64,000 nt of DNA from positions 8,538 to 72,537 of the forward strand of contig JBEHWO010000002.1 in NCBI GenBank assembly GCA_040217695.1, read 5' to 3'. The notes below the pieces were generated by a model. It saw only the letters and a program-made list of their open reading frames with translations, was not told the origin of the DNA and ran no database searches. Below, piece after piece: positions 1 to 64,000 of this stretch. Each line of letters opens with the position of its first letter. The stretch's first letter is position 1. A program made the translations under genes and the position numbers. Source of the stretch: Vulcanimicrobiota bacterium (GTDB lineage: Bacteria > Vulcanimicrobiota > SpSt-956 > JAKJGF01).

Positions 1-857
1 TACCGGAGGAAAGCCTTGAAGAAATATTTTCACCTTTCACGCAGCTGGGAGACCATCTCAGAAAAGCCGAAGGAACAGGGCTGGGACTTACTATAACACG
101 GAATCTGATTAAACTGATGGGAGGAAAACTGAAGGTAGAAAGCCTTTATGGTAAAGGCAGTAAATTCCGGTTCGAAATAGAACTTCCCGAAATATCCGGC
201 CTTAACTATTATCAGGTAAGTAATGAGGATATAATCACCGGATATAAAGGGAGAAAAAGAAGGATTCTCGTTGTTGACGATAAATTTGAAAACAGGATGG
301 TTCTGTCTGACATATTAAACAGATCGGGATTTTATGTAGAAGAAGCGGAACTCGGCATAGAATGTCTGGAGAAATTAGACAGTTTCAGGCCGGATCTGAT
401 TTTTATGGACTTAATTATGCCCCATATGGATGGCTATGAAAGTACCAGAAAAATCAGGGAAAATAACGCATATAAGGAGATAAAGATTATTGCCATATCG
501 GCAGGTAAATTGGATAAACCTGTTAACGAACTCATAGAGATTGGATTTGATGACTGGATTACAAAACCATTTCTTTACAATGATTTATTTACCATATTAA
601 TGAAACATCTCAGACTGGAACCGGAATATAAAAAAGAAGAAGAAAAATTTATACTTCCTCCCGCTGAATTAATAGAACATTTATATAACATGTCTATGGG
701 AAGTAATTTTAAGCTTATAAGGCAGGAGCTGGAGAAAATTAAAGATTTAAATAAAGATTATATGGCTTTTTACAGAAAAATTAAAGAACTGGCCGATGGT
801 TTCGAGATAGAGAACATGAGGAGTTTACTGGAAACATATCTGGAGGCAGTGAAATGA
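1..857 (+). CDS. Hybrid sensor histidine kinase, C-terminal part (5' end lies outside the window): HATPase_c lid, receiver domain and a helical tail
   Basis: Frame 3 is open from base 3 (PEESLEEIFSPFTQLG..GTGLGLTITRNLIKLMGGKLKVES, a G2/ATP-lid box). A REC signature follows: RILVVDDKFENR..DLIFMDLIMPHMDG..IIAISA. The stop overlaps the next ATG (ATGA). Confidence 0.85.
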   Translation, partial: PEESLEEIFSPFTQLGDHLRKAEGTGLGLTITRNLIKLMGGKLKVESLYGKGSKFRFEIELPEISGLNYYQVSNEDIITGYKGRKRRILVVDDKFENRMVLSDILNRSGFYVEEAELGIECLEKLDSFRPDLIFMDLIMPHMDGYESTRKIRENNAYKEIKIIAISAGKLDKPVNELIEIGFDDWITKPFLYNDLFTILMKHLRLEPEYKKEEEKFILPPAELIEHLYNMSMGSNFKLIRQELEKIKDLNKDYMAFYRKIKELADGFEIENMRSLLETYLEAVK

Positions 858-1978
858 AAGACAATATTATTGAAGGTTCAAAAATTTTGATTATTGATGA
901 TCAACCGGGGAATTTAGGCATACTTTTTGATTATCTGGATATGTTTAATGCAGAGATCATACTGGAACAGAACACTGAAATTGCTCTAAAAATCGCTGAA
1001 AGTAAAAAACCTGATCTTATACTCCTTGATATTATAATGCCTGAAATGAATGGTTTTGAAGTCTGTAAAAAGTTAAAGGAACATATAAAAACAAAGGACA
1101 TTCCCGTTATTTTTATGAGTGCTCTCAACGATACTGATAGTATTGTAAAGGGCTTTAATGCCGGAGGGGTAGATTATATAGTAAAACCTGTACGTCAGGA
1201 AGAGGTAATAGCCAGAATTACAAACCATTTAAGGATTATTCGCGCAGAACATGAACTCAGAGAAAAGGCAAAACATGATTGTATGACCATTATGGCAGGA
1301 GGAATATGTCATAATTTTAACAATATCCTCATGGGAATAATGGGACGTGCAGAACTCAGTCTGCTGGATCTTCCCGAAGATTCGCCTGTGGCATATAATA
1401 ATCGGATTATTGTAAATCTCTGTGAACGTGTGTCCGGTATGACTAGAAAAATACTTGATTATTCAGGACATGGTCGATTTATGCCGGAGAGAACAGATCT
1501 TTTTACTATGGTTAAAGAAGTGTCTGAATTATTAAACATATCTGTTTCTAAAAAAATATTATTAAAATACGATTTAGCGGCAGATCTTCCGGTACTTCAG
1601 ATTGACAGGGATCTTATAAGTCAGAGCCTTATAAATCTTGTTACCAATTCCTCTGAATCTATCGGAGACAATGAAGGGACTATTACCGTAAAAACAGGTT
1701 CCATGGTGTGTAATAGAGAATACCTGTCGTCATGTCATATTAAAGGAGACCACAGAGAAGGACTTTATGTATATCTGGAAGTAAAAGATACAGGATGCGG
1801 TATAGAAGAAGAGAATCTGAATAAGATTTTCGATCCCTTTTTCAGTACAAAATTTACCGGCAGAGGTCTCGGACTTGCCGCAGTTTACGGAATCATTAAA
1901 AATCATAAAGGAACAATAAAAGTTGAAAGTAATTCAGAAAAAGGAACATGTATAAAATTACTTTTCCCCGTTAAATAA
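854..1978 (+). CDS. Response-regulator receiver fused to a histidine kinase (REC-HisKA-HATPase_c)
   Basis: REC motifs KILIIDDQPGN..DLILLDIIMPEMNGFE..IFMSA. H-box-like HNFNNILMGIMGRAEL. G-boxes DTGCGI..FDPFFSTK..GRGLGLAAVYGIIKNHKGTIKVES. Confidence 0.85.
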   Translation: MKDNIIEGSKILIIDDQPGNLGILFDYLDMFNAEIILEQNTEIALKIAESKKPDLILLDIIMPEMNGFEVCKKLKEHIKTKDIPVIFMSALNDTDSIVKGFNAGGVDYIVKPVRQEEVIARITNHLRIIRAEHELREKAKHDCMTIMAGGICHNFNNILMGIMGRAELSLLDLPEDSPVAYNNRIIVNLCERVSGMTRKILDYSGHGRFMPERTDLFTMVKEVSELLNISVSKKILLKYDLAADLPVLQIDRDLISQSLINLVTNSSESIGDNEGTITVKTGSMVCNREYLSSCHIKGDHREGLYVYLEVKDTGCGIEEENLNKIFDPFFSTKFTGRGLGLAAVYGIIKNHKGTIKVESNSEKGTCIKLLFPVK

Positions 1979-2065
1979 TTATTTGACTTTGTCATACGTT
2001 TTGTGTATACCTCTGTTAAATCCTTATTTCATGGTAAGTTTACACAAAATATCTAACAGTATCAA

Positions 2066-3652
2066 TTATTTTCTGTCATGATTTAACCACACGGTAAGCT
2101 GCGGGAAAGCAATGAAAATGCCTTTCGAATAAAATTCATTTTTTATTCTTAAAAACAGCTCTCTCTTCATCTGCCATTGTTCGCTCGGCGCAGTTTTAAG
2201 GAGCATACGGAGTTTTACTGACGATTCAGCCAGTTCATTTACTCCGAGCATTACAGGATCTTCAAGTATTTTCTCAGGATGATCTTCTTTCAATTTCTTT
2301 CCCGTGGCAATCATAATATCCATTGCATGTTTCAAATCCGTATCATAGGCGACACCTATGATACAATCAATCTGGCTCCAGGTAGAAGAGAAATTTTCCA
2401 CGGCACGGATAGAAGAATTTGGCATTGTAATAAGAGATCCTCCCATATCGCGAATTCTGGTAATTCTCATATTAAAATACTCCACTGTTCCCGTAAAATT
2501 ACCAGATCTGATAACATCTCCCACGGCGAATTGATCCTCTATGACAATAAAAGTACCTGCTATAACATCTTTAAGGAGATCCTGTGCGGCAAGGCCAATT
2601 CCTACACCGATAATTCCCGCTCCTGTAAGGCCTGTGGCAAGATCCACATGGAGTGATTTGAGAAAAAGCAATCCACCGATAATATAAATACCTGCTCTGA
2701 AAAACATAGCAATAACCAGTCTATACATTGTAATCCTGTGTGCTGCCCTTGCATCTTCTACTATTTCATGTCCTCTGAGTTTTTTCGCAAGATCAAAATA
2801 ATGCTTTATAAAAATATCCAGAGGTTTTGCAAGTATATTGATTATTACAAGTATAACAGACAGTGTCAGAGCCGGATTTAAAATATAATCTCCAATACCT
2901 TTCGCCCAGGAACGGCTCGTAGGGAAAACCCAGAATATATAGGAAAGAACCATAAGCCATATAAGAAATACAGCAAAGTAAGCAGGCCTCTTAATCCATC
3001 TGTGCCATATAATGACAGAGATTACAGAGATCAGTATTCCCGTAATAATAGCTATTACAGAATCTCTGAAGGCTTCTCTTGCGTAGTCTTCACTTTTTTC
3101 CTTTAATGCAGTTTCCAGGCCATGTTCAAGTTCATCACGCCACAGTGCGGCGAGCTGGCTTACAGAGGTTTTGTTATAAGAAGCATCGTTATTTGTGATA
3201 GAAATAAGGTATACTCCTTCACTTTCAAGGACAGGTGTACCGTCAACAGTGTTGACTTTAACAAAAGGAGTTGTTTTTGTCCTTTCCAGGACTTCTTCCA
3301 GCCTTTTTTCAAGGATATATGCCCTTTCTGAAGCGCTCAATCCTGAATCTGAATAGATTTTAAATAGAGGTCTGTAATAGAGCATAACAGTTGCTTCGTC
3401 AGTTATCCGCGTAGCAGAAGGTAAAGGAGTAGAAGGAACAGGTATCTGAGTCGATACAGGTACAGGAGGTAAAATAACAACAGGTGTTTGAGTGGCATGA
3501 GGTTTTGAAGATGGATGAGCAGATGGCGATGGATTGTTCGGCTCATTTTCTGGCTGAGAAGGAACAGAACTTTCCCGGGCCATTACAGAAAAAAAGCAGA
3601 GAGAGAAAAGTATTATTATTAAAATTATTATAAATTTTCTATGGAACTTCAT
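2066..3652 (-). CDS. MscS-family mechanosensitive channel with a signal peptide, a Pro/Ser-rich linker and an extracytoplasmic N-domain
   Basis: 528-aa ORF with an N-terminal hydrophobic leader. MscS core GAGIIGVGIGLAAQDLLKDVIAGTFIVIEDQFAVGDVI..GTVEYFNMRITRIRDMGG. Paralogue of 24585-26159. Confidence 0.85.
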   Translation of the reverse strand: MKFHRKFIIILIIILFSLCFFSVMARESSVPSQPENEPNNPSPSAHPSSKPHATQTPVVILPPVPVSTQIPVPSTPLPSATRITDEATVMLYYRPLFKIYSDSGLSASERAYILEKRLEEVLERTKTTPFVKVNTVDGTPVLESEGVYLISITNNDASYNKTSVSQLAALWRDELEHGLETALKEKSEDYAREAFRDSVIAIITGILISVISVIIWHRWIKRPAYFAVFLIWLMVLSYIFWVFPTSRSWAKGIGDYILNPALTLSVILVIINILAKPLDIFIKHYFDLAKKLRGHEIVEDARAAHRITMYRLVIAMFFRAGIYIIGGLLFLKSLHVDLATGLTGAGIIGVGIGLAAQDLLKDVIAGTFIVIEDQFAVGDVIRSGNFTGTVEYFNMRITRIRDMGGSLITMPNSSIRAVENFSSTWSQIDCIIGVAYDTDLKHAMDIMIATGKKLKEDHPEKILEDPVMLGVNELAESSVKLRMLLKTAPSEQWQMKRELFLRIKNEFYSKGIFIAFPQLTVWLNHDRK

Positions 3653-3828
3653 AGAAAGAAATTCTTCTAAAATAAATATTTTTCCTGCTAAATCTTTAAT
3701 ATTCCCATTTTCAGAGAGAGGAACTGGCAGAAGAGATTATAAAGCTGATTTTACTTAAAAAAATAATAAATATGAGAGAAAGGAGGTATAAAGAACTTCT
3801 ATTGATACCACATAATGACAGACTGATA

Positions 3829-3927
3829 TATACCAAAGTATAACTTCACACAAACTATTCACTGTTTTTTCAGTCAAATTACCTATACTAAAGGATATAT
3901 TTCTTTATTTCCAATAAGCTGTATAAT
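3829..3927 (+). promoter_or_regulatory. Dual-box promoter module P1 (box A, box B, TATAAT) upstream of the GH63-like gene
   Basis: Box A tataccaaagtata 3829-3842. Box B tatactaaaggata 3884-3897, 55 nt later. tataat 3922-3927, 38 nt after the start of box B. No TTGACA-like -35. Confidence 0.55.
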
Positions 3928-3931
3928 ATAT

Positions 3932-4030
3932 TTACTGACCTAAGCATAAGCATGTAATAAAATTTTTTCCTCCCGTTACGCGTCACGCGTCACGAGAGCA
4001 GTTATGTATTATTTATGCTCACCTCAGTAA
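3932..4030. mobile_element. MITE-like repeat element, copy 1 (about 99 bp, TIR TTACTGAnnTGAGCATAA, CGTCACG heptamer core)
   Basis: ttactgacctaagcataagcatg..cctcccgttacgcgtcacgcgtcacgagagc..ttatgctcacctcagtaa. It is the reverse complement of the copies at 46312, 47238 and 56911. Confidence 0.7.
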
Positions 4031-4103
4031 TAAAACGATAGTGGGGAATTTTTTATCGGAGAATAATCAGGTAAACTATAATAAAATAAAGGAGATGCTC
4101 GTT

Positions 4104-6815
4104 ATGGCTCAAAAAACCCATGCAAATGAAGAAAAAAGACTTAAAGAAACAAAAGAAAAAAAGATACCATGGAAAAAATGGGGGCCCTATCTTTCAGATA
4201 GGCAGTGGGGTACTGTAAGGGAAGATTACAGCAGTGACGGAAATGCCTGGGATTATTTCCCCCATGATCAGTCCCGCTCCAGAGCATACAGATGGGGAGA
4301 AGACGGACTGGGAGGCATAAGTGATGAAAGACAGAACCTCTGTTTTGCCCTTGCCCTGTGGAACGGACAGGATGGGATAATCAAGGAAAGACTCTTCGGC
4401 CTCACAAACAGCGAGGGAAACCACGGAGAAGATGTAAAGGAATATTATTATTACCTTGACAGCACTCCAACCCATTCCTACATGAAATACCTCTATAAAT
4501 ATCCCCAGGATCCTTTCCCCTATGGACAGCTTATCAAAAAGAACAGGGAACTTACAAGACATGATTTCGAATATGAACTCATAAATACAGGAGTTTTCGA
4601 CAGAAACCGTTATTTTGATGCCTTTGTGGAATATGCCAAAAAAGACCCGGAGGAAATCTTAATAAAAATTACCATTCATAACAGAGGAGATATGGAGTGG
4701 ACTCTCCATGTAATGCCCACTCTATGGTTTCGGAATACATGGTCATGGTCTCAAGGTGCAGAGAGGCCGGAATTGAAAGAAGTAAAATCTTCTGTCATTA
4801 AGGCTTCCCACCCGGAACTTGGTGACAGGTACCTATACTGTGAAGGCTCTCCTGAACTTCTATTTACGGAAAATGAGACGAACATGGAGCGTATCTTCAA
4901 CAGAAAGAGCAGAACTCCCTATGTAAAAGACGGAATAAATAATTATGTAGTCTACGGAAAAAAAGAGGCAGTAAATCCGCAGAAAAGAGGGACAAAAGCA
5001 TCACCTTACTATGTCCTCAAAATAGCTCCCGGCAAGGCATCTGTCATAAGATTATGTCTCTCTGATAAAGGTCTTTCAGATTCTGGTAAAATATTTGAAA
5101 ATTTTGAAGATATAATGAAAACCCGTGTGGAAGAAACAGATGAATTTTATGAAACCATATCTCCTCCATCTCTTACGAAAGATGAAAAGAACGTAATGAG
5201 ACAGGCTCTTTCCGGAATGCTCTGGTCAAAACAGTTCTTCAATTTTGATCTTGATACATGGCTCAAAGAACATGGAGTGGATCCATTTAAGACCTTAAAA
5301 GCCTCGGGGGTAAGAAACAGCGAATGGCATCATATGATAAATGAAGATGTTGTATCCATGCCTGATAAATGGGAATATCCCTGGTATGCAGCATGGGATC
5401 TGGCCTTTCATACACTCGCCCTCGGCATGGTAGATATTGATTTTGCAAAAAGCCAGCTTGCTCTGATGCTGAAAGAAACCTATCTTCATCCCCATGGACA
5501 GATACCTGCCTATGAATGGAATTTCAGTGATGTAAATCCTCCGGTACATCCCTGGGCAACTATTTATCTCTACAGAATGGAAAAGGAACTTCATGGCAAA
5601 GCAGATATAAATTTCTTAAAACAGATGTTCACAAAACTTACATTAAACTTTTCCTGGTGGGTTAATAAAAAGGACAGAGGAGGAAGGAATATTTACGAAG
5701 GAGGCTTCCTGGGCCTTGATAATATAGGTATATTTGACAGGAGTTCTCCCCTTCCTACAGGAGGTTATCTTGAACAGGCAGATGCTACGGGATGGGTTGC
5801 CCTTTTTGCCCAGAATATGGTTGAAATAGGCCTTGAACTTGTCATGCATGATCCGACCTATGAAGATATGGTAATTAAATTTGTGGAACATCTTCTCTGG
5901 ATAGGCAATTCCATTTACAGACTCGGTGAACATTCGGAAGGCATGTGGGATGAAAAAGACGGATTTTTCTATGATGTATTGAGACTGCCTGACGGAAGCA
6001 GCCGCAGAATGAAGGTACGTTCTATGGTAGGACTTCTTCCTCTATGTGCCACAACTACAATATCTGCTGAAATGCTGGAGAAATTACCCCATCTTCTGGC
6101 CAGGGCAAAGAAGAGGGCTGAAAGATTACCGGAACTAAAGAAAGCCCTCACTTATATGGGGAAACCAGGTTTTAACGGAAACACTCTTCTGGCTCTTATT
6201 GATGAAGGGAAACTCAGGCGCATACTAAATAAATTACTCGATGAAAATGATTTTTTAAGCACATACGGCATAAGGGCTCTTTCCCGTTATCATCTTGAAC
6301 ATCCCTATGTCGTAAATATAAAGGGCCAGGAATTCCGTGTAGATTATGTTCCTGCAGAATCTGACACAGGCATGTTCGGAGGCAATTCAAACTGGAGGGG
6401 GCCCATATGGTTCCCCATGAATCTGCTCATTCTCAGGGGTCTCCTTATGTTCTACGGTTATTTCGGGAATGATTTTAAGGTAGAATGTCCCACAGGTTCA
6501 GGCATAAAAATGAATTTATTTGAAGTAACCCTGGAAATTGCCAGACGCCTTTCAAACATATTCCTGAAAGATGAACATGGTTTAAGGCCTGTTTACGGAG
6601 GGGCAGATAAATTCCAGAATGATCCCCATTTCCGTGATTATCTGTTATTTTATGAATATTTCCACGGAGACAATGGCGCAGGTATCGGTGCAAGCCATCA
6701 AACAGGCTGGACAGGACTTGTAGCAAGACTTATTCAGACTCTCGGCTTTGCCAATGCAGATAAATTACTCGGCGAGGGTGCTGCAAAAGGCGTAACTGCT
6801 TATAAAAAAAGTTAA
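4104..6815 (+). CDS. GH63-like (MGH1-type) glycoside hydrolase / glucosidase
   Basis: The long ORF is open from 4041. The ATG at 4104 sits 9 nt after AAGGAG. The N-terminal signature WGPYLSDRQWGTVREDYS..AWDYFPHDQSRSRAYRWGEDG..ERLFGLTN.EGNHGEDVKEYYYYLD and an (alpha/alpha)6-type C-terminus are recalled from this family. Confidence 0.75.
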   Translation: MAQKTHANEEKRLKETKEKKIPWKKWGPYLSDRQWGTVREDYSSDGNAWDYFPHDQSRSRAYRWGEDGLGGISDERQNLCFALALWNGQDGIIKERLFGLTNSEGNHGEDVKEYYYYLDSTPTHSYMKYLYKYPQDPFPYGQLIKKNRELTRHDFEYELINTGVFDRNRYFDAFVEYAKKDPEEILIKITIHNRGDMEWTLHVMPTLWFRNTWSWSQGAERPELKEVKSSVIKASHPELGDRYLYCEGSPELLFTENETNMERIFNRKSRTPYVKDGINNYVVYGKKEAVNPQKRGTKASPYYVLKIAPGKASVIRLCLSDKGLSDSGKIFENFEDIMKTRVEETDEFYETISPPSLTKDEKNVMRQALSGMLWSKQFFNFDLDTWLKEHGVDPFKTLKASGVRNSEWHHMINEDVVSMPDKWEYPWYAAWDLAFHTLALGMVDIDFAKSQLALMLKETYLHPHGQIPAYEWNFSDVNPPVHPWATIYLYRMEKELHGKADINFLKQMFTKLTLNFSWWVNKKDRGGRNIYEGGFLGLDNIGIFDRSSPLPTGGYLEQADATGWVALFAQNMVEIGLELVMHDPTYEDMVIKFVEHLLWIGNSIYRLGEHSEGMWDEKDGFFYDVLRLPDGSSRRMKVRSMVGLLPLCATTTISAEMLEKLPHLLARAKKRAERLPELKKALTYMGKPGFNGNTLLALIDEGKLRRILNKLLDENDFLSTYGIRALSRYHLEHPYVVNIKGQEFRVDYVPAESDTGMFGGNSNWRGPIWFPMNLLILRGLLMFYGYFGNDFKVECPTGSGIKMNLFEVTLEIARRLSNIFLKDEHGLRPVYGGADKFQNDPHFRDYLLFYEYFHGDNGAGIGASHQTGWTGLVARLIQTLGFANADKLLGEGAAKGVTAYKKS

Positions 6816-6838
6816 ATAAAATTAAGGAGGTTTTTATT

Positions 6839-7891
6839 ATGCACAGTGCAAAAATAAGAGTCCATTATCCTTTAGAAAAGGGAACTATTGTCCTGAGGAC
6901 AGAAAAAGACTGGAATAAAGACATATATCCTGCTGAGGTTAATGAGAAGGAGCATTATTATGAATTTGATCTGAAACATGATAAATATTATCTGAATGTC
7001 AAACCATGCATAAGAGACGGATCAGAGATCATATGGGCACAGGGAGAAAACAAACAGCCAGTTTTCGATTTAAAAACTGTTATAAATATGTATCCCTATT
7101 TTTACTCTGAACCTTCTGGGAAAATTACCAATGTTATGGAATTTTACTCAGATGTATTTAACCGTAAAAGATTGTTCCGCATCTATCTTCCTGCTGGATA
7201 TAATGAAAATCAGATGAAGAAATATCCCATAATATATATGCATGACGGGTCAAATCTCTTTTTCCCGGATGAAGCCTTCGGAGGTAGCGAATGGCAGGTA
7301 GATGAAACTCTTCACCTCCTTGACTCAATGAATATCATCGATCAGGTCATCGTAGTAGGTGTCTATGCGGCAGATAGAAATAATGAATATACAAAACCAG
7401 GCTATGAAGACTATGGTAAATTTATGGTTAATGAACTTAAACCCTGGGTAGACTCCAATCTTCGAACCCTTACGACTCCCTGGTATACTTCTATTATGGG
7501 TTCATCCCTCGGAGGGGTGGTTTCCTTCTATCTTGCCTGGGAATATCCTCATATTTTCGGATCGGCAGCGTGTTTTTCAAGCACTTTTTCCTGGAGAGAT
7601 GATCTTATTGAAAGAGTGGAAACTGATTCTTTTGAGGAAAGGAAAAATTCGAAATTTTATATTGACACAGGGTGGCCTGGAGATAATTACGAAGTGGGAT
7701 TTAAAATGGCTTCCACACTTGTTACCAGGGGATTTCGTGCTGGCAGGGATTTCATGTATCTTGTCTTCCCCATGGCAAAACACAATGAAGGTGCATGGGC
7801 CGCAAGGTTACATATACCGATACAGCTTTTTTCAGGGAAATTAAGAGCGCTCAATCTGAAGTTTCATGTTCCAGAGGCAAAGATTCATTAA
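6839..7891 (+). CDS. Alpha/beta-hydrolase 'putative esterase' family protein with an N-terminal beta-sandwich domain
   Basis: AAGGAGG lies 8 nt upstream. IYLPAGYNEN..YPIIYMHDG..W.VDE..VVGV and the nucleophile elbow MGSSLGG. Confidence 0.8.
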   Translation: MHSAKIRVHYPLEKGTIVLRTEKDWNKDIYPAEVNEKEHYYEFDLKHDKYYLNVKPCIRDGSEIIWAQGENKQPVFDLKTVINMYPYFYSEPSGKITNVMEFYSDVFNRKRLFRIYLPAGYNENQMKKYPIIYMHDGSNLFFPDEAFGGSEWQVDETLHLLDSMNIIDQVIVVGVYAADRNNEYTKPGYEDYGKFMVNELKPWVDSNLRTLTTPWYTSIMGSSLGGVVSFYLAWEYPHIFGSAACFSSTFSWRDDLIERVETDSFEERKNSKFYIDTGWPGDNYEVGFKMASTLVTRGFRAGRDFMYLVFPMAKHNEGAWAARLHIPIQLFSGKLRALNLKFHVPEAKIH

Positions 7892-7910
7892 AAGTTTTTA
7901 GATTTATAGA

Positions 7911-7938
7911 GCAGGAGTCAGCCATAGCTGTCTCCTGC
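7911..7938 (+). terminator. Hairpin downstream of the esterase gene
   Basis: gcaggagtcagc / cata / gctgtctcctgc: a 12-bp stem with one mismatch. No clear T-tract. Confidence 0.4.
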
Positions 7939-7953
7939 GCTATAAACTGTTTA

Positions 7954-7989
7954 CCATCCACCGCTATACCTCAGGTTAGCGGTGGATGG
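7954..7989. terminator. Perfect 13-bp hairpin between convergent genes
   Basis: ccatccaccgcta (7954-7966), a 10-nt loop, tagcggtggatgg (7977-7989). Confidence 0.55.
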
Positions 7990-7994
7990 TTGAC

Positions 7995-8921
7995 CTACAT
8001 TTTATAGTTGAAACCTATATTAAGAATCCAGTTTTTATCAGAGTTTGTCATACCTTTTGTTATTTTAAAAATCAACTGTTTATCTTCACTCAATTCTCTG
8101 TTATATCCGGCACCAATGGCAAGAAAACTGAAGTCAGCGTTACTGTTATCAGGAAATTCTCTTCCTATATCCATATAAAGATAGTCTTTTTCATTTAACT
8201 TACAGCCCAATTTTATAGCAGATTTTCCTTCCTGATAATAATCATCGTCACTGTCATCATCTGCGGCATAATCGACTTTATCTGTCCAGCTGCCTCTTAT
8301 GGAAATATCAAAGTCATCAGTCAATTTGTAATCAAGGGAACAGGAAAGAGTTCCAAGATAGGCATCATCGGAGAAATGTTCTGTTCCGGAAGGACATTTC
8401 GTCCCCGCCGTTACTGCCATAGATATTCTTTTTCTCCGTAAAAAATTCCATTTCAAAGCGATAGTAATATCATCAATTCCCATATAATGGTTTTTATACT
8501 GCAGAAAATCACTGTAAACTATCAGTTCCAATCTGTCCGTAAGGGTAAAACGGAGTAAAAAGGGCATAGATATTTTTGTTGGTTTATCATTTTTATAGGT
8601 AGTAATCATAGTGTCTATCTGGTACTGAAATCTATCATGAAAGAGTGTATTGGAATAGCTCAGGCTGTCATCTTTTTCTTCTTTATTTTCCGGAGAAGGA
8701 GACCCCTCTTACTGCACTGAAGGTTTATTTTGATTATCATCTAAAATTACTAAAGCTTTGCCTGAAACTTCAGAGGGATAAACAATATAATTAAACGTTA
8801 CAGGAAACGTAATATCCGGTTCTTTTGCAAAAGATCCGGCAGAACACAAAAGAATCAAAATGAGTATAGAAAATACTATTTTTTTGAAATATTTTATATA
8901 TTTTATAAAAAAATCCCCCTG
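7995..8921 (-). pseudogene. Outer-membrane beta-barrel gene (MetA-pathway/transporter-like), disrupted by an in-frame TAA and lacking a canonical start codon
   Basis: The 204-aa ORF 7995-8609 continues upstream in the same frame: ..KYFKKIVFSILILILLCSAGSFAKEPD.. (signal peptide) ..NQNKPSVQ-TAA(8711-8709)-EGSPSPENKEEKDD..TMITTYKND. No ATG, GTG or TTG lies between the upstream stop (8924-8922) and the signal peptide. Confidence 0.6.
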
Positions 8922-9064
8922 TCACAGGTGTGGGTTAAAAATTTATTTATATTTTACCATATAAAAAATTTAAAATCATTCATATAACTATACTTTTGCA
9001 GAATCTTATAAAAGCCTTATCTGTAGTGAACAGGCAATGGTTCACTACTTACCTATCATTAACC

Positions 9065-9162
9065 TATACCAAAGTATAATTAAAAATAATTTTTTTCTAT
9101 TTTTTTTACTTATTTACCTATACTAAAGTGTATATTTCTTTATTTATAATAAGGTATATAAT
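9065..9162 (+). promoter_or_regulatory. Dual-box promoter module P2
   Basis: Box A tataccaaagtata 9065-9078. Box B tatactaaagtgta 9119-9132 (54 nt). tataat 9157-9162 (38 nt). The inter-box spacer is nearly identical to that of P3. Confidence 0.55.
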
Positions 9163-9247
9163 ATATTTGTACAATTATGGACTGGAATTCAGGAAATGTC
9201 TAAAAAAATATGGATTATGCCATAGATCGTGATAATGAGAATGGAGA

Positions 9248-9272
9248 GGTTTTCTGGCACAGTTCTATAAAA
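9248..9272 (+). promoter_or_regulatory. Conserved 25-nt motif GGTTTTCTGGCACAGTTCTATAAAA, copy 1 of 2
   Basis: Near-identical to 22611-22636. Both copies lie 10-30 nt upstream of start codons of exported proteins. Confidence 0.35.
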
Positions 9273-9280
9273 CCAAGAAA

Positions 9281-10471
9281 GTGAAGGTGTTCTGTTATTT
9301 GATTAAAAAAAGTTTATTAATATTATTAATATTATTTCTTCTGGCTGCATGTGATGTATCTCCTGCTTTTTCTTACATAGAAAAACACGTAAATAAAAGA
9401 GACAAAATTTTCGAACCTCTTACCGATGAAACTCTTACCAATGAAAACCAGGATAATTCTTCATCTATCTGTTCTGATGATAATACTCAGTTAAGTCCGG
9501 ATAATTACGATTTTAACGAAAAAAAATTAGGAAATATAAATCTGGAAAGATATAATTACAGGACATCCTTATCAGTCACAGATTATGATAACAAAAACAG
9601 TATTACTGCTGATAATTCCAGAGAAGAAAAAGTTCCTGACAGGGAAAAGAAAGAAGAGCCAGATACGGTAGAAAAAGCTCCTGTTTCCGGGGAAGAGAAA
9701 AAAGAGGATCCAAATACAGCAGAGAAAGCTCCTGTTTCCGAAGAAGAAAAAAAGGAAGAGCCAAATACAGGAGAAAACCCTGCAAAGCCAAAAACCAGAT
9801 TTGAATTGAGATTTAAATATCAAAATCTTTCCAATGATAGAGATGCTTTAGCCCTCACCTTTCGCGCCGATAAAGTTATAGATCTTGATAATCGCTGGGC
9901 TCTTGCACTCAGATTTGATTTCCCCCTTTTACTCAATGATGTTTCTCCCGTAAGTGCAGGCCCTGCAGAAAACTACAAATTCGGCTCAAGTGATCTAGTT
10001 GCTCAAATACTTTTTATTCCTCCGAGGAATAGAAATTTTGATATTTTCTTCGGCGTGCAGCACATACTTCCCGTGGGAAGTGATGATCAGTTCGGCAGAG
10101 GGAAATATATTATTGCCCCTGTATTTGGAGTGGTAGATGTGCCTTCATCTTTACCGGGAGGAAGTTTTTCCGGATTTCTTCTGAGAAATGAAATCAGTTA
10201 TGCAGGGAATGAAGATAGACGGGATGTAAATGAACTTGTCATTCAGCCCTTTTTAAATGTAATGCTTCCTGACAGATGGTTTATATATATGTCACCTCAC
10301 ATGAGAATAAACTGGGCACAGAATAACAGTTTCTTCCTTCCCATTGATCTTACCGTAGGAAAAGTTGTGGGTAAAAATAAGTCTATCTCTGTAAAAGCAA
10401 GTGTGGGAGTTATAAAAGATTATAACTTTTATGACTATGAACTGGAATTTACGACAGCCATATATTTTTAA
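9281..10471 (+). CDS. Exported (lipobox LLAAC) protein with an acidic repeat linker and a C-terminal beta-barrel-like domain
   Basis: GTG start. Leader LLILLILFLLAAC. Three copies of EKKEEPxTxEKAPVS. The beta-rich C-terminus ends in an aromatic residue (..FTTAIYF). Confidence 0.7.
   Translation: MKVFCYLIKKSLLILLILFLLAACDVSPAFSYIEKHVNKRDKIFEPLTDETLTNENQDNSSSICSDDNTQLSPDNYDFNEKKLGNINLERYNYRTSLSVTDYDNKNSITADNSREEKVPDREKKEEPDTVEKAPVSGEEKKEDPNTAEKAPVSEEEKKEEPNTGENPAKPKTRFELRFKYQNLSNDRDALALTFRADKVIDLDNRWALALRFDFPLLLNDVSPVSAGPAENYKFGSSDLVAQILFIPPRNRNFDIFFGVQHILPVGSDDQFGRGKYIIAPVFGVVDVPSSLPGGSFSGFLLRNEISYAGNEDRRDVNELVIQPFLNVMLPDRWFIYMSPHMRINWAQNNSFFLPIDLTVGKVVGKNKSISVKASVGVIKDYNFYDYELEFTTAIYF
9643..9779 (+). 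repeat. In-frame 51-bp tandem repeat (about 2.7 copies) inside the 9281-10471 CDS
   Basis: Units at 9643-9693, 9694-9744 and 9745-9779 encode EKKEEPDTVEKAPVSGE / EKKEDPNTAEKAPVSEE / EKKEEPNTGENP. Confidence 0.85.
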
Positions 10472-10477
10472 TAAAAT

Positions 10478-10495
10478 CGTGATGCGTGATGCGTA
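10478..10495. repeat. Heptamer array (CGTGATG x2.5), a variant of the GTGACGC family
   Basis: cgtgatgcgtgatgcgta, 7 nt after the stop of the upstream gene. Confidence 0.8.
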
Positions 10496-10554
10496 TAAAA
10501 AACCTCATCTGTAAAGACATAGATTACGATAGAACGGGAAAGGAGTAAAAGATA

Positions 10555-10971
10555 ATGGCAGAAAAAGAACAAAAATCGGCAAATGATTTAGCAGTTGACC
10601 GTACTGACCTTGCAGTTGAGAGAACTATTATGGCGGCAAACAGGAGCCTGATGGCCTGGGTACGCACAGGCCTGTCCCTTATAAGTTTTGGTTTTACCAT
10701 ATACAAATTCCTTCAGGCTGAAATAAAGATCTCAGGGACTTCCCTGATAACAGCCCATGGCCCCCGTCGTTTCGGCCTTATGCTTATAGCTCTCGGCACA
10801 GCATCTGCCATAGCAGGTGCACTGGAGTATTTCGGCACAGTAAAGAGATTGAACAGGCTTTTTAATATGAAATTCAGCCCTGTAAATGTTTCTTTTATTG
10901 TGGGACTTGTAGTAACCCTTATAGGATTATTCCTCTTTATTACTATTTTGACTCATACAGAAGTGTTTTAA
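10555..10971 (+). CDS. DUF202 (YidH-like) membrane protein
   Basis: An RBS (GGAAAGGAG) is present. LAVDRTDLAVERTIMAANRSLMAWVRTGLSLISFGFTI followed by 2 further TM segments. Confidence 0.75.
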   Translation: MAEKEQKSANDLAVDRTDLAVERTIMAANRSLMAWVRTGLSLISFGFTIYKFLQAEIKISGTSLITAHGPRRFGLMLIALGTASAIAGALEYFGTVKRLNRLFNMKFSPVNVSFIVGLVVTLIGLFLFITILTHTEVF

Positions 10972-10989
10972 TAAAAGAAAGGAATTTTT

Positions 10990-11352
10990 ATGGAACATCA
11001 TAAAACCATTTTTCATCTGATAGAATTAATTGCCATTGGAATTGAGATTTTAGGCGTTGCAGTAATAGGTTTTTCCTTTCCCTTTGGAATAATCAGAAGC
11101 ATTTTCCATCATTTTCAGAAAAAAGGCGATGCCTTCAAGGAACTTAAAATTTATATAGGAAAATCATTGCAACTGGGGCTGGAATTTCTTATAGCGGCAG
11201 ATGTTATAAAGACAGTAACCATAGAGCCTACAATGAACGGGTTATTATCTCTCGGTCTGTTGATTCTCGTAAGAACGATACTGAGCTGGTCTATTATACT
11301 GGAAATAGAAGGCTGCTGGCCATGGAATATATCAAAAAACAGAAAGGAATGA
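10990..11352 (+). CDS. DUF1622-like small membrane protein
   Basis: 120 aa, 3-4 TM segments, motif LQLGLEFLIAADVIKTV. Confidence 0.65.
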   Translation: MEHHKTIFHLIELIAIGIEILGVAVIGFSFPFGIIRSIFHHFQKKGDAFKELKIYIGKSLQLGLEFLIAADVIKTVTIEPTMNGLLSLGLLILVRTILSWSIILEIEGCWPWNISKNRKE

Positions 11353-11356
11353 AACT

Positions 11357-11743
11357 ATGGAAGATATTTTGATGAGATTTGTTACTAATTTTTTCGGCCG
11401 GTTAGATGGCCCACTTCATTTCCGGTTTATCTTTCAGCCTCTTATGGCAGTCATATTTGCGGTTATTGACGGGCGTAAAGATGCACTACATCGTAAAACT
11501 GCCTATTTATTGACTGTAGTTACCGATCCGGCACAGCGCAAAGAACTTTTAAAAGAAGGCTGGAAGAGTTTCGGGAAGATTTTTATTATGGCAGTCATTC
11601 TTGACATTGTCTATCAGCTGACAGTTCATCATACTATTTATCCCGGTGAAACCCTATTAGTAGCCTTCATCCTGGCTATTTTACCCTATATTGCACTGCG
11701 CGGCCTGGTTAACCGCCTCATACGCATGTTCAAAAAACATTGA
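11357..11743 (+). CDS. Small membrane protein of unknown function, paralogue of 28965-29390
   Basis: FGRLDGPLHFRFIFQPLMAV..GWKSFGKIFIMAVILDIVYQ aligns with LGRLDGPMHMRLILQPLMAS..GWKDFGKIFIAAFILDTVYQ in the paralogue. Confidence 0.7.
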   Translation: MEDILMRFVTNFFGRLDGPLHFRFIFQPLMAVIFAVIDGRKDALHRKTAYLLTVVTDPAQRKELLKEGWKSFGKIFIMAVILDIVYQLTVHHTIYPGETLLVAFILAILPYIALRGLVNRLIRMFKKH

Positions 11744-11765
11744 AAGGAATCAGGTTCAAAAAAAA

Positions 11766-13046
11766 ATGACAGATACATCTCATGCATTTCATGTTATGGC
11801 CAAACCGGCAGGTTCTGCCTGCAATCTTCACTGTGACTACTGTTTCTTCCTGAAAAAGGAAAAACTTTATCCTGGAAGCAATTTCCGTATGTCTCATGAG
11901 GTTCATGAAGCTTATATCAGGCAGCTATTCGAAGCCCATAAGGTTCCTCAGGTAACAGTGGCATGGCAGGGAGGGGAACCGACACTGATGGGTCTGGATT
12001 TTTTCAGGCACTCTTTAGAATTACAGAAGCATTATGCAAAACCCGGCACTCAGATTGAGAATACCTTTCAGACCAACGGCATACTCCTTGACTACAACTG
12101 GTGCCGTTTTTTTCATGAGAATAATTTCCTTATCGGTCTGAGTATGGACGGGCCGAAAGAGCTTCATGACTTTTACCGTAAAGATACCGGAGGACATGGA
12201 ACTTTTGAGAAGGTTATGAAATCTGCCGGACTGCTTCAGGAACATAAGGTAGAATTTAACATACTCTGCACAGTCAATTCAAAAAACGGTTCTCACCCTC
12301 TGGAGGTTTACCGGTTCTTCCGGGATGAACTTAAAGCCCAATACATACAGTTTATTCCCATAGTAGAGAGGGATAATGAAAGCGGTTTTCAGGAAGGTAA
12401 CAGAGTGACTGACAGATCTGTCCGGCCTGATCAGTGGGGGCATTTTTTGATTAAAATCTTCGATGAGTGGGTCAAAAGAGATGTGGGCCAGACCTTCGTT
12501 CTGAATTTTGATGGGGTACTGGCCGGCTGGATAGGGAGGGCAGGAACTATATGCATATTCGGTCCTACATGCGGTCAGGGCGTGGCTCTGGAACACAACG
12601 GGGACCTCTATTCCTGCGACCATTTCGTCGAACCTGATTACTATCTGGGAAACATTCTGAAGACACCGATGAGCGAACTGGTAGATTCTGAAAAACAGAG
12701 GAAATTCGGACAGGATAAAAGGGATAATCTGCCTCAGTTCTGCCGAAAATGTGATTTTCTCTCTGCCTGTAACGGCGAGTGTCCGAAGAACCGATTCGTA
12801 GAGACGTCTGATGGAGAACAGGGGCTGAACTACCTCTGCGAAGGTTTTAAAGCTTTTTTTAAACACTCTGACAGGGCAATGAAGATTATGGCCGGGTTGA
12901 TTCAGAAGGGCAGACTGGCAGAAGAAGTAATGACGTTAATAGAAAAAAAAGAGAATGGAGGGGAAAATCCATCAATGAAACAGGGCAGAAATGAATTCTG
13001 TTTCTGCGGGAGTGGAGTGAAGTTCAAGAAGTGTCACGGAAAATAA
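11766..13046 (+). CDS. Anaerobic sulfatase-maturating enzyme (radical SAM/SPASM) with a C-terminal SEC-C motif
   Basis: MTDTSHAFHVMAKPAGSACNLHCDYCF (CxxxCxxC), GGEPTL, and SPASM cysteines CGQG..CDHF..CRKCDFLSACNGECPKNR. Tail CFCGSGVKFKKCHG. The 11691 start would overlap the upstream gene and was rejected. Confidence 0.85.
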   Translation: MTDTSHAFHVMAKPAGSACNLHCDYCFFLKKEKLYPGSNFRMSHEVHEAYIRQLFEAHKVPQVTVAWQGGEPTLMGLDFFRHSLELQKHYAKPGTQIENTFQTNGILLDYNWCRFFHENNFLIGLSMDGPKELHDFYRKDTGGHGTFEKVMKSAGLLQEHKVEFNILCTVNSKNGSHPLEVYRFFRDELKAQYIQFIPIVERDNESGFQEGNRVTDRSVRPDQWGHFLIKIFDEWVKRDVGQTFVLNFDGVLAGWIGRAGTICIFGPTCGQGVALEHNGDLYSCDHFVEPDYYLGNILKTPMSELVDSEKQRKFGQDKRDNLPQFCRKCDFLSACNGECPKNRFVETSDGEQGLNYLCEGFKAFFKHSDRAMKIMAGLIQKGRLAEEVMTLIEKKENGGENPSMKQGRNEFCFCGSGVKFKKCHGK

Positions 13047-13053
13047 AGTTTGA

Positions 13054-13251
13054 CCAATTTTAGAAAAGATCTACCATAACTCGAAAACTTACTGGGAGCA
13101 GGTGATTTTTCACGCCTGCCTGCTCTACGGAATGCAGGCAATGGTGGCACAGCAGTTCGAATCTTACATCAAGTTCCATCCCAGCCAAAAGCCTGCCTCC
13201 TTCAACCTGGATATGGTAATGAGAAAGCTGGAGGAAGCATCGGCTGGCAGG
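13054..13251 (+). pseudogene. Possible 3' gene remnant with no start codon, at the left edge of the GC-rich island
   Basis: 66-codon open frame ..YWEQVIFHACLLYGMQAMVAQQFESYIKFHPSQKPASFNLDMVMRKLEEASAGR-stop. No start codon or RBS is present and I do not recognise the family. Confidence 0.25.
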
Positions 13252-13394
13252 TAAAATAAGTTGTTCTGCAATTACGCAGGTTAAATAAACAGTTCTTCCC
13301 GGCAGACAAACGATCTGCCATGGAACTCTGTTGTATAAAATAAACTATGGGTTTCATCTAATTCTCAATGAAACCCGCAGAAAGGAAGAAAACA

Positions 13395-14870
13395 ATGAAA
13401 AAAGCAAGCACACAAAACCCGACACCTGGCTACAACTACAGGATCCCCGAGCAGATAATGACTCCCGATACTGTGGAGACACGGATCGGCACACTCAAGT
13501 TCTTCGATGGTTTTCCAACTGAGGAGACGACTCAGAAAGTCTATGACCACCTGGATTTCATCAGGGGTGTCGAGGTGTTCCTCAACTTCATTCCGGCGAC
13601 TTCCATCGAAGCGATGCGCCGGGGCAACCTGGAACTGGGCGCCATTACGGCTAACCAGGTTCTCATCATGGACGAATTGTGCGATTCGTCTCCACTGTTT
13701 CTCACGGCTAACACCGATACAGTTTACGTTTCAGGCTTTATAGACCTGGGGAAAGACGGCCCCACGGTCGTGGAGATTCCGCCTGGATGCGGACCTGGCA
13801 CAGTGAACGATGCCTTTTTCCGCTTTGTCATTGATATGGGCGGACCGGGACCAGACAGGGGGAAAGGCGGTAAATATCTAATCTTGCCTTCTGATTACAG
13901 TGGCGAGGAGCCAGAGGGCTATTTCGTGTCCCGCTCACCCTCCTATGTGAACTGGTTGATTCTGCGCGGCTTCCTGGTGGATGGCAAACCAGATACAGCC
14001 AACAAAAACTTCAGGGACGGCCTGAAAGTATATCCCCTCTCCCAGAGGAATAATCCGCCGGCCATGCAGTTCATCAGCGCATCGAAGCTGTCCTACAACA
14101 CGATTCACGCAAACACCTACGAGTTCTATGAGGAGCTGGCTCACTTACTGGCCAGGGAGCCGGTAGACTTCATTGACCCGGAACTGCGCGGCCTCGCAGC
14201 CAGCATCGGCATCCGTAAAGACAGACCCTTTGCCCCTGATGCACGAATGAAGGCCATCCTGACCGAAGCCGTCTCTGTAGGTAATGCCACTGCAAGGGCC
14301 ATCTGCTTTGAAACCCGCGACAGAGAGGCCTATTACTACAAGAACAGCGCATGGAAGATGGCATTCGTCGGCGGAGATTACCGGTGGTTGATTGATGGCG
14401 GAACTGGCGGCAGGAATCTGGATGCCCGCACACTCTTCTTCTATGCAGCCACAGTGAATACTCCCGCCATGGCGATGAAAATGGTCGGTCTGGGCTCCCA
14501 GTATGCCTATGCAGAACATGACAGAGACGGAAACTTCCTGGACGGGGGGAAGAACTACAGACTGAATATCCCGGGTAACGTGCCTGCCAGAGACTTCTGG
14601 TCAGTAGTTGTTTACGATCCGCAGACCCGCTCCGAACTTCAGACATCCCAGCCATTTCCCAGCAAGAACAGCAAGAGGGATCCACTGGCCGTGAATGATG
14701 ACGGATCAGTGGATCTCTATTTCGGCCCTACTGCTCCGGCCGGCAAAGAAAAGAACTGGACTGAGACTGTTCCCGGCAAAGGCTGGTTCCCCATACTGCG
14801 TCTCTACGGCCCGCTGGAACCATGGTTTGACCAGACCTGGAAGCCGGGAGAGTTCGAACAGTTGAAGTGA
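13395..14870 (+). CDS. DUF1254/DUF1214 domain protein
   Basis: GC-rich ORF. The ATG at 13395 follows AAAGGAAG. The 13368 ATG lies inside a leader hairpin (13349-13376). The two-domain architecture is recalled from this family (..FLTANTDTVY.. / ..RTLFFYAATVNTPAMA..FWSVVVYD). Confidence 0.75.
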   Translation: MKKASTQNPTPGYNYRIPEQIMTPDTVETRIGTLKFFDGFPTEETTQKVYDHLDFIRGVEVFLNFIPATSIEAMRRGNLELGAITANQVLIMDELCDSSPLFLTANTDTVYVSGFIDLGKDGPTVVEIPPGCGPGTVNDAFFRFVIDMGGPGPDRGKGGKYLILPSDYSGEEPEGYFVSRSPSYVNWLILRGFLVDGKPDTANKNFRDGLKVYPLSQRNNPPAMQFISASKLSYNTIHANTYEFYEELAHLLAREPVDFIDPELRGLAASIGIRKDRPFAPDARMKAILTEAVSVGNATARAICFETRDREAYYYKNSAWKMAFVGGDYRWLIDGGTGGRNLDARTLFFYAATVNTPAMAMKMVGLGSQYAYAEHDRDGNFLDGGKNYRLNIPGNVPARDFWSVVVYDPQTRSELQTSQPFPSKNSKRDPLAVNDDGSVDLYFGPTAPAGKEKNWTETVPGKGWFPILRLYGPLEPWFDQTWKPGEFEQLK

Positions 14871-15026
14871 ATAAACCAATCAATGAGAGAAAGGACAGAA
14901 CAATAAAAAAAAGAAACAAACAAAACTTCCCCGCCGCCGCGTCCGATGGCACTCAGACCGAACAGATCGGCTGGTTGGGAAGACATAAAGAACAGGAGTA
15001 ATCTAAATAAAGAGAGGAGAAATATT

Positions 15027-17390
15027 ATGTCAATCAAGACCTATAAAGATGGAACCCCTTTTACCGGCGTCATTGGACGCACTACCGAAGAGTCCTCTCC
15101 GGCATGGCCGGAACCTCAGCGCCCCCGGGAGGGTGCACCAAACGTGCTCTTCTTCGTGCTGGACGATGTGGGATACGGACAGTTATCGAGCTTCGGAGGG
15201 CTGGTGGAAACGCCGGTGATGGACAGCCTTGCCGCAAACGGCCTGCGCTACACCAACATGCACACCACTGCCCTGTGTTCGCCGTCGCGCGGCTGCATCA
15301 TTACAGGGCGCAATCACCACTCCCTCGGGCTGGCATCGATCACCGAGCTATCCACCGGATACCCGGGCTACAACGGTATCCTGCCTTTTGACAAGGGCAT
15401 GCTCAGCGAGATACTGCTGCCGCAGGGCTACAATACTTTCTGTATCGGGAAGTGGCATCTGACTCCCCCTGAACACGAAACAGCGGCAGGTCCCTACGAC
15501 AGATGGCCCCTTGGCCGCGGGTTCGAGCGTTACTACGGATTCCTGGGGGGCGACACCAACCAGTGGTATCCGGAACTGGTCTATGACAACCACGGAATCG
15601 AGCAGCCCAGGACGCCGGAGGAGGGTTATCACCTGAGCATCGATCTGGCTGATAAGGCTATCGAGTTCATCCAGGATGCCCACGTCAATGCGCCGGAAAA
15701 GCCTTTCTTCCTGTATTACGCCACTGGCGCAGGCCACGCGCCGCACCATGTGCCCAGGGAATGGGCAGACAGGTACAAAGGCAAATTCGATATGGGCTGG
15801 GACGAGTACCGCAAAATCGTCCACCAGCGCCAGCTCAAGATGGGCATCATACCCCCGGGTACCGAACTGTCGCCCCATGACCCTGACGTGCCGGTCTGGG
15901 ATACCCTTCCGGCCCACGCCAGACAGCTCTATGCCAGGATGATGGAGGTCTATGCGGGCTTTATTACCTTTACAGATCATCATTTTGGACGGATTCTTGA
16001 GTTCCTGAAAGAGATCGGCGAACTGGACAATACTCTGATTATGGTTATATCAGACAATGGCGCCAGCTCCGAGGGCGGAGTCGTGGGCTCTCTCAACGAG
16101 ATGTGCTTTTTCAACAACCTGAAGGAGTCCCTCGAGGACAATCTCAAGCAGATAGATAAGCTGGGCGGTGTGGAAGTTTTCAACCATTACGCCTGGGGCT
16201 GGACCAATGCCGGCAACACGCCGTTCCGCCGCTGGAAGCGCGAGACCTACAGGGGCGGCTGCACAGACCCCTGCATCGTGTCCTGGCCGAAGGGTATCAA
16301 GGCCCGCGGCGAGATACGGGCACATTACGCCCATGCCATTGACCTGGTACCCACGGTTTTAGAAGCCCTGGGTATGGAGGCACCGGAGAGCATCCGCGGA
16401 GTGACCCAGGCGCCCATAGATGGTGTGAGTTTCGCCCACACCTTTGACAATGCTGCTGCACCCGGCAATCACCACACACAGTATTTCGAAATGTTCGGTC
16501 ACAGATCGATCTACCATGACGGCTGGAGGGCGGTCTGTCCGTGGCCTGGCCCGAACTTTACCGAGGCCGCAAAGAAGGGCCGCCAGTTCGGCTCCCCCAT
16601 TACAAACGAGGTGCTGATGGATATCGAGGCTCATGACTGGGAACTGTACCACATTGATAAGGACTACTCCGAATGTCATAACCTGGCTGCCGAGAACCAT
16701 GAAAAGGTAATTGAAATGGTGGGCCGCTGGTGGGCTGAAGCCGGTAAGTACCAGGTGCTGCCCATCGATGGCAGTTCCTTACCACGGATGAACGTGGAAC
16801 GCCCGACTATAGCCAGACCGAGAAACAAGTTTGTCTATTACCCGGGCGGGTCGTCGATTCCATTTTCCGCCGCACCAAAATCCTACAACCGGCCCTGGAG
16901 CATCACGGCCGATGTCGTGATTCCGAAGGGCGGCGCAGAAGGGGTTCTGCTGGCCCATGGCGGACGTACCGGCGGTTACACCATGTTTATCAAGAACCAC
17001 CGTCTCTACTTCCTGTACAACTTCCTGGCCCGTGACAGATTCTGGCTCAAGTCAAACGAGATTGTTCCCGAAGGCGAAGTCGAACTGCGTTACGAGTTCG
17101 AGCCAACTGGCAAGCCAGACGTGGCCAATGGGAAAGGAGTGCCGGCCCGGGGCCAGCTTTACATCAACCGCAGGCTGGTTGCCAGCATCGATATGCCCCA
17201 TTCGGTACTGAACATGTACGGGACTGAGGGTCTTTCCTGCGGCTATGACGGCGGATCTCCCATAGCACCGGAAGAATACACAGATGAGTTCCGATTCACC
17301 GGGACCATCAAGCGTGTCACAGTGGATCTGTCCGGTGAGCTCATCCCGGATAGTGAAGCCGACCTGAAGATCGCCATGGCGCGGCAGTAA
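15027..17390 (+). CDS. Cys-type arylsulfatase (formylglycine-dependent)
   Basis: The RBS AGAGGAG lies 8 nt upstream. VLFFVLDDVGYGQLSSFGG..TALCSPSRGCIITG (the C-x-P-x-R FGly motif)..GKWHL..ISDNGAS. Confidence 0.9.
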   Translation: MSIKTYKDGTPFTGVIGRTTEESSPAWPEPQRPREGAPNVLFFVLDDVGYGQLSSFGGLVETPVMDSLAANGLRYTNMHTTALCSPSRGCIITGRNHHSLGLASITELSTGYPGYNGILPFDKGMLSEILLPQGYNTFCIGKWHLTPPEHETAAGPYDRWPLGRGFERYYGFLGGDTNQWYPELVYDNHGIEQPRTPEEGYHLSIDLADKAIEFIQDAHVNAPEKPFFLYYATGAGHAPHHVPREWADRYKGKFDMGWDEYRKIVHQRQLKMGIIPPGTELSPHDPDVPVWDTLPAHARQLYARMMEVYAGFITFTDHHFGRILEFLKEIGELDNTLIMVISDNGASSEGGVVGSLNEMCFFNNLKESLEDNLKQIDKLGGVEVFNHYAWGWTNAGNTPFRRWKRETYRGGCTDPCIVSWPKGIKARGEIRAHYAHAIDLVPTVLEALGMEAPESIRGVTQAPIDGVSFAHTFDNAAAPGNHHTQYFEMFGHRSIYHDGWRAVCPWPGPNFTEAAKKGRQFGSPITNEVLMDIEAHDWELYHIDKDYSECHNLAAENHEKVIEMVGRWWAEAGKYQVLPIDGSSLPRMNVERPTIARPRNKFVYYPGGSSIPFSAAPKSYNRPWSITADVVIPKGGAEGVLLAHGGRTGGYTMFIKNHRLYFLYNFLARDRFWLKSNEIVPEGEVELRYEFEPTGKPDVANGKGVPARGQLYINRRLVASIDMPHSVLNMYGTEGLSCGYDGGSPIAPEEYTDEFRFTGTIKRVTVDLSGELIPDSEADLKIAMARQ

Positions 17391-17401
17391 AAATATTATT
17401 G

Positions 17402-17430
17402 ACCGGTAGTCCGGTTCTGGACTGCCGGTT
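17402..17430 (+). terminator. Imperfect hairpin after the sulfatase gene
   Basis: accggtagtccgg..ctggactgccggt, 12 nt after the stop. Confidence 0.4.
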
Positions 17431-17483
17431 ACCGGAGATAAACAGACAAATGACAAATATTATCAGTAACAGGTGATTGGATT

Positions 17484-18653
17484 ATGAAAAAAGACGAAAA
17501 AATACAGGAATTCTCACTATCTGGCGGCCCATTGTACAGGCTTGGATGCCGTCTTGGCCTGGTAAGGGGAGGAACTAATACCTTATGGATGGGAATTGCC
17601 ATCAGCCTGTTGTTCTGGGGCATCCTGGTTTTACTGAGTCTCCCGGAGGGAAAGCTGCACAGGATATTTTCTCTTGAAGCAATCGGCGGGAATATACGTC
17701 TCATGGTGGTAATCCCGCTGTTTTTCTTATGCGAAACCATTGTGGTTCCCAGGATGGCAGAGTTTGTTCAAAATATCGTAAGTTCCGGACTGGTGAGAGA
17801 ATCCTCATTGCCGTCACTGGAGGCGGGCATCTGTCGTGTCAGGCGTATGAAAGATTCCTGGCTGGCCGAGGTTATTTTTCTCGTGGCAGCCTTTATATTT
17901 CCCCTGCTGGATAGTATCATTGATATGCCCGGCAGGACGGCCCACTGGGAGGCCATCCTTTCATCGAGCGGAGGCGGACTGGGATTGCACGTTATCTGGT
18001 ATATGATGTTCTGCCTGCCTCTCTTTCGATTTTTGTTATTGCGATGGTTATGGAATCTTGGTCTCTGGTTTTACTTCCTCTGGCTCGTGGAAAAACTGGA
18101 TCTCAATCTTATACCCACTCATCCCGATGGAGCGGCAGGCCTGGGGTATCTGGAGGTTGTACAGGAAAATTTTGCTTCCCTGGCACTGGCGATATCGACT
18201 CTCTGTTCCGGAAATTTTGCCGAAGAAATTTCCGCAGGGACTATGACATTCGAGACAGTGTACCCTTTTATGCCTGTTGTAATGATTGTGTTTGCAGTAA
18301 TATTTATAGGCCCTCTCTTAATATTCTCCCGTAAGCTCCTGATCAGCCGGAGAACAGGGTTGAAAGAATATATGGTCATGGCATCCAGATATGTGAACGG
18401 CTTTGACCTAAAGTGGATAAGAGGTGAAAATACCTCAGGCGAACCACTGATTGGTACGGCAGATATACAGTCCCTGGCAGATCTGAATAACAGCATGAGT
18501 GTTGTCCGGGAGATGCGAGTGGTTCCATTCAGCCAGAGGCTCATAACTATCCTTGCAGTATCCGTAATTCTGCCTCTGATACCGCTCCTTCTCTTCAAAT
18601 ATCCCGTTAACGAACTGGTGTTAAAATTATTCCGGATACTCAGCGGTATGTAG
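17484..18653 (+). CDS. Polytopic membrane protein of unknown function
   Basis: 389-aa ORF of intermediate GC with about 7 hydrophobic segments. I recognise no motif. Confidence 0.6.
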   Translation: MKKDEKIQEFSLSGGPLYRLGCRLGLVRGGTNTLWMGIAISLLFWGILVLLSLPEGKLHRIFSLEAIGGNIRLMVVIPLFFLCETIVVPRMAEFVQNIVSSGLVRESSLPSLEAGICRVRRMKDSWLAEVIFLVAAFIFPLLDSIIDMPGRTAHWEAILSSSGGGLGLHVIWYMMFCLPLFRFLLLRWLWNLGLWFYFLWLVEKLDLNLIPTHPDGAAGLGYLEVVQENFASLALAISTLCSGNFAEEISAGTMTFETVYPFMPVVMIVFAVIFIGPLLIFSRKLLISRRTGLKEYMVMASRYVNGFDLKWIRGENTSGEPLIGTADIQSLADLNNSMSVVREMRVVPFSQRLITILAVSVILPLIPLLLFKYPVNELVLKLFRILSGM

Positions 18654-18682
18654 GATATTTATAATAAAAAAAGCATTTTTTA

Positions 18683-18781
18683 TATACCAAAGTATAGTTT
18701 AAAACAATTTTTTTTCTATTTTTTTACTTATGTACTTATACTAAAGTATAGGTTTTTTTTATTTATAACAGGGTATATAAT
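18683..18781 (+). promoter_or_regulatory. Dual-box promoter module P3
   Basis: Box A tataccaaagtata 18683-18696. Box B tatactaaagtata 18737-18750 (54 nt). tataat 18776-18781 (39 nt). Confidence 0.6.
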
Positions 18782-18826
18782 ATTAATACATAATATTTTA
18801 ATTTTATTTTCGAAAGGGGTATATTC

Positions 18827-21133
18827 TTGATTAAAAAGGTATTAATAACAGGTTTCATTTTGTTTTTTCTCACAGCAGGTCATGTACTTGCCGATCCATT
18901 TTCCGATGTTCCCTCCGGCCACTGGTCCTATGATGCAGTACAGATGCTCGAAGAAAAAGGACTTGTAGAAGGCTATCCAGATGGTCTTTTTAAAGGAGAC
19001 CGTCCCATGACGAGATATGAAATGGCTATGGTAGTCGCCAGGGTTATAGCAAAACTGGAACAGGTTCAGGCATCAATTCCTGAACTGCCGGATCTTTCCA
19101 TTTATGCCACAAAAAGCGATATAGAAACAATAAATAAACTTCTTGCAGAATATAAAGGAGAACTGAATGCTCTCGGAGTAAGGGTTAGTAATATAGAAGA
19201 AACTGCAGGCAAACTTTCTCAAAGGGTTTCTGAGAAAGAAAGAATAAAGATAAACGGTCTTTTTTATACCACTGCTCAAACAATCGGCTATGCACCGGGG
19301 GTAAATAATACATCCAGTTACGGAAATCCAAATACTGGCGCAGCCTATGGCCCTGCAATTAAAAACGCCTCCGATCCCTATATGAAATTACCTCTCTTCC
19401 AGGGAACAGAGAATTCAAGTAAAATGAGACTTTTTGTGACAGCAATTTTTTCAGAGAGTGATTTTGCAGGAGGGGAACTCACAGCTTTTTCAGCCTTTGG
19501 AGAAAAAGGTATAAGGGATATTTCCATTGCTCCTTCCTATAATTCTCTCGGTTCTAACATAAACGGAAATTTCAGAGCTAATATGTCAAGCCTGTGGTTT
19601 CAGCACGCAGGAGCAGATGTAAATCTGAAAGGCACCTTCGGAGATTATGATTTTACGAAGAATAAAACATCCAATAAACTCTTTCAGCCCAGTATGACAC
19701 CTTACGGTTTTGATCTGGCATTCCTTTATCCTCTGAATGGAATAAACCTTCAGGGAAAACTCTATAACACAGTAGATGTAGAAGCATATATGGGAAGAAA
19801 TATCAATTCTTTTGCAAATTTCAATTATCCTGCTTCAGGTAAACTGAAAGATTCTTTATATTATTACGGAACTGCCGATTACCTGCAGACAGTCCCCAGC
19901 TGGTATCCTCTTGCCACACCTTATAATAACGGAGCAGGTTCCTATCATGTATATTCCTATGACAGGAATGCTGCAGGACAGTATGATAATTATGTTTATG
20001 GCATGTGGGCAGGTTATGATTTTAATGAAGGTAAAGGCCACTTTGAAGGAGCCTATGTCAGAATATTTGAAGATTCTGCATCAAACCCTGTTGTGGCAGA
20101 TGCCCTTGTCGCTCCTAAAGGTACTGTTTCCTTCGGTTTTAAAGGACATTATAAATTACTTGACGATAAGTTAAAGGTTTATGGAGAATTCAATCAGAGC
20201 AGATTTGACTATAATTTCACCAACAAAAACCATAGCACATCTGCCGGCAACTTCTTTGAAGTCGGTGCTGCCTATGAATTCCCTTCTTTAAAGTTAGACG
20301 GAAAATTCATATGGGTAGATGCTAACTATAATCCCATCGGATATTATAATCAATTACAGATTGATTATCTTGACACCCACCATCAGGGATGGTATCCATG
20401 GAAGGAAGGTTCAAATTATTTTCAGCCTTTCTTCAGTAACTATATGCCTAACAGAAAAGGAGTCAATCTTTCTGCAGACTGGACTCTCGGAAGTAATAAA
20501 GAAGGTCTTATTTACGGTGATTTTACCTGGCAGAATCAGGTAAATCCCACTATGATAACAAATGACCAGAATTCTTTCCAGAAGAACGATTTCCTCACGG
20601 GAACAATCGTTCCGGGAGTTATAGGCGCCAATATTTACGGGAACCAGGATATAATTTTCACTTTAAATGATCCTGCAAGAGGAAGCCAGACCTTTTATAA
20701 AGTGGGAGGGAAATATACACTCAATAATAAATGGCATATGTGGGCATCTTTTAACAGATATCATTTTGCCCGTGACCTTCAGTCAAGAGTGTTTAATTCT
20801 GAACTGAATCTGAATTTTGTTTATACAGGTGTTACATATGATCTGACAGACAATTTTTCAGTTCAGGGTAATTTCGCCTATGTAAAACAGTCAGGAAATT
20901 TACAGATAGATGCAAATGTAATAGGTCTTGACAGCAATGTGAGTTTCATAGACAATAATGCCCTTGTACCGGGAGCAGGTATCATGTGGTATACAGGCCA
21001 GAGCCAGGCATTAACTGTAGATTATAAATTCTACAATTTTACCGATAATGTATTATCCGGTACAGATGCATTGTCCGGGAGAAATGACTATCATGCCAAT
21101 AGAGTTATGATGAGGTATATGATTAATTTCTAA
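18827..21133 (+). CDS. SLH-domain outer-membrane porin-like protein (OmpM-type architecture)
   Basis: TTG start and a signal peptide. SLH domain FSDVPSGHWSYDAVQMLEEKGLVEGYPDGLFKGDRPMTRYEMA, a coiled-coil linker, and a long Y/N/G-rich beta-rich C-terminus ending ..RYMINF. Confidence 0.8.
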   Translation: MIKKVLITGFILFFLTAGHVLADPFSDVPSGHWSYDAVQMLEEKGLVEGYPDGLFKGDRPMTRYEMAMVVARVIAKLEQVQASIPELPDLSIYATKSDIETINKLLAEYKGELNALGVRVSNIEETAGKLSQRVSEKERIKINGLFYTTAQTIGYAPGVNNTSSYGNPNTGAAYGPAIKNASDPYMKLPLFQGTENSSKMRLFVTAIFSESDFAGGELTAFSAFGEKGIRDISIAPSYNSLGSNINGNFRANMSSLWFQHAGADVNLKGTFGDYDFTKNKTSNKLFQPSMTPYGFDLAFLYPLNGINLQGKLYNTVDVEAYMGRNINSFANFNYPASGKLKDSLYYYGTADYLQTVPSWYPLATPYNNGAGSYHVYSYDRNAAGQYDNYVYGMWAGYDFNEGKGHFEGAYVRIFEDSASNPVVADALVAPKGTVSFGFKGHYKLLDDKLKVYGEFNQSRFDYNFTNKNHSTSAGNFFEVGAAYEFPSLKLDGKFIWVDANYNPIGYYNQLQIDYLDTHHQGWYPWKEGSNYFQPFFSNYMPNRKGVNLSADWTLGSNKEGLIYGDFTWQNQVNPTMITNDQNSFQKNDFLTGTIVPGVIGANIYGNQDIIFTLNDPARGSQTFYKVGGKYTLNNKWHMWASFNRYHFARDLQSRVFNSELNLNFVYTGVTYDLTDNFSVQGNFAYVKQSGNLQIDANVIGLDSNVSFIDNNALVPGAGIMWYTGQSQALTVDYKFYNFTDNVLSGTDALSGRNDYHANRVMMRYMINF

Positions 21134-21145
21134 ATATTTTATTCA

Positions 21146-21179
21146 AGCCGGAATTCAGAACTTATTCTGAATTCCGGCT
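21146..21179 (+). terminator. Perfect 15-bp hairpin after the SLH-porin gene
   Basis: agccggaattcagaa / ctta / ttctgaattccggct. Confidence 0.6.
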
Positions 21180-21255
21180 ATGGCAGTAATATGGACATTG
21201 GATGCGGCAACGGAGGGGGCCGTTGACTTTACCTGCGAGGAGAAGGGAGTTGTCT

Positions 21256-22590
21256 ATGGAAAAACAATTTATATCAATAATTTTCTGTATTTTATTAATC
21301 TCTTTATTTACAGGTATTACTGGATGTGGTAATGATGTCCCTTATTACAAACCAGTAATTGCTATAAGAGGGTTTGTTTATAAACCAGTAGAAACTGCCT
21401 TTTTAAATTCTGAAGCATTTGCTACCAGAAAAGGATTACTGGTAACTCGTTATACACTGGCAGATCCCAATTATGTTCCAGTAATTGGAGCAACTATAGA
21501 ATGTGACGGCATATCACAGCAAACAGATAGTAACGGGCAATTTGTATTAAATTTATTTAATCAGGGTATTAAAAATATCATTGTTAATACGTCTACATCA
21601 CAAAATGCACAGGATTATTCACCAATAGTAGTCAAAATGGCTGCCGCTGATCCTAATACAGCCAGTCAACCGCCGGACTCTATGAAAGTTGTACCGCCAA
21701 ATATTACTGTACCGAACGGCAAGAAACATCAATTTAATCTGAATTTTAAGCAGGGTAACAATGATGTTGACACTCCCCCGGGAACAATAACATGGTCAGT
21801 TGAAGGTGGAATAGGTGTAGTAGATTCTAATGGATTGTTTACTGCAACTACTCCCGGCCAGGGAAAGGTCATTGCTGTATGGGATACCCTGTCCAGTTAT
21901 TCCGATGTAAGAGTAAAAGGTGATAGTGAAGATACCGGAACTTTACACGGTTTTGTTAGTTCCGGAACAATGATGGTTCCAGGAGTTATAATTGAAGTTG
22001 ACGGTATATCTGAAATTGGCATCACTGATGTAAATGGAGAGTATACAATTACAGAGATACTACCGGGAAACTATAATGTAACTGCAACGCTTAATAATCA
22101 AACTGCAGGGCAGGAAAAGATTAATATAAAAGCAAACAAGATTAATGAATGTAATTTTATTATTACTACTCCCATAACTCCAACAGCATCTGTTACCGTA
22201 AAACCAAATCCAACTAATACGGTCAGTCCGAATCCAACTAATACGGTCAGTCCGAATCCAACAACTGCTCCGGTATTTTACAATATTAGCGGTAAATACC
22301 AGAATTCCCAGGGAACGCCAATACCTAATGTAAGGCTGGTTTTGAAAAAGGGTCATGTGTCAATAGGAGATAAAGGTGTTACTTTAGCCTTTACGGATAC
22401 TGCCGATGGCTTCTATTCTTTTTCTAATATTACTTCACGATTATCCTATACTATAGATGTGTTTTCTCCTGATGACAGTAGTTTTGGGAACATTAGAGCA
22501 CATATTTATCTTTATGTGGCTCCTGAAGAAACAAACAAAGTTGTAAATATTACGGAAGGAACCTATATTTATATCAGAAGCAATCAATGA
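21256..22590 (+). CDS. Lipoprotein with Big_2 and carboxypeptidase-regulatory-like domains
   Basis: The ATG at 21256 follows AAGGGAG. Lipobox ITGCG. Big_2-like ITWSVEGGIGVVDSNGLFTATTPGQGKVIA. CarboxypepD_reg-like VIIEVDG..TDVNGEYTI..LPGNYNVTA. Confidence 0.75.
   Translation: MEKQFISIIFCILLISLFTGITGCGNDVPYYKPVIAIRGFVYKPVETAFLNSEAFATRKGLLVTRYTLADPNYVPVIGATIECDGISQQTDSNGQFVLNLFNQGIKNIIVNTSTSQNAQDYSPIVVKMAAADPNTASQPPDSMKVVPPNITVPNGKKHQFNLNFKQGNNDVDTPPGTITWSVEGGIGVVDSNGLFTATTPGQGKVIAVWDTLSSYSDVRVKGDSEDTGTLHGFVSSGTMMVPGVIIEVDGISEIGITDVNGEYTITEILPGNYNVTATLNNQTAGQEKINIKANKINECNFIITTPITPTASVTVKPNPTNTVSPNPTNTVSPNPTTAPVFYNISGKYQNSQGTPIPNVRLVLKKGHVSIGDKGVTLAFTDTADGFYSFSNITSRLSYTIDVFSPDDSSFGNIRAHIYLYVAPEETNKVVNITEGTYIYIRSNQ
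22207..22263 (+). repeat. In-frame 24-bp tandem repeat (about 2.4 copies)
   Basis: aatccaactaatacggtcagtccg x2 plus a partial copy, encoding NPTNTVSP NPTNTVSP NPT. Confidence 0.85.
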
Positions 22591-22610
22591 CCCCGCCCAC
22601 AAGGGAACGA

Positions 22611-22636
22611 GGGTTTCTGGCACGGTTCTATAAAAA
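22611..22636 (+). promoter_or_regulatory. Conserved motif GGGTTTCTGGCACGGTTCTATAAAAA, copy 2 of 2
   Basis: Matches 9248-9272 and lies 16 nt upstream of the ATG at 22652. Confidence 0.35.
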
Positions 22637-22651
22637 ATGAAAGGAAACTAA

Positions 22652-23728
22652 ATGAGAAAATCATATATTCTGATTTCAAGCAGCACATTATTACTTTTTC
22701 TTTTATGTTACATGTCAGGTTGCGGCGGAGACAGTCTCATTACAGGCAACGTGCCGACTGCCACACCGACGAATTCACCCGGGAATCAAACTGTCAACGG
22801 TAAAGTCTATAACTTATTTACCAGTGTTCCTGTAGCCAATGCCAGTATTGTAAACGGCAGCAATATGGTAACTACTGATCCAAACGGTAATTATAAAGAT
22901 TTATTCATAGACGAGAAAAACACCAGAATAAAAATCACTGCATCCAATTATGTTGACCGTGAAATGAGTTTTTCTTCAGACAATAAGTCTCAGGATATCT
23001 CATTAATCCCTGGCAGTTATAATATGGAGATGTACAGAGCCCTGAACAAGTTATCTGTGTTTCCAAATACAGTTAGATTCATTCGGCAGCCAAAAATAAT
23101 TATTTATACAAAATTTCTGGTTTCCGGCCAGACCGTTGATCCCGGTACGCTAAAATTGACTGAAGATACATTAAAAAACGATCTGACCGGCTCCAGCGAC
23201 GGCATAATGAGCAATCCGGAAATTACTTATCTCAATATGTCTCCCAGAGAAGACCCGAATATGTCATACGATCCGAACAATTCATCTGCATATACGTTAT
23301 TACCGGATACTATAAGCGTTTCTTATGTTGAAACATTTCTTTATAAAGATATTTACGGATGTGCAATATGTATATGTGATTTTAAAACAGGTTTAATAAA
23401 TTCCGGCGGTATATGTATTCCAATCGATGGCAATAATAATATTGTCTATACAATCTCTCATCAAACAGGTCATGCATTTGGACTTCAGCATCCTTTTGAA
23501 TATTTTGTAAATTCGATATCTGATCCTTTATGTGAAGTCTCTGTTATGAATCTTTATCAACTGGGAAAAAGTACTGACACTTTTTCCGAAGCAGATAAAA
23601 AAGCATTGATAATCAATAATCACCGTGCTCCTAAACACAAGACTCCCGATATTGATCCGGCAGATTGGCCTGGCTATTATAAAAATACCAGTTGCCGGCA
23701 GGTTTATAAGTATTACGACAAATTTTAA
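22652..23728 (+). CDS. Lipoprotein with a carboxypeptidase-regulatory-like domain and a metzincin-like module carrying HQxxHxxGxxH in place of HExxH
   Basis: Lipobox MSGCGG. VNGKVYN..ANASIV..TDPNGNY. Motif ISHQTGHAFGLQHP at 23459-23491. Confidence 0.7.
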   Translation: MRKSYILISSSTLLLFLLCYMSGCGGDSLITGNVPTATPTNSPGNQTVNGKVYNLFTSVPVANASIVNGSNMVTTDPNGNYKDLFIDEKNTRIKITASNYVDREMSFSSDNKSQDISLIPGSYNMEMYRALNKLSVFPNTVRFIRQPKIIIYTKFLVSGQTVDPGTLKLTEDTLKNDLTGSSDGIMSNPEITYLNMSPREDPNMSYDPNNSSAYTLLPDTISVSYVETFLYKDIYGCAICICDFKTGLINSGGICIPIDGNNNIVYTISHQTGHAFGLQHPFEYFVNSISDPLCEVSVMNLYQLGKSTDTFSEADKKALIINNHRAPKHKTPDIDPADWPGYYKNTSCRQVYKYYDKF

Positions 23729-23788
23729 TAAAACAATAGAGATAGAATTCTGCTGTTGTATGAGGAGGTGGAATAACAAATTCATAAG

Positions 23789-23823
23789 CATTCAGCAGCT
23801 AGCTATCAGCTGTCAGCTAAGAC
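23789..23823. repeat. Degenerate heptamer array of the AGCTATCAG family, period 7 (CnnnCAG)
   Basis: cattcag cagctag ctatcag ctgtcag ctaagac. Confidence 0.6.
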
Positions 23824-23868
23824 CTGTAATGACTATGTAATTTAGTCTTTAGTGCTGCCGGAATTTTA

Positions 23869-24465
23869 CTATTCCTGAATATATTCTCTAAACACCAGAC
23901 TTAAATCAATCTCTAAATCAGGAAATATATCTACTTTTATTTTATCTTCTGCTGTATATATTTCAGGAAATTTATATTTATTATCTTCAAGTTTATATAC
24001 ATTTATAATTTTATCATTTGGATATACAATCCAATATTCTTTTACACCTTCACGTTCATATAGCTTTAACTTATCTTTCAAATCCAGCTTGCTTGTAGAT
24101 GGAGATAAGATTTCTATTACTAAATCAGGAGATCCTGCACAATGCTTATGGTTCTTAATCTTCTTATGGTCGCATACAATTATTATATCAGGCTGAACTA
24201 CATCTTTAACATCTTTTATGTCTTCATTTTGTTTAGGAAATACGACATCAACGGGAGATGTAAATATTCTACATGTCTTATCTCTTAAATAAATGCCAAA
24301 TTGAAGATGCAATTCACTTAGAATAAATTGATGGTCTAAATTTGGAGCAGGACTCATATTATATGCAATACCATCTATAATCTGCCACCTTTCGTCATCA
24401 GGCCATGTAAGATAATCTCCATATGTAAATTCCTGTCGATGGTTTAATGCTAAATTACTCTGCAT
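23869..24465 (-). CDS. Uma2-family (DUF820) putative endonuclease
   Basis: The RBS GAGGTGA is present. YGDYLTWPDDERWQIIDGIAYNMSPAP..VQPDIIIVCD..GSPDLVIEILSPST...D...K...Y...GVKEYWIV. Confidence 0.8.
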   Translation of the reverse strand: MQSNLALNHRQEFTYGDYLTWPDDERWQIIDGIAYNMSPAPNLDHQFILSELHLQFGIYLRDKTCRIFTSPVDVVFPKQNEDIKDVKDVVQPDIIIVCDHKKIKNHKHCAGSPDLVIEILSPSTSKLDLKDKLKLYEREGVKEYWIVYPNDKIINVYKLEDNKYKFPEIYTAEDKIKVDIFPDLEIDLSLVFREYIQE

Positions 24466-24584
24466 TTGTAATCACCTCATTATATATTATAACATATTAT
24501 TTTCTTTATCCTGAGAATTTCTGAAGAGATTTTTTGCTGTAAATTCTTCCATATTATTGAATATTTTATATTTCCTCCAGAACG

Positions 24585-26159
24585 TCACTTTTCCTCTGTT
24601 TTTTGCAAAAACACAGTATGCAGTGGGAAGGCAAATTCAATCTTTTCCTTCTCAAAGAGGGATTTTATCCTCAGGAGTAGCTCTCTTTTTACTGTCCACT
24701 GCTGGAGAGGTGCTGTTTTGACAAACATACGAAGTTTCACTCCGGAAGCTGACAGTTCATCCACTCCGAGCATTACGGGTTTATCCAGTATTTTCTCAGG
24801 CCACTCCTCTTTTAATATCCTGCCGGTTTCAAGCATAAGTTCCATTGCTTTTTTAAGATCTGTATCATAGGAAACTGACAGGATACAATCGAACTGACTC
24901 CAGGTAGATGAAGAATTTTCCACAGAACGAATAAGAGAATTGGAAATTGTAATAAGACGTCCTTCAGTATCACGGACACGGGTGGATCTCAGATTAAAAT
25001 CCTCCACTATTCCTGCAAAACCGCCGGTGCGTATATGATCTCCTATGGCAAACTGGTCCTCTATAACAATAAAAGTGCCGGCAAAAAAATCTTTACAGAG
25101 ATCCTGAAATATAAGACTCAGCCCCACACCGATAATCCCTGCGCCTGTAAGACCTGCAGAAAAATCTACATTAAATGATTTGAGAACGATTATAGCCGCA
25201 AAAATTATCATGCCTGCTTTAACAAACATGGAGAGAACCATCCACCTCATTTTAAGGCGATGACTGGCACGAATGTCCTTTGTAAGTTCCCGGCCTTTCA
25301 ATTTCTCCGATAGTTCAGAGGAATATTTCAGAAACATATCGACAGGTTTAAAAAGCATGCTGAGAATTAAAATTGAAAGAAATAATATCAGCACAGGCTG
25401 TAAAATATTTTCTATAAGCTGTCTGGATAATAAACGGCTTACAGGAAATATCCAGAGGATATGGGAAATGACCCACATCCATATAACAATTGCCACGAAA
25501 TGGCCCGGCTCTTTAAACCATTTTCGATATACATAAATAACAATTACTGTTACCAGTATGCCTGCAATGAATGTTTTTAAAGACTCCACAAGAGCTTCTT
25601 TTTTATATCCTTCGCTTCTTTCCTTCATGGTACTGGCCAGTCCCTTTTCCAGTGCATCACGCCATAAACCTGCCAGTATACTTACGGAAGCATTGTTAGC
25701 AGATGCATCACCATTTGTGACAGAGAGAATAAAAATGCCTTTAGTCTCCAGTACAGGACATCCTTCAATTATTTTAACTACTACATAAGGTGGTTTATCT
25801 GTCCTCTGAAGGACAGCTTCAAGTCTCTCCTGAATAATACCCGCTCTTTCAGAGGCGCTCAGACCAGAGTCAGCCACTACATTGATAATAACTCTGTTAT
25901 TCAGCATAACAGGTGCTTTCTCAGGCGCCTGAGTGGCAGCAGGTAATGGTGTATTTAAAACAGCAGGTGTTGGTTCAGGCACAGAAGAAACAGTCGGTAC
26001 AGGTGTTTCTTTCACCTGGCTCCCGTCCTGTGTGGAAGATGAATTTACTGTCACCTCTGTCGGAACAGGGGATGTTTCTATCCCTTCTGCCCGCCATCCC
26101 TGGAATGACCAGGGTATGAGCAGGAATATTATTAAAGGTATTATCAAGTATTTATTCAT
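24585..26159 (-). CDS. MscS-family mechanosensitive channel, paralogue of 2066-3652
   Basis: Same architecture as the paralogue. GAGIIGVGLSLIFQDLCKDFFAGTFIVIEDQFAIGDHI..GIVEDFNLRSTRVRDTEG. Confidence 0.85.
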   Translation of the reverse strand: MNKYLIIPLIIFLLIPWSFQGWRAEGIETSPVPTEVTVNSSSTQDGSQVKETPVPTVSSVPEPTPAVLNTPLPAATQAPEKAPVMLNNRVIINVVADSGLSASERAGIIQERLEAVLQRTDKPPYVVVKIIEGCPVLETKGIFILSVTNGDASANNASVSILAGLWRDALEKGLASTMKERSEGYKKEALVESLKTFIAGILVTVIVIYVYRKWFKEPGHFVAIVIWMWVISHILWIFPVSRLLSRQLIENILQPVLILFLSILILSMLFKPVDMFLKYSSELSEKLKGRELTKDIRASHRLKMRWMVLSMFVKAGMIIFAAIIVLKSFNVDFSAGLTGAGIIGVGLSLIFQDLCKDFFAGTFIVIEDQFAIGDHIRTGGFAGIVEDFNLRSTRVRDTEGRLITISNSLIRSVENSSSTWSQFDCILSVSYDTDLKKAMELMLETGRILKEEWPEKILDKPVMLGVDELSASGVKLRMFVKTAPLQQWTVKRELLLRIKSLFEKEKIEFAFPLHTVFLQKTEEK

Positions 26160-26185
26160 AAAAAATTTCCCCCCTATCTGACGGG

Positions 26186-26899
26186 TTATCCCTGGTTCCT
26201 TGCAAGCTCTTCGGCAAGAATGGGAATACTCAGGTTACAGGCCTGAACTCCATGTACCACGCACAGCTTGAGCACCTCCATAATCTCCTCCATAGATACG
26301 CCAAGTTTCAATGCCGCCTTAATATGACGGCAGGTGCCGGGGGCATACATATGAGTGTAAGATGCATCGAAGGCAATGCTTAGAAGCTCAATATCCTTTG
26401 GTGACAGGACATCGGTGCCGTAAATACCCATGCCTGTGGCAAAAAAATCATCAGTCCACATAGGATCGAGTTTAAATAAAGGATCCCATGCAGTATTCCA
26501 CTGGCCTATTTCTTTCATCTTATCACAGAACGGAGTAGCAGGTATGGATTGTTCTCTCTGTTTCACTCCTGCTTCTTTTGCTTCTTCAAGAAGAATGGGA
26601 GCGCCGAGACTGCATGAATGTATGGACAGAAGAGAGGCCATTTTGATTATCATCAGAATTTCTTCTTTTGTTGCTCCTTCCTTTAGAGCAGCTCTGATAT
26701 GACGTCTGGTTCCTTCAGGATTTAAATTCGTGCATGCTGCATTCAATGCAATACTGATTAATTCTACAGTTTTACGGGGCAGTACTCCTTTTTCCCATGG
26801 ATTTTTACTCATCTTTTCACAGACCCCGGCCCAGGAAGGATCCCACTCCTTCAGTAAGTCCAGAGACTCTTCCCAGGGGCCCTTATTTTTTTCTATCAT
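26186..26899 (-). CDS. Carboxymuconolactone decarboxylase (AhpD-like) family protein with two CMD repeats
   Basis: Internal duplication: ..LPRKTVELISIALNAACTNL..GTRRHIRAALKEGATKEEILMIIKMASL.. and ..LSPKDIELLSIAFDASYTHMYAPGTCRHIKAALKLGVSMEEIMEVLKLCVV.. Confidence 0.7.
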   Translation of the reverse strand: MIEKNKGPWEESLDLLKEWDPSWAGVCEKMSKNPWEKGVLPRKTVELISIALNAACTNLNPEGTRRHIRAALKEGATKEEILMIIKMASLLSIHSCSLGAPILLEEAKEAGVKQREQSIPATPFCDKMKEIGQWNTAWDPLFKLDPMWTDDFFATGMGIYGTDVLSPKDIELLSIAFDASYTHMYAPGTCRHIKAALKLGVSMEEIMEVLKLCVVHGVQACNLSIPILAEELARNQG

Positions 26900-26916
26900 A
26901 TTAATTCTCCTTATTT

Positions 26917-27840
26917 TTAAAAAACTTCATCAATAATTCCCTGGAGATGCTGCATTACATCGGAAGATGTTGAAGGAAAGTCTTCTAATTCATAAACCTT
27001 TCCCAGAAAACCGTATTTACTCCCTCCGAAACGGTGATATGGCAGAAGTTCATAGAGAACAACATTTTTATATTTCCTTACTGCATTCAGTACACCGCGG
27101 ATATGTTCTTCATAGTCATTTACGCCCGGAATGACGGGAGTCCTTGCAATGAATACTTTATCAGGAAAGGTTTCATAGGCTTTTCTGAAATTTTCAAGGC
27201 TGCGGGCGTTGTCAACTCCTGTCCATTTCCTGTGTCTCACAGGATCCATCTGCTTGTAATCGTGGAGCATTGTATCCACATGGGGAAGTACTTTTTCCAT
27301 AAAATGCCAGGGTACATTACCTGCCGTTTCTATGGCAGTATTAAAGCCCCTGTTGTGTGCTCCTTTAAGTAATGCAGCGCTGAAATCCGGCTGCATCAAA
27401 CACTCTCCTCCGGAAAGTGTAATACCTCCTCCTGATTCCCTGTAAAAACTGTCATCTCTTTCCACTTCATCAAGTACCTGATCCACAGTCATCTTCTGTC
27501 CGAAGAGATAAAGAGCTTTAGATGGGCATATGTCAACACATTTGCCGCAGTTTGTACAGAGATCCCAGTTAATTCTTACCTTATCGTCAGGTCGGTCCCC
27601 GGATCCTACTGTATATATGGCACATTCCGGGCATTCCTTCAGACAGAAGCCGCATTCCTTTTCACCGATACATCTTTTCATATCACAGGCCAGTTCCGGC
27701 TTATAGTGAATGCTTTCAGGGTTACAGCACCATTTACATCTAAGGGGGCATCCCTTCAGGAAAACATTGGTTCTAATACCCGGGCCGTCATGGGTGCAGA
27801 AATGCTGAATATTAAGAACTATACCTTCAGGATTTTCCAT
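26917..27840 (-). CDS. Glycyl-radical enzyme activating enzyme (radical SAM with auxiliary ferredoxin-type clusters)
   Basis: The ATG at 27840 lies 9 nt after GGAGGTG. THDGPGIRTNVFLKGCPLRCKWCCNPE. Extra Cys clusters CGFCLKECPECA and CTNCGKCVDICP. Confidence 0.85.
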   Translation of the reverse strand: MENPEGIVLNIQHFCTHDGPGIRTNVFLKGCPLRCKWCCNPESIHYKPELACDMKRCIGEKECGFCLKECPECAIYTVGSGDRPDDKVRINWDLCTNCGKCVDICPSKALYLFGQKMTVDQVLDEVERDDSFYRESGGGITLSGGECLMQPDFSAALLKGAHNRGFNTAIETAGNVPWHFMEKVLPHVDTMLHDYKQMDPVRHRKWTGVDNARSLENFRKAYETFPDKVFIARTPVIPGVNDYEEHIRGVLNAVRKYKNVVLYELLPYHRFGGSKYGFLGKVYELEDFPSTSSDVMQHLQGIIDEVF

Positions 27841-27841
27841 A

Positions 27842-28990
27842 TTATATGACACCTCCATCTCCGAGAGATATGCCCATAGCTCTTGCAATCTTCATAAATA
27901 AACTGTCAGATGGAACAGTCCTTATTTTATTAATAGCCTCCGTAAGAGGAACGAATTTGAGTTCAGGCGGTCTGAAAGACACCATTACACCGCTCAGATT
28001 TTCCTTCAGAGCAAGAACTGCCCCCGCACCATAGCCCATTGCAAGCTGTCTGTCCACTGCAGTCGGTGTCCCTCCTTTTACCAGAGGTCCTGTTACCAGG
28101 GGGTAAGTATCATGGGCAGTGAGGCGGCGAAGTTCCAGTGCCACACTATGGGCAGCATGACCTGTTCTTTCTATGACATGAGAGCCTTCAGCATCTGTAG
28201 CCAGAGGAGAAAGAGATGCTCTGAGAGGATTATTAACAGTCTGCTGGACGTTAGAAGGAGATGCACCATCTGCCACTATTACCAGTCCGTAAGTTTTTCC
28301 TCTCTTAAACTTCTCTTCCAGCTTTTCCGCCACCTTACGGAGATCGTAAGGTATTTCCGGTATAAGCACTGCATCGGCACATACTGCTATGGCAGACTGT
28401 AAAGCAAGCCATCCCGTGTGTTCGCCCATTACTTCCACTACTCCGATTTTTCCTGCCGATTCTGCTGCCTGTCTGGCTCTTTCCAGCAATTCTGTGGTAA
28501 AACTCAGTGTGCTGTTAAAGCCATAGGACAGCATGGTAGCTTCCATATCATTTTCTGCCGATTTCGGTATGCAGATAGTTTTAAGCCCCTTACGGTGTAA
28601 TTTATATATTATGCCGAGTGCTCTATTTCCTGATACCGAGATAACACTCTGAATATTTTCTTTACCTATCCTGTCCAGAAGTTCTTCAGATCTGTCTATC
28701 TCACTTACCCCCTCATCTGATTCAGTGCGGACATGAAAAGGATCTGTACTGGCCGATGTGCCCAGTATGCATCCTGTAGAACTTAAAAGACCTTCTACTA
28801 TGGCGGGAGTAAGTTTTACCGTGCCGCCATGGGGATAACGGTCAGGGAAAAGCAGTCCATCAAAGCCGTCTCTGATACCAATGACTTCCCATCCAAGTTC
28901 ATTTGCAGCCATTACTGCTCCTGCCAGGACAGAATTCAGGCCTGGCACATATCTGCCGGCAATATTAATGGCTATTTTCTGTGTGTTCAT
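27842..28990 (-). CDS. Phosphofructokinase-fold protein with degenerate catalytic and ATP-binding motifs
   Basis: Aligns with the PfkA layout, but GGD is AGR (IAINIAGRYVPGLN), GGDGS is SGNRA, TIDND is SAEND and MGR is MGE (VEVMGEHTGWLA). The ATG at 28990 was chosen; the longer 29089 ORF would overlap the upstream gene extensively. Confidence 0.65.
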   Translation of the reverse strand: MNTQKIAINIAGRYVPGLNSVLAGAVMAANELGWEVIGIRDGFDGLLFPDRYPHGGTVKLTPAIVEGLLSSTGCILGTSASTDPFHVRTESDEGVSEIDRSEELLDRIGKENIQSVISVSGNRALGIIYKLHRKGLKTICIPKSAENDMEATMLSYGFNSTLSFTTELLERARQAAESAGKIGVVEVMGEHTGWLALQSAIAVCADAVLIPEIPYDLRKVAEKLEEKFKRGKTYGLVIVADGASPSNVQQTVNNPLRASLSPLATDAEGSHVIERTGHAAHSVALELRRLTAHDTYPLVTGPLVKGGTPTAVDRQLAMGYGAGAVLALKENLSGVMVSFRPPELKFVPLTEAINKIRTVPSDSLFMKIARAMGISLGDGGVI

Positions 28991-29390
28991 AATCTTGTTC
29001 CTTTCTTTTCTTATAAAACAGGCGGGCAATATGTGTGGCAGGGCCACGTAACAGTATATATGGCACAGTAGCAAGGACCAGAGCCACAATCAGGGCCTGT
29101 ACCGGGTAAAAAAATCTGAGGGCTATTATCTGATATACAGTATCCAGTATAAAGGCAGCTATAAATATCTTACCAAAATCCTTCCACCCGTGCTGAAGGA
29201 GTCTTTTTCTTGTAGAGGGATTTGTAAGAATTTCCGATAAATAGGCAGGATTACCTTCCCTGGCATCTCTTATGCCGGCTCTTATTGCAAGGATGGAGGC
29301 CATGAGAGGCTGAAGGATCAGTCTCATATGCATTGGCCCATCTAACCGTCCAAGTAACTGTGTTATTCCACGAATTATCATTTCTTCCAT
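28965..29390 (-). CDS. Small membrane protein of unknown function, paralogue of 11357-11743
   Basis: See 11357-11743. Its 3' end overlaps the PFK-like gene by 26 nt. Confidence 0.7.
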   Translation of the reverse strand: MEEMIIRGITQLLGRLDGPMHMRLILQPLMASILAIRAGIRDAREGNPAYLSEILTNPSTRKRLLQHGWKDFGKIFIAAFILDTVYQIIALRFFYPVQALIVALVLATVPYILLRGPATHIARLFYKKRKEQDYEHTENSH

Positions 29391-29411
29391 AGTTTAGTTC
29401 CTCTGAGAAAT

Positions 29412-29446
29412 AGACCGGGAGTTAGATTGACTCTATCTCCCGGTCT
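29412..29446 (-). terminator. Intra-operon hairpin directly downstream of the GRE gene; possible partial terminator
   Basis: agaccgggag / 15-nt loop / ctcccggtct: a 10-bp perfect stem between the GRE stop (29451) and the next gene start (29390). Confidence 0.4.
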
Positions 29447-29450
29447 GTTA

Positions 29451-31928
29451 CTATACTTCCTCTGTCCTTGCTATAATCTCTGCCTGAAGTGCCGGCGAGA
29501 GATCCACAAAGTAGGCAGAATATCCTGCTATTCGCACAATGAGGTTACGGTATTTATCCGGTTCCTTCTGTGCTGCAAGGAGCGTTTCCCTGTTAAGAAT
29601 ATTGAACTGAATATGCCAGTGTTTCATCTGACTCCAGGAGCGGATTATCTGCATAAGTCTTCTTGTGCCTTCCTCTCCTGCAACACTGGCAGGGCTGAAC
29701 TTCATGTTCAGGAGGTCCGGCCCCTTTTCTTTATAGCTCAGGCATCTGCCTGCGGCTGCAGACTTCAGTGTGGCAGTAGGCCCTTTTACATCCATGCCGT
29801 GACAGGCGGAAATACCTTCGGACAGATATTCTCCGGCTTTTCTCCCGTTAGGTGTGGCCCATGTAACCATGCCCATAGGGACATGGAAGGTAATGGGAAC
29901 ACAGCGAAGGAGGAAACACTGTCCGTGAGGTTTTAAGTGTTTATCCAGATATTTCAGAATGAATTCTTCAATCCTCCAGCCAAGGTGATCCACCCATTCT
30001 ATATCATTTCCGAATTTGGGAGCATTAACACACATCTGTCTTATAGCTTCTTTGCCTTCCCAGTTCTTTTCTATGGCATCAAGGAGTTGATCCCAGGTGA
30101 GCTTCTTTGTGTCATAAATAAGATGTTTGACTGCTGCAAGGCTGTCTATGGCAGTGGCCTTTCCTATGGTTTCAAGACAGGAGTGGTCTATGCCTCCCGG
30201 AATATATTCACCATGTCTGTGCAGATCCATACAGTGTTCCATAGCAAGGTCGTGTAACATAGATGTGGCAGGAGCGGCAAAATAATTTGATTTAATCCTG
30301 AGTGCCACATGCTGCTGTATCATGGCATGTTTTGTCAGATGTTCTATCTGGGTGCAGAATGCTTTAAAGCAGTCCTCAAAATCAGACCATTCCCGCGGGT
30401 CTCCTGTATCAACACCGAATTGTATGTCTCTTAAAACTTTGAGTTTTCCCCTGCGGCACATCATCTCTACGGCAGAACCGTAGTTGAATCCTCCGTTCCC
30501 TGTAACATTTGTTTCCCTGTTAATAAGACGGTTTTCACAGCACCCTGATATGTTCCAGTCCAGAGCTTCATGTAAAGTGGCACCATTGGCCAGATAGAAG
30601 GGCACAATATACTCATCGTTCAGGAGTTTCGGGAAGCCCTTGCCGTCTTTTATAACCTCTGCCACATAATGGAGGAACTTATCAGGTGTACCGGCATGAA
30701 TTCTGATACATGGTTCAGGAGTGGTAATGGGAAGGGCTCTCGTAGATTCCAGTATAAGATAGGAAAGTTCATTTGTTGCATCCAGTCCGTCCGGAGTCTG
30801 TCCTCCCAGGCATATATCTTCGAATTTGGCAAATCCTTCGGCACCTTTTGCTACTACCGGGTTAAGTTTAAGCTCCACACATTGATTCATATTCAGCCAC
30901 ATACAATGAAGTAATTCTCTGGCGGATTCTTTCGTAATCCTTCCTTCAGAAATATCCTTCCTGTAATAAGGCAGGAGATACTGATCCCATCTGCCCTGTC
31001 CCATGGCACTGCTTGTCTGTTCTATGCGGTTAAACATCTGTCCCCACCACTGGGCCTGAAGGGCTTCATAGAAATTTCTTGCAGGATTTTCCGGCACATG
31101 ATTACAGATTTCTGCAATCTGTTTCAGTTCTTTTTTCCTCTGTTCATTCTTCTCTTTTTCTGCCATTTCATGTGCAAGGGCAGCATAACGTTTTGACCAT
31201 ATTGTCATGGCGTCACAGGCAATAATCACTGCCTCAAGGAAAGGCTTTTTATAGACAAAATCCCTTGGTTCTTCTATATCGGCCAGTTTTGCCTGAGCTT
31301 CTTCCCTTATGCCTTTACAGCCTTTCATAAGGATCTTGTTAAAGTCAGGGGTCCAGTTCTGGGAGTGGCGCATTATAGAACTTCCCATTATAACAAGAGT
31401 GAGAAGGACTGTATTCTTCGGATCAGGCCCGTATAGCATGGTTCTTGTTTCCTGCGGCAATTCCCTGTGATATGCAGTGCCATAATCCCTGCCTGACCAG
31501 TAAGGAGTGAGGATTTCATCTATTATCTTTTTATCCTCATCTGTTACCACTACTTCCCCTGTCTTTCCTTTATTTTTGAGAAATTCTTCCACACCCAGAG
31601 GCATAATGCTCCCGTCCAGTTCTGCATAGACGATACCCCATTTCCCGAGCCATGTATTTGGTCTTCCCAGAATGAGCTCATCATCGAAAATAGTTACAGG
31701 CACATGTTCTGCAAAATGCTTCTCCGCTTTCGCCCAGCGAAGAACAAGGGGCTGCCCTTCTGTTTCCTTCAGAGATTCTGTAAAGAGAACTGCTCTATCC
31801 AGGCTGACTCTTGGAGGGCCGTATTTCTGAATAGCTTCCAGTATCCTCAATACCCTGTCTGTGACTCCTTCCAGGAGGGATTTCTTTTCGCTATGAATAG
31901 CCTGTTCCTGTGTTGATAATACTTGCAT
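29451..31928 (-). CDS. Glycyl radical enzyme (PFL2/dehydratase-like clade), substrate unknown
   Basis: C-terminal glycyl motif LIVRIAGYSAYFVDLSPALQAEIIART, with Gly at 29523-29525. Catalytic Cys loop NISGCCENR at 30534-30545. The ATG at 31928 follows AAAGGA. Confidence 0.85.
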   Translation of the reverse strand: MQVLSTQEQAIHSEKKSLLEGVTDRVLRILEAIQKYGPPRVSLDRAVLFTESLKETEGQPLVLRWAKAEKHFAEHVPVTIFDDELILGRPNTWLGKWGIVYAELDGSIMPLGVEEFLKNKGKTGEVVVTDEDKKIIDEILTPYWSGRDYGTAYHRELPQETRTMLYGPDPKNTVLLTLVIMGSSIMRHSQNWTPDFNKILMKGCKGIREEAQAKLADIEEPRDFVYKKPFLEAVIIACDAMTIWSKRYAALAHEMAEKEKNEQRKKELKQIAEICNHVPENPARNFYEALQAQWWGQMFNRIEQTSSAMGQGRWDQYLLPYYRKDISEGRITKESARELLHCMWLNMNQCVELKLNPVVAKGAEGFAKFEDICLGGQTPDGLDATNELSYLILESTRALPITTPEPCIRIHAGTPDKFLHYVAEVIKDGKGFPKLLNDEYIVPFYLANGATLHEALDWNISGCCENRLINRETNVTGNGGFNYGSAVEMMCRRGKLKVLRDIQFGVDTGDPREWSDFEDCFKAFCTQIEHLTKHAMIQQHVALRIKSNYFAAPATSMLHDLAMEHCMDLHRHGEYIPGGIDHSCLETIGKATAIDSLAAVKHLIYDTKKLTWDQLLDAIEKNWEGKEAIRQMCVNAPKFGNDIEWVDHLGWRIEEFILKYLDKHLKPHGQCFLLRCVPITFHVPMGMVTWATPNGRKAGEYLSEGISACHGMDVKGPTATLKSAAAGRCLSYKEKGPDLLNMKFSPASVAGEEGTRRLMQIIRSWSQMKHWHIQFNILNRETLLAAQKEPDKYRNLIVRIAGYSAYFVDLSPALQAEIIARTEEV

Positions 31929-31979
31929 AAATATAATCCTTTCTTTCAGGGGCGCATATCTCACTGCACCCCTGTGTGA

Positions 31980-32801
31980 TTAATGATGCCCTTTTGCTTT
32001 CATTTCTTCCATTCTCTGTCTCACTATGGGACGGAGATCTTCTCCGAAACCAGTAAGGACGCCGCCGTCCACTGCCAGGAACTGTCCTGTAATCATATCT
32101 GATTTATCACTGGCAAGAAATACTGCTGCATAACCTATTTCTTCTATCGTACAGAAACGGCCAAGGGGAACCAGTCTTTTGCTGACCTTATCCCTGTATT
32201 CCTGAGTGGTTCCTTCTGCCATAAGAGGAGTAAAAACTCCTCCCGGACAGATGGCATTTACATTAATACGGCTGTCTGCAAGTTCCCAGGCAAGGTGATG
32301 GGTAAGTCCTGTCACTGCATATTTTGAAGCAGTATAGTCTGCACTGCCGAAAAAGGTCATTCTGAGGCCTGCTGTAGAGGCTATGTTGATTATCTTTCCT
32401 TTACCCTGTGACATCATAGTGGGAATAACTGCCTGACAGCAGATATAAACACCTTTCAGGTTCACTCCCAGAGTTCTGTCCCATTGATCTTCAGGAATAT
32501 CTTTTAAAAGACGGGGCGGTGCTTCTATGCCGGCATTATTTACCAGAATATCAACTGAACCGTATTCTTTCAGAGTGGCAGCAACCATAGAGTCAACCTC
32601 TGATTTCTTTACTACATCTGCAGCAATGGGCATAGCAATACCCCCTGCTGCTATGATTTCCTGAGCTGTGCCTTCAACTTCTTTCAATTTCCTGCCGTTT
32701 ATGATAACCTTTGCCCCGGCACGGGCGAATTCCATAGCTATACCTTTTCCTATGCCTCTTCCTGAGCCTGTTACAATTGCTACTTTATCTTTTAATTCCA
32801 T
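31980..32801 (-). CDS. Short-chain dehydrogenase/reductase (FabG-like)
   Basis: TGSGRGIGKGIA (TGxxxGxG), NNAG, and the S..YxxxK triad (YTASKYAV). Confidence 0.85.
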   Translation of the reverse strand: MELKDKVAIVTGSGRGIGKGIAMEFARAGAKVIINGRKLKEVEGTAQEIIAAGGIAMPIAADVVKKSEVDSMVAATLKEYGSVDILVNNAGIEAPPRLLKDIPEDQWDRTLGVNLKGVYICCQAVIPTMMSQGKGKIINIASTAGLRMTFFGSADYTASKYAVTGLTHHLAWELADSRINVNAICPGGVFTPLMAEGTTQEYRDKVSKRLVPLGRFCTIEEIGYAAVFLASDKSDMITGQFLAVDGGVLTGFGEDLRPIVRQRMEEMKAKGHH

Positions 32802-33011
32802 AATTATTCTCCTTTTTGATATTTAAGTTTTTCTTTTTAATAACCTGTGATTTTTATTGACTTTTTCTCTTCACCTCCATGATGTTATTTTTGAAAATTT
32901 TCCCTCACTTTCATTGCTGCAATTTCTACATGGAACTATTCTGTAACAAATCTCCTTTTTTTGCTTGATTTGCAGATATTACCTGGAATTTTTTCATACT
33001 TTATACTAAAA

Positions 33012-33099
33012 ATTATAGCAATAATAACAGAAGGATGTAAATTATACTTTAGTATAGGTTCACTGCTATGGTTTGATAAAATTTATATACTAAAGTATA
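33012..33099 (-). promoter_or_regulatory. Dual-box promoter P4-minus driving the SDR-GRE operon
   Basis: On the minus strand: box A 33099-33086, box B 33056-33043 (tatactaaagtata, 43 nt later), tataat 33017-33012 (39 nt after the start of box B). Confidence 0.55.
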
Positions 33100-33129
33100 A
33101 TTTGTATTTTTTATTAAATCTAATATAAT
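33043..33129 (+). promoter_or_regulatory. Dual-box promoter P4-plus; uses the same two boxes in mirror image
   Basis: Box A 33043-33056, box B tatactaaagtata 33086-33099 (43 nt), tataat 33124-33129 (38 nt). It points into the antisense strand of the PIN/antitoxin pair. Confidence 0.5.
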
Positions 33130-33173
33130 ACTTTTTACAAATTAATAAGGAGGTGTGTAAAAAATGCAGCTAT

Positions 33174-33590
33174 TTATTGAGGTTTTCTTAAAAATCCCAT
33201 ATGTTCAAAATGTCTATCAAAAGCAAATACTTCTATAAGACCGAGTTTTTCCATTACAACTTTACTTGTACAATCAGTGAAAGACCATATTTTGTCTCTA
33301 TTAAACTGTTCAAAAACTTCCCAGGAATATTTTTCTATTTCTATATTTACATAATATATAATAAGCAGATTATTACTTATAAATTGATCCAGTTTATATT
33401 TAAAATCAATTGTTTTCCCATAGCCTGTATTCATCAGCATTAATGTATAGGTTTCATCCAGAATATAATTGGTAGTGATAAGACGGCTTCTGGAAATAAG
33501 AATTTTATTCTTAAATTCCATTGCTTTTTCATGATTGGCATCTTTCTTATCTTCAATAGCTATCCATGCACCTGTATCTACAAAGATCAT
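33174..33590 (-). CDS. vapC: PIN-domain toxin (VapC-like)
   Basis: MIFVDTGAWIAIEDKKDANHEKA.., conserved acidic residues, and a 4-nt overlap (ATGA) with the upstream antitoxin. Confidence 0.8.
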   Translation of the reverse strand: MIFVDTGAWIAIEDKKDANHEKAMEFKNKILISRSRLITTNYILDETYTLMLMNTGYGKTIDFKYKLDQFISNNLLIIYYVNIEIEKYSWEVFEQFNRDKIWSFTDCTSKVVMEKLGLIEVFAFDRHFEHMGFLRKPQ

Positions 33591-33829
33591 TTTTTTTCTC
33601 CATATAAATATTGATTATGATTTTCAGAAGGATTATCTAAAATACCTTCTACAGCATCTTCTCCAAATTTTTTTAATAATTCCCAGCCTTCCAATCTGAC
33701 TGACGGCAATATAAATATAGCCCCCTTCTGGATTACTAATTCCACCTCTTCACCTATATCTGCTTCATTTATTATAGATTTTCCAAGTACAAGACGATTA
33801 TTTATTTTTTGTTTTAAAATCCTGCTCAT
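33587..33829 (-). CDS. vapB: AbrB/SpoVT-type antitoxin (VapB-like)
   Basis: 80 aa. RLVLGKSIINEADIGEEVELVIQKGAIFILP, a swapped-hairpin barrel signature. Translationally coupled to the PIN gene. Confidence 0.7.
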   Translation of the reverse strand: MSRILKQKINNRLVLGKSIINEADIGEEVELVIQKGAIFILPSVRLEGWELLKKFGEDAVEGILDNPSENHNQYLYGEKK

Positions 33830-33989
33830 AATACGTGCCTCCTTTCTTCCATCAAATTTATATTTTCAGTTTCAGCATAACAGAAACCCCTCTGTAAAGC
33901 AACCTTTTTATTCATATTTTCCTCATCTTCACTGTCAGAATTTATTTTGACTTCTGACTTCTTTCTGTCCTGTTTTTAAAAAATAGATA

Positions 33990-34088
33990 TATACTAAAGT
34001 ATAGTTTTTTTATTTTTTACATAATATATTTCTCATAGTTTCTTATACTAAAGGGTAATATACTTACCATATTTCCCAATGATATAAT
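33990..34088 (+). promoter_or_regulatory. Dual-box promoter module P5
   Basis: Box A tatactaaagtata 33990-34003. Box B tatactaaagggta 34044-34057 (54 nt). tataat 34083-34088 (39 nt). Confidence 0.55.
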
Positions 34089-34144
34089 AAATTAATTCTC
34101 TTCTTTAGAAAAATCACCGGTAATTATAAAAGGAGGTTACATTT

Positions 34145-35191
34145 ATGAAAGCAATTATAGTTGACCCGAAAGTTCCAAATTCCGCAAGACTGGAAGATAT
34201 ACCTGAGCCGGATATAAGTGAAGGATCAGTTCTTGTGGAAGCCATTGCCGTAGGTGTCTGCGGTACAGATGTGGAGATTGTAGAAGGTAAATACGGATGG
34301 GCACCGCCGGGATATAAAAGTCTTGTGCTCGGTCATGAATCCCTTGGAAGGGTAATAGATCCCGGGCCGAAGAGCCATTTAAAAAAGGGAGATCTCGTAG
34401 CCGGTATAGTCCGTCGTCCTGATCCTGTGCCATGTCCTAACTGTGCCGTAGGTGAGTGGGATATGTGCCGTAACGGCCAGTATACAGAGAGAGGTATTAA
34501 AGAAATTCACGGATTTATGTCAGAAAGATGGCGCACCGAACCGGAATATGCCATAAAGGTAGATCCTTCCCTTGGAATACTTGGAGTACTTCTGGAACCT
34601 ATGACAGTTATAACTAAAGCCCTGGAACAGGTAGTCTTTGGAGGAAGGAGGTCCTTCTGGGAACCGAAAACTGTCCTCGTTACAGGAGTCGGTGCCATAG
34701 GCCTCCTGGCAGCACTCAGAGTGAAAGCTATAGGTCTTGAGCTCCATGTTCTTGCCAGAACCAAAACGGGACTCAAGCCGGAACTGGTACGTGAACTGGG
34801 CGCAAACTATCATACAGGAAGTGTCCTGGACCTTGACTTTGAACCTGATGTCATAGTGGAGTGCACCGGTGTCGGTTCTGTAATATCAGAATGTATACAG
34901 AAAGTCGGAGCAGGAGGAATAATATGTCTCACAGGAGTCGGATCTGGAGGTTTTGCCAACAGACCTGTAGCAGATATTGCATCGGCAGCAGTTCTCAAAA
35001 ACAATCTGATTGTAGGAAGTGTAAATGCCAACAAACGTCACTGGTATAAAGCTGCTGAGAACCTGGCTTCTTCTGACAGAAAGTGGTTGAGAAAGATGAT
35101 CACCAGAATTGAAAAACCTGAGAATTTCAAAGATGCTCTGGCAAGAAGCTCAGAGGATATAAAAGTTATCATTCAGTTCAGCGAGGTGTAA
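34145..35191 (+). CDS. Zn-dependent MDR dehydrogenase, glucose 1-dehydrogenase-like
   Basis: The RBS AAGGAGG is present. AIAVGVCGTDVEIVEGKYG..LVLGHESLGRV, structural-Zn Cys cluster PDPVPCPNCAVGEWDMC, and Rossmann motif VTGVGAIGLL. Confidence 0.8.
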   Translation: MKAIIVDPKVPNSARLEDIPEPDISEGSVLVEAIAVGVCGTDVEIVEGKYGWAPPGYKSLVLGHESLGRVIDPGPKSHLKKGDLVAGIVRRPDPVPCPNCAVGEWDMCRNGQYTERGIKEIHGFMSERWRTEPEYAIKVDPSLGILGVLLEPMTVITKALEQVVFGGRRSFWEPKTVLVTGVGAIGLLAALRVKAIGLELHVLARTKTGLKPELVRELGANYHTGSVLDLDFEPDVIVECTGVGSVISECIQKVGAGGIICLTGVGSGGFANRPVADIASAAVLKNNLIVGSVNANKRHWYKAAENLASSDRKWLRKMITRIEKPENFKDALARSSEDIKVIIQFSEV

Positions 35192-35199
35192 TATATATA

Positions 35200-35907
35200 A
35201 TGAAAAATTATAATGAACAGAATATTCCGGGCCAGGAGGCATTAATCCACCCGATAACTACGGACTGGATCGATATTTCTGTGCCGATTTATTCCGGTAT
35301 GGTCCACTGGCCAGGCGATCCTGCCGTGCAGATCGAACTTGTTCATGATATGTCCCGTGGAGATGTGGCCAATGTTTCAAAGCTGGATATGGGTGCCCAT
35401 AGTGGCACCCATATGGATGGACTCCGGCATTTCATTGCAGACGGTGCAGGGCTCGATGAAATGCCACTGGATGCCACGATTGGCCCGGCCCGGGTGATAC
35501 CCATAAAGCATCATGAGGCTATACTTCCTGCAGAGCTGGAGTTACACAGTCTGAAAGCAGGGGAGCGAGTACTCTTTCGCACCAGAAACTCAGAAAGATG
35601 CTGGAAAGAAAGCAGATTTATCGAAGATTTTGTCTATATAAGTGCTACAGCAGCAAAATTCCTTGTTCAGAAAAAGATAAGGACTGTAGGCATTGATTAC
35701 CTGTCAGTGGGAGGTTATGTCCACGATGGCGTCGAAACCCATCAAATACTACTTGGTGCTGGAATATGGCTCATAGAAGGGCTAAACCTGTCTGCTGTGA
35801 AACCAGGAACCTATGAACTGGTCTGTCTGCCTCTGAGAGTTCTCGGTTCCGATGGAGCACCGGCAAGGGCTATTCTGAGGGAGGCCGGTCATCAGGCAAG
35901 CAAATAA
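35200..35907 (+). CDS. Cyclase-family protein (arylformamidase/kynurenine formamidase-like)
   Basis: HWPGDP..GAHSGTHMDGLRHF..VGIDYLSVG. Confidence 0.8.
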   Translation: MKNYNEQNIPGQEALIHPITTDWIDISVPIYSGMVHWPGDPAVQIELVHDMSRGDVANVSKLDMGAHSGTHMDGLRHFIADGAGLDEMPLDATIGPARVIPIKHHEAILPAELELHSLKAGERVLFRTRNSERCWKESRFIEDFVYISATAAKFLVQKKIRTVGIDYLSVGGYVHDGVETHQILLGAGIWLIEGLNLSAVKPGTYELVCLPLRVLGSDGAPARAILREAGHQASK

Positions 35908-35963
35908 GGATGCTTATGGTAATGACGGTACCCTTCGCCAGGAGTGCAATGGTATTAAGATAA

Positions 35964-36000
35964 GGGAAATCTCTCCATGATTTCCCTCCCCGTCGGGGAG
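35964..36000 (+). terminator. Two adjacent hairpins after the cyclase gene
   Basis: gggaaatc/tctccat/gatttccc, then ctcccc/gtc/ggggag. Confidence 0.45.
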
Positions 36001-36060
36001 AAGTCAGGAGAGGGGGCGAATTTAATTGTTTATCTTTTAAGGTTTAAAGGAACAGCCAAT

Positions 36061-39000
36061 ATGCAAATCCTGTCATCGCCTTCAAACAGTGTAATTTTTC
36101 TTTTATCTTTCCTCTTGATTTTTCTCATGGTAATAAATATATCTGCCGGAGAAGAGAACCAGGAGCAGCTTTTAAAAAAGTTACTCACCCTCAAAGGAGA
36201 GGAAAGAGCATCTAAAATAAAAGAAAATAAAGATAAACTCAATGAGAACTTTATAGATGAAATTCTCAGAGAAACAAATGAATACTGTAATAATAGAGAA
36301 GCTATCCCTGAATGTAAAGAATTTATGGAACTTGCCCTTGAAATCTCTCTTTTCATAGAAGATAAAAAATCCCATGGGAAAATCCTGCTTTTTAATACGG
36401 TAATAGACATTCTGGAAAGAAAAGGTAAAGATCTGTCTGACCTTAATAAAGCTCTGGAGTTATTTAAAGAAACAGGAGATTTAAAAGGTCAGGCATCATG
36501 CTATATCTTACATGGGATAATACTGCAGGCATGGAATAATCATGAAGAAAGCCTTTCTTATTTCAATAAAGGTCTGGAAATTTATGAGAAAAGAGAAGAC
36601 AGAATAGGTGAAATAAATAGTCTGATAAGAATAGCAGATCTGTATTCTTCTAAGGACGAAGAAGAAGCTCTTGAGGCTTATAACATGGCTCTCGCCATAT
36701 GTGAAAAAAATGAATATTTTCTAAAAAAAATACCTGTCCATCAGCTTATGGCAGGAATATTTTTAAAACAGGGAAGATTTGAAGAAGCCCTTTCCCATCT
36801 CGATATATGTGAACATTTGCTCTCCTCTGTAAAAGAAGAAAAGAGGGATGAAATTTACTATCCTGAGAAATTTGAAACAGAAAGATACTATGACAGACTC
36901 TATCTTCTCATAAATAACTGCAGTGAATACGGCAGGTTATACAGTCAGAGAGGGAAATATGAGGAAGCCCTTAAATATTATCAAAAAGAACTGGAACTTG
37001 CCGGAACTTCAAAATACAGATCAGAAGAGATAAAAGCTCTATGGAACACAGGAATAACTTACGGAAAAATAGGTAAAAAAGAGAATGCTCTGAAATTCTT
37101 CCGCATGTCTCTTAATATTCAAAGTAATGAAATGGAACACAGTCTGAAGAGTGTAAACTATTATTTTCTGGGACGTTATTATCTTCAGGAAATGAATGAT
37201 CTCTATTCCTGCCTGGAATGTTATAAGGAAGGCATTAAATATGCAGAAAAAATTGATTTATCCATATTAAAAGATTTTCTCATAAGTATGGGACTCAGAT
37301 TTACAGGGGAAGCATTTCTCTGTAATGGCGACCTCTCTTCAGCAGAAAAAAATCTGAAAGAAAGTTTTCTTATATATGAAAAAATTCAAAACTATTATAC
37401 ACCAAAGGATGATCATATAGCCCGCATTTATATGGCTCTCGGAGAGGTTTACCGGAAGAAGAAAGACTATGACAGGGCTATGTCATATTATAAAAAATCT
37501 TTAGCGATTACGGAAGAGTATTATTTTACTGCTGCCAGAGCAGATTGTTATGAATACATGGGAGTCCTTTATGAAGAACAGGGTAAATATGGGAAAGCCA
37601 TTAAGCATTACGAAGAAGCTCTTAAAATAAATCAGAAGATAAATAATCCCGACAGGATATGGAAAAATTTCTTCTCTTTAGGAAAGCTCTATCAGAAAGA
37701 AGGAAAGTCACAGGAAGCTTTCAATTATTATAAATCTTCACTCACAGTCATAGAAACTATGAGACAGGAAATGAAAATAGGCGATTTCAAGAAGGATTTT
37801 ATGAAAGATAAAATAGAAGTTTATGAAAAATCCATAGAATTTCTTGCGCAAATAAAAGATTACAATAAAGCTTTTAACTGCAGTGAAAGATGTAAAGGCA
37901 GAGTTTTCCTGGATTTGCTCAATAAAAATAAAGTTGATAAAGTCCATAATATGTCTTCAGAACTTGTAAAAAAAGAAAAAGATCTGTCAGAAAAAATAGA
38001 GATACAGAATGTCAGGCTTGGAGAAGAAGAGCAGAAACCTCCCAAAAAACAGGATAAAGATTTAATAAATCTTCTCTCTTCGGAGCTGAAGAAGTTAAAA
38101 AGTGATTATGAAGATCTTCTGGATGAAATCAGAATTAAAGATCCCGAATATTTATCACTTATAAGTGTTTCACCGGAAAAAGTGGAAGATATTCAGAAAC
38201 TTCTGGATGAAGATACCCTTCTTATCGAATATTTTACAGGTATAGAGAAAACTTTTCTATGGACTGTAACAAAAGATGAACTTCATATGTTTATAATACC
38301 TGTTAAACAGGATGAGTTAGAAAGACAGATTAAAGATTACAGAGAAGAAATTGCAGAACATATGACAGAAGAAAAAATAAAATCGGAACAGTGGAGAGAC
38401 ATGGCAAAAAACCTTTATTCTCTCCTTCTAAAAAAAAGCGAACTTTCTTTCAGTAATAAAAAAAATATTCTCATAGTACCCGATGGTATGCTTAATTATC
38501 TCCCTTTTCATACCCTTGTTGATGACAAAAACAGATGTTTTATAGAAAATTTTAATATTACCTTTATTCCCTCGGGAAGTATATTAAAATACTGTAAAGA
38601 AAAAAATACCTTTTCAAATAATAAACTGATTCTTTTCGCTCTTGGTAATCTTAAAATAAGAGGTTATTCATCTCTCCCTTTTACAGTGGATGAAGTTAAA
38701 TCTATAGGGAAATTATACGGTGAAAAAGAATGTTATATGGAAAAAGATATGACTCTGGAAAAAGTTATTCAAAACTCCGGTAAAGGTGATATTATTCATT
38801 TTGCCACTCACGGTATTCTTGATCCTGAGACTCCATTTTTTTCACATCTTGTCCTTTCGGACTGTGACCTTGAACTTTATAAAATCTTCAGTCTTGATTT
38901 ACATGCCTATCTTGTAACACTGAGCTGCTGTTCAACCGGTCTGGGGAAGATTGTAAAAGGTGATGAACTTACAGGTATTTCCAGGGCTTTTATTTATGCA

Positions 39001-39198
39001 GGCACTCCTTCTGTATGTGTAAGCCTCTGGGATATATCAGATGAGTCCACTTCCATCTTAATGGAAAGATTTTATTCCTATATGAAAGAAGGGAAAGATA
39101 AATCAGAAGCTCTCAGACTCGCAGAACTGGATGTAAGAAAGAAATTTCCCCATCCCTTCTTCTGGGCTCCTTTTATTTTAACAGGAGACTGGAAGTAA
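36061..39198 (+). CDS. Exported TPR-repeat / CHAT-domain (caspase-like) protein
   Basis: The ATG at 36061 gives the leader MQILSSPSNSVIFLLSFLLIFLMVINISAG. Many TPR-like repeats (..AL.YY.K.L.I..). CHAT dyad IIHFATHG and LVTLSCCSTG. Confidence 0.8.
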   Translation: MQILSSPSNSVIFLLSFLLIFLMVINISAGEENQEQLLKKLLTLKGEERASKIKENKDKLNENFIDEILRETNEYCNNREAIPECKEFMELALEISLFIEDKKSHGKILLFNTVIDILERKGKDLSDLNKALELFKETGDLKGQASCYILHGIILQAWNNHEESLSYFNKGLEIYEKREDRIGEINSLIRIADLYSSKDEEEALEAYNMALAICEKNEYFLKKIPVHQLMAGIFLKQGRFEEALSHLDICEHLLSSVKEEKRDEIYYPEKFETERYYDRLYLLINNCSEYGRLYSQRGKYEEALKYYQKELELAGTSKYRSEEIKALWNTGITYGKIGKKENALKFFRMSLNIQSNEMEHSLKSVNYYFLGRYYLQEMNDLYSCLECYKEGIKYAEKIDLSILKDFLISMGLRFTGEAFLCNGDLSSAEKNLKESFLIYEKIQNYYTPKDDHIARIYMALGEVYRKKKDYDRAMSYYKKSLAITEEYYFTAARADCYEYMGVLYEEQGKYGKAIKHYEEALKINQKINNPDRIWKNFFSLGKLYQKEGKSQEAFNYYKSSLTVIETMRQEMKIGDFKKDFMKDKIEVYEKSIEFLAQIKDYNKAFNCSERCKGRVFLDLLNKNKVDKVHNMSSELVKKEKDLSEKIEIQNVRLGEEEQKPPKKQDKDLINLLSSELKKLKSDYEDLLDEIRIKDPEYLSLISVSPEKVEDIQKLLDEDTLLIEYFTGIEKTFLWTVTKDELHMFIIPVKQDELERQIKDYREEIAEHMTEEKIKSEQWRDMAKNLYSLLLKKSELSFSNKKNILIVPDGMLNYLPFHTLVDDKNRCFIENFNITFIPSGSILKYCKEKNTFSNNKLILFALGNLKIRGYSSLPFTVDEVKSIGKLYGEKECYMEKDMTLEKVIQNSGKGDIIHFATHGILDPETPFFSHLVLSDCDLELYKIFSLDLHAYLVTLSCCSTGLGKIVKGDELTGISRAFIYAGTPSVCVSLWDISDESTSILMERFYSYMKEGKDKSEALRLAELDVRKKFPHPFFWAPFILTGDWK

Positions 39199-39219
39199 AA
39201 GAGCCATGAGATGGTTTAG

Positions 39220-39286
39220 AGTTGATAGTTGATAGTTTTATTTAATTCTTTCACCTCTCAACCCTCAACCCTCAACCCTCAGTTAA
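39220..39286. repeat. Two heptamer arrays: AGTTGAT x2-3 and CAACCCT x3 (5 units in register)
   Basis: agttgat agttgat agtttta ... cacctct caaccct caaccct caaccct cagttaa, between convergent genes. Confidence 0.85.
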
Positions 39287-39771
39287 TATCTCCCTGTTCC
39301 TCCGCAGGAAGAACATTTACCTGTACCGCAGCAGGAACCGCATCTATCATCTGAACCCGGCCCGGCCTTACCTGAACCAACGGGACAGCAGTAGCTACAT
39401 TCACCTGTACCGTCACACCAGACACATTCCGGCTTTTGCTCCCCTCTGGTCTTAAGGGCTTCATCAGATGGATGATATTTTCTTATAACCTCAACCTTTT
39501 TACTTTCTTTATCATACCTGATAATAACTTCCCATTTATTTTCTCCTTCTTTAAATGGAATATTGACAGGCACCATATAGAGGTCTTTTTCTCCTTTACA
39601 GACAATGGAGGTTTCCTGCCCGTCCATATATACCTTAAGAGTCTCGGAAACAGCACAGAAAGCTTTTGATATAAAACAGTTTTCTTTAAAAGACAGGGTA
39701 ATCTGAGATAAAAAAACGAGAAGCAGCAGGGCAGAAGAGAAGATTAAGACACTTCTTCCAATTTTTTTCAT
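39283..39771 (-). CDS. Small exported protein with C-terminal DnaJ-type CxxCxGxG zinc-finger repeats
   Basis: The RBS AAGGAGGTG is present. Leader LIFSSALLLLVFL. C-terminus CVWCDGTGEC..CGSCCGTGKCSSCGGTGRY. Confidence 0.7.
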   Translation of the reverse strand: MKKIGRSVLIFSSALLLLVFLSQITLSFKENCFISKAFCAVSETLKVYMDGQETSIVCKGEKDLYMVPVNIPFKEGENKWEVIIRYDKESKKVEVIRKYHPSDEALKTRGEQKPECVWCDGTGECSYCCPVGSGKAGPGSDDRCGSCCGTGKCSSCGGTGRY

Positions 39772-39857
39772 AACTTATTCACCTCCTTATGATTTTAATG
39801 CAGATTTAACTGGCTATGTTCAAAATTCTTTAGAATGAGTCATAATCCTTCATATAT

Positions 39858-39947
39858 TATACCAAAGGATAAGTTGAGTAACCCTTCAACGGAATAAAAC
39901 CTATACTTTGGTATAGGTTTTATTATTTACCAAAAGTGATATATAAT
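39858..39947 (+). promoter_or_regulatory. Dual-box promoter module P6
   Basis: Box A tataccaaaggata 39858-39871. Box B tatactttggtata 39902-39915 (44 nt, inverted orientation). tataat 39942-39947 (40 nt). Confidence 0.45.
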
Positions 39948-39981
39948 ATTACAGGTAGTTTCAGAAATTCTTATAATTTAA

Positions 39982-40428
39982 ATTCATAATTTTCAATTTA
40001 AAACACCTCCACTTAATTTCTTCAGAACAGTAGAATGTGAAGGAGATGTATGTGATATTATCAGAGCAGAGCCGAATGTGATTATTTTTCGTGTTCTGCC
40101 TGATGAAGAAATCTCCCTGGTCTTTTCAGCAAAAAGGCCGGGAGTGGATTTTTTACTTCAACCGGTAAAGATGGATTTCGGTTATAAAGAATCTTTCCAG
40201 AAACGTCTTCCTGAAGCCTATGAAAGATTGCTTTTAGATGTAATCAGAGGAGATGCCACACTTTTCCCGAGGTTTGATGAAATTGAAGCTACATGGGACA
40301 TTGTAGAATCGGTAATAAATTTATGGGAAACAAAAAATGAGCCGCCTGTGTTAAAATATATTCACGGCACAGACGGCCCCGGTGAAAATTTATTTGACTG
40401 CTGTGAAGGAAACTGGAAGAAATTGTAG
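39982..40428 (+). pseudogene. zwf: 3' remnant of glucose-6-phosphate dehydrogenase (last 120-140 codons only)
   Basis: ..EPNVIIFRVLPDEEISLVFSAKRPG..VKMDFGY..LPEAYERLLLDVIRGDATLFPRFDEIEATW..GTDGP is the C-terminal G6PD signature. The N-terminal roughly 350 codons (NADP and substrate sites) are absent. Confidence 0.7.
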
Positions 40429-40440
40429 TTCTGAAGAGAA

Positions 40441-40466
40441 GTGGTGGTTTGCAAACCGCCGCTTTT
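40441..40466 (+). terminator. Rho-independent terminator retained after the zwf remnant
   Basis: gtggtggtttg/caaaccgccgc (stem with G-U pairs) followed by tttt. Confidence 0.5.
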
Positions 40467-40467
40467 G

Positions 40468-41376
40468 CTATATATTCCATAATCCCTTTAATTGTTCCGC
40501 CCGTGGTATTCCTTTTCTCCCTCCGAGAGAACGGCATTTAAGACCTGCTATAAGGGATGCAAACTCCAGGTTTTTCTCAAGACTGTATCCGAGAGTAATA
40601 CCACGGGCAAAGGCACCGTGAAACACATCTCCGGCGCCGGTAGTATCTACGACAGGAGAAACACTGTATGCTTTCTGCCTTATGACTTTACTGCCATCGC
40701 AGGCAAGAGAACCTTCTTCTCCAAGGGTAACTACAAGTACGGAAGAAGGGAATTTTTTCTGCCATAAGATTACGGCTTTTTGAAGTGTTGTCTCTCCCGT
40801 AAAGGAAAGAAGATATTTTACAGGAAGAATATTATGGGTAGCGAGAGAAAAAATTTCATCATTTTCAGGAGCATACCTTTCTATATCAGTGACAACAGGG
40901 ATATTTTCCTTTCTGGCAATTCTGACTGCTTCAAGGGAAGCTCTGGAATGATGCACATCGGTAAGAAGACAGGAACAATTTTTTATAAAATCTCCGTCTA
41001 TATCTTTTTCTGAAAGCAATCTTTTATTTCCTCTGTTATAAAAGATTGTACGTTCTCCGCTATGGGTAAAACAGAAAGCTATATGAGAGGTAGCGCCTGT
41101 ATCAATAAATAAACGGCTCACATCCACTCCTTCTGCTACAAGAGACTGTCTTATCTTCTCCCCTGTTTCATCATCGCCTGTGACTCCTGTTACGGCACAT
41201 ATTCCTCCCAGACGGGCTGCCGTTACAATCGCTGTTCCTGCCTGCCCTCCGCCCTGTTGATCCAGAAAAGATATTTCTGCCTTTTCACCGGCACCGGGAT
41301 ACTTATTTACAATACCGATATAATCCCAGGCAACGCCGCCTATGGCAATGATATCAAATGTTCCGGGTGAATTCAT
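40468..41376 (-). CDS. PfkB-family carbohydrate kinase (ribokinase-like)
   Basis: IIAIGGVAWDYIG..GGGQAGTA..the DTTGAGDVFHGAF anion-hole/catalytic motif. Confidence 0.85.
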   Translation of the reverse strand: MNSPGTFDIIAIGGVAWDYIGIVNKYPGAGEKAEISFLDQQGGGQAGTAIVTAARLGGICAVTGVTGDDETGEKIRQSLVAEGVDVSRLFIDTGATSHIAFCFTHSGERTIFYNRGNKRLLSEKDIDGDFIKNCSCLLTDVHHSRASLEAVRIARKENIPVVTDIERYAPENDEIFSLATHNILPVKYLLSFTGETTLQKAVILWQKKFPSSVLVVTLGEEGSLACDGSKVIRQKAYSVSPVVDTTGAGDVFHGAFARGITLGYSLEKNLEFASLIAGLKCRSLGGRKGIPRAEQLKGLWNI

Positions 41377-41384
41377 GTTAGAAT

Positions 41385-41417
41385 CGTGACGCGTGACGCG
41401 TGACGCGTGACGCGTGA
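41385..41417. repeat. Heptamer array CGTGACG x4.7, 8 nt upstream of the PfkB start codon
   Basis: gaatc gtgacgc gtgacgc gtgacgc gtgacgc gtgaaat. Confidence 0.9.
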
Positions 41418-41440
41418 AATACTCCGTTTATAGTAGAAAA

Positions 41441-41488
41441 ATGGCGAACACGGCAATAATCTCTACTCACCATTCACTGTTCACCGGT
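41441..41488. repeat. GTGAGTA-family heptamer element, related to 50601-50640
   Basis: The reverse complement reads ccggtgaacagtgaatggtgagtagagattattgccg; compare gccggtgaacagtgagtagaggattaccgc at 50611-50640. Confidence 0.6.
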
Positions 41489-41532
41489 AAATAAACATGA
41501 AAGAAACTGATGGTTCGCATCATGTTATATAG

Positions 41533-43293
41533 TTAAACTTTTTTATAAACACAGCGTGGTACAACATATTTAACAGGACATTTATCTGCATCGTCTCCGT
41601 AAGGACATGTTATTACCATTTCCGTTAAAGCCACTTCCTCATCAACAGAATATTCGGTAATTCCGAGATTGTACAGAGCATTACAGGCATTACGTCTCAC
41701 GCTCCAGAAATCACAGGTTTTAATCAATTCCTCCAGAGGGGATGTTGCCTTTTTATCATTCAATTTTCCAAGGACTCTTGCTGCTTCTTTCCTGATCTCT
41801 CTGTTTTCATCCTTCAGTCTTTCTATTACAATATCGGTAACAGCAGAATTCCCTGCGCCTATAGTACCGAGAACCGACAGAACTTTGTTTCTGATAAGAG
41901 GTTCTCTGTGACCTGCCAGAGCCATAACATCCTCTATTGCATCAGAGGCTTTCATGGATTTTATAGCTTCCAGTGCCTGACAGATAACATTTTTATCTGC
42001 ATCATTCAAATGTAACCTGATTACAGGCAATGCTTCTACTGCTTTAATTCTTCCAAGAACCTGAAGGGCACCTATTTTTGCCCATACGGCAAGTTTAATT
42101 TTCTTCAAAGCCAGAAGAATTTCTTTCTCTAAAAGCTCCGACTCCCTGCGGGCGAACATATCTGTCAGGGCAGGAAGGGCTCTGCTGTCTTTGAGCTCTG
42201 CAAGAGCTCTTATAGCTCTTATTTTAAGGCGTATTACATCGCCGCTTACTGCCATATTTATCAGTTCCTTTATATCTATGGGATTGATACAGAGGACTTC
42301 TACAAGATCCTGCACGGACGAAAGACTGCTCATTTCGGAAAGGGTATTGACAGCCGTTATACGTACCAAATTATGGCTGTCCTGAAGACAATCTATAAGA
42401 GCCATTAAAGCTTTTTCGGATTTCAACTTGCCAATTGCTTCAATAATAGCTTTCTTTTTATATTTATTATTTGTATGTTTGAGAGCCTCAATAAGAGCTT
42501 CCACAACTGACTCTCCCTGAGCAGCCATAGCAGCTACGGCTTTTTCTCTCACAACGGCATTAACATCTCCCATGAGTTTCAGCAAAGGTGTTATAACTTC
42601 ATGGCCCCCTATTTTACCGAGAGCTCTTACTACCTCTTCTCTGACGGAAATATCTTCATCACAGGAAAGCCTGATAAGTTCCTCTTTTGCAGATGTACAC
42701 TTCAACTCGCCGAGAACCCTTACAATACCTGCTTTTATCTGGGTACTGTGAGAGGAAAGAGAACTGATTAATATATCTACTTCTTCTTTCCCTGTTTCTA
42801 TAAGTGCCTCTACAGCCTTTTTATGTATTTCTTCATCAGGCAACTGTAATATATACAGCAGAGAAAGGACCGATTGGAAATCTCCCTCTGATTTTATGAC
42901 ATCAATCTCATTGTTAATAATATTTACAGCAGTATTTCTGACAAACCATTCAGGGTCCTGACACAGTCCTATCAATTCACCTATAACATAGAGACCGCCG
43001 ATTTTCCTGAAATTCCCCAGGGCTCTTATTGCAGCGGTTCTTATATTGGGATTTGCATCCAGAAGAATTTTGGGTTTTAAAAGATATTTCATGGAATCGG
43101 GATTTTTTGTATCAGCCAGAGCGTATATAGCTGTTTCTCTTACACTGTCATCTTTATCATTCAGTGCATCTACAAGAAGAGAAAAAGCATCTTCCCCGGA
43201 CATCTTTGAAATATCAACGACTGCTCTTCTTCTTACTTCAGTTATATCACTGTTTAATTGTCCTGACAATTCGCTTAAAGTCATAGTAAACAC
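41533..43293 (-). CDS. HEAT-repeat (PBS-lyase type) protein
   Basis: About 15 repeats of the D..VR..A..ALG..G form, with a Cys-rich tail CPYGDDADKCP..PRC. Confidence 0.75.
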   Translation of the reverse strand: MFTMTLSELSGQLNSDITEVRRRAVVDISKMSGEDAFSLLVDALNDKDDSVRETAIYALADTKNPDSMKYLLKPKILLDANPNIRTAAIRALGNFRKIGGLYVIGELIGLCQDPEWFVRNTAVNIINNEIDVIKSEGDFQSVLSLLYILQLPDEEIHKKAVEALIETGKEEVDILISSLSSHSTQIKAGIVRVLGELKCTSAKEELIRLSCDEDISVREEVVRALGKIGGHEVITPLLKLMGDVNAVVREKAVAAMAAQGESVVEALIEALKHTNNKYKKKAIIEAIGKLKSEKALMALIDCLQDSHNLVRITAVNTLSEMSSLSSVQDLVEVLCINPIDIKELINMAVSGDVIRLKIRAIRALAELKDSRALPALTDMFARRESELLEKEILLALKKIKLAVWAKIGALQVLGRIKAVEALPVIRLHLNDADKNVICQALEAIKSMKASDAIEDVMALAGHREPLIRNKVLSVLGTIGAGNSAVTDIVIERLKDENREIRKEAARVLGKLNDKKATSPLEELIKTCDFWSVRRNACNALYNLGITEYSVDEEVALTEMVITCPYGDDADKCPVKYVVPRCVYKKV

Positions 43294-43794
43294 CTATATT
43301 CTTTCTATAAATCCTTCACAGCATTTACCGGGGTTAAAGCCAGTCAAAGTATGATTACATGCTATATTTGCCGTTATCCCTGCAACACCGGCAAAACATC
43401 CGATACGGGGACAGGTCAATTCACTGATGACATTGCCTCTGTCCAGTATATCCTGACAGCATGGAAGGTAGACACAGTTAAATACAGATACCTCGAGTTT
43501 ATTGGGATTTACCTCTCTTAATACAAATTGCCTGGTATCTTCAAAAAGTCCGCTCTTAAGCCCCAGCTCTATATAAGCTTCCACTGCTTCTTTTATTGTA
43601 CCGGCCGGTTTCATATGATAACCATATTCATTGCATATGATATCAATCAAATTACCGGCTGCATTTTCATATACTCTCCTGCAGAATTCCCCCGGATGAG
43701 GGAAAAAATCCCTGGCACTTTCCTCTATGGCTGTAACCCAGATTCTTACAAGTTCTCTTTGAGTTCTTCCATGTTTATATTTGGGATCTATCAT
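43294..43794 (-). CDS. V4R-like small-molecule-binding domain protein
   Basis: 166 aa. Conserved Cys pattern ..VFNCVYLPCCQDIL..LTCPRIGCFAGVAG. Directly abuts both neighbouring genes. Confidence 0.55.
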   Translation of the reverse strand: MIDPKYKHGRTQRELVRIWVTAIEESARDFFPHPGEFCRRVYENAAGNLIDIICNEYGYHMKPAGTIKEAVEAYIELGLKSGLFEDTRQFVLREVNPNKLEVSVFNCVYLPCCQDILDRGNVISELTCPRIGCFAGVAGITANIACNHTLTGFNPGKCCEGFIERI

Positions 43795-43795
43795 G

Positions 43796-44992
43796 TTACT
43801 TCTCCTCCACTAATTTCTTTGTTTCCTGTGCTATTACAAGCTCTTCATTTGTGGGGACACATAAAACTGCAGTTTTCCCTTTACTTATTATTAAACTTCT
43901 CTTATCATTCATCTCTTTATCAATTTCTATGCCCAGGAATTCAAGTCCTTCACAGACAAGTTCTCTTACACGGGAAGCATTTTCTCCTATACCGCCGGTA
44001 AAAACAACCGCATCAAGACCTCCCATGACTGCCCCGTAGGCACCTATATATTTTTTAATCCTGTGGCAGAAAACATCGAGAGCCAGTTTAAACTGAGCTT
44101 CTCCTCTGTCGGCCCCGTCTATTATCTCTCTCATATCATTTGATCTTTCCGAAATGCCTTTGAGACCTGACTGGTTATTCATAAGTTTATCCATTTCGGC
44201 AGGTTTGAGTCCTTCTTTTTCTATGAGATAGGTAACAATGGCAGGGTCAATATCCCCGCATCTTGTTCCCATAACAACACCTTCAAGAGGAGTAAATCCC
44301 ATGGACGTATCTATGGAAATACCTCCTTTAACTGCAGCAATACTTGCGCCGTTTCCGAGATGACATGTGACTATCTTCAAATCCTCAACAGGTCTTTTTA
44401 AAATTTCTGCAGCTTTCTTTGAAACATAATAATGGGATGTGCCGTGAAAACCATATCTTCTGATACCCATTTTCTTATATAAAGAATAAGGAAGGGCATA
44501 TATGTAAGAAGAAGGAGGCATTTTCTGATGAAAAGCAGTATCAAAAACGCCAACCTGAGGTTTTCCCGGTATAATTCTGGCACATTCTTTTATACCTTTC
44601 AGATTATGGGGATTATGAAGAGGAGCGAACTTAATACAGTCTTCTATTTGCTGTATAACTTCGTCGTTAATGATAACAGAACTGGCAAATTTCTCTCCCC
44701 CGTGAACCACGCGATGACCGATGGCCATAATTTCATCCATGTTTTTTATTGTACCATGCTGGGGATGGGTAAGAATATCAATTATCTTCTGAATTGCCAC
44801 TGCATGATTACTGATTTCCGTAACTTCTCTGTATTCGTTTTTACCTTTCGGTTGATACCTGAAAATAGCATCAGTACTGCCTATTCTTTCTACTATACCT
44901 TTTGCCAGATTTTCTTCTGTCTCTGCACGGATAAGTTGAAATTTAGCAGATGAGCTGCCACAGTTTAATACCAGGATATTTATTGTTACCAC
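43796..44992 (-). CDS. ackA: Acetate kinase
   Basis: ILVLNCGSSSAKFQL..GHRVVHGGE..FDTAFHQ.MP..YG.HGTSH..CHLGNGAS..FTGGIGEN. Confidence 0.92.
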   Translation of the reverse strand: MVTINILVLNCGSSSAKFQLIRAETEENLAKGIVERIGSTDAIFRYQPKGKNEYREVTEISNHAVAIQKIIDILTHPQHGTIKNMDEIMAIGHRVVHGGEKFASSVIINDEVIQQIEDCIKFAPLHNPHNLKGIKECARIIPGKPQVGVFDTAFHQKMPPSSYIYALPYSLYKKMGIRRYGFHGTSHYYVSKKAAEILKRPVEDLKIVTCHLGNGASIAAVKGGISIDTSMGFTPLEGVVMGTRCGDIDPAIVTYLIEKEGLKPAEMDKLMNNQSGLKGISERSNDMREIIDGADRGEAQFKLALDVFCHRIKKYIGAYGAVMGGLDAVVFTGGIGENASRVRELVCEGLEFLGIEIDKEMNDKRSLIISKGKTAVLCVPTNEELVIAQETKKLVEEK

Positions 44993-45003
44993 CTTCTTTT
45001 AAT

Positions 45004-45059
45004 TAGCTATTAGCTATCAGTCGGGCTATCAAGCTGTTTAAAGCTGACGGCTGAAGTGC
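45004..45059. repeat. TAGCTAT x2 with a degenerate period-7 tail (AGCTATCAG family)
   Basis: tagctat tagctat cagtcgg gctatca agctgtt.. Confidence 0.55.
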
Positions 45060-45139
45060 TGAATTATTTTTCGACAAATAATTTAAAAGCCCTTTTAAAG
45101 AGTCCAGAGTTTAATGTTTTCTCTAATTTATATTAGAAT

Positions 45140-45167
45140 CGTAACGCGTAACGCGTTACGCGTGACG
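45140..45167. repeat. Heptamer array CGTAACG/CGTTACG/CGTGACG x4
   Basis: gaatc gtaacgc gtaacgc gttacgc gtgacgg. Confidence 0.9.
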
Positions 45168-45202
45168 GGACGAACAGTTTTTCATTTAAACACCCATCTA
45201 TC

Positions 45203-46273
45203 TTATTGCAATTCCCATTCGATGGTATAATTTTCCTGCCATATATTCTTCAGATGCAGTTCTATCTTATCAGTAGATATCTTCGGGAAATAAATATAAC
45301 CGTCTGCTTTTTGCCCCTGTGATATAGTACTATCAAAAATGCTGTCACATCTTATCATATCATGTCTGTTTCCGTCTCCGTCTATCATATAGGCATTATC
45401 TTTGAAAGGAGTAATATTCATATCCGAATGACTTGCATTATCAATGATTACCTGGAATACGATGTTTGTAGAGATACCTCTGTTTTTTATCTCCTGTTGC
45501 ATAAGTTTTGTTTTCATATCATTATTAATATCTGTTCTCTGAGAAAGACGGTAAGTAGAATAAACTCTGAACAGTTCCTGATCCCACATTATAACTGTAA
45601 TTTTTGATACGGGAGGGGTAACAGGTTTACCGTAATCCGGCTGGCCGTAATTATAATTATTATAATCACTGTAATCGAGCCTGTCTGAAGACATTCTCGT
45701 AGCTGTAGTAGCCATATATAAAGGGTCGCCGTACATTATGGCCAGGCCGAGATTGGCAAGATTATACTGCCAGTCATCATCTTCTGAAGTATTGTTTTCT
45801 TTTTTACTTCCTGTTTCTATCTTTATAGCCCTGGTTCTCATGGCAAGCACACTGTAATAATCGTCTACAGGATTACTTGAAGGACTGTATTTTATATTAA
45901 CAGGCTGTGAAGTAATTTCATCGGGAACAGGAGATTTTTCGCCGACTGAAACAGGAGGATTATCAGTGCTGACTGAAGAAAAATCTTTTGTGACAGTATC
46001 TCCAAGGTCAGCTATGGAAGAAGACAGTTTTTCAGTTATCCTTACATTACATGAATTCTCACCGAGAACAGCAATAACTTTTCCTTTTGCAATGGGTTTT
46101 TGCAGTCTTAAAATAAGGAGAGTATCGTCTGTCTGAATATTATCATTGCTTCCAAGACTTACTATAATCTCATCCTGTGATACAACCTTCACAACCATGC
46201 CAACCCTTCCGTAAGCCAGAAAAACAGTTGATAACACCATTACCAGTGTTAGAAAAACAATTTTAAATTTCAT
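45203..46273 (-). CDS. Exported protein of unknown function
   Basis: The ATG at 46273 lies 9 nt after GGAGGTG. Signal peptide MKFKIVFLTLVMVLSTVFLAYG. The C-terminal beta-sandwich-like region is unassigned. Confidence 0.65.
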   Translation of the reverse strand: MKFKIVFLTLVMVLSTVFLAYGRVGMVVKVVSQDEIIVSLGSNDNIQTDDTLLILRLQKPIAKGKVIAVLGENSCNVRITEKLSSSIADLGDTVTKDFSSVSTDNPPVSVGEKSPVPDEITSQPVNIKYSPSSNPVDDYYSVLAMRTRAIKIETGSKKENNTSEDDDWQYNLANLGLAIMYGDPLYMATTATRMSSDRLDYSDYNNYNYGQPDYGKPVTPPVSKITVIMWDQELFRVYSTYRLSQRTDINNDMKTKLMQQEIKNRGISTNIVFQVIIDNASHSDMNITPFKDNAYMIDGDGNRHDMIRCDSIFDSTISQGQKADGYIYFPKISTDKIELHLKNIWQENYTIEWELQ

Positions 46274-46311
46274 TTGAATAAACACCTCCGGACATGAGTG
46301 ATTATAATATA

Positions 46312-46408
46312 TTACTGAGGTGAGCATAAATAATAAATATATGCTCTCGTAAAGCGTAATGCGTGACGGGAGGAAAACTTTTATTACATGGTTATGCTCA
46401 GGTCAGTA
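46312..46408. mobile_element. MITE-like repeat element, copy 2
   Basis: ttactgaggtgagcataaat..ctcgtaaagcgtaatgcgtgacgggagg..ttattacatggttatgctcaggtcagta. Confidence 0.7.
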
Positions 46409-46451
46409 TCATAATTATTATATCATACATGAGAAAAAAGGCAATTGGTTT

Positions 46452-46472
46452 CGTGACGCGTCACGCGTGACG
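46452..46472. repeat. Palindromic heptamer array CGTGACG-CGTCACG-CGTGACG
   Basis: cgtgacgcgtcacgcgtgacg followed by ggag. Confidence 0.85.
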
Positions 46473-46618
46473 GGAGAGCTTATTTTTTGTATAATGATAG
46501 TTATAAAAAAATCACATATATTTACATTTTATTCTAAATAAAATATAATGTAATCTATAGCTGGTTTCATTAAATACTCAACCCGGTAATTAATCTTTTA
46601 TTTAAGTTAAAACCTTCG

Positions 46619-46646
46619 CGTCACGCGTTACGCGTCACGCGTCACG
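46619..46646. repeat. Heptamer array CGTCACG x4, 10 nt upstream of the 46657 start
   Basis: cgtcacg cgttacg cgtcacg cgtcacg attc. Confidence 0.9.
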
Positions 46647-46656
46647 ATTCATCGAG

Positions 46657-47169
46657 GTGATTTATATCAGAACCTTTATAGTTATATTACTCATAATCTT
46701 TACCATATTTGTTGTAGTTATGAATCTTCTGAGTAATTATTACCAGCCGGCAGATACAAGTACCTCTCTCAGTACAGGTCAGCTGGAATTCACCCTGGAA
46801 ACAGGTAAAAAAGTATTTCAACAGGGCGAAGATATAGATATAAAACTTTCTGTAAAAAATATAACAGATAAACCTGTTACACTGGAGTTCGAAACAACAC
46901 AGTCCTGTGTATTTATAATAAGACAGCAGGTAAATTTCGTATTTTTCAGCTACGGTATGGATGTATGGAAATCATCGTACGGGAAGAGATATGAAGAAAA
47001 AGAAAATCAAATAGTCCTGAAACAGGGGCAGAAAAAAACATTTCAAACAGCATGGAAACAGGTAAACGCAAAAGGTGAACCGGTAAACCCCGGGAAATAC
47101 GTTATAAGCGCTGCCTTACTTACAAAAAACAAACAGCCTCTTTTACAGCTCAGGATGAATACAAAATAA
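46657..47169 (+). CDS. Membrane-anchored BsuPI-like (intracellular proteinase inhibitor fold) protein
   Basis: GTG start and an N-terminal TM segment. LEFTLETGKKVFQQGEDIDIKLSVKNITDKPVTLEFETTQSCVFIIR..VWK..LKQGQKKTF is the BsuPI-type pattern. Confidence 0.55.
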   Translation: MIYIRTFIVILLIIFTIFVVVMNLLSNYYQPADTSTSLSTGQLEFTLETGKKVFQQGEDIDIKLSVKNITDKPVTLEFETTQSCVFIIRQQVNFVFFSYGMDVWKSSYGKRYEEKENQIVLKQGQKKTFQTAWKQVNAKGEPVNPGKYVISAALLTKNKQPLLQLRMNTK

Positions 47170-47170
47170 A

Positions 47171-47205
47171 TAGCTATCAGCAGTCAACTTTCAGCTTTCA
47201 GGCAA
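47171..47205. repeat. Period-7 array of the AGCTATCAG family
   Basis: tagctat cagcagt caacttt cagcttt caggcaa. Confidence 0.6.
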
Positions 47206-47237
47206 TTGAATAACATGTTGAAGAATAATATAAGATT

Positions 47238-47325
47238 TAGTGTGGTGAGCATAAATAATACATATCTGGTCCCGTTACGCGTGACGGTAGGAAGACTTTT
47301 ATGATATGCTTATGGTCATGTCGGC
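47238..47325. mobile_element. MITE-like repeat element, copy 3 (degenerate ends)
   Basis: gtggtgagcataaataatacatatctggtcccgttacgcgtgacggtaggaagacttttatgatatgcttatggtcatgtc. Confidence 0.55.
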
Positions 47326-47371
47326 AGTTTATAGCTGACATTGCTCAATGGTAATAAACAAAGAGGAAGTT

Positions 47372-49342
47372 ATGTCAGTAACCTGTATAAAGTGTAAAAC
47401 AAGTAATAGGGAAAAAGCAAAATTTTGTTCTAAATGCGGAAATCTTATGGTTCAGACACAGAACCCTGAGAAAAAGAACAGTGAAAAAATTCTCGGCAAC
47501 AGATACAGAATAGAAAAATTAATAAAAAGCGGCGGCATGGGAGCCATATACAGAGGGAAACATATAAAACTTGACGAAACCTTTGCCATAAAAGAAATGA
47601 TATTTACCTCTACAGATGAAAAACAAAATCAATATGCTATGAAACGCTTTTATGAAGAGGCAAAACTCCTATCCAGATTAAGACATCCGAACCTTCCCGT
47701 AGTAACGGATTATTTTGATGAAGATAATAAATATTACATAGTAATGGATTTTGTAGAAGGAGAAGATCTGGGAGAAATATTAAAAAAATACGGTTCTCCG
47801 GGCCTTCCGGAAAAACATGTAACGTTCTGGACAGAAGAAATATTAAAAGTCCTGGATTATCTTCATTCACAGAACCCGCCTGTTATATACAGAGATATAA
47901 AACCTTCAAATGTAATGATAAGAAGAAGTGATAAAAAAGTCATGCTTGTAGATTTTGGCATAGCCAGAACTGTTCAGGGTAATGTTTATTCGGGACAGAC
48001 TGCCATAGGAACATTCGGCTATGCACCTCTGGAACAGTACAGAGGCTCTGTGGAACCAAGAAGTGATATATATGCCCTTGGAGCTACAATGCACTGTCTT
48101 CTCACAGGTGTGGAACCTGTATCATGTGACTTCAGGCCTGTAAGAGAAATAGTGCCGTCACTGTCGGAAGAAATAGAGAAAATAATAGCAAAATCTGTCA
48201 TGGAAAAACCGGAAGACAGATATTCTTCTGCAAAAGATATGTTAAAGGCCATGAATTTTTCACAGGAAGGATACAGGCAACATTTACGTAAAAACCTTCC
48301 CCCTCAACCGGTGGAAAGAAAAAAAATAATATGTGATTTAAGGACAAGAACATTTTTAAAAGAGCAAATAAGAGATGAAAAAAATATAAATGCCATAAAA
48401 AATATTATAAACAACTGGGGTAATAAAGAAAGCTGGTTTTCAAGGGATCTCGGAAAAAAAATAGACATCACGCAAATAGTAAGGGAAAATGGTTTTATAA
48501 TTTCTATTGAAGTGCTCTTTCTGGAAAGACTCCTGGAAGAAGGGATGGAGCCATGCAGTGGTGAGACACAGAAAAGTCCGGTTTTTAATGAACCGTCTTA
48601 TAAATCTCTGGAAGATTTCCCTGTAACGGGCCCTCCGGCAAATTTCACGACAAAACTGGATGAACATTATATTTTCCCTGATTCAAAGGAAGTAGTAAGG
48701 TGTCCGAAATGCGGAGGCGACGGTGATATTACCTGTAAAGACTGCAGGGGAAAAGGGATAACAACAAAAACAAAAAAGATAAACAGTAATTCTCCTCCTT
48801 CAACGGAATCTGCAAAATGTAAATATTGCAGGGGCACAGGTGAGTCTACATGTGATCTGTGTAATGGCTATAAAGAAATTATAAAATATCTCTATTTCAG
48901 CACAAAATATTATCCCATGTATTTTTCGGAAATACTCTACAGGGGAAGACTAGATAAAGGTTTGTTCCAGGAAAGTGATAAATTTCTTATATATGAAGAA
49001 GAAATCTTTGACAGACAGAAGGGCAAATCCTTTGATGACATAAAACTTAAGCCCCTTCACAACTCTTTATTTGATGAGTCCTTACATGCCCTTATGGATG
49101 AAATAAGCTCCCATCATAAAGATGAGAAAAAAATGCTTAAAATACCTCTTAAAATGAAACTTTCCATAGAAGAAATGGTAATAAGGGAAGTGCAGTTTAA
49201 AGATAAAAAGAAAAACAATACCCTCTGGTTATACGGAACGGAAACGGAAAAAGACAGATTGACAATAGAAAACCGTCCCCTTCTATGGTCTGCCGAAGAT
49301 GTAATAGACGGCGTGAGAAACATGCTTACAGGACGCAGATAA
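47372..49342 (+). CDS. Ser/Thr protein kinase with an N-terminal zinc ribbon and a C-terminal domain holding DnaJ-type CxxCxGxG fingers
   Basis: CIKCKTSN..CSKCGN. Hanks motifs GGMGAIY..AIK..YRDIKPSN..DFG..GT.GYAPLE. CPKCGGDGDITCKDCRGKG..CKYCRGTGESTCDLCNG at 48701-48878. Confidence 0.85.
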   Translation: MSVTCIKCKTSNREKAKFCSKCGNLMVQTQNPEKKNSEKILGNRYRIEKLIKSGGMGAIYRGKHIKLDETFAIKEMIFTSTDEKQNQYAMKRFYEEAKLLSRLRHPNLPVVTDYFDEDNKYYIVMDFVEGEDLGEILKKYGSPGLPEKHVTFWTEEILKVLDYLHSQNPPVIYRDIKPSNVMIRRSDKKVMLVDFGIARTVQGNVYSGQTAIGTFGYAPLEQYRGSVEPRSDIYALGATMHCLLTGVEPVSCDFRPVREIVPSLSEEIEKIIAKSVMEKPEDRYSSAKDMLKAMNFSQEGYRQHLRKNLPPQPVERKKIICDLRTRTFLKEQIRDEKNINAIKNIINNWGNKESWFSRDLGKKIDITQIVRENGFIISIEVLFLERLLEEGMEPCSGETQKSPVFNEPSYKSLEDFPVTGPPANFTTKLDEHYIFPDSKEVVRCPKCGGDGDITCKDCRGKGITTKTKKINSNSPPSTESAKCKYCRGTGESTCDLCNGYKEIIKYLYFSTKYYPMYFSEILYRGRLDKGLFQESDKFLIYEEEIFDRQKGKSFDDIKLKPLHNSLFDESLHALMDEISSHHKDEKKMLKIPLKMKLSIEEMVIREVQFKDKKKNNTLWLYGTETEKDRLTIENRPLLWSAEDVIDGVRNMLTGRR

Positions 49343-49347
49343 CGAAT

Positions 49348-49370
49348 CGTGACGCGTGACGCGTGACGCG
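49348..49370. repeat. Heptamer array CGTGACG x3.3
   Basis: gaatc gtgacgc gtgacgc gtgacgc gagga, 5 nt after the kinase stop. Confidence 0.9.
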
Positions 49371-49421
49371 AGGATACCAATCGTTCTAATAATGTGCCAG
49401 CGTTATTTTTCTTAACAGCTC

Positions 49422-50123
49422 TTAATTACCTTTATTTTCTGTTTCAGTCATAGAAACGGAAAATCTCTTTTTTACCAGAAAAACAATAATAATTAATAAA
49501 ATTATACATGGCATTACTACAATCCAGACTTTTTTGAAGGATTCAAAATAATATTTAAATGTCTCTCCTCCGTAATATATGGCACAGCAGAAAAATGTAG
49601 ACCATAAAAAGGCACTCAACAGATTTATAAGGCCAAATTTAACAGGAGACATCTGGCCGCTGCTGCATACCAGGGCTATGGCTGTACGAAGACCTATGAG
49701 AAACCTGGAAGGAAGAACAGCCCAACCTCCGTAAGTATCTACCATCTTTTTAATCCATGGATACCAGGCCTGAAGCCTCTTCGATTTTGCTATGACCTTA
49801 TCAGTATTACCTCTAACCAGATGAAAATAAATATTGTCTCCAGTAGCTCCTCCTATGGTGGCCATAAGAATTATACCGGGAAGACTCATATAACCCATAC
49901 CGCAGAAAATACATGATACGAAAAGAACTGTCTCACCTTCAACAATAGTACCGATAAGAACTGCCAGATACCCCAGAAGAGAAAGAAACTGTTTATTTTC
50001 ATTACCACCATTCTGAAACATGGCAAAAACATAATCTTTAAACGATGCTCCGTATAAAGACAGTAAAACTATAACTATAAGAAGCACTATTACAATAATC
50101 ACATTTTTTATATTTTTATTCAT
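49422..50123 (-). CDS. DedA-family membrane protein
   Basis: The ATG at 50123 was chosen. G(T)IVEGETV..the DedA core, and 5-6 TM segments. Confidence 0.7.
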   Translation of the reverse strand: MNKNIKNVIIVIVLLIVIVLLSLYGASFKDYVFAMFQNGGNENKQFLSLLGYLAVLIGTIVEGETVLFVSCIFCGMGYMSLPGIILMATIGGATGDNIYFHLVRGNTDKVIAKSKRLQAWYPWIKKMVDTYGGWAVLPSRFLIGLRTAIALVCSSGQMSPVKFGLINLLSAFLWSTFFCCAIYYGGETFKYYFESFKKVWIVVMPCIILLIIIVFLVKKRFSVSMTETENKGN

Positions 50124-50142
50124 AAAAACAAGCCTTTCCACC

Positions 50143-50170
50143 CGTCACGCGTCACGCGTTACGCGTCACG
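50143..50170. repeat. Heptamer array CGTCACG x4
   Basis: ccc gtcacgc gtcacgc gttacgc gtcacg aattt. Confidence 0.9.
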
Positions 50171-50173
50171 AAT

Positions 50174-50596
50174 TTACCATATCCACTTGAAACCTGCTAT
50201 CATGACAATATATCTTACAATTCTCCCGCTGTAAGTATAAATTATAAAATCTCTCAATCTGATGCCTATTATTCCCGATGCAAGAACAATAGGGTCTCCT
50301 ATACCGGGAATCCAGGACAGAAGCAGTATGGGACTTTTATATTTGTTCACTCTCTCTATGGCTTTTTTTATACCGGGATTATTTTTATCTACAGAAAAAT
50401 ATCTTTTTATTATATAATTATCACACATTACACCCATAAAATAAGTTGCAGTAGAACCGAGACAGTTTCCTGCCGATGCGGAAAGGAAACAGAGAACCGG
50501 ATCCATACCTTTGACTAAAGCAACGATAATAAAACCTTCAGATGCGAAAGGAAGTATGGTGGCAGATAAAAAACACCCCGTAAATAAATAGAACAT
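50174..50596 (-). CDS. YqaA/DedA-related (SNARE-associated domain) membrane protein
   Basis: The ATG at 50596 gives MFYLFTGCFLSATILPFASEG.. The longer ORF would read through heptamer repeats. Confidence 0.65.
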   Translation of the reverse strand: MFYLFTGCFLSATILPFASEGFIIVALVKGMDPVLCFLSASAGNCLGSTATYFMGVMCDNYIIKRYFSVDKNNPGIKKAIERVNKYKSPILLLSWIPGIGDPIVLASGIIGIRLRDFIIYTYSGRIVRYIVMIAGFKWIW

Positions 50597-50600
50597 GCAG

Positions 50601-50672
50601 GTGAGTAGCAGCCGGTGAACAGTGAGTAGAGGATTACCGCTATTCACTATTCACTATTCACTATTCACTATT
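50601..50672. repeat. Two abutting heptamer arrays: GTGAGTA-type (degenerate) and CACTATT x5
   Basis: gtgagta gcagccg gtgaaca gtgagta ga.. then cgctatt cactatt cactatt cactatt cactatt. Confidence 0.85.
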
Positions 50673-52097
50673 TCACCTCCAGAGAAAATCTTCTTTCCAC
50701 ATATTATTCTTCTTCAAAGATTTTATCATCAAACTGTCATGTTTACCGTGGGCCCATGTATCTGCCATATCGGACAGATCTTTATACTGGCCGTATGAGC
50801 CGTAATTTCCTCTGTATCTGAAATATTGAGACGGTCTCGCAAAAAACCTGGCATAGGCATGTTCAAGAAGGAATTTCATCTCTTCATTTGATATACGGGG
50901 ATGATGAAAAGTAAGATTGAGGCCGTCAAATTTTTCCCAGTCAGACTCAAAAATTTCATCCCTTATCTCTTCATAAAATTTCGTTCCCGGAAAGGGAGTC
51001 AGTATTTTATAGGAAGCAAGAGTAGTATCCAGTTCAAGAGAATATCTCGTTGTTTCCACAACACTCTTTACCGTATCTTTCAGATAACCGAATATATAAA
51101 AAGCCTGTGTCTGTATTCCCTTTTTCCAGCAATATTTTATCATATTTCTCTGATGTTCGTCAGGGACGGGCCGCCTTCCGAGTTCTCTCATAGATTCTTC
51201 ATTTATTGACTCAACGCCGAAAGTCATTCTCTTCAATCCGAGCTTCTTAAGCCTCTCAAGGAGAGGTATATCTACTGTATCAAGCCTTGTTTCTATTTCA
51301 AAATATATATCCAGCCCGAGTTTTCCCAGTTCTTTCATAAATTCTTCAATTCTGTCTTTTCTCCCTGTAAAATTTGAATCCCGAAATATTATATAATGAC
51401 TTCCGAAAAGCCTGTAATTTCTTTTTATTTCTTTTATAACCCTGTCTATCGATTGAAATCTGTATGAACCGCCTATACGATGGGGGCAGTAACTGCACAT
51501 TTCAGGACAGCTTCTGCTGCTTACCATCGGTATGACTTTACTGATAGATTTCATTGTCCCCGGTAGAGCATTTTTTGTTTTATTAAATATTTCCCAGTCG
51601 GAAAAAGGAAGACTGTCCATATCAGCAATCTCAGGAGAATCTATCATACCTGAAAAATTTTCGCTGAAAGCAAGTTCCATACATGCTGCTTCCGGCTCTC
51701 CCTTTATAATAAAATCTGCGGCAGAAGAAAAAAGATGAGGGAGATGGGTGGCACAGAGCCCTATAAAACCTGTTTTACCATGCCTGTTTTTTTCTTTAAA
51801 TTTTCTTGCCCAGTACCGTTCATTTTTATAATCTACAAGAGAAGACAATATTATGGCCACATCACCTTCCGGCACGGGGCCGTCTGTAAATATAACTTCA
51901 TGACCTGCCCCTTTAAAGATAGACGCAAGAAGAGACATTTGAATACTGGGAATATTCTGATAGGCTCTCCTTACCCATTCGAGCCACAGGGTTGTTATGG
52001 AGAAAGCTTTAAATCTGGCGCCGAAACCGCCTACAATGGTATCTTTATTGACAAAACCATTTTTTCCTTTTATATCTGCAAGAACTATTTTTGACAT
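50673..52097 (-). CDS. B12-binding-domain (class B) radical SAM enzyme
   Basis: The N-terminal region is Rossmann-like and resembles a cobalamin domain. Radical SAM motif SRSCPEMCSYCPH. 474 aa. Confidence 0.75.
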   Translation of the reverse strand: MSKIVLADIKGKNGFVNKDTIVGGFGARFKAFSITTLWLEWVRRAYQNIPSIQMSLLASIFKGAGHEVIFTDGPVPEGDVAIILSSLVDYKNERYWARKFKEKNRHGKTGFIGLCATHLPHLFSSAADFIIKGEPEAACMELAFSENFSGMIDSPEIADMDSLPFSDWEIFNKTKNALPGTMKSISKVIPMVSSRSCPEMCSYCPHRIGGSYRFQSIDRVIKEIKRNYRLFGSHYIIFRDSNFTGRKDRIEEFMKELGKLGLDIYFEIETRLDTVDIPLLERLKKLGLKRMTFGVESINEESMRELGRRPVPDEHQRNMIKYCWKKGIQTQAFYIFGYLKDTVKSVVETTRYSLELDTTLASYKILTPFPGTKFYEEIRDEIFESDWEKFDGLNLTFHHPRISNEEMKFLLEHAYARFFARPSQYFRYRGNYGSYGQYKDLSDMADTWAHGKHDSLMIKSLKKNNMWKEDFLWR

Positions 52098-52114
52098 TAT
52101 TTACCTCTTTAAAT

Positions 52115-52199
52115 AGTGAGAAGTGAGAAGTGAGAGGTGAGATGAAAGAGTAGAGAATTATGACTTCTCACTTTTCACTTTTCACTTTTCACTTTATTC
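52115..52199. repeat. Inverted pair of heptamer arrays: (AGTGAGA)x4 ... (TTTTCAC/TCTCACT)x4, forming an imperfect long hairpin
   Basis: agtgaga agtgaga agtgaga ggtgaga tgaaaga gtagaga ..attatgac.. ttctcac ttttcac ttttcac ttttcac. Confidence 0.85.
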
Positions 52200-53420
52200 A
52201 TATCTCAAAGCATCGATAGGATTTAACTTGGAAGCCCTCAGAGCAGGATATACACCTGCTATTAAACCAACAAGAGCAGAGAAGAAACAGACAAAAAACA
52301 TATAATAAAGCGGAACTTCAGCAGGAAGATCTATCATATAACTTAGAATTCTGGAAAAAGAGATACCGATGATTATGCCTATAAGAGCACCTATTAATGT
52401 GAGTATAATCGATTCCATAAGAAACTGTATGAGAATATCCTGGGTTTTTGCTCCCACGGCTTTTCTTACTCCAATTTCTCTGGTCCTTTCACCGACAGAC
52501 ACAAGCATAATATTCATTATGCCAATGCCTCCGACGAGTATTGATATGGAAGAAATTCCTCCCAGCATAAGAGTAAGTATTCTGCTTATTACCGAAAGAA
52601 GAGAAAATATTTCTGTCTGAGAACCTACGGTAAAATTATTTTCCTTATCCTTTTTAAGATTATTTCTTTTTCTTAAGAGATCTACAATTTCATTTTTGGC
52701 GGAGTTCATACTGTCAGAATCATTCGGCTGAACAAGTATATTTGTTACATTCCTGGTTTTTCCCATACTCAATTTCTTCTGCATGGACGAAAGAGGAACA
52801 AAAATCGTATCGTCCATATCCTGTATGATAATCATACCTTTTTCCTGAAGTATGCCTATTACTTTAAAATTGGCTGTATCTACCTTTATGATTTTACCTA
52901 TGGGGTCTTCTCTTCCGAAGAGCTTTTTCACAACAGTTCTTCCCAGGAGACAGACACTTCTCTGGGAATTATAGTCCTGAATATCGAAAGGCTTGCCTAT
53001 ATCTACAAACCAGTTTCTTACAACATAATAATCGGGTGTGGTGCCGGAAATACTTGTTCTGTATTCGGATTTTTTATATTTACATGTTACGGAATCGCTT
53101 AATACAGGCACTGCATATCTTACGGAAGGACATTCTTTTTCTATGACTTTTGCATCTTCCATGGACAGATTACTTTTCACAAGGCCTGTAAGCCTTATGG
53201 CCTGACTGTCTCCGCCGCCGGGAAGAACAGTTATAAGATTGGGGCCGAGACCGTTAATTTTACTGCTTATGGCAGCTTCGGCACCGATACCGACAGAAAC
53301 AATACATATAACAGAAGCCACACTTACAGTAACTCCCATCATACTTATAAGGCTTCTCACAAAATTATCTTTAAAATTGTTTTTCGCAATAATCAGATTT
53401 TCAAGTATTTTAAGAAACAT
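52194..53420 (-). CDS. MacB/FtsX-type ABC transporter permease (MacB_PCD plus FtsX domains) with no adjacent ATPase
   Basis: 408 aa: TM1, a large periplasmic domain, then 3 C-terminal TM segments with ..RTREIGVRKAVGA...I..QFL.ES. Confidence 0.8.
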   Translation of the reverse strand: MFLKILENLIIAKNNFKDNFVRSLISMMGVTVSVASVICIVSVGIGAEAAISSKINGLGPNLITVLPGGGDSQAIRLTGLVKSNLSMEDAKVIEKECPSVRYAVPVLSDSVTCKYKKSEYRTSISGTTPDYYVVRNWFVDIGKPFDIQDYNSQRSVCLLGRTVVKKLFGREDPIGKIIKVDTANFKVIGILQEKGMIIIQDMDDTIFVPLSSMQKKLSMGKTRNVTNILVQPNDSDSMNSAKNEIVDLLRKRNNLKKDKENNFTVGSQTEIFSLLSVISRILTLMLGGISSISILVGGIGIMNIMLVSVGERTREIGVRKAVGAKTQDILIQFLMESIILTLIGALIGIIIGISFSRILSYMIDLPAEVPLYYMFFVCFFSALVGLIAGVYPALRASKLNPIDALRYE

Positions 53421-53432
53421 AATTTTAGATGA

Positions 53433-53462
53433 CGTGACGCGTAACGCGTGACGCGTGACGCG
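53433..53462. repeat. Heptamer array CGTGACG/CGTAACG x4, 12 nt upstream of the permease start
   Basis: cgtgacg cgtaacg cgtgacg cgtgacg cgagga. Confidence 0.9.
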
Positions 53463-53491
53463 AGGATTTTATAGATTATACGTGTTTTACG

Positions 53492-53525
53492 CATACAGGG
53501 GTACGGCGCACCGTACCCCTGTATG
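53492..53525 (-). terminator. Perfect 15-bp GC-rich hairpin downstream of the Tes-like gene
   Basis: catacaggggtacgg / cgca / ccgtacccctgtatg. Confidence 0.6.
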
Positions 53526-53546
53526 ATGATTGAATTCTATTCCTGA

Positions 53547-55106
53547 TTATACAGGACTTTCCACCTTTTCAGGGATATCAGAACTCTTTGCAGGTCTTCC
53601 GAACTGTTTTTCTATATCCTGTCTGTATAAATTATTATAGGTACAGAAAGGTATGAGTCTTCCGTCCGGCACTGCATAATGTATTACACATCTGCTGGTT
53701 CTCTCCACATCAATATTATAGAGATCCATAAAATGCATATTACTCACAGTGATTGTATTACGGTTGAGTCTGTCAACAGTTTTTCTCTCACCTGTTGTGA
53801 CAATCTCTTTAATGAGATTTACAAAGGTATTTACATTCAGATCTGACGGTAAATTCTTTGTTTTTACAAACTTTGCAATATTTGTGACAAAATTATAAGA
53901 AATCTTCAGTTTGCTTGTACCTTTATCGAGTAAAGTTGCCTGTTGGTCAAGGAAATCGACAATCCCTGCCATATCAAGGAATCTTGTGTAAGGTATAAGT
54001 TTTCCGTTATCTACATAGGTAAGACAGTGACTTCCGCAGTGAGGATGACATGAAACATTTTTAAAACGTTTCATCTGCATCTTCCATGAATTATAGAAAT
54101 GAAGGAATTTGGATGTAAAGGCATAGGGCAGGAAATCATCTGCCGTAATAGCTCCGTCTGTCTGTTCTTCAAGGAGTCTGAAACCATCGGGAGTAGTTAT
54201 TCTCTGTTCTACAAGATCCTTGAATTCAAGATCCATCCTTCCCATAAAGGAAACCTGCTGGAAATTAACGGTTTTTATGACATCTTTATTATCGGCACAG
54301 AACCTTACTATATCACCTAGTTGATGGTCGTTTACACCTTTGGCCACTGTAACAACGAGGAAGAAGCAGTTATCTGCTATTTCTTTACTCTTAAATCCGG
54401 CCTGTCTCATATTCTCTATGGCTTTCATCTTTATCGGAAGAATATCAAAGCCTCTTGTTTTTAAATATACGTCGGGAGTAGTGCCGTCAAACTGTAAATA
54501 TACCTTTGTAAGTCCGCTGTCTATAAGTTTTTTACAGTAATCGACACTCTTTGCCAGTTTAATGCCATTTGTATTGATATAAATAGCAGTATAACCGACC
54601 TCTTTTGCAAGGGCAAGTATTTCAGGCAGATCTTCTCTGACAGTCGGCTCACCGCCTGAGAACTGTATTGTTGTAAGGGGAGCAGGGTTTACTTTCTTTG
54701 CATTTTCAAGCATAAACCTTATCTCTTCCATAGTAGGTTCAAATACATGTCCTCCTTCATTGACCTTGGCAAAACAGACAGGACATCTCAAATTACATCT
54801 GTTTGTAATATCCATTATGAGCATATAGGTTCCCGAATGATGTTCTTTACATATACCGCAGTCAAGAGGGCATCCCTTTATTTTATCATTATGCGGTGTC
54901 TCAAACCCCTTATCTGTTACGCTGTAATAATTGAATCTTTTAAAAGATTTCGGGTCGGACCAGTAAATATCAAGAGTTTCTCCATGTTCGGGACAATGCT
55001 TTTTCATCCATATCTTATCATTTTCTTCATAAACATGGGCTTCCAGCATCTTTCTACATGTGGGACACATGGACCCGGTTTTAAAATCAACTTTATTGTT
55101 ATCCAT
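53547..55106 (-). CDS. Radical SAM enzyme of the MJ0619 / tetraether-lipid-synthase (Tes, GDGT-MAS) family
   Basis: N-terminal zinc ribbon CPTC..CPEHG, GCPLDCGICKEH, radical SAM motif DITNRCNLRCPVCFA, GGEPT, and the C-terminal block MHFMDLYNIDVERTSRCVIHYAVPDGRLIPFCTYN. The family is recalled from memory and not searched. Confidence 0.7.
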   Translation of the reverse strand: MDNNKVDFKTGSMCPTCRKMLEAHVYEENDKIWMKKHCPEHGETLDIYWSDPKSFKRFNYYSVTDKGFETPHNDKIKGCPLDCGICKEHHSGTYMLIMDITNRCNLRCPVCFAKVNEGGHVFEPTMEEIRFMLENAKKVNPAPLTTIQFSGGEPTVREDLPEILALAKEVGYTAIYINTNGIKLAKSVDYCKKLIDSGLTKVYLQFDGTTPDVYLKTRGFDILPIKMKAIENMRQAGFKSKEIADNCFFLVVTVAKGVNDHQLGDIVRFCADNKDVIKTVNFQQVSFMGRMDLEFKDLVEQRITTPDGFRLLEEQTDGAITADDFLPYAFTSKFLHFYNSWKMQMKRFKNVSCHPHCGSHCLTYVDNGKLIPYTRFLDMAGIVDFLDQQATLLDKGTSKLKISYNFVTNIAKFVKTKNLPSDLNVNTFVNLIKEIVTTGERKTVDRLNRNTITVSNMHFMDLYNIDVERTSRCVIHYAVPDGRLIPFCTYNNLYRQDIEKQFGRPAKSSDIPEKVESPV

Positions 55107-55247
55107 AATTTAACTTAATTACTATCTGAAATACTTACGTCACAGTTTCGTAACGAATATCCAGTAGTTTACACCTCCTTAAAATTAAAACGATTTCACA
55201 TTTTATCATATTTCTTATAGAAATATAGAGATCCTTTTTAAAAATAT

Positions 55248-56051
55248 TTAAAATATTTTCTTTATCAAAGACGGAATTAAAAGTCCTAAAAAAGTAATCC
55301 ATGTAATTATATACGGAGTTAAAAGAACCTTACGTTTTTCGACCCAGTCAGGGCAAACAGGTTCTTTTATTTTAAACTTGCTGGACGGTCCGCCCATAAA
55401 AAACGTCTTGTAACATTCAACAACCATTCTCTCGGAGCCGATACAGGCAAAAAACAGCAGAGAATATTCACCCGTTACAAGAGGTGACAGAATACCTCCC
55501 CATATGCCGCCAAAGATAAAACTCCTGGGGAATTTCACAATATCAAACCCCTCTATAGGAGCATCTTTCCACATGCCTCCCAGAGAAGAAGCAAGTCCGC
55601 TCATAGCCCCCCAGAAAATACAGGTCAACAAATGGATCCTTATAAAATTCCCGTATATTTCAGGTATGCAGAACATGGCATAAATCAGTCCGAGGAAACC
55701 GATACCGAGAAAAATTCTGAGTATTTTGCCGTCTACGATTTTTCCGAGATAATGAAATTTTGTAGGTATATTATATTTTTCCTGGTTTTCTTCTCTGAAA
55801 AATGCTTTGAGAGTCTCTGTAAATACTCTTTCCAGAGCGATTACAAAAACAAAAAAGAGAGCCAGATTAATTTCTTTATAACCGTGGATCTTCAGAAGAA
55901 AAGGCATTATCAGCCCGAATACGGCACCGACAATTATACTTCTTATATATTTTTTTATAATAAACGGTTCATAGGGAGAATCTTTATATCCACCCCAGCA
56001 GGATGAATGTAATCCTGCTATAGAGCCTACCAGAACATAGATTAATAACAT
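55248..56051 (-). CDS. Polytopic membrane protein of unknown function (about 8 TM)
   Basis: 267-aa hydrophobic ORF, 24 nt downstream of the CDP-alcohol phosphatidyltransferase gene. Confidence 0.6.
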   Translation of the reverse strand: MLLIYVLVGSIAGLHSSCWGGYKDSPYEPFIIKKYIRSIIVGAVFGLIMPFLLKIHGYKEINLALFFVFVIALERVFTETLKAFFREENQEKYNIPTKFHYLGKIVDGKILRIFLGIGFLGLIYAMFCIPEIYGNFIRIHLLTCIFWGAMSGLASSLGGMWKDAPIEGFDIVKFPRSFIFGGIWGGILSPLVTGEYSLLFFACIGSERMVVECYKTFFMGGPSSKFKIKEPVCPDWVEKRKVLLTPYIITWITFLGLLIPSLIKKIF

Positions 56052-56075
56052 CAGGAATCTCTTCAGTATAAGAAT

Positions 56076-56738
56076 TTAGTGGATTACACATTCATGTGTT
56101 TCCACGGAAGAAGAAATTTTCTCTTCTTTTTCAGGGAGAGCTTTCTCTTCTTTTTTCAATATAATAGAATATTCTATTAACATAACAATGACTGTTATAT
56201 GTGAAAGAATTGTTATCAAAATAATACTGTAGCTGAAAAACACAGGTTTTATAAGTCCGAGTATAAGACCGACCCATATAATCAAACCTCTGTCTCCCCT
56301 GCCTACAAGTTTAAAAGGCTGCTTTTTTGTGAGTATTCCGCCTACATTTGACACAACACTTATGAGAACACTGCCCCATATAGATAAAATACCCCATATA
56401 AGAGAAGGCATAAGAACAGGTTCCATAGAAAGACCTGCAGCAAGTCCGATAAAACCTTCCACATATTTGTCTACTGTAACATCAAGGAGACGACCAAAAG
56501 GAGTCGTAGTTTTTTTGAGTTTCGCTATTTCTCCGTCCATTATGTCACAGCATGCCATAGCAAGTCCAAAAACCATAGCCCAGAAATAGGAACGGAAATA
56601 TATCATTAAAGACATGGAAAAACCCATAAAAAGCCCTATCATAGTCCACGTATTCGGTGTAAAACCCCATCTGGAAAGACGGTCTGCCACTTTAAGATAA
56701 TATTTCCTGTGGGCACTCTGTCTGAGTTCGTAAATCAT
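56076..56738 (-). CDS. CDP-alcohol phosphatidyltransferase family protein
   Basis: Exact family motif D-x2-DG-x2-A(K)-x8-G-x3-D-x3-D in CDIMDGEIAKLKKTTTPFGRLLDVTVDK. 6 TM segments. Confidence 0.85.
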   Translation of the reverse strand: MIYELRQSAHRKYYLKVADRLSRWGFTPNTWTMIGLFMGFSMSLMIYFRSYFWAMVFGLAMACCDIMDGEIAKLKKTTTPFGRLLDVTVDKYVEGFIGLAAGLSMEPVLMPSLIWGILSIWGSVLISVVSNVGGILTKKQPFKLVGRGDRGLIIWVGLILGLIKPVFFSYSIILITILSHITVIVMLIEYSIILKKEEKALPEKEEKISSSVETHECVIH

Positions 56739-56910
56739 AATTATCTCCTAATAATCACAGAAAGCTTTAAGAGCATCTTTTTTTGAGTAAGAACAAAGTA
56801 AAAAAGTAAATTGGAAGTATTATATCACAGGGAATTTTAAAAAGCAACCATATTTTATTATGAGAAGGGTTTCATAAAATTATGTAGAAAATATTTTATT
56901 CTGTAAAACA

Positions 56911-57000
56911 TTACTGTGGTGAGCATAAAATATATGCTCCCGTGACGCGTAACGCGTGACGGGAGGAAAAATTTTATTACATGCTTATGCTCAGGTCAGA
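56911..57000. mobile_element. MITE-like repeat element, copy 4
   Basis: ttactgtggtgagcataaaatatatgctcccgtgacgcgtaacgcgtgacgggaggaaaaattttattacatgcttatgctcaggtcag. Confidence 0.7.
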
Positions 57001-57195
57001 AAAAGGGAAAAACTTCATAAATCGAAGACAATTTTAAATAAAAAACTATTGCTCTCCAGAGATTTTTCCTGTATAATCTACAATTCGAGGTATTTTTAAC
57101 AGTTAAAATCTGGTTTCTGGTTCCGGGATTCAGGTTTTTAAAATGCAACCCGGCCCATATAACCAAATTCTAAGATTCCTGTAATTTTAAAATTT

Positions 57196-58548
57196 ATGAA
57201 CAAAAAAATTATATTATTACTATCGATTTTCATATTTTTGCTTACCCCGTATATTAAAGCATCGGAAAAATCTCTAACACTGGAAGAATGTATAAACTTT
57301 GCCCTGGAGAATAATTCTTCCATAGAGGTGGCACAGAAACAGATAGATGTAACCGGTGCAAACATAAAAGAGATTAATGCAGGAAAATATCCCAGAATAT
57401 ATGTATTGGGTTCTGCAAGAAAGTGTGAGTATCAGACAGGTTATATGGATTTCAGCCTGTCACCTCCAAACCCGGACTTAACGGACGGCAAACAGATATA
57501 TTTAAACAGTGATAATTTCGATGCATCTATGGCAGTAGAAATAAGTCAGACTGTATATGACGGAGGAGACATACACATTAAATTAATCGCTGCACAGCTT
57601 GAAAAAGAAAATGCAGAAATCAACATGGAATCGGTAAAGGAAGATGTATCATATAAAGTAAAATTGGCTTTTTATTCTGCTCTTAAATCAAAAGACCAGT
57701 TCCGTCTATCAGAAGAAAATGTAAAAACCGGTGAAGAGCATTTAAAACTTGCAAAAGCACTCTTTGATGCCGGTCTTGTGCCGCAGGTAGATATGGTAAC
57801 AGCAGAAGTGGCCCTTACAAAAGCCTCCATGCTTTTTTCTCAGGCTCAGAACGAATATAATAAATCCGTTAATAATCTCAATACTGCAATGGGAAGAGAA
57901 CTGGAAGATACCGTTGATATTTACGGCGACAGCTCATACATTCTTTTACATATAGATGAAAAATCTGTGATGGAAAGAGCACTTACGGGCAGATGTGAAA
58001 TAAGACAGCTTAACCTGGCCCTCTCCAACCAGCAGGACAGTGTAAGTAATATTGAAGCCCTTATAAAACCTACAATAAATGCAAATGCAGGTTATATAGT
58101 AAGAAACAACAATTCTATCGGAAGAAAAGGGTTTTATTTCGAAGTTGGTTTAAATTTACCTATATTCAATGTAGCAGACAGGGCAGAACTTGAGAAAATC
58201 CGGGCTAAAACAGCAGAAGCGGAAAAACAGAAAGAACTGCTGGTATCAACTGTAAAACTTGAAGTAAAAAATGCCCTGCTTGATGTAAAAAGTGCGGAAA
58301 GCTGTATAGAAATAGCAGAAAAAGAAGTGGAACTGGCATTGCTTCACCTGCAGATTTCCGAAGGAAAATATAAACAGGGCGCAGGAACTATAATGGAAGT
58401 AACAAATTCACAGTTAAATCTTATGAAATCAAAAACCGATTATATCAATGCAATCTATAATTATAAAATAGCTCTGGCAACTGTCGAGCATGTAGCCAAT
58501 ATTAAGCTAGAAGACGTCCGGCAAAAAAATGATTTAACAGATAAATAA
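57196..58548 (+). CDS. TolC-family outer-membrane efflux protein
   Basis: Signal peptide. SLTLEECINFALENN. Two OEP repeats with coiled-coil heptads. Confidence 0.85.
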   Translation: MNKKIILLLSIFIFLLTPYIKASEKSLTLEECINFALENNSSIEVAQKQIDVTGANIKEINAGKYPRIYVLGSARKCEYQTGYMDFSLSPPNPDLTDGKQIYLNSDNFDASMAVEISQTVYDGGDIHIKLIAAQLEKENAEINMESVKEDVSYKVKLAFYSALKSKDQFRLSEENVKTGEEHLKLAKALFDAGLVPQVDMVTAEVALTKASMLFSQAQNEYNKSVNNLNTAMGRELEDTVDIYGDSSYILLHIDEKSVMERALTGRCEIRQLNLALSNQQDSVSNIEALIKPTINANAGYIVRNNNSIGRKGFYFEVGLNLPIFNVADRAELEKIRAKTAEAEKQKELLVSTVKLEVKNALLDVKSAESCIEIAEKEVELALLHLQISEGKYKQGAGTIMEVTNSQLNLMKSKTDYINAIYNYKIALATVEHVANIKLEDVRQKNDLTDK

Positions 58549-58604
58549 CTGAGTACCGAGATCTGTCATTCCCGCTTTCAAAGACCAGCGGTACAAGGGC
58601 CTCG

Positions 58605-58632
58605 CGTCACGCGTCACGCGTCACGCGTCACG
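58605..58632. repeat. Heptamer array CGTCACG x4, 24 nt upstream of the HlyD-family start
   Basis: cctcg cgtcacg cgtcacg cgtcacg cgtcacg attc. Confidence 0.9.
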
Positions 58633-58656
58633 ATTCTTATATAAGGGGGCATTGAA

Positions 58657-60231
58657 GTGCGACATATATTGAATTGCATATTATTCCTGACATTTATAAT
58701 AATATTATCAGGGTGTACAGAACAGAAAACCGACACACAGGATCTCAAACCGGCAGTAAAAGGCGATATAAATGAAGTGGTATCCGCATCGGGTATGGTT
58801 CTTACAAAAAAAGATCAGGTCGCTGTAACTCCTAAAATTATGGGTACAGTTGAGAAGATTTGTTTCGAAGAAAACTGCGTGGTAAAAAAAGATCAGATTC
58901 TTGTAGAGCTTGATAAAACAGATCTGTTGAAACAACTTCAGCAGGCACAGGCAAGCCTTGCAGTCGCACAGGTGCGTGTCAAACAGGCAGAAACGACAGT
59001 AGCACTTCAGCCGGACGAAATCAAAGGAAAAATAGCACAGGCAGAAGGTGCTTACAGAGCGGCACAGAAACAGGTAGAACAGTTAAAAATACAGATTGCT
59101 TCCCAGGAAGAACAGCTTAAAGCAAAAGTAACAGACGGAGAAATACTCCTTAAAGCAGCACAGGATAATATGGCACAGGCACAGGGACAGGTTCCTGTAA
59201 TAGAAGGGGAAGCATCGGCAGGATTATCCCAGGCACGTCTGGCAGTAGATACTGCAAAATCAAATTATGAAAGACAGAAAAATCTGTACAGTCAGGGATT
59301 TATATCCAAACAGGATTATGAAATATCGGAAAGTCAATATCAAAAAACATTAAATGATTATAAAATAGCAGAAGAAAAAGTAGAATCAGCCAGACTTCAA
59401 AGCCAGCAGGTCAGAAACGGTGCTGAAACTCAGGTAAAACAGGCAGAAGAAGCTCTGAGACTTGCCAGAACCTCTCTTACAAAGCAGAAAGAAGCTTCAA
59501 AAAAGCAGATAGATATTGCACAGGCACAGGCAGATCAGGCATATTCCGCTCTGGAAAGTGCCAGAACTCTCTATGGTCAGATAACCCTCCGTGAACAGGA
59601 AGCAGAAGCTGCAAGACATAATGTCACACAGTTAGAGATAGGCATAGAACAGATAAAAGATCAGATTAATAAGACTTCCATTAAAGCACCTGTAAGCGGA
59701 ACTATTATACAAAAGCAGGTAGTGCCGGGGCAGGCAGTTTCTCCTACCTTTCCCGTTGCCATCATAGCAAATCTGGACAGACTCATCATACAGGCTATGG
59801 TAGATGAAGGGGATATAGGTAAAGTGAAAGAACACCAGAAGGTCTTTGTAACAACCGATAATTTCCCTGAAGAAAAATTTTCAGGAGAAGTAATTATGGT
59901 GGCCTCTGCCGCTTTCGAAGGCACCAAATCAATAGAAAATGTTGCAAATTATAAAGTCACAATAGCACTGGATAATACTAAAGGACTGCTGAAGATGGGC
60001 ATGAATACCTATAATGATATAGTAGTGGCACAGAGAAAAAATGTACTTACTGTTCCAAACATAGCCATTCATCAGAGTAACGGGAAAAGTGTCGTTTATA
60101 TACCGGCTTCAAACGGACATGTAGAAAGAATAGTAGAAACAGGACTGAGTGACAATGAAAATACTGAAATAATCTCCGGTTTATCGGAAGGAGAAAAAAT
60201 AATAGCCGGTTCTGTGATAAAAAGTGAGTAG
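58657..60231 (+). CDS. HlyD/MacA-type periplasmic adaptor with a very long coiled-coil hairpin
   Basis: GTG start after AAGGGGG. Lipobox LSGC. Biotinyl-lipoyl-like halves (V.KDQILVELD / IKAPVSGTIIQK) flank about 250 aa of Q/A/E-rich coiled coil. Confidence 0.8.
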   Translation: MRHILNCILFLTFIIILSGCTEQKTDTQDLKPAVKGDINEVVSASGMVLTKKDQVAVTPKIMGTVEKICFEENCVVKKDQILVELDKTDLLKQLQQAQASLAVAQVRVKQAETTVALQPDEIKGKIAQAEGAYRAAQKQVEQLKIQIASQEEQLKAKVTDGEILLKAAQDNMAQAQGQVPVIEGEASAGLSQARLAVDTAKSNYERQKNLYSQGFISKQDYEISESQYQKTLNDYKIAEEKVESARLQSQQVRNGAETQVKQAEEALRLARTSLTKQKEASKKQIDIAQAQADQAYSALESARTLYGQITLREQEAEAARHNVTQLEIGIEQIKDQINKTSIKAPVSGTIIQKQVVPGQAVSPTFPVAIIANLDRLIIQAMVDEGDIGKVKEHQKVFVTTDNFPEEKFSGEVIMVASAAFEGTKSIENVANYKVTIALDNTKGLLKMGMNTYNDIVVAQRKNVLTVPNIAIHQSNGKSVVYIPASNGHVERIVETGLSDNENTEIISGLSEGEKIIAGSVIKSE

Positions 60232-60280
60232 TGAAAGGATAAATCTGCTAATAAAAATAAAAACATGGCATAATTATTGC

Positions 60281-60307
60281 AATATGACTTGTGATACAAG
60301 TCATATT
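60281..60307 (+). terminator. Perfect 12-bp hairpin after the adaptor gene
   Basis: aatatgacttgt / gat / acaagtcatatt followed by tta. Confidence 0.55.
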
Positions 60308-60342
60308 TTATGTACGAATAAAACCTTAAGGGGAAAGTTATT

Positions 60343-60876
60343 ATGCCGATGATTGTAAAGATATTTATTACCTTATTAATACTGTTCAGTATATGTGAGA
60401 CAGGTTTCTGTAAGGAGCAGAAAATACCTGTAATGATAGTTATAGATGAAAAGCTTCCTTTAAATATAGAAAGTAGAGCCTATCAGGAACTGGCAGAATT
60501 TTTAAAACAGAATGGTTTTGAACTTATAGTTTTTCCACAGGAAAAAAAGAATGACCTCTGCAGTCTTATTTCCGGGATTATGGAAAACAATTCTCAATCT
60601 CTGAGTCAAATAGCAAAAGACAAAGGCGCTTTATTTCTCATATGCGGTAAGCTTCAGACCATGACAACAGGAACTACGATAGTATATGATGCGACACTGA
60701 ATGAAGTTGAAATCTTCGGTGAAATAAAGTTAATTTTTCTCAACAAACCTGACATACCTCTCAATATGAAACTGAAAGAAAAAGGACTTTCAATCCATCT
60801 CCAGGAAAGTTATCAACAGGCCCTCGGAAAAGCACTGGAAGGATTCGAACGCTCCATAATCGATAGAATCAAGTAG
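60343..60876 (+). CDS. Small exported protein of unknown function
   Basis: 177 aa with a signal peptide (IFITLLILFSICETGFC). I recognise no motif. Confidence 0.55.
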   Translation: MPMIVKIFITLLILFSICETGFCKEQKIPVMIVIDEKLPLNIESRAYQELAEFLKQNGFELIVFPQEKKNDLCSLISGIMENNSQSLSQIAKDKGALFLICGKLQTMTTGTTIVYDATLNEVEIFGEIKLIFLNKPDIPLNMKLKEKGLSIHLQESYQQALGKALEGFERSIIDRIK

Positions 60877-61066
60877 AATTCAGAGACCGACAATCAGTTA
60901 CAATGGAATGGAATATGAGTTATTTCTGCAATCTCAGGCACTGCTCCCTGTCCGCTGCAAAATTTACATGCTATCCCTGATTTATAAAAGGATATATCTC
61001 ATGTCTATAGAATTTTACAGTTAGTTCCATAACTTTTAAATCCTCAAGGGGTAAAATATCTATATA

Positions 61067-62509
61067 ATGACAGAAATTCCACATAATATAATTAAAGCTC
61101 AGAAAGTATCGAATTTAATATTATTCAGTATATCTTTTGCCTCTTTTATGGTTAATCTGGATACCTATATTGTGAATATTTCATTACCATCTATAACATC
61201 AAGCTTTAATACAACAGCAGGAGAAGTTTCCTGGGTAGCTCTTTCATATAATCTCACAGTAGCCAGTCTTTTGATAATTTTTGGGAAACTCGGCGATAAA
61301 CTTGGTTTAAAAAAAGTTTTCCTATCCGGTCTTTCTATCTTTACAATCAGTTCTTTACTGTGCGGCCTGTCTCCATCTCTTCATTGTCTCATAGGTGCCC
61401 GTTTTCTTCAGGGTATAGGAGCATCTATATTATATGCCATGACACCTGCTATGGTTCCTAAATATCTTCCGGAAAACATGAGAGGTCCTGCATTCGGTAC
61501 CCTTGCTACAGCTGCAGCCCTTGGTATTATTATTGGTACCCCTCTCGGAGGGTTATTGACCGGTTATTTATCCTGGCACTGGATATTTTATATCAATATT
61601 CTTCCCGGAATAGCTGCAATTATAGTCTGTAATCATATTATTCCTGATGATGAAAAATCATGGAGGAAAAACACTGAAACTTTTGATTTTCCCGGTTCAT
61701 TTCTCAGTTTTTTTGCGTCTCTTACTTTTATTTATGGTTTAAATATGGGTCACGAACTTGGCTGGACATCATTTACTATTGGCGGTTCATTTTTTATAGC
61801 TGTCCTTTCTATAATTATTTTTATATTATGGGAATACAGAACATCAGATCCGCTTGTAGAATTAAATCTTTTTAAAAATTCTGGATTTACATGGGGAAAT
61901 ATTGCAGGTTTCTTTGCATCTAATTTTCTCTCAGGACACAACTTTTTAATGCCCTTTTACCTGACCCTTATTTTAAAACTATCGCCACAGGAAGCAGGGA
62001 TCATATATATGGTCTACTCAGCCATATATATGATTACAGGCCCTCTTACAGGCAAATTTTCCACATCAGAAAATTCAGCGATGTTATCTACTGTATCAAT
62101 GATTGCAGGTTCTATATCTACATTCATTTTTGCATTTTTTATTTCATCGAAAAGTTTTACATCAGTCATAATTTATTTTATCAGTCTCGGAATAGTTTAT
62201 GGTATATTTATAACAGCAAATAATAATTTAGTCATAGGAATGGCGCCAGAAGGGAAACATGGTATTGTTTCCGGGATTTTCAGGATGACAGGAAGACTTG
62301 GTATGGCAAGCGGCGTATGTATTTTTGAAACAATATTCTCCTCTGGCTTTGATACTAATAATTATTCATCTATTTCATCTAATTTTCTTGTCAATGGTTT
62401 CTATATTGCCTATATGTCAGGGGGATTAATTTTTATGCTTACAGCTATATGTTCAATTATTCCGGTACTTCATAAAAATGTAATAAAACAAAATGAGGTG
62501 ATAAAATGA
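61067..62509 (+). CDS. MFS transporter, 14-TM DHA2/EmrB-like
   Basis: ..GKLGDKLGLKKVF (motif A-like), and 14 hydrophobic segments. Confidence 0.8.
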   Translation: MTEIPHNIIKAQKVSNLILFSISFASFMVNLDTYIVNISLPSITSSFNTTAGEVSWVALSYNLTVASLLIIFGKLGDKLGLKKVFLSGLSIFTISSLLCGLSPSLHCLIGARFLQGIGASILYAMTPAMVPKYLPENMRGPAFGTLATAAALGIIIGTPLGGLLTGYLSWHWIFYINILPGIAAIIVCNHIIPDDEKSWRKNTETFDFPGSFLSFFASLTFIYGLNMGHELGWTSFTIGGSFFIAVLSIIIFILWEYRTSDPLVELNLFKNSGFTWGNIAGFFASNFLSGHNFLMPFYLTLILKLSPQEAGIIYMVYSAIYMITGPLTGKFSTSENSAMLSTVSMIAGSISTFIFAFFISSKSFTSVIIYFISLGIVYGIFITANNNLVIGMAPEGKHGIVSGIFRMTGRLGMASGVCIFETIFSSGFDTNNYSSISSNFLVNGFYIAYMSGGLIFMLTAICSIIPVLHKNVIKQNEVIK

Positions 62510-63606
62510 AAGTTGCTGTACTTGGAGCAGGCCATGGAGGGCAGGCTATGGCAGGAGATCTTACACTTGGAGGGCATGAAGTACGTCTGGCTGCAGTGCC
62601 TGAACATGCGACAAATATAAAATTATTGGAAGCTTTCGGAGGAATCTTTGTGGAAGGGGTAACTGCAACAGGTAATCCGCCGGGCTTTGCCAGACCGGCA
62701 ATGATTACAACAGATGTGCCTTCTGCCATAAAAGGAGCACAGGTAATAATGATAGTTGTTCCTGCCTTCGGCCAGGAAGTCTACATGAAACATTTAGTTG
62801 AATCAGGAGAAAAAGGACAGATCATTGTATTCAATCCGGGGAAATTCGCTTCCCTGGTTTTTGCAAAGATGCTTCGAGATGCCGGCAGAGAAAATGATTT
62901 TCTTATCGGTGAAACAGCATGTCTTATATATGCAGCCAAGACCAGGGGGCTTGGCCATGTACATATTAAAGCAGTAAAGGAAGAACTGCTTTTTTCTGCT
63001 TTACCTTCAATTCTTTCAGGTAAAGCCCTCTGGTTACTATCAGAACTTTACCCGCAGCTTACCCCTGCATACAATATTCTTCAGACAAGTGTTGATGACC
63101 CGGGAAGTATTGTTCATCCTGTTACCACTTTATTAAACATGAGCCGAATCGAACAAATGGGACCCTATCGTAATTCTCATTATGATATTACACCTTCCAT
63201 TGCACGTATTTTAGAAACTGTAGATAAAGAACGTATGGATATTGCCAGAGCTCTCTGTTATGAAACCTATACCCTTATGGAGAGCACACAGATCATGTAT
63301 AAAATTAAAGCCCATAATCTTTATGACACGGTGTATCAAATAACAGCTCATAATATACAGATGTCACCTGGCGATCTTACTCACAGGTATATTACGGAAG
63401 ATGTACCTTACGGTCTGGTGCCAATAAGTTCAATTGGAAAAATGCTTGGTATTCCTATACCTGGCATAGATGCAATTATAAAAATAGCCTCTATGGCCAA
63501 TGGTGTTGATTACCTGTCTACAGGTATTACTGTAGAAAAAATGGGGATCAGCGACATGTCTTTAAAAGAGCTTATAAATTATGTGACAGGGAGAAAAAGC
63601 AATTAA
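62506..63606 (+). CDS. NAD(P)-dependent opine (octopine/nopaline) dehydrogenase-family protein
   Basis: MKVAVLGAGHGGQAMAGDL (Rossmann motif), with a family-type helical C-domain. The start overlaps the MFS stop (ATGA). Confidence 0.7.
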   Translation: MKVAVLGAGHGGQAMAGDLTLGGHEVRLAAVPEHATNIKLLEAFGGIFVEGVTATGNPPGFARPAMITTDVPSAIKGAQVIMIVVPAFGQEVYMKHLVESGEKGQIIVFNPGKFASLVFAKMLRDAGRENDFLIGETACLIYAAKTRGLGHVHIKAVKEELLFSALPSILSGKALWLLSELYPQLTPAYNILQTSVDDPGSIVHPVTTLLNMSRIEQMGPYRNSHYDITPSIARILETVDKERMDIARALCYETYTLMESTQIMYKIKAHNLYDTVYQITAHNIQMSPGDLTHRYITEDVPYGLVPISSIGKMLGIPIPGIDAIIKIASMANGVDYLSTGITVEKMGISDMSLKELINYVTGRKSN

Positions 63607-63607
63607 T

Positions 63608-63659
63608 GAGTGAGTAGTGAGTGGACTTTCCTGCTCACTACTCATTACTCACCGCTCAC
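63608..63659. repeat. Inverted GTGAGTA-type heptamer arrays forming a hairpin between convergent genes; a likely bidirectional terminator
   Basis: gagtgagtagtgagtgg actttcctg ctcactactcattactcaccgctcac. tgagtagtgag (63611-63621) pairs with ctcactactca (63634-63644). Confidence 0.6.
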
Positions 63660-64000
63660 ACTCTCCCGTCCTCCTCAATAAAACAATAATTATTCCAGTC
63701 ATCGAAATAATATTTTCTCTCCTCTTTATACCTTACCGGTGACAGTTTCAGGTATTTAGGTTCTTCCGTATGAGGTTCTATCAATTTTCTTATTCTGGAA
63801 ACAGACATTTTAACAGTAGGACAATCGGTCATATGAACATATCTTGCTTTCCATACGCGGGGGAACACTTCTGCAGGAGAAAAAAATTGGCCACTGTTTC
63901 TTACAAAGAAAAACAAAAGATCTGACAGGGATTTTTTTCTGTAAAGTTCTATGGTTCCTCTTGTTTTTTCCGTTACAGTACCGTCTATACCGTCCAGAAA
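63656..64000 (-). CDS. Winged-helix (OmpR/Trans_reg_C-type) DNA-binding protein, C-terminal part (5' end lies outside the window)
   Basis: The frame is open to the window edge: ..GTIELYRKKSLSDLLFFFVRNSGQFFSPAEVFPRVWKARYV...TVKMSVSRIRKLIEP. There is an extra roughly 40-aa tail. Confidence 0.7.
   Translation of the reverse strand, partial: FLDGIDGTVTEKTRGTIELYRKKSLSDLLFFFVRNSGQFFSPAEVFPRVWKARYVHMTDCPTVKMSVSRIRKLIEPHTEEPKYLKLSPVRYKEERKYYFDDWNNYCFIEEDGRV

Follow-up and report, generated by a model that had tools for sequence, protein, structure and literature searches.

A bacterial Tes/GDGT-MAS homologue with a conserved CDP-alcohol phosphatidyltransferase partner: a candidate membrane-spanning lipid locus in Vulcanimicrobiota

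The DNA analyzed here, called the window, is a 64,000-nt stretch of contig JBEHWO010000002.1 (positions 8,538 to 72,537, forward strand) from a Vulcanimicrobiota bacterium (GTDB SpSt-956; JAKJGF01; assembly GCA_040217695.1). Between 49422 and 56738 its minus strand encodes seven co-directional genes separated by gaps of 24 to 141 bp (Table 1), and an ORF check bore out this layout, which a first-pass annotation had claimed, with every ORF at the expected coordinates. A convincing minus-strand terminator was not found between the block genes, and a promoter-like site, TTTACA-17-CATAAT (56907 to 56879, minus strand; a consensus match only), faces the operon from upstream. Profile searches confirmed most of the family assignments made earlier (PF01066, NF045702, MacB_PCD plus FtsX, Radical_SAM, and two VTT domains), and overstated were the descriptions of the transferase as "textbook" and of the second radical SAM enzyme as carrying a cobalamin domain. 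The host is bacterial, as had been claimed, judging from both the window genes and the relatives of the locus, which occur in MAGs labeled Vulcanimicrobiota or Eremiobacterota, and the window holds two outer-membrane markers, the OEP and an SLH-domain protein. The host is uncultured and anaerobic, and its lineage comes from anoxic engineered and natural habitats.

Table 1. Genes and features of the locus, with window coordinates
Feature	Coordinates	Strand	Basis
CDP-alcohol phosphatidyltransferase	56076-56738	-	PF01066 and inositol-phosphate-type NCBIfam matches
TM267, 267-aa integral membrane protein, 8 helices	55248-56051	-	AF2 model; no Pfam family
Tes/GDGT-MAS homologue, radical SAM, 519 aa	53547-55106	-	NF045702, 7TOL alignment, ligands
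MacB/FtsX-type ABC permease without fused or adjacent ATPase	52194-53420	-	MacB_PCD and FtsX
rSAM2, second radical SAM enzyme, N-terminal Rossmann-like domain	50673-52097	-	PF04055, AF2 fold
Small VTT-domain membrane protein, YqaA-like size	50174-50647	-	PF09335
VTT/DedA-family membrane protein	49422-50141	-	PF09335
Divergent intergenic region, lipid operon versus OEP/MFP genes	56739-57195		Promoter-like site
OEP, TolC-like outer-membrane efflux protein	57196-58548	+	PF02321, 187 bits
MFP, HlyD-type periplasmic adaptor	58657-60231	+	HlyD_D23 and HlyD_3 matches

Radical SAM enzymes of the Tes family couple the ends of lipid tails. The window Tes scores 564 bits against NF045702, clearing the curated equivalog cut-off of 450 by 114 bits, while the model for the sister family TrsS reaches 366 bits against a cut-off of 490, about 200 bits below the Tes score; other members of its clade score 563 to 583 bits on NF045702. 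It also matches the PF23545 zinc ribbon (66 bits) and PF04055, and its translation contains all of the motifs first quoted for it (CPTC...CPEHG, GCPLDCGIC, CNLRCPVC, and a further block of 36 letters). Aligned with the archaeal enzyme MJ0619 (PDB 7TOL), residues 6 to 507 match 21 to 509 with 466 bits and 44% identity over 502 residues. The order of domains is that of the archaeal Tes/GDGT-MAS enzymes (MJ0619, PDB 7TOL/7TOM; MA_1486): a zinc-ribbon/rubredoxin domain, an N-terminal cluster domain, the radical SAM core, and a C-terminal cluster domain.

We aligned 122 Tes homologues and took the ligand identities of GDGT-MAS from PMC9433317. The window Tes and every full-length member of its clade conserve all 15 metal-ligand positions, each of which is invariant or present in 121 of the 122 homologues; a single N-terminally truncated clade member (P0005) lacks the first two cysteine ligands. 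The radical SAM CX3CX2C motif (C104/C108/C111, equivalent to C98/C102/C105 of MJ0619) is invariant in all 122, and the rubredoxin-like CX2CX20CX2H site (C14-X2-C17-X20-C38-X2-H41) has spacing identical to that of C9/C12/C33/H36 in GDGT-MAS. The ligands of the N-terminal auxiliary [4Fe-4S] cluster, C79/C83/C86 and H89, align with C73/C77/C80 and H83. At the C-terminal auxiliary [4Fe-4S] site, associated in GDGT-MAS with a C-S intermediate and a labile methionine ligand, M457 corresponds to Met439, and C357, C473, and C488, the only other cysteines invariant in all 122 homologues, would by that invariance serve as the cluster ligands. Judged by profile, alignment, and ligands, the protein is a full and true member of the Tes/GDGT-MAS family, in agreement with the initial assignment to the MJ0619 family. 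GDGT-MAS purified from Escherichia coli has bacterial ester phospholipids bound in its active site, and in our literature search no bacterial Tes homologue turned up that had been tested biochemically.

The transferase matches PF01066 (CDP-OH_P_transf) with 44.6 bits (cut-off, 22). Its top four NCBIfam matches are AIPS (90 bits), PIPS (60), IPCT/DIPPS (45), and the Bacteroides PIPS (34), models that all have inositol-1-phosphate as the acceptor, and its orthologue in the most distant relative of the locus (L031) finds the same best inositol-phosphate-accepting models, again with AIPS above the bacterial PIPS. It falls below every equivalog cut-off, scoring about half of that for AIPS (NF040950; 90 versus 180) and 60 versus 170 for PIPS (NF045883). 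The signature reads D65-x2-DG-x2-A-K-x8-G-x3-D-x3-D, with four aspartates and both glycines kept and a lysine in place of the canonical arginine in the transferases of the entire clade; "textbook" therefore claims too much for this enzyme, which shares fold family and signature with AIPS and PIPS (structures 5D91, 6H53, and 6WM5) but departs from them in score and in this substitution. In L031 the transferase gene adjoins one for inositol-phosphate synthase (MIPS), an adjacency typical of phosphatidylinositol pathways. By sequence, the protein is most like enzymes that transfer inositol phosphate, namely archaetidylinositol-phosphate and phosphatidylinositol-phosphate synthases.

The gene arrangement recurs in independent assemblies at 75 to 99% identity and is neither chance nor an assembly artifact; the neighborhood is conserved in related genomes. 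Its invariant core is the pair of transferase and Tes genes, which is kept down to the 62% relative L031 and co-diverges (65% identity for the transferase and 62% for Tes in that relative). A CDP-alcohol transferase within 8 to 10 kb of Tes was found in none of 143 other Tes loci, and none of these shares the window gene set. The proposed tie of Tes to a head-group transferase is thus borne out by co-divergence and by absence elsewhere, and the link is real and specific in the window clade. TM267 and the MacB permease, with the divergent OEP and MFP, are retained down to 75% identity, and in one 75% relative (L028) rSAM2 and both VTT genes are missing. The "seven-gene block" is modular and no single fixed unit: the rSAM2 and VTT genes also occur paired in loci without Tes.

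TM267 has an internal two-fold repeat among its eight helices, and its AF2 model is confident (pLDDT 96.3, pTM 0.93). A Foldseek search of the PDB with this model gave no relative (best E value 0.41, TM at most 0.31). The family spans 336 representative clusters and 468 genome hits, and most relatives of TM267 accompany oxidoreductases (GMC, Gfo/Idh/MocA) and not Tes. Within the window clade TM267 stays adjacent to Tes down to 75% identity, and in Vicinamibacteria it adjoins distant Tes-family genes. TM267 is linked to VTT proteins through domain fusions, found in both orders, and through adjacency, with a VTT gene downstream in 14 to 16 of 75 unrelated loci. The roles that we suggest below for TM267 and the VTT proteins would follow from guilt by association.

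The two VTT proteins score 49.5 bits (50174-50647) and 40.1 bits (49422-50141) on PF09335 (cut-off, 33.9). Both thus carry the domain expected of the YqaA and DedA proteins named initially, with the subfamily labels resting on size and on weak DedA and UptA NCBIfam matches of the latter protein. The smaller VTT gene accompanies rSAM2 in L002, L004, L025, and L027, and in L038, a locus without Tes, an rSAM2 homologue is followed by a 53%-identical homologue of the larger VTT/DedA protein. rSAM2 and the two VTT genes are a separable accessory module.

rSAM2 had been called a class-B, cobalamin-domain enzyme. Its AF2 model (pLDDT 85.8) does combine a Rossmann-like N-terminal domain with a radical SAM core in a class-B-like fold, but its one Pfam match is PF04055 (CX3CX2C at C197/C201/C204); the Pfam B12-binding family (PF02310) gave no match, and among its homologues only 3 of 120 have one. 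The closest fold is that of AprD4 (6fd2; TM 0.72 to 0.77), with cobalamin-dependent methylases at TM 0.53 to 0.63, and the NCBIfam scores for HpnJ (114 bits; cut-off, 578) and BchE (100 bits) lie far under the cut-offs. It shares the two-domain architecture of AprD4/HpnJ-type enzymes, with their B12-like N-terminal domain, yet is only 18% identical to AprD4. The idea that rSAM2 might methylate the lipid is unsupported because the best structural match, AprD4, is cobalamin independent; AprD4 and HpnJ, the best profile match, both carry out sugar or cyclitol chemistry.

The permease matches MacB_PCD (148 bits) and FtsX (80 bits), and no ABC ATPase was found in the 64-kb window. None of the other partners of Tes is as well conserved: the permease has 88% identity where Tes has 85%, and 79% where Tes has 75%. 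The first-pass annotation did not include the divergent genes for OEP and MFP (57196-60231), though they are kept with the block. The OEP gene holds the same divergent position in L002 to L005 and in L025 to L030, with the MFP beside it in all relatives of at least 75% identity; L031 has an OEP-like gene (26% identity) divergent from the cluster, which lacks MacB and the MFP. Conservation of OEP and MFP falls far short of that of the lipid genes (46 to 56% versus 76 to 88% identity); the two may be unrelated neighbors.

In a neighbor-joining tree the window Tes clade is monophyletic, long-stemmed, and apart from the Acidobacteriota homologues. It groups with the Acidobacteriota/Pseudomonadota clade, to which it is only 37% identical, in 1 of 200 bootstraps. 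In 139 of the 200, the sister group consists of archaea or of a long Dehalococcoidia branch. The closest sequences outside the clade are archaeal. Identity to MJ0619 is no higher for the window Tes (44%) than for acidobacterial homologues (42 to 44%). The host phylum does not appear among those named as Tes carriers in the available parts of two surveys (Zeng 2022, PMC8941075; Black Sea MAG survey 2025), and a literature search gave no paper connecting it with Tes.

Close as it is to the archaeal enzymes in its metal ligands, the window Tes differs from them in its bacterial host, in the lack of genes for archaeal lipid backbones close by, and in its fixed place beside transport genes and a CDP-alcohol transferase, which was found in 0 of 98 archaeal loci. 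The Tes homologues of Acidobacteriota, Planctomycetota, Chloroflexota, and other phyla resemble it in having bacterial carriers and a proposed coupling of fatty-acyl or alkyl tails, as set out in the available parts of the same two surveys, but they are a separate lineage with other gene neighborhoods. In bacteria, the route to tail-to-tail coupled lipids that experiments have confirmed is that of Mss and Ger, under anoxic conditions, and the known producers that use Mss lack Tes homologues (Sahonero-Canavesi 2022). We would expect an analogous physiological outcome from the window locus, although Mss belongs to a different radical SAM family and the window has no Ger/PlsA-type gene. The Acidobacteria genomes chosen for that work yielded no mss homologues (Sahonero-Canavesi 2022); the rSAM2 family, large and uncharacterized, is by contrast abundant in Acidobacteriota, on which it is centered.

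Our preferred reading, which we hold to be reasonably though not strongly probable, is that the locus is a compact pathway, made up of a core operon plus an accessory module, for a membrane-spanning (bolaform) inositol-phosphate glycerophospholipid in a diderm anaerobe. The transferase would move the lipid moiety of a CDP-activated glycerolipid onto myo-inositol-1-phosphate, as its best family matches and the MIPS gene in a relative suggest. Tes, with a single rubredoxin-like iron besides its three [4Fe-4S] clusters, would use SAM-derived radicals and a cluster-sulfur-bound intermediate and, acting on its substrate as GDGT-MAS does, would link two lipid tails at their terminal carbons, giving a membrane-spanning lipid of the tetra-ester/ether type or a macrocyclic lipid. 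TM267 and the VTT/DedA proteins may handle or translocate lipids such that head groups come to lie on both faces, and the MacB permease, together with the divergently encoded MFP and OEP, may carry the product or a related lipid toward the outer membrane. rSAM2 would be an optional tailoring enzyme, for which modification of the head group (cyclitol or sugar) is no less likely than methylation of the tails. Lipid-backbone, fatty-acid, ether-forming (Ger/PlsA/Elb), and isoprenoid-ether genes were not found in the 64-kb window, and the substrate is therefore unconstrained by it. The most likely substrate would be the host's own fatty-acyl or alkyl phospholipid, possibly iso-branched, giving a product of the brGDGT or diabolic-acid type. 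The available part of PMC8941075 puts bacterial Tes homologues forward as brGDGT synthases on the ground that iso-acyl chains have the same termini as phytanyl chains.

The tight co-conservation of the MacB permease with Tes, the position held by OEP and MFP in all relatives of at least 75% identity with an OEP-like gene divergent even in L031, and the outer-membrane markers would also be consistent with a specialized lipid, bolaform or macrocyclic, that is produced for export instead of a bulk inner-membrane lipid, the core operon and MFP/OEP acting as an envelope-lipid export system. A MacB-type DevBCA-TolC system that exports heterocyst glycolipids offers an analogy. We consider this unlikely, given a permease with no ATPase in the window, the loss of MacB and MFP from the L031 cluster, the much faster divergence of OEP and MFP than of the lipid genes, and a MacB-like gene near Tes in only 3 to 4 of 143 other Tes loci. 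Quite unlikely, in our view, is a product made of true archaeal-type isoprenoid lipids, in which Tes would couple the phytanyl chains of archaeol-type diethers to GDGT or macrocyclic archaeol, the transferase would be an archaetidylinositol-phosphate synthase acting on CDP-archaeol, and both would have come from archaea. The tree, the archaeal nearest neighbors of the Tes clade, and the preference of the transferase and its L031 orthologue for AIPS over bacterial PIPS point that way. Against it, genes for G1P dehydrogenase, GGGPS, UbiA-type DGGGPS, CarS, and geranylgeranyl reductase were found neither in the 64-kb window nor in the flanks of the relatives, the AIPS match reaches half of its curated cut-off, the identity to MJ0619 does not exceed that of acidobacterial homologues, and no bacterium has been shown to make isoprenoid GDGTs according to the available part of Zeng et al. 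(PMC8941075).

A bolder version, which we find very doubtful, would have the lineage gain an archaeal cassette for head groups and tail coupling and make isoprenoid, inositol-phosphate-capped tetraethers with the AIPS-like transferase, the new-fold TM267 and the VTT proteins being the translocation machinery that a monolayer lipid needs. Halobacterial Tes homologues occur in strains without detectable GDGTs, as given in the available part of PMC8941075, the related subfamily TrsS, whose model still gives 366 bits here, has other roles, and TM267 and rSAM2 are mostly found elsewhere without Tes; the Tes homologue could on these grounds have been recruited to another substrate or reaction, with the membrane genes unrelated and their conserved neighborhood coincidental. 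That seems highly improbable to us in light of the wide lead of the Tes score over both its cut-off and TrsS, the retention of all GDGT-MAS cofactor ligands, and a transferase-Tes pair that co-diverges and persists to 62% identity amid changed surroundings.

Bacterial branched tetraethers underlie palaeotemperature and pH proxies in wide use, and their producers and enzymes are only partly known; the literature that we searched gives no tie between the host phylum and tetraether lipids. An isoprenoid product, should it prove to be one, would directly breach the lipid divide between archaea and bacteria. The locus also brings forward two uncharacterized families as candidates for lipid handling or tailoring, TM267 and the AprD4/HpnJ-like radical SAM family abundant in Acidobacteriota. 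With an intact enzyme, a permanent transferase partner, and an expressible size, it is a compact test case for bacterial Tes.

The seven minus-strand ORFs that the first-pass annotation grouped as a membrane-lipid block are all present, separated in the order of transcription by 24, 141, 126, 96, 25, and 32 bp, and their products were assigned to families by Pfam and NCBIfam profile searches (see table). Promoter and terminator scans of the block returned mostly background-level matches that do not delimit an operon. Genes for a lipid backbone, fatty acids, ether formation, or isoprenoid ethers were not found in the 64-kb window, nor was any ABC ATPase gene to match the presence of the MacB permease. 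Elsewhere in the window, a GC-rich stretch (0.47 to 0.55 against a background of ~0.37) is probably a horizontally acquired island, and a glycyl-radical pair, a TPR-CHAT protein, and two paralogous channels bear no relation to the Tes block.

Features of the window, with profile assignments or contents
Feature	Coordinates	Strand	Assignment or contents
CDP-alcohol transferase	56076-56738	-	CDP-OH_P_transf
TM267	55248-56051	-	no Pfam/NCBIfam family match
Tes	53547-55106	-	zinc ribbon PF23545, Radical_SAM, NCBIfam "tetraether lipid synthase Tes"
MacB permease	52194-53420	-	MacB_PCD + FtsX
rSAM2	50673-52097	-	Radical_SAM as sole domain
Small membrane protein	50174-50647	-	VTT domain
Small membrane protein	49422-50141	-	VTT domain
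OEP	57196-58548	+	
MFP	58657-60231	+	
GC-rich segment	11691-18653		radical SAM/SPASM protein with C-terminal SEC-C motif (anaerobic sulfatase-maturase-like), DUF1254/DUF1214 protein, sulfatase, unassigned 389-aa ORF
Glycyl-radical pair	26917-31964		PFL-like glycyl-radical enzyme (837 aa), activase
TPR-CHAT protein	35977-39198		1073 aa
Paralogous channels	2066-3652, 24585-26159		MscS type, about 525 aa each

Judged by its sequence, the Tes ORF encodes a genuine Tes, and the central call of the first-pass annotation was correct; every motif quoted there occurs in the 519-aa product. The protein scores 564 bits on the NCBIfam Tes model (curated cut-off, 450) and aligns end to end with the crystallized archaeal enzyme GDGT-MAS (MJ0619, PDB 7TOL; 466 bits, 44% identity over 502 residues). 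We took the ligand positions from the structure paper (PMC9433317) and mapped them onto an alignment of 122 sequences, in which the window Tes and every other clade member of full length keep each metal-ligand position; one truncated member (P0005) lacks the first two cysteines. These positions comprise a rubredoxin-like site (C14, C17, C38, and H41, with the same X2/X20/X2 spacing as in GDGT-MAS), an N-terminal [4Fe-4S] cluster (C79, C83, C86, and H89), the radical SAM cluster (C104, C108, and C111), and a C-terminal [4Fe-4S] cluster with M457, the equivalent of Met439, for which the remaining three invariant cysteines C357, C473, and C488 are the presumed further ligands. On the model of the sister family TrsS the protein scores ~200 bits below its Tes score. 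Neither a non-lipid clade nor a missing ligand speaks against the family assignment. A member of its 90% cluster has already been named "tetraether lipid synthase Tes" automatically by the NCBI pipeline.

The locus belongs to a bacterial host, and its Tes forms a lineage apart. A chimeric contig, or one of archaeal origin, is rejected because several independent assemblies show the block between the same bacterial neighbors. The window carries markers of an anaerobic diderm bacterium, including an outer-membrane efflux protein, an HlyD-type adaptor, and an SLH-domain protein, along with a glycyl-radical enzyme with its activase and an acetate kinase; an Rfam scan of the whole window gave no matches and no rRNA. 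Loci near-identical to the window lie on contigs labeled Vulcanimicrobiota/Eremiobacterota, with some labeled "Synergistia" or "Bacillota." The public labels of this lineage conflict: the 85 to 99% loci (L002-L005 and members of the P0002 cluster) come from MAGs labeled Vulcanimicrobiota, Eremiobacterota, "uncultured Synergistia," "Bacillota," and "bacterium ADurb.Bin363."

Homologues of the window Tes form a small clade at 62 to 98% identity, after which identity drops to ~47%, a level at which all named matches are archaeal. A neighbor-joining (NJ) tree of 74 sequences recovered this clade as monophyletic in 200/200 bootstraps, as it did the homologues of Acidobacteriota/Pseudomonadota, and joined the two in just 1 of 200. 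In 139/200 bootstraps the window clade had as its sister either archaea or a long branch of Dehalococcoidia, a position that the NJ tree does not fix, and long-branch attraction seems to lie behind the frequent pairing with Dehalococcoidia. The split grouping the clade with archaea appeared in 64/200 bootstraps and does not resolve the donor lineage. With 44% identity to the characterized MJ0619, the window Tes is no nearer to that enzyme than are the homologues of acidobacteria (42 to 44%) or Sulfolobales (41 to 45%).

The block is modular among its relatives. Where Tes is 85 to 99% identical (L002-L005 and L025-L027), all seven genes are found wherever the contig is long enough (those of L003 and L005 stop inside or ahead of rSAM2), together with the divergent OEP and MFP genes. 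At 75% (L028-L030), the transferase, TM267, Tes, MacB, OEP, and MFP are kept, rSAM2 and both VTT genes are missing, and the same ComM-like gene comes directly next. At 62% (L031-L033), only the transferase and Tes are kept, with an inositol-phosphate synthase ahead of them and a 328-aa SPASM/twitch-like radical SAM gene in between (best profile match for that of L031, the PTO1314 family, 110 bits). Transferase and Tes co-diverge, at 65% and 62% identity, and the MacB/FtsX permease is the most highly conserved partner of Tes. Divergence is much faster in OEP and MFP than in the lipid genes (46 to 56% versus 76 to 88% identity); in L002, a 99% relative, OEP alone falls to 67% between flanks of 92 to 99%, which suggests that this region is a mosaic. 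The same relative carries two toxin-antitoxin-like genes inserted exactly at the MacB/rSAM2 junction (L002:12949-13574), marking a module boundary between these genes; the insert holds overlapping ORFs of 86 and 135 aa with no NCBIfam match, where the window has 96 bp. The rSAM2-VTT pair also occurs without Tes, in L038 (59% and 53% identity). A tblastn search of the block proteins against 8 to 10 kb around Tes in 143 other loci (98 archaeal and 45 bacterial) gave no match to the transferase or TM267, a single weak VTT match (43 bits, L022), and only sporadic MacB-like genes. The core of the proposed neighborhood is thus conserved, but the seven genes do not travel as a unit, with rSAM2 and the VTT genes absent at 75%.

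The acceptor of the transferase is probably inositol-phosphate. Its best four NCBIfam matches, archaetidylinositol-P synthase (90 bits), phosphatidylinositol-P synthase (60), IPCT/DIPPS (45), and Bacteroides PIPS (34), all use an inositol-1-phosphate acceptor, each score being under its cut-off, and in the PDB the enzyme is related to AF2299-type and PIPS structures. The signature is complete save for an Arg-to-Lys change fixed in the clade. A word-based homologue search returned 15 proteins only and did not separate an archaeal from a bacterial origin. In the most distant clade member (L031:1464-5839), the orthologue shows the same profile pattern and adjoins the inositol-phosphate synthase, in the order synthase, CDP-alcohol transferase, 328-aa radical SAM, Tes. 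Bacterial gms and tes genes have been reported to lie in clusters together, so this radical SAM protein could be a candidate chain-bridging enzyme of the Gms type.

The second radical SAM enzyme, rSAM2, had been read as a class-B enzyme with a cobalamin domain. Its fold is class-B-like (model pLDDT, 85.8; invariant CX3CX2C motif at C197, C201, and C204), but it does not resemble a cobalamin methylase most closely: the best full-length structural match is AprD4 (TM 0.72 to 0.77), with cobalamin-dependent methylases at 0.53 to 0.63. AprD4 is a cobalamin-independent diol dehydratase. Among profiles, HpnJ matches best, with 114 bits where the cut-off is 578. AprD4 and HpnJ, the nearest characterized relatives, both work on head groups that are sugars or cyclitols (PMC13459092), and for this reason head-group tailoring would be no less plausible than tail methylation; we found nothing specific in favor of a tail C-methylase. 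The rSAM2 family is large and uncharacterized (45 to 50% identical), with named members in Acidobacteriota/Terriglobia. There (L034-L037, about 9300-11410) Tes is not adjacent, and the homologue always comes after a conserved gene of ~217 aa that has no Pfam match; in L036 it is followed by a DegT aminotransferase, AsmA/YhdP, and a VTT gene. To our knowledge, most cultured Acidobacteria that produce iso-diabolic acid have neither Mss nor Tes, and this family may therefore deserve a look as a candidate lipid enzyme.

TM267 is modeled as eight helices (pLDDT 96.3) with an internal two-fold repeat and conserved charged motifs; comparison with the PDB gave no structural match (best E, 0.41), and no Pfam model covers the family. 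The family comprises 336 representative clusters, and a genome scan built on 6 close sequences gave 468 matches, with bacterial titles for all listed loci. In 57 to 59 of 75 other loci TM267 stands last in an operon after a GMC and a Gfo/Idh/MocA oxidoreductase, and in 14 to 16 a VTT-domain gene lies directly downstream. Two members are TM267-VTT fusions, one in each domain order; fusions to DUF3047, RecX, or unannotated extensions are uninformative or probably spurious. These associations tie TM267, we infer, to VTT/DedA-type lipid handling. An inositol link as a general rule for the family is rejected, since an inositol-phosphate synthase is nearby in just 1 of 75 loci. Three Vicinamibacteria (Acidobacteriota) loci, L193, L212, and L236, form an independent TM267/Tes-family association, with a distant Tes-family gene 1 to 4 kb from the TM267 homologue (L212:7572-9659, minus strand; a sub-threshold 316 bits on NF045702 and 207 on TrsS), and TM267 is weakly tied to Tes-family chemistry.

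For the Tes product, we favor a predicted fatty-acid-based membrane-spanning lipid over an isoprenoid one, which we consider quite improbable, on three grounds: GDGT-MAS produced in E. coli binds bacterial ester phospholipids (PMC9433317); iso-acyl and phytanyl termini are chemically similar (PMC8941075); and Mss, the sole confirmed bacterial coupler, acts on ester and ether lipids bearing head groups.

Tes homologues from bacteria have been widely catalogued before, though they are of a biochemically unverified kind, and we found no report of a biochemical test of any of them. Nor did we find a paper connecting this phylum with Tes, or one on a cluster of Tes, an inositol-phosphate transferase, and DedA. 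Among bacterial Tes lineages, that of the window is a third and independent one; its lipid-handling genes form a distinctive set that is modular in part, and its locus offers an unusually clean experimental handle together with two uncharacterized partner families.
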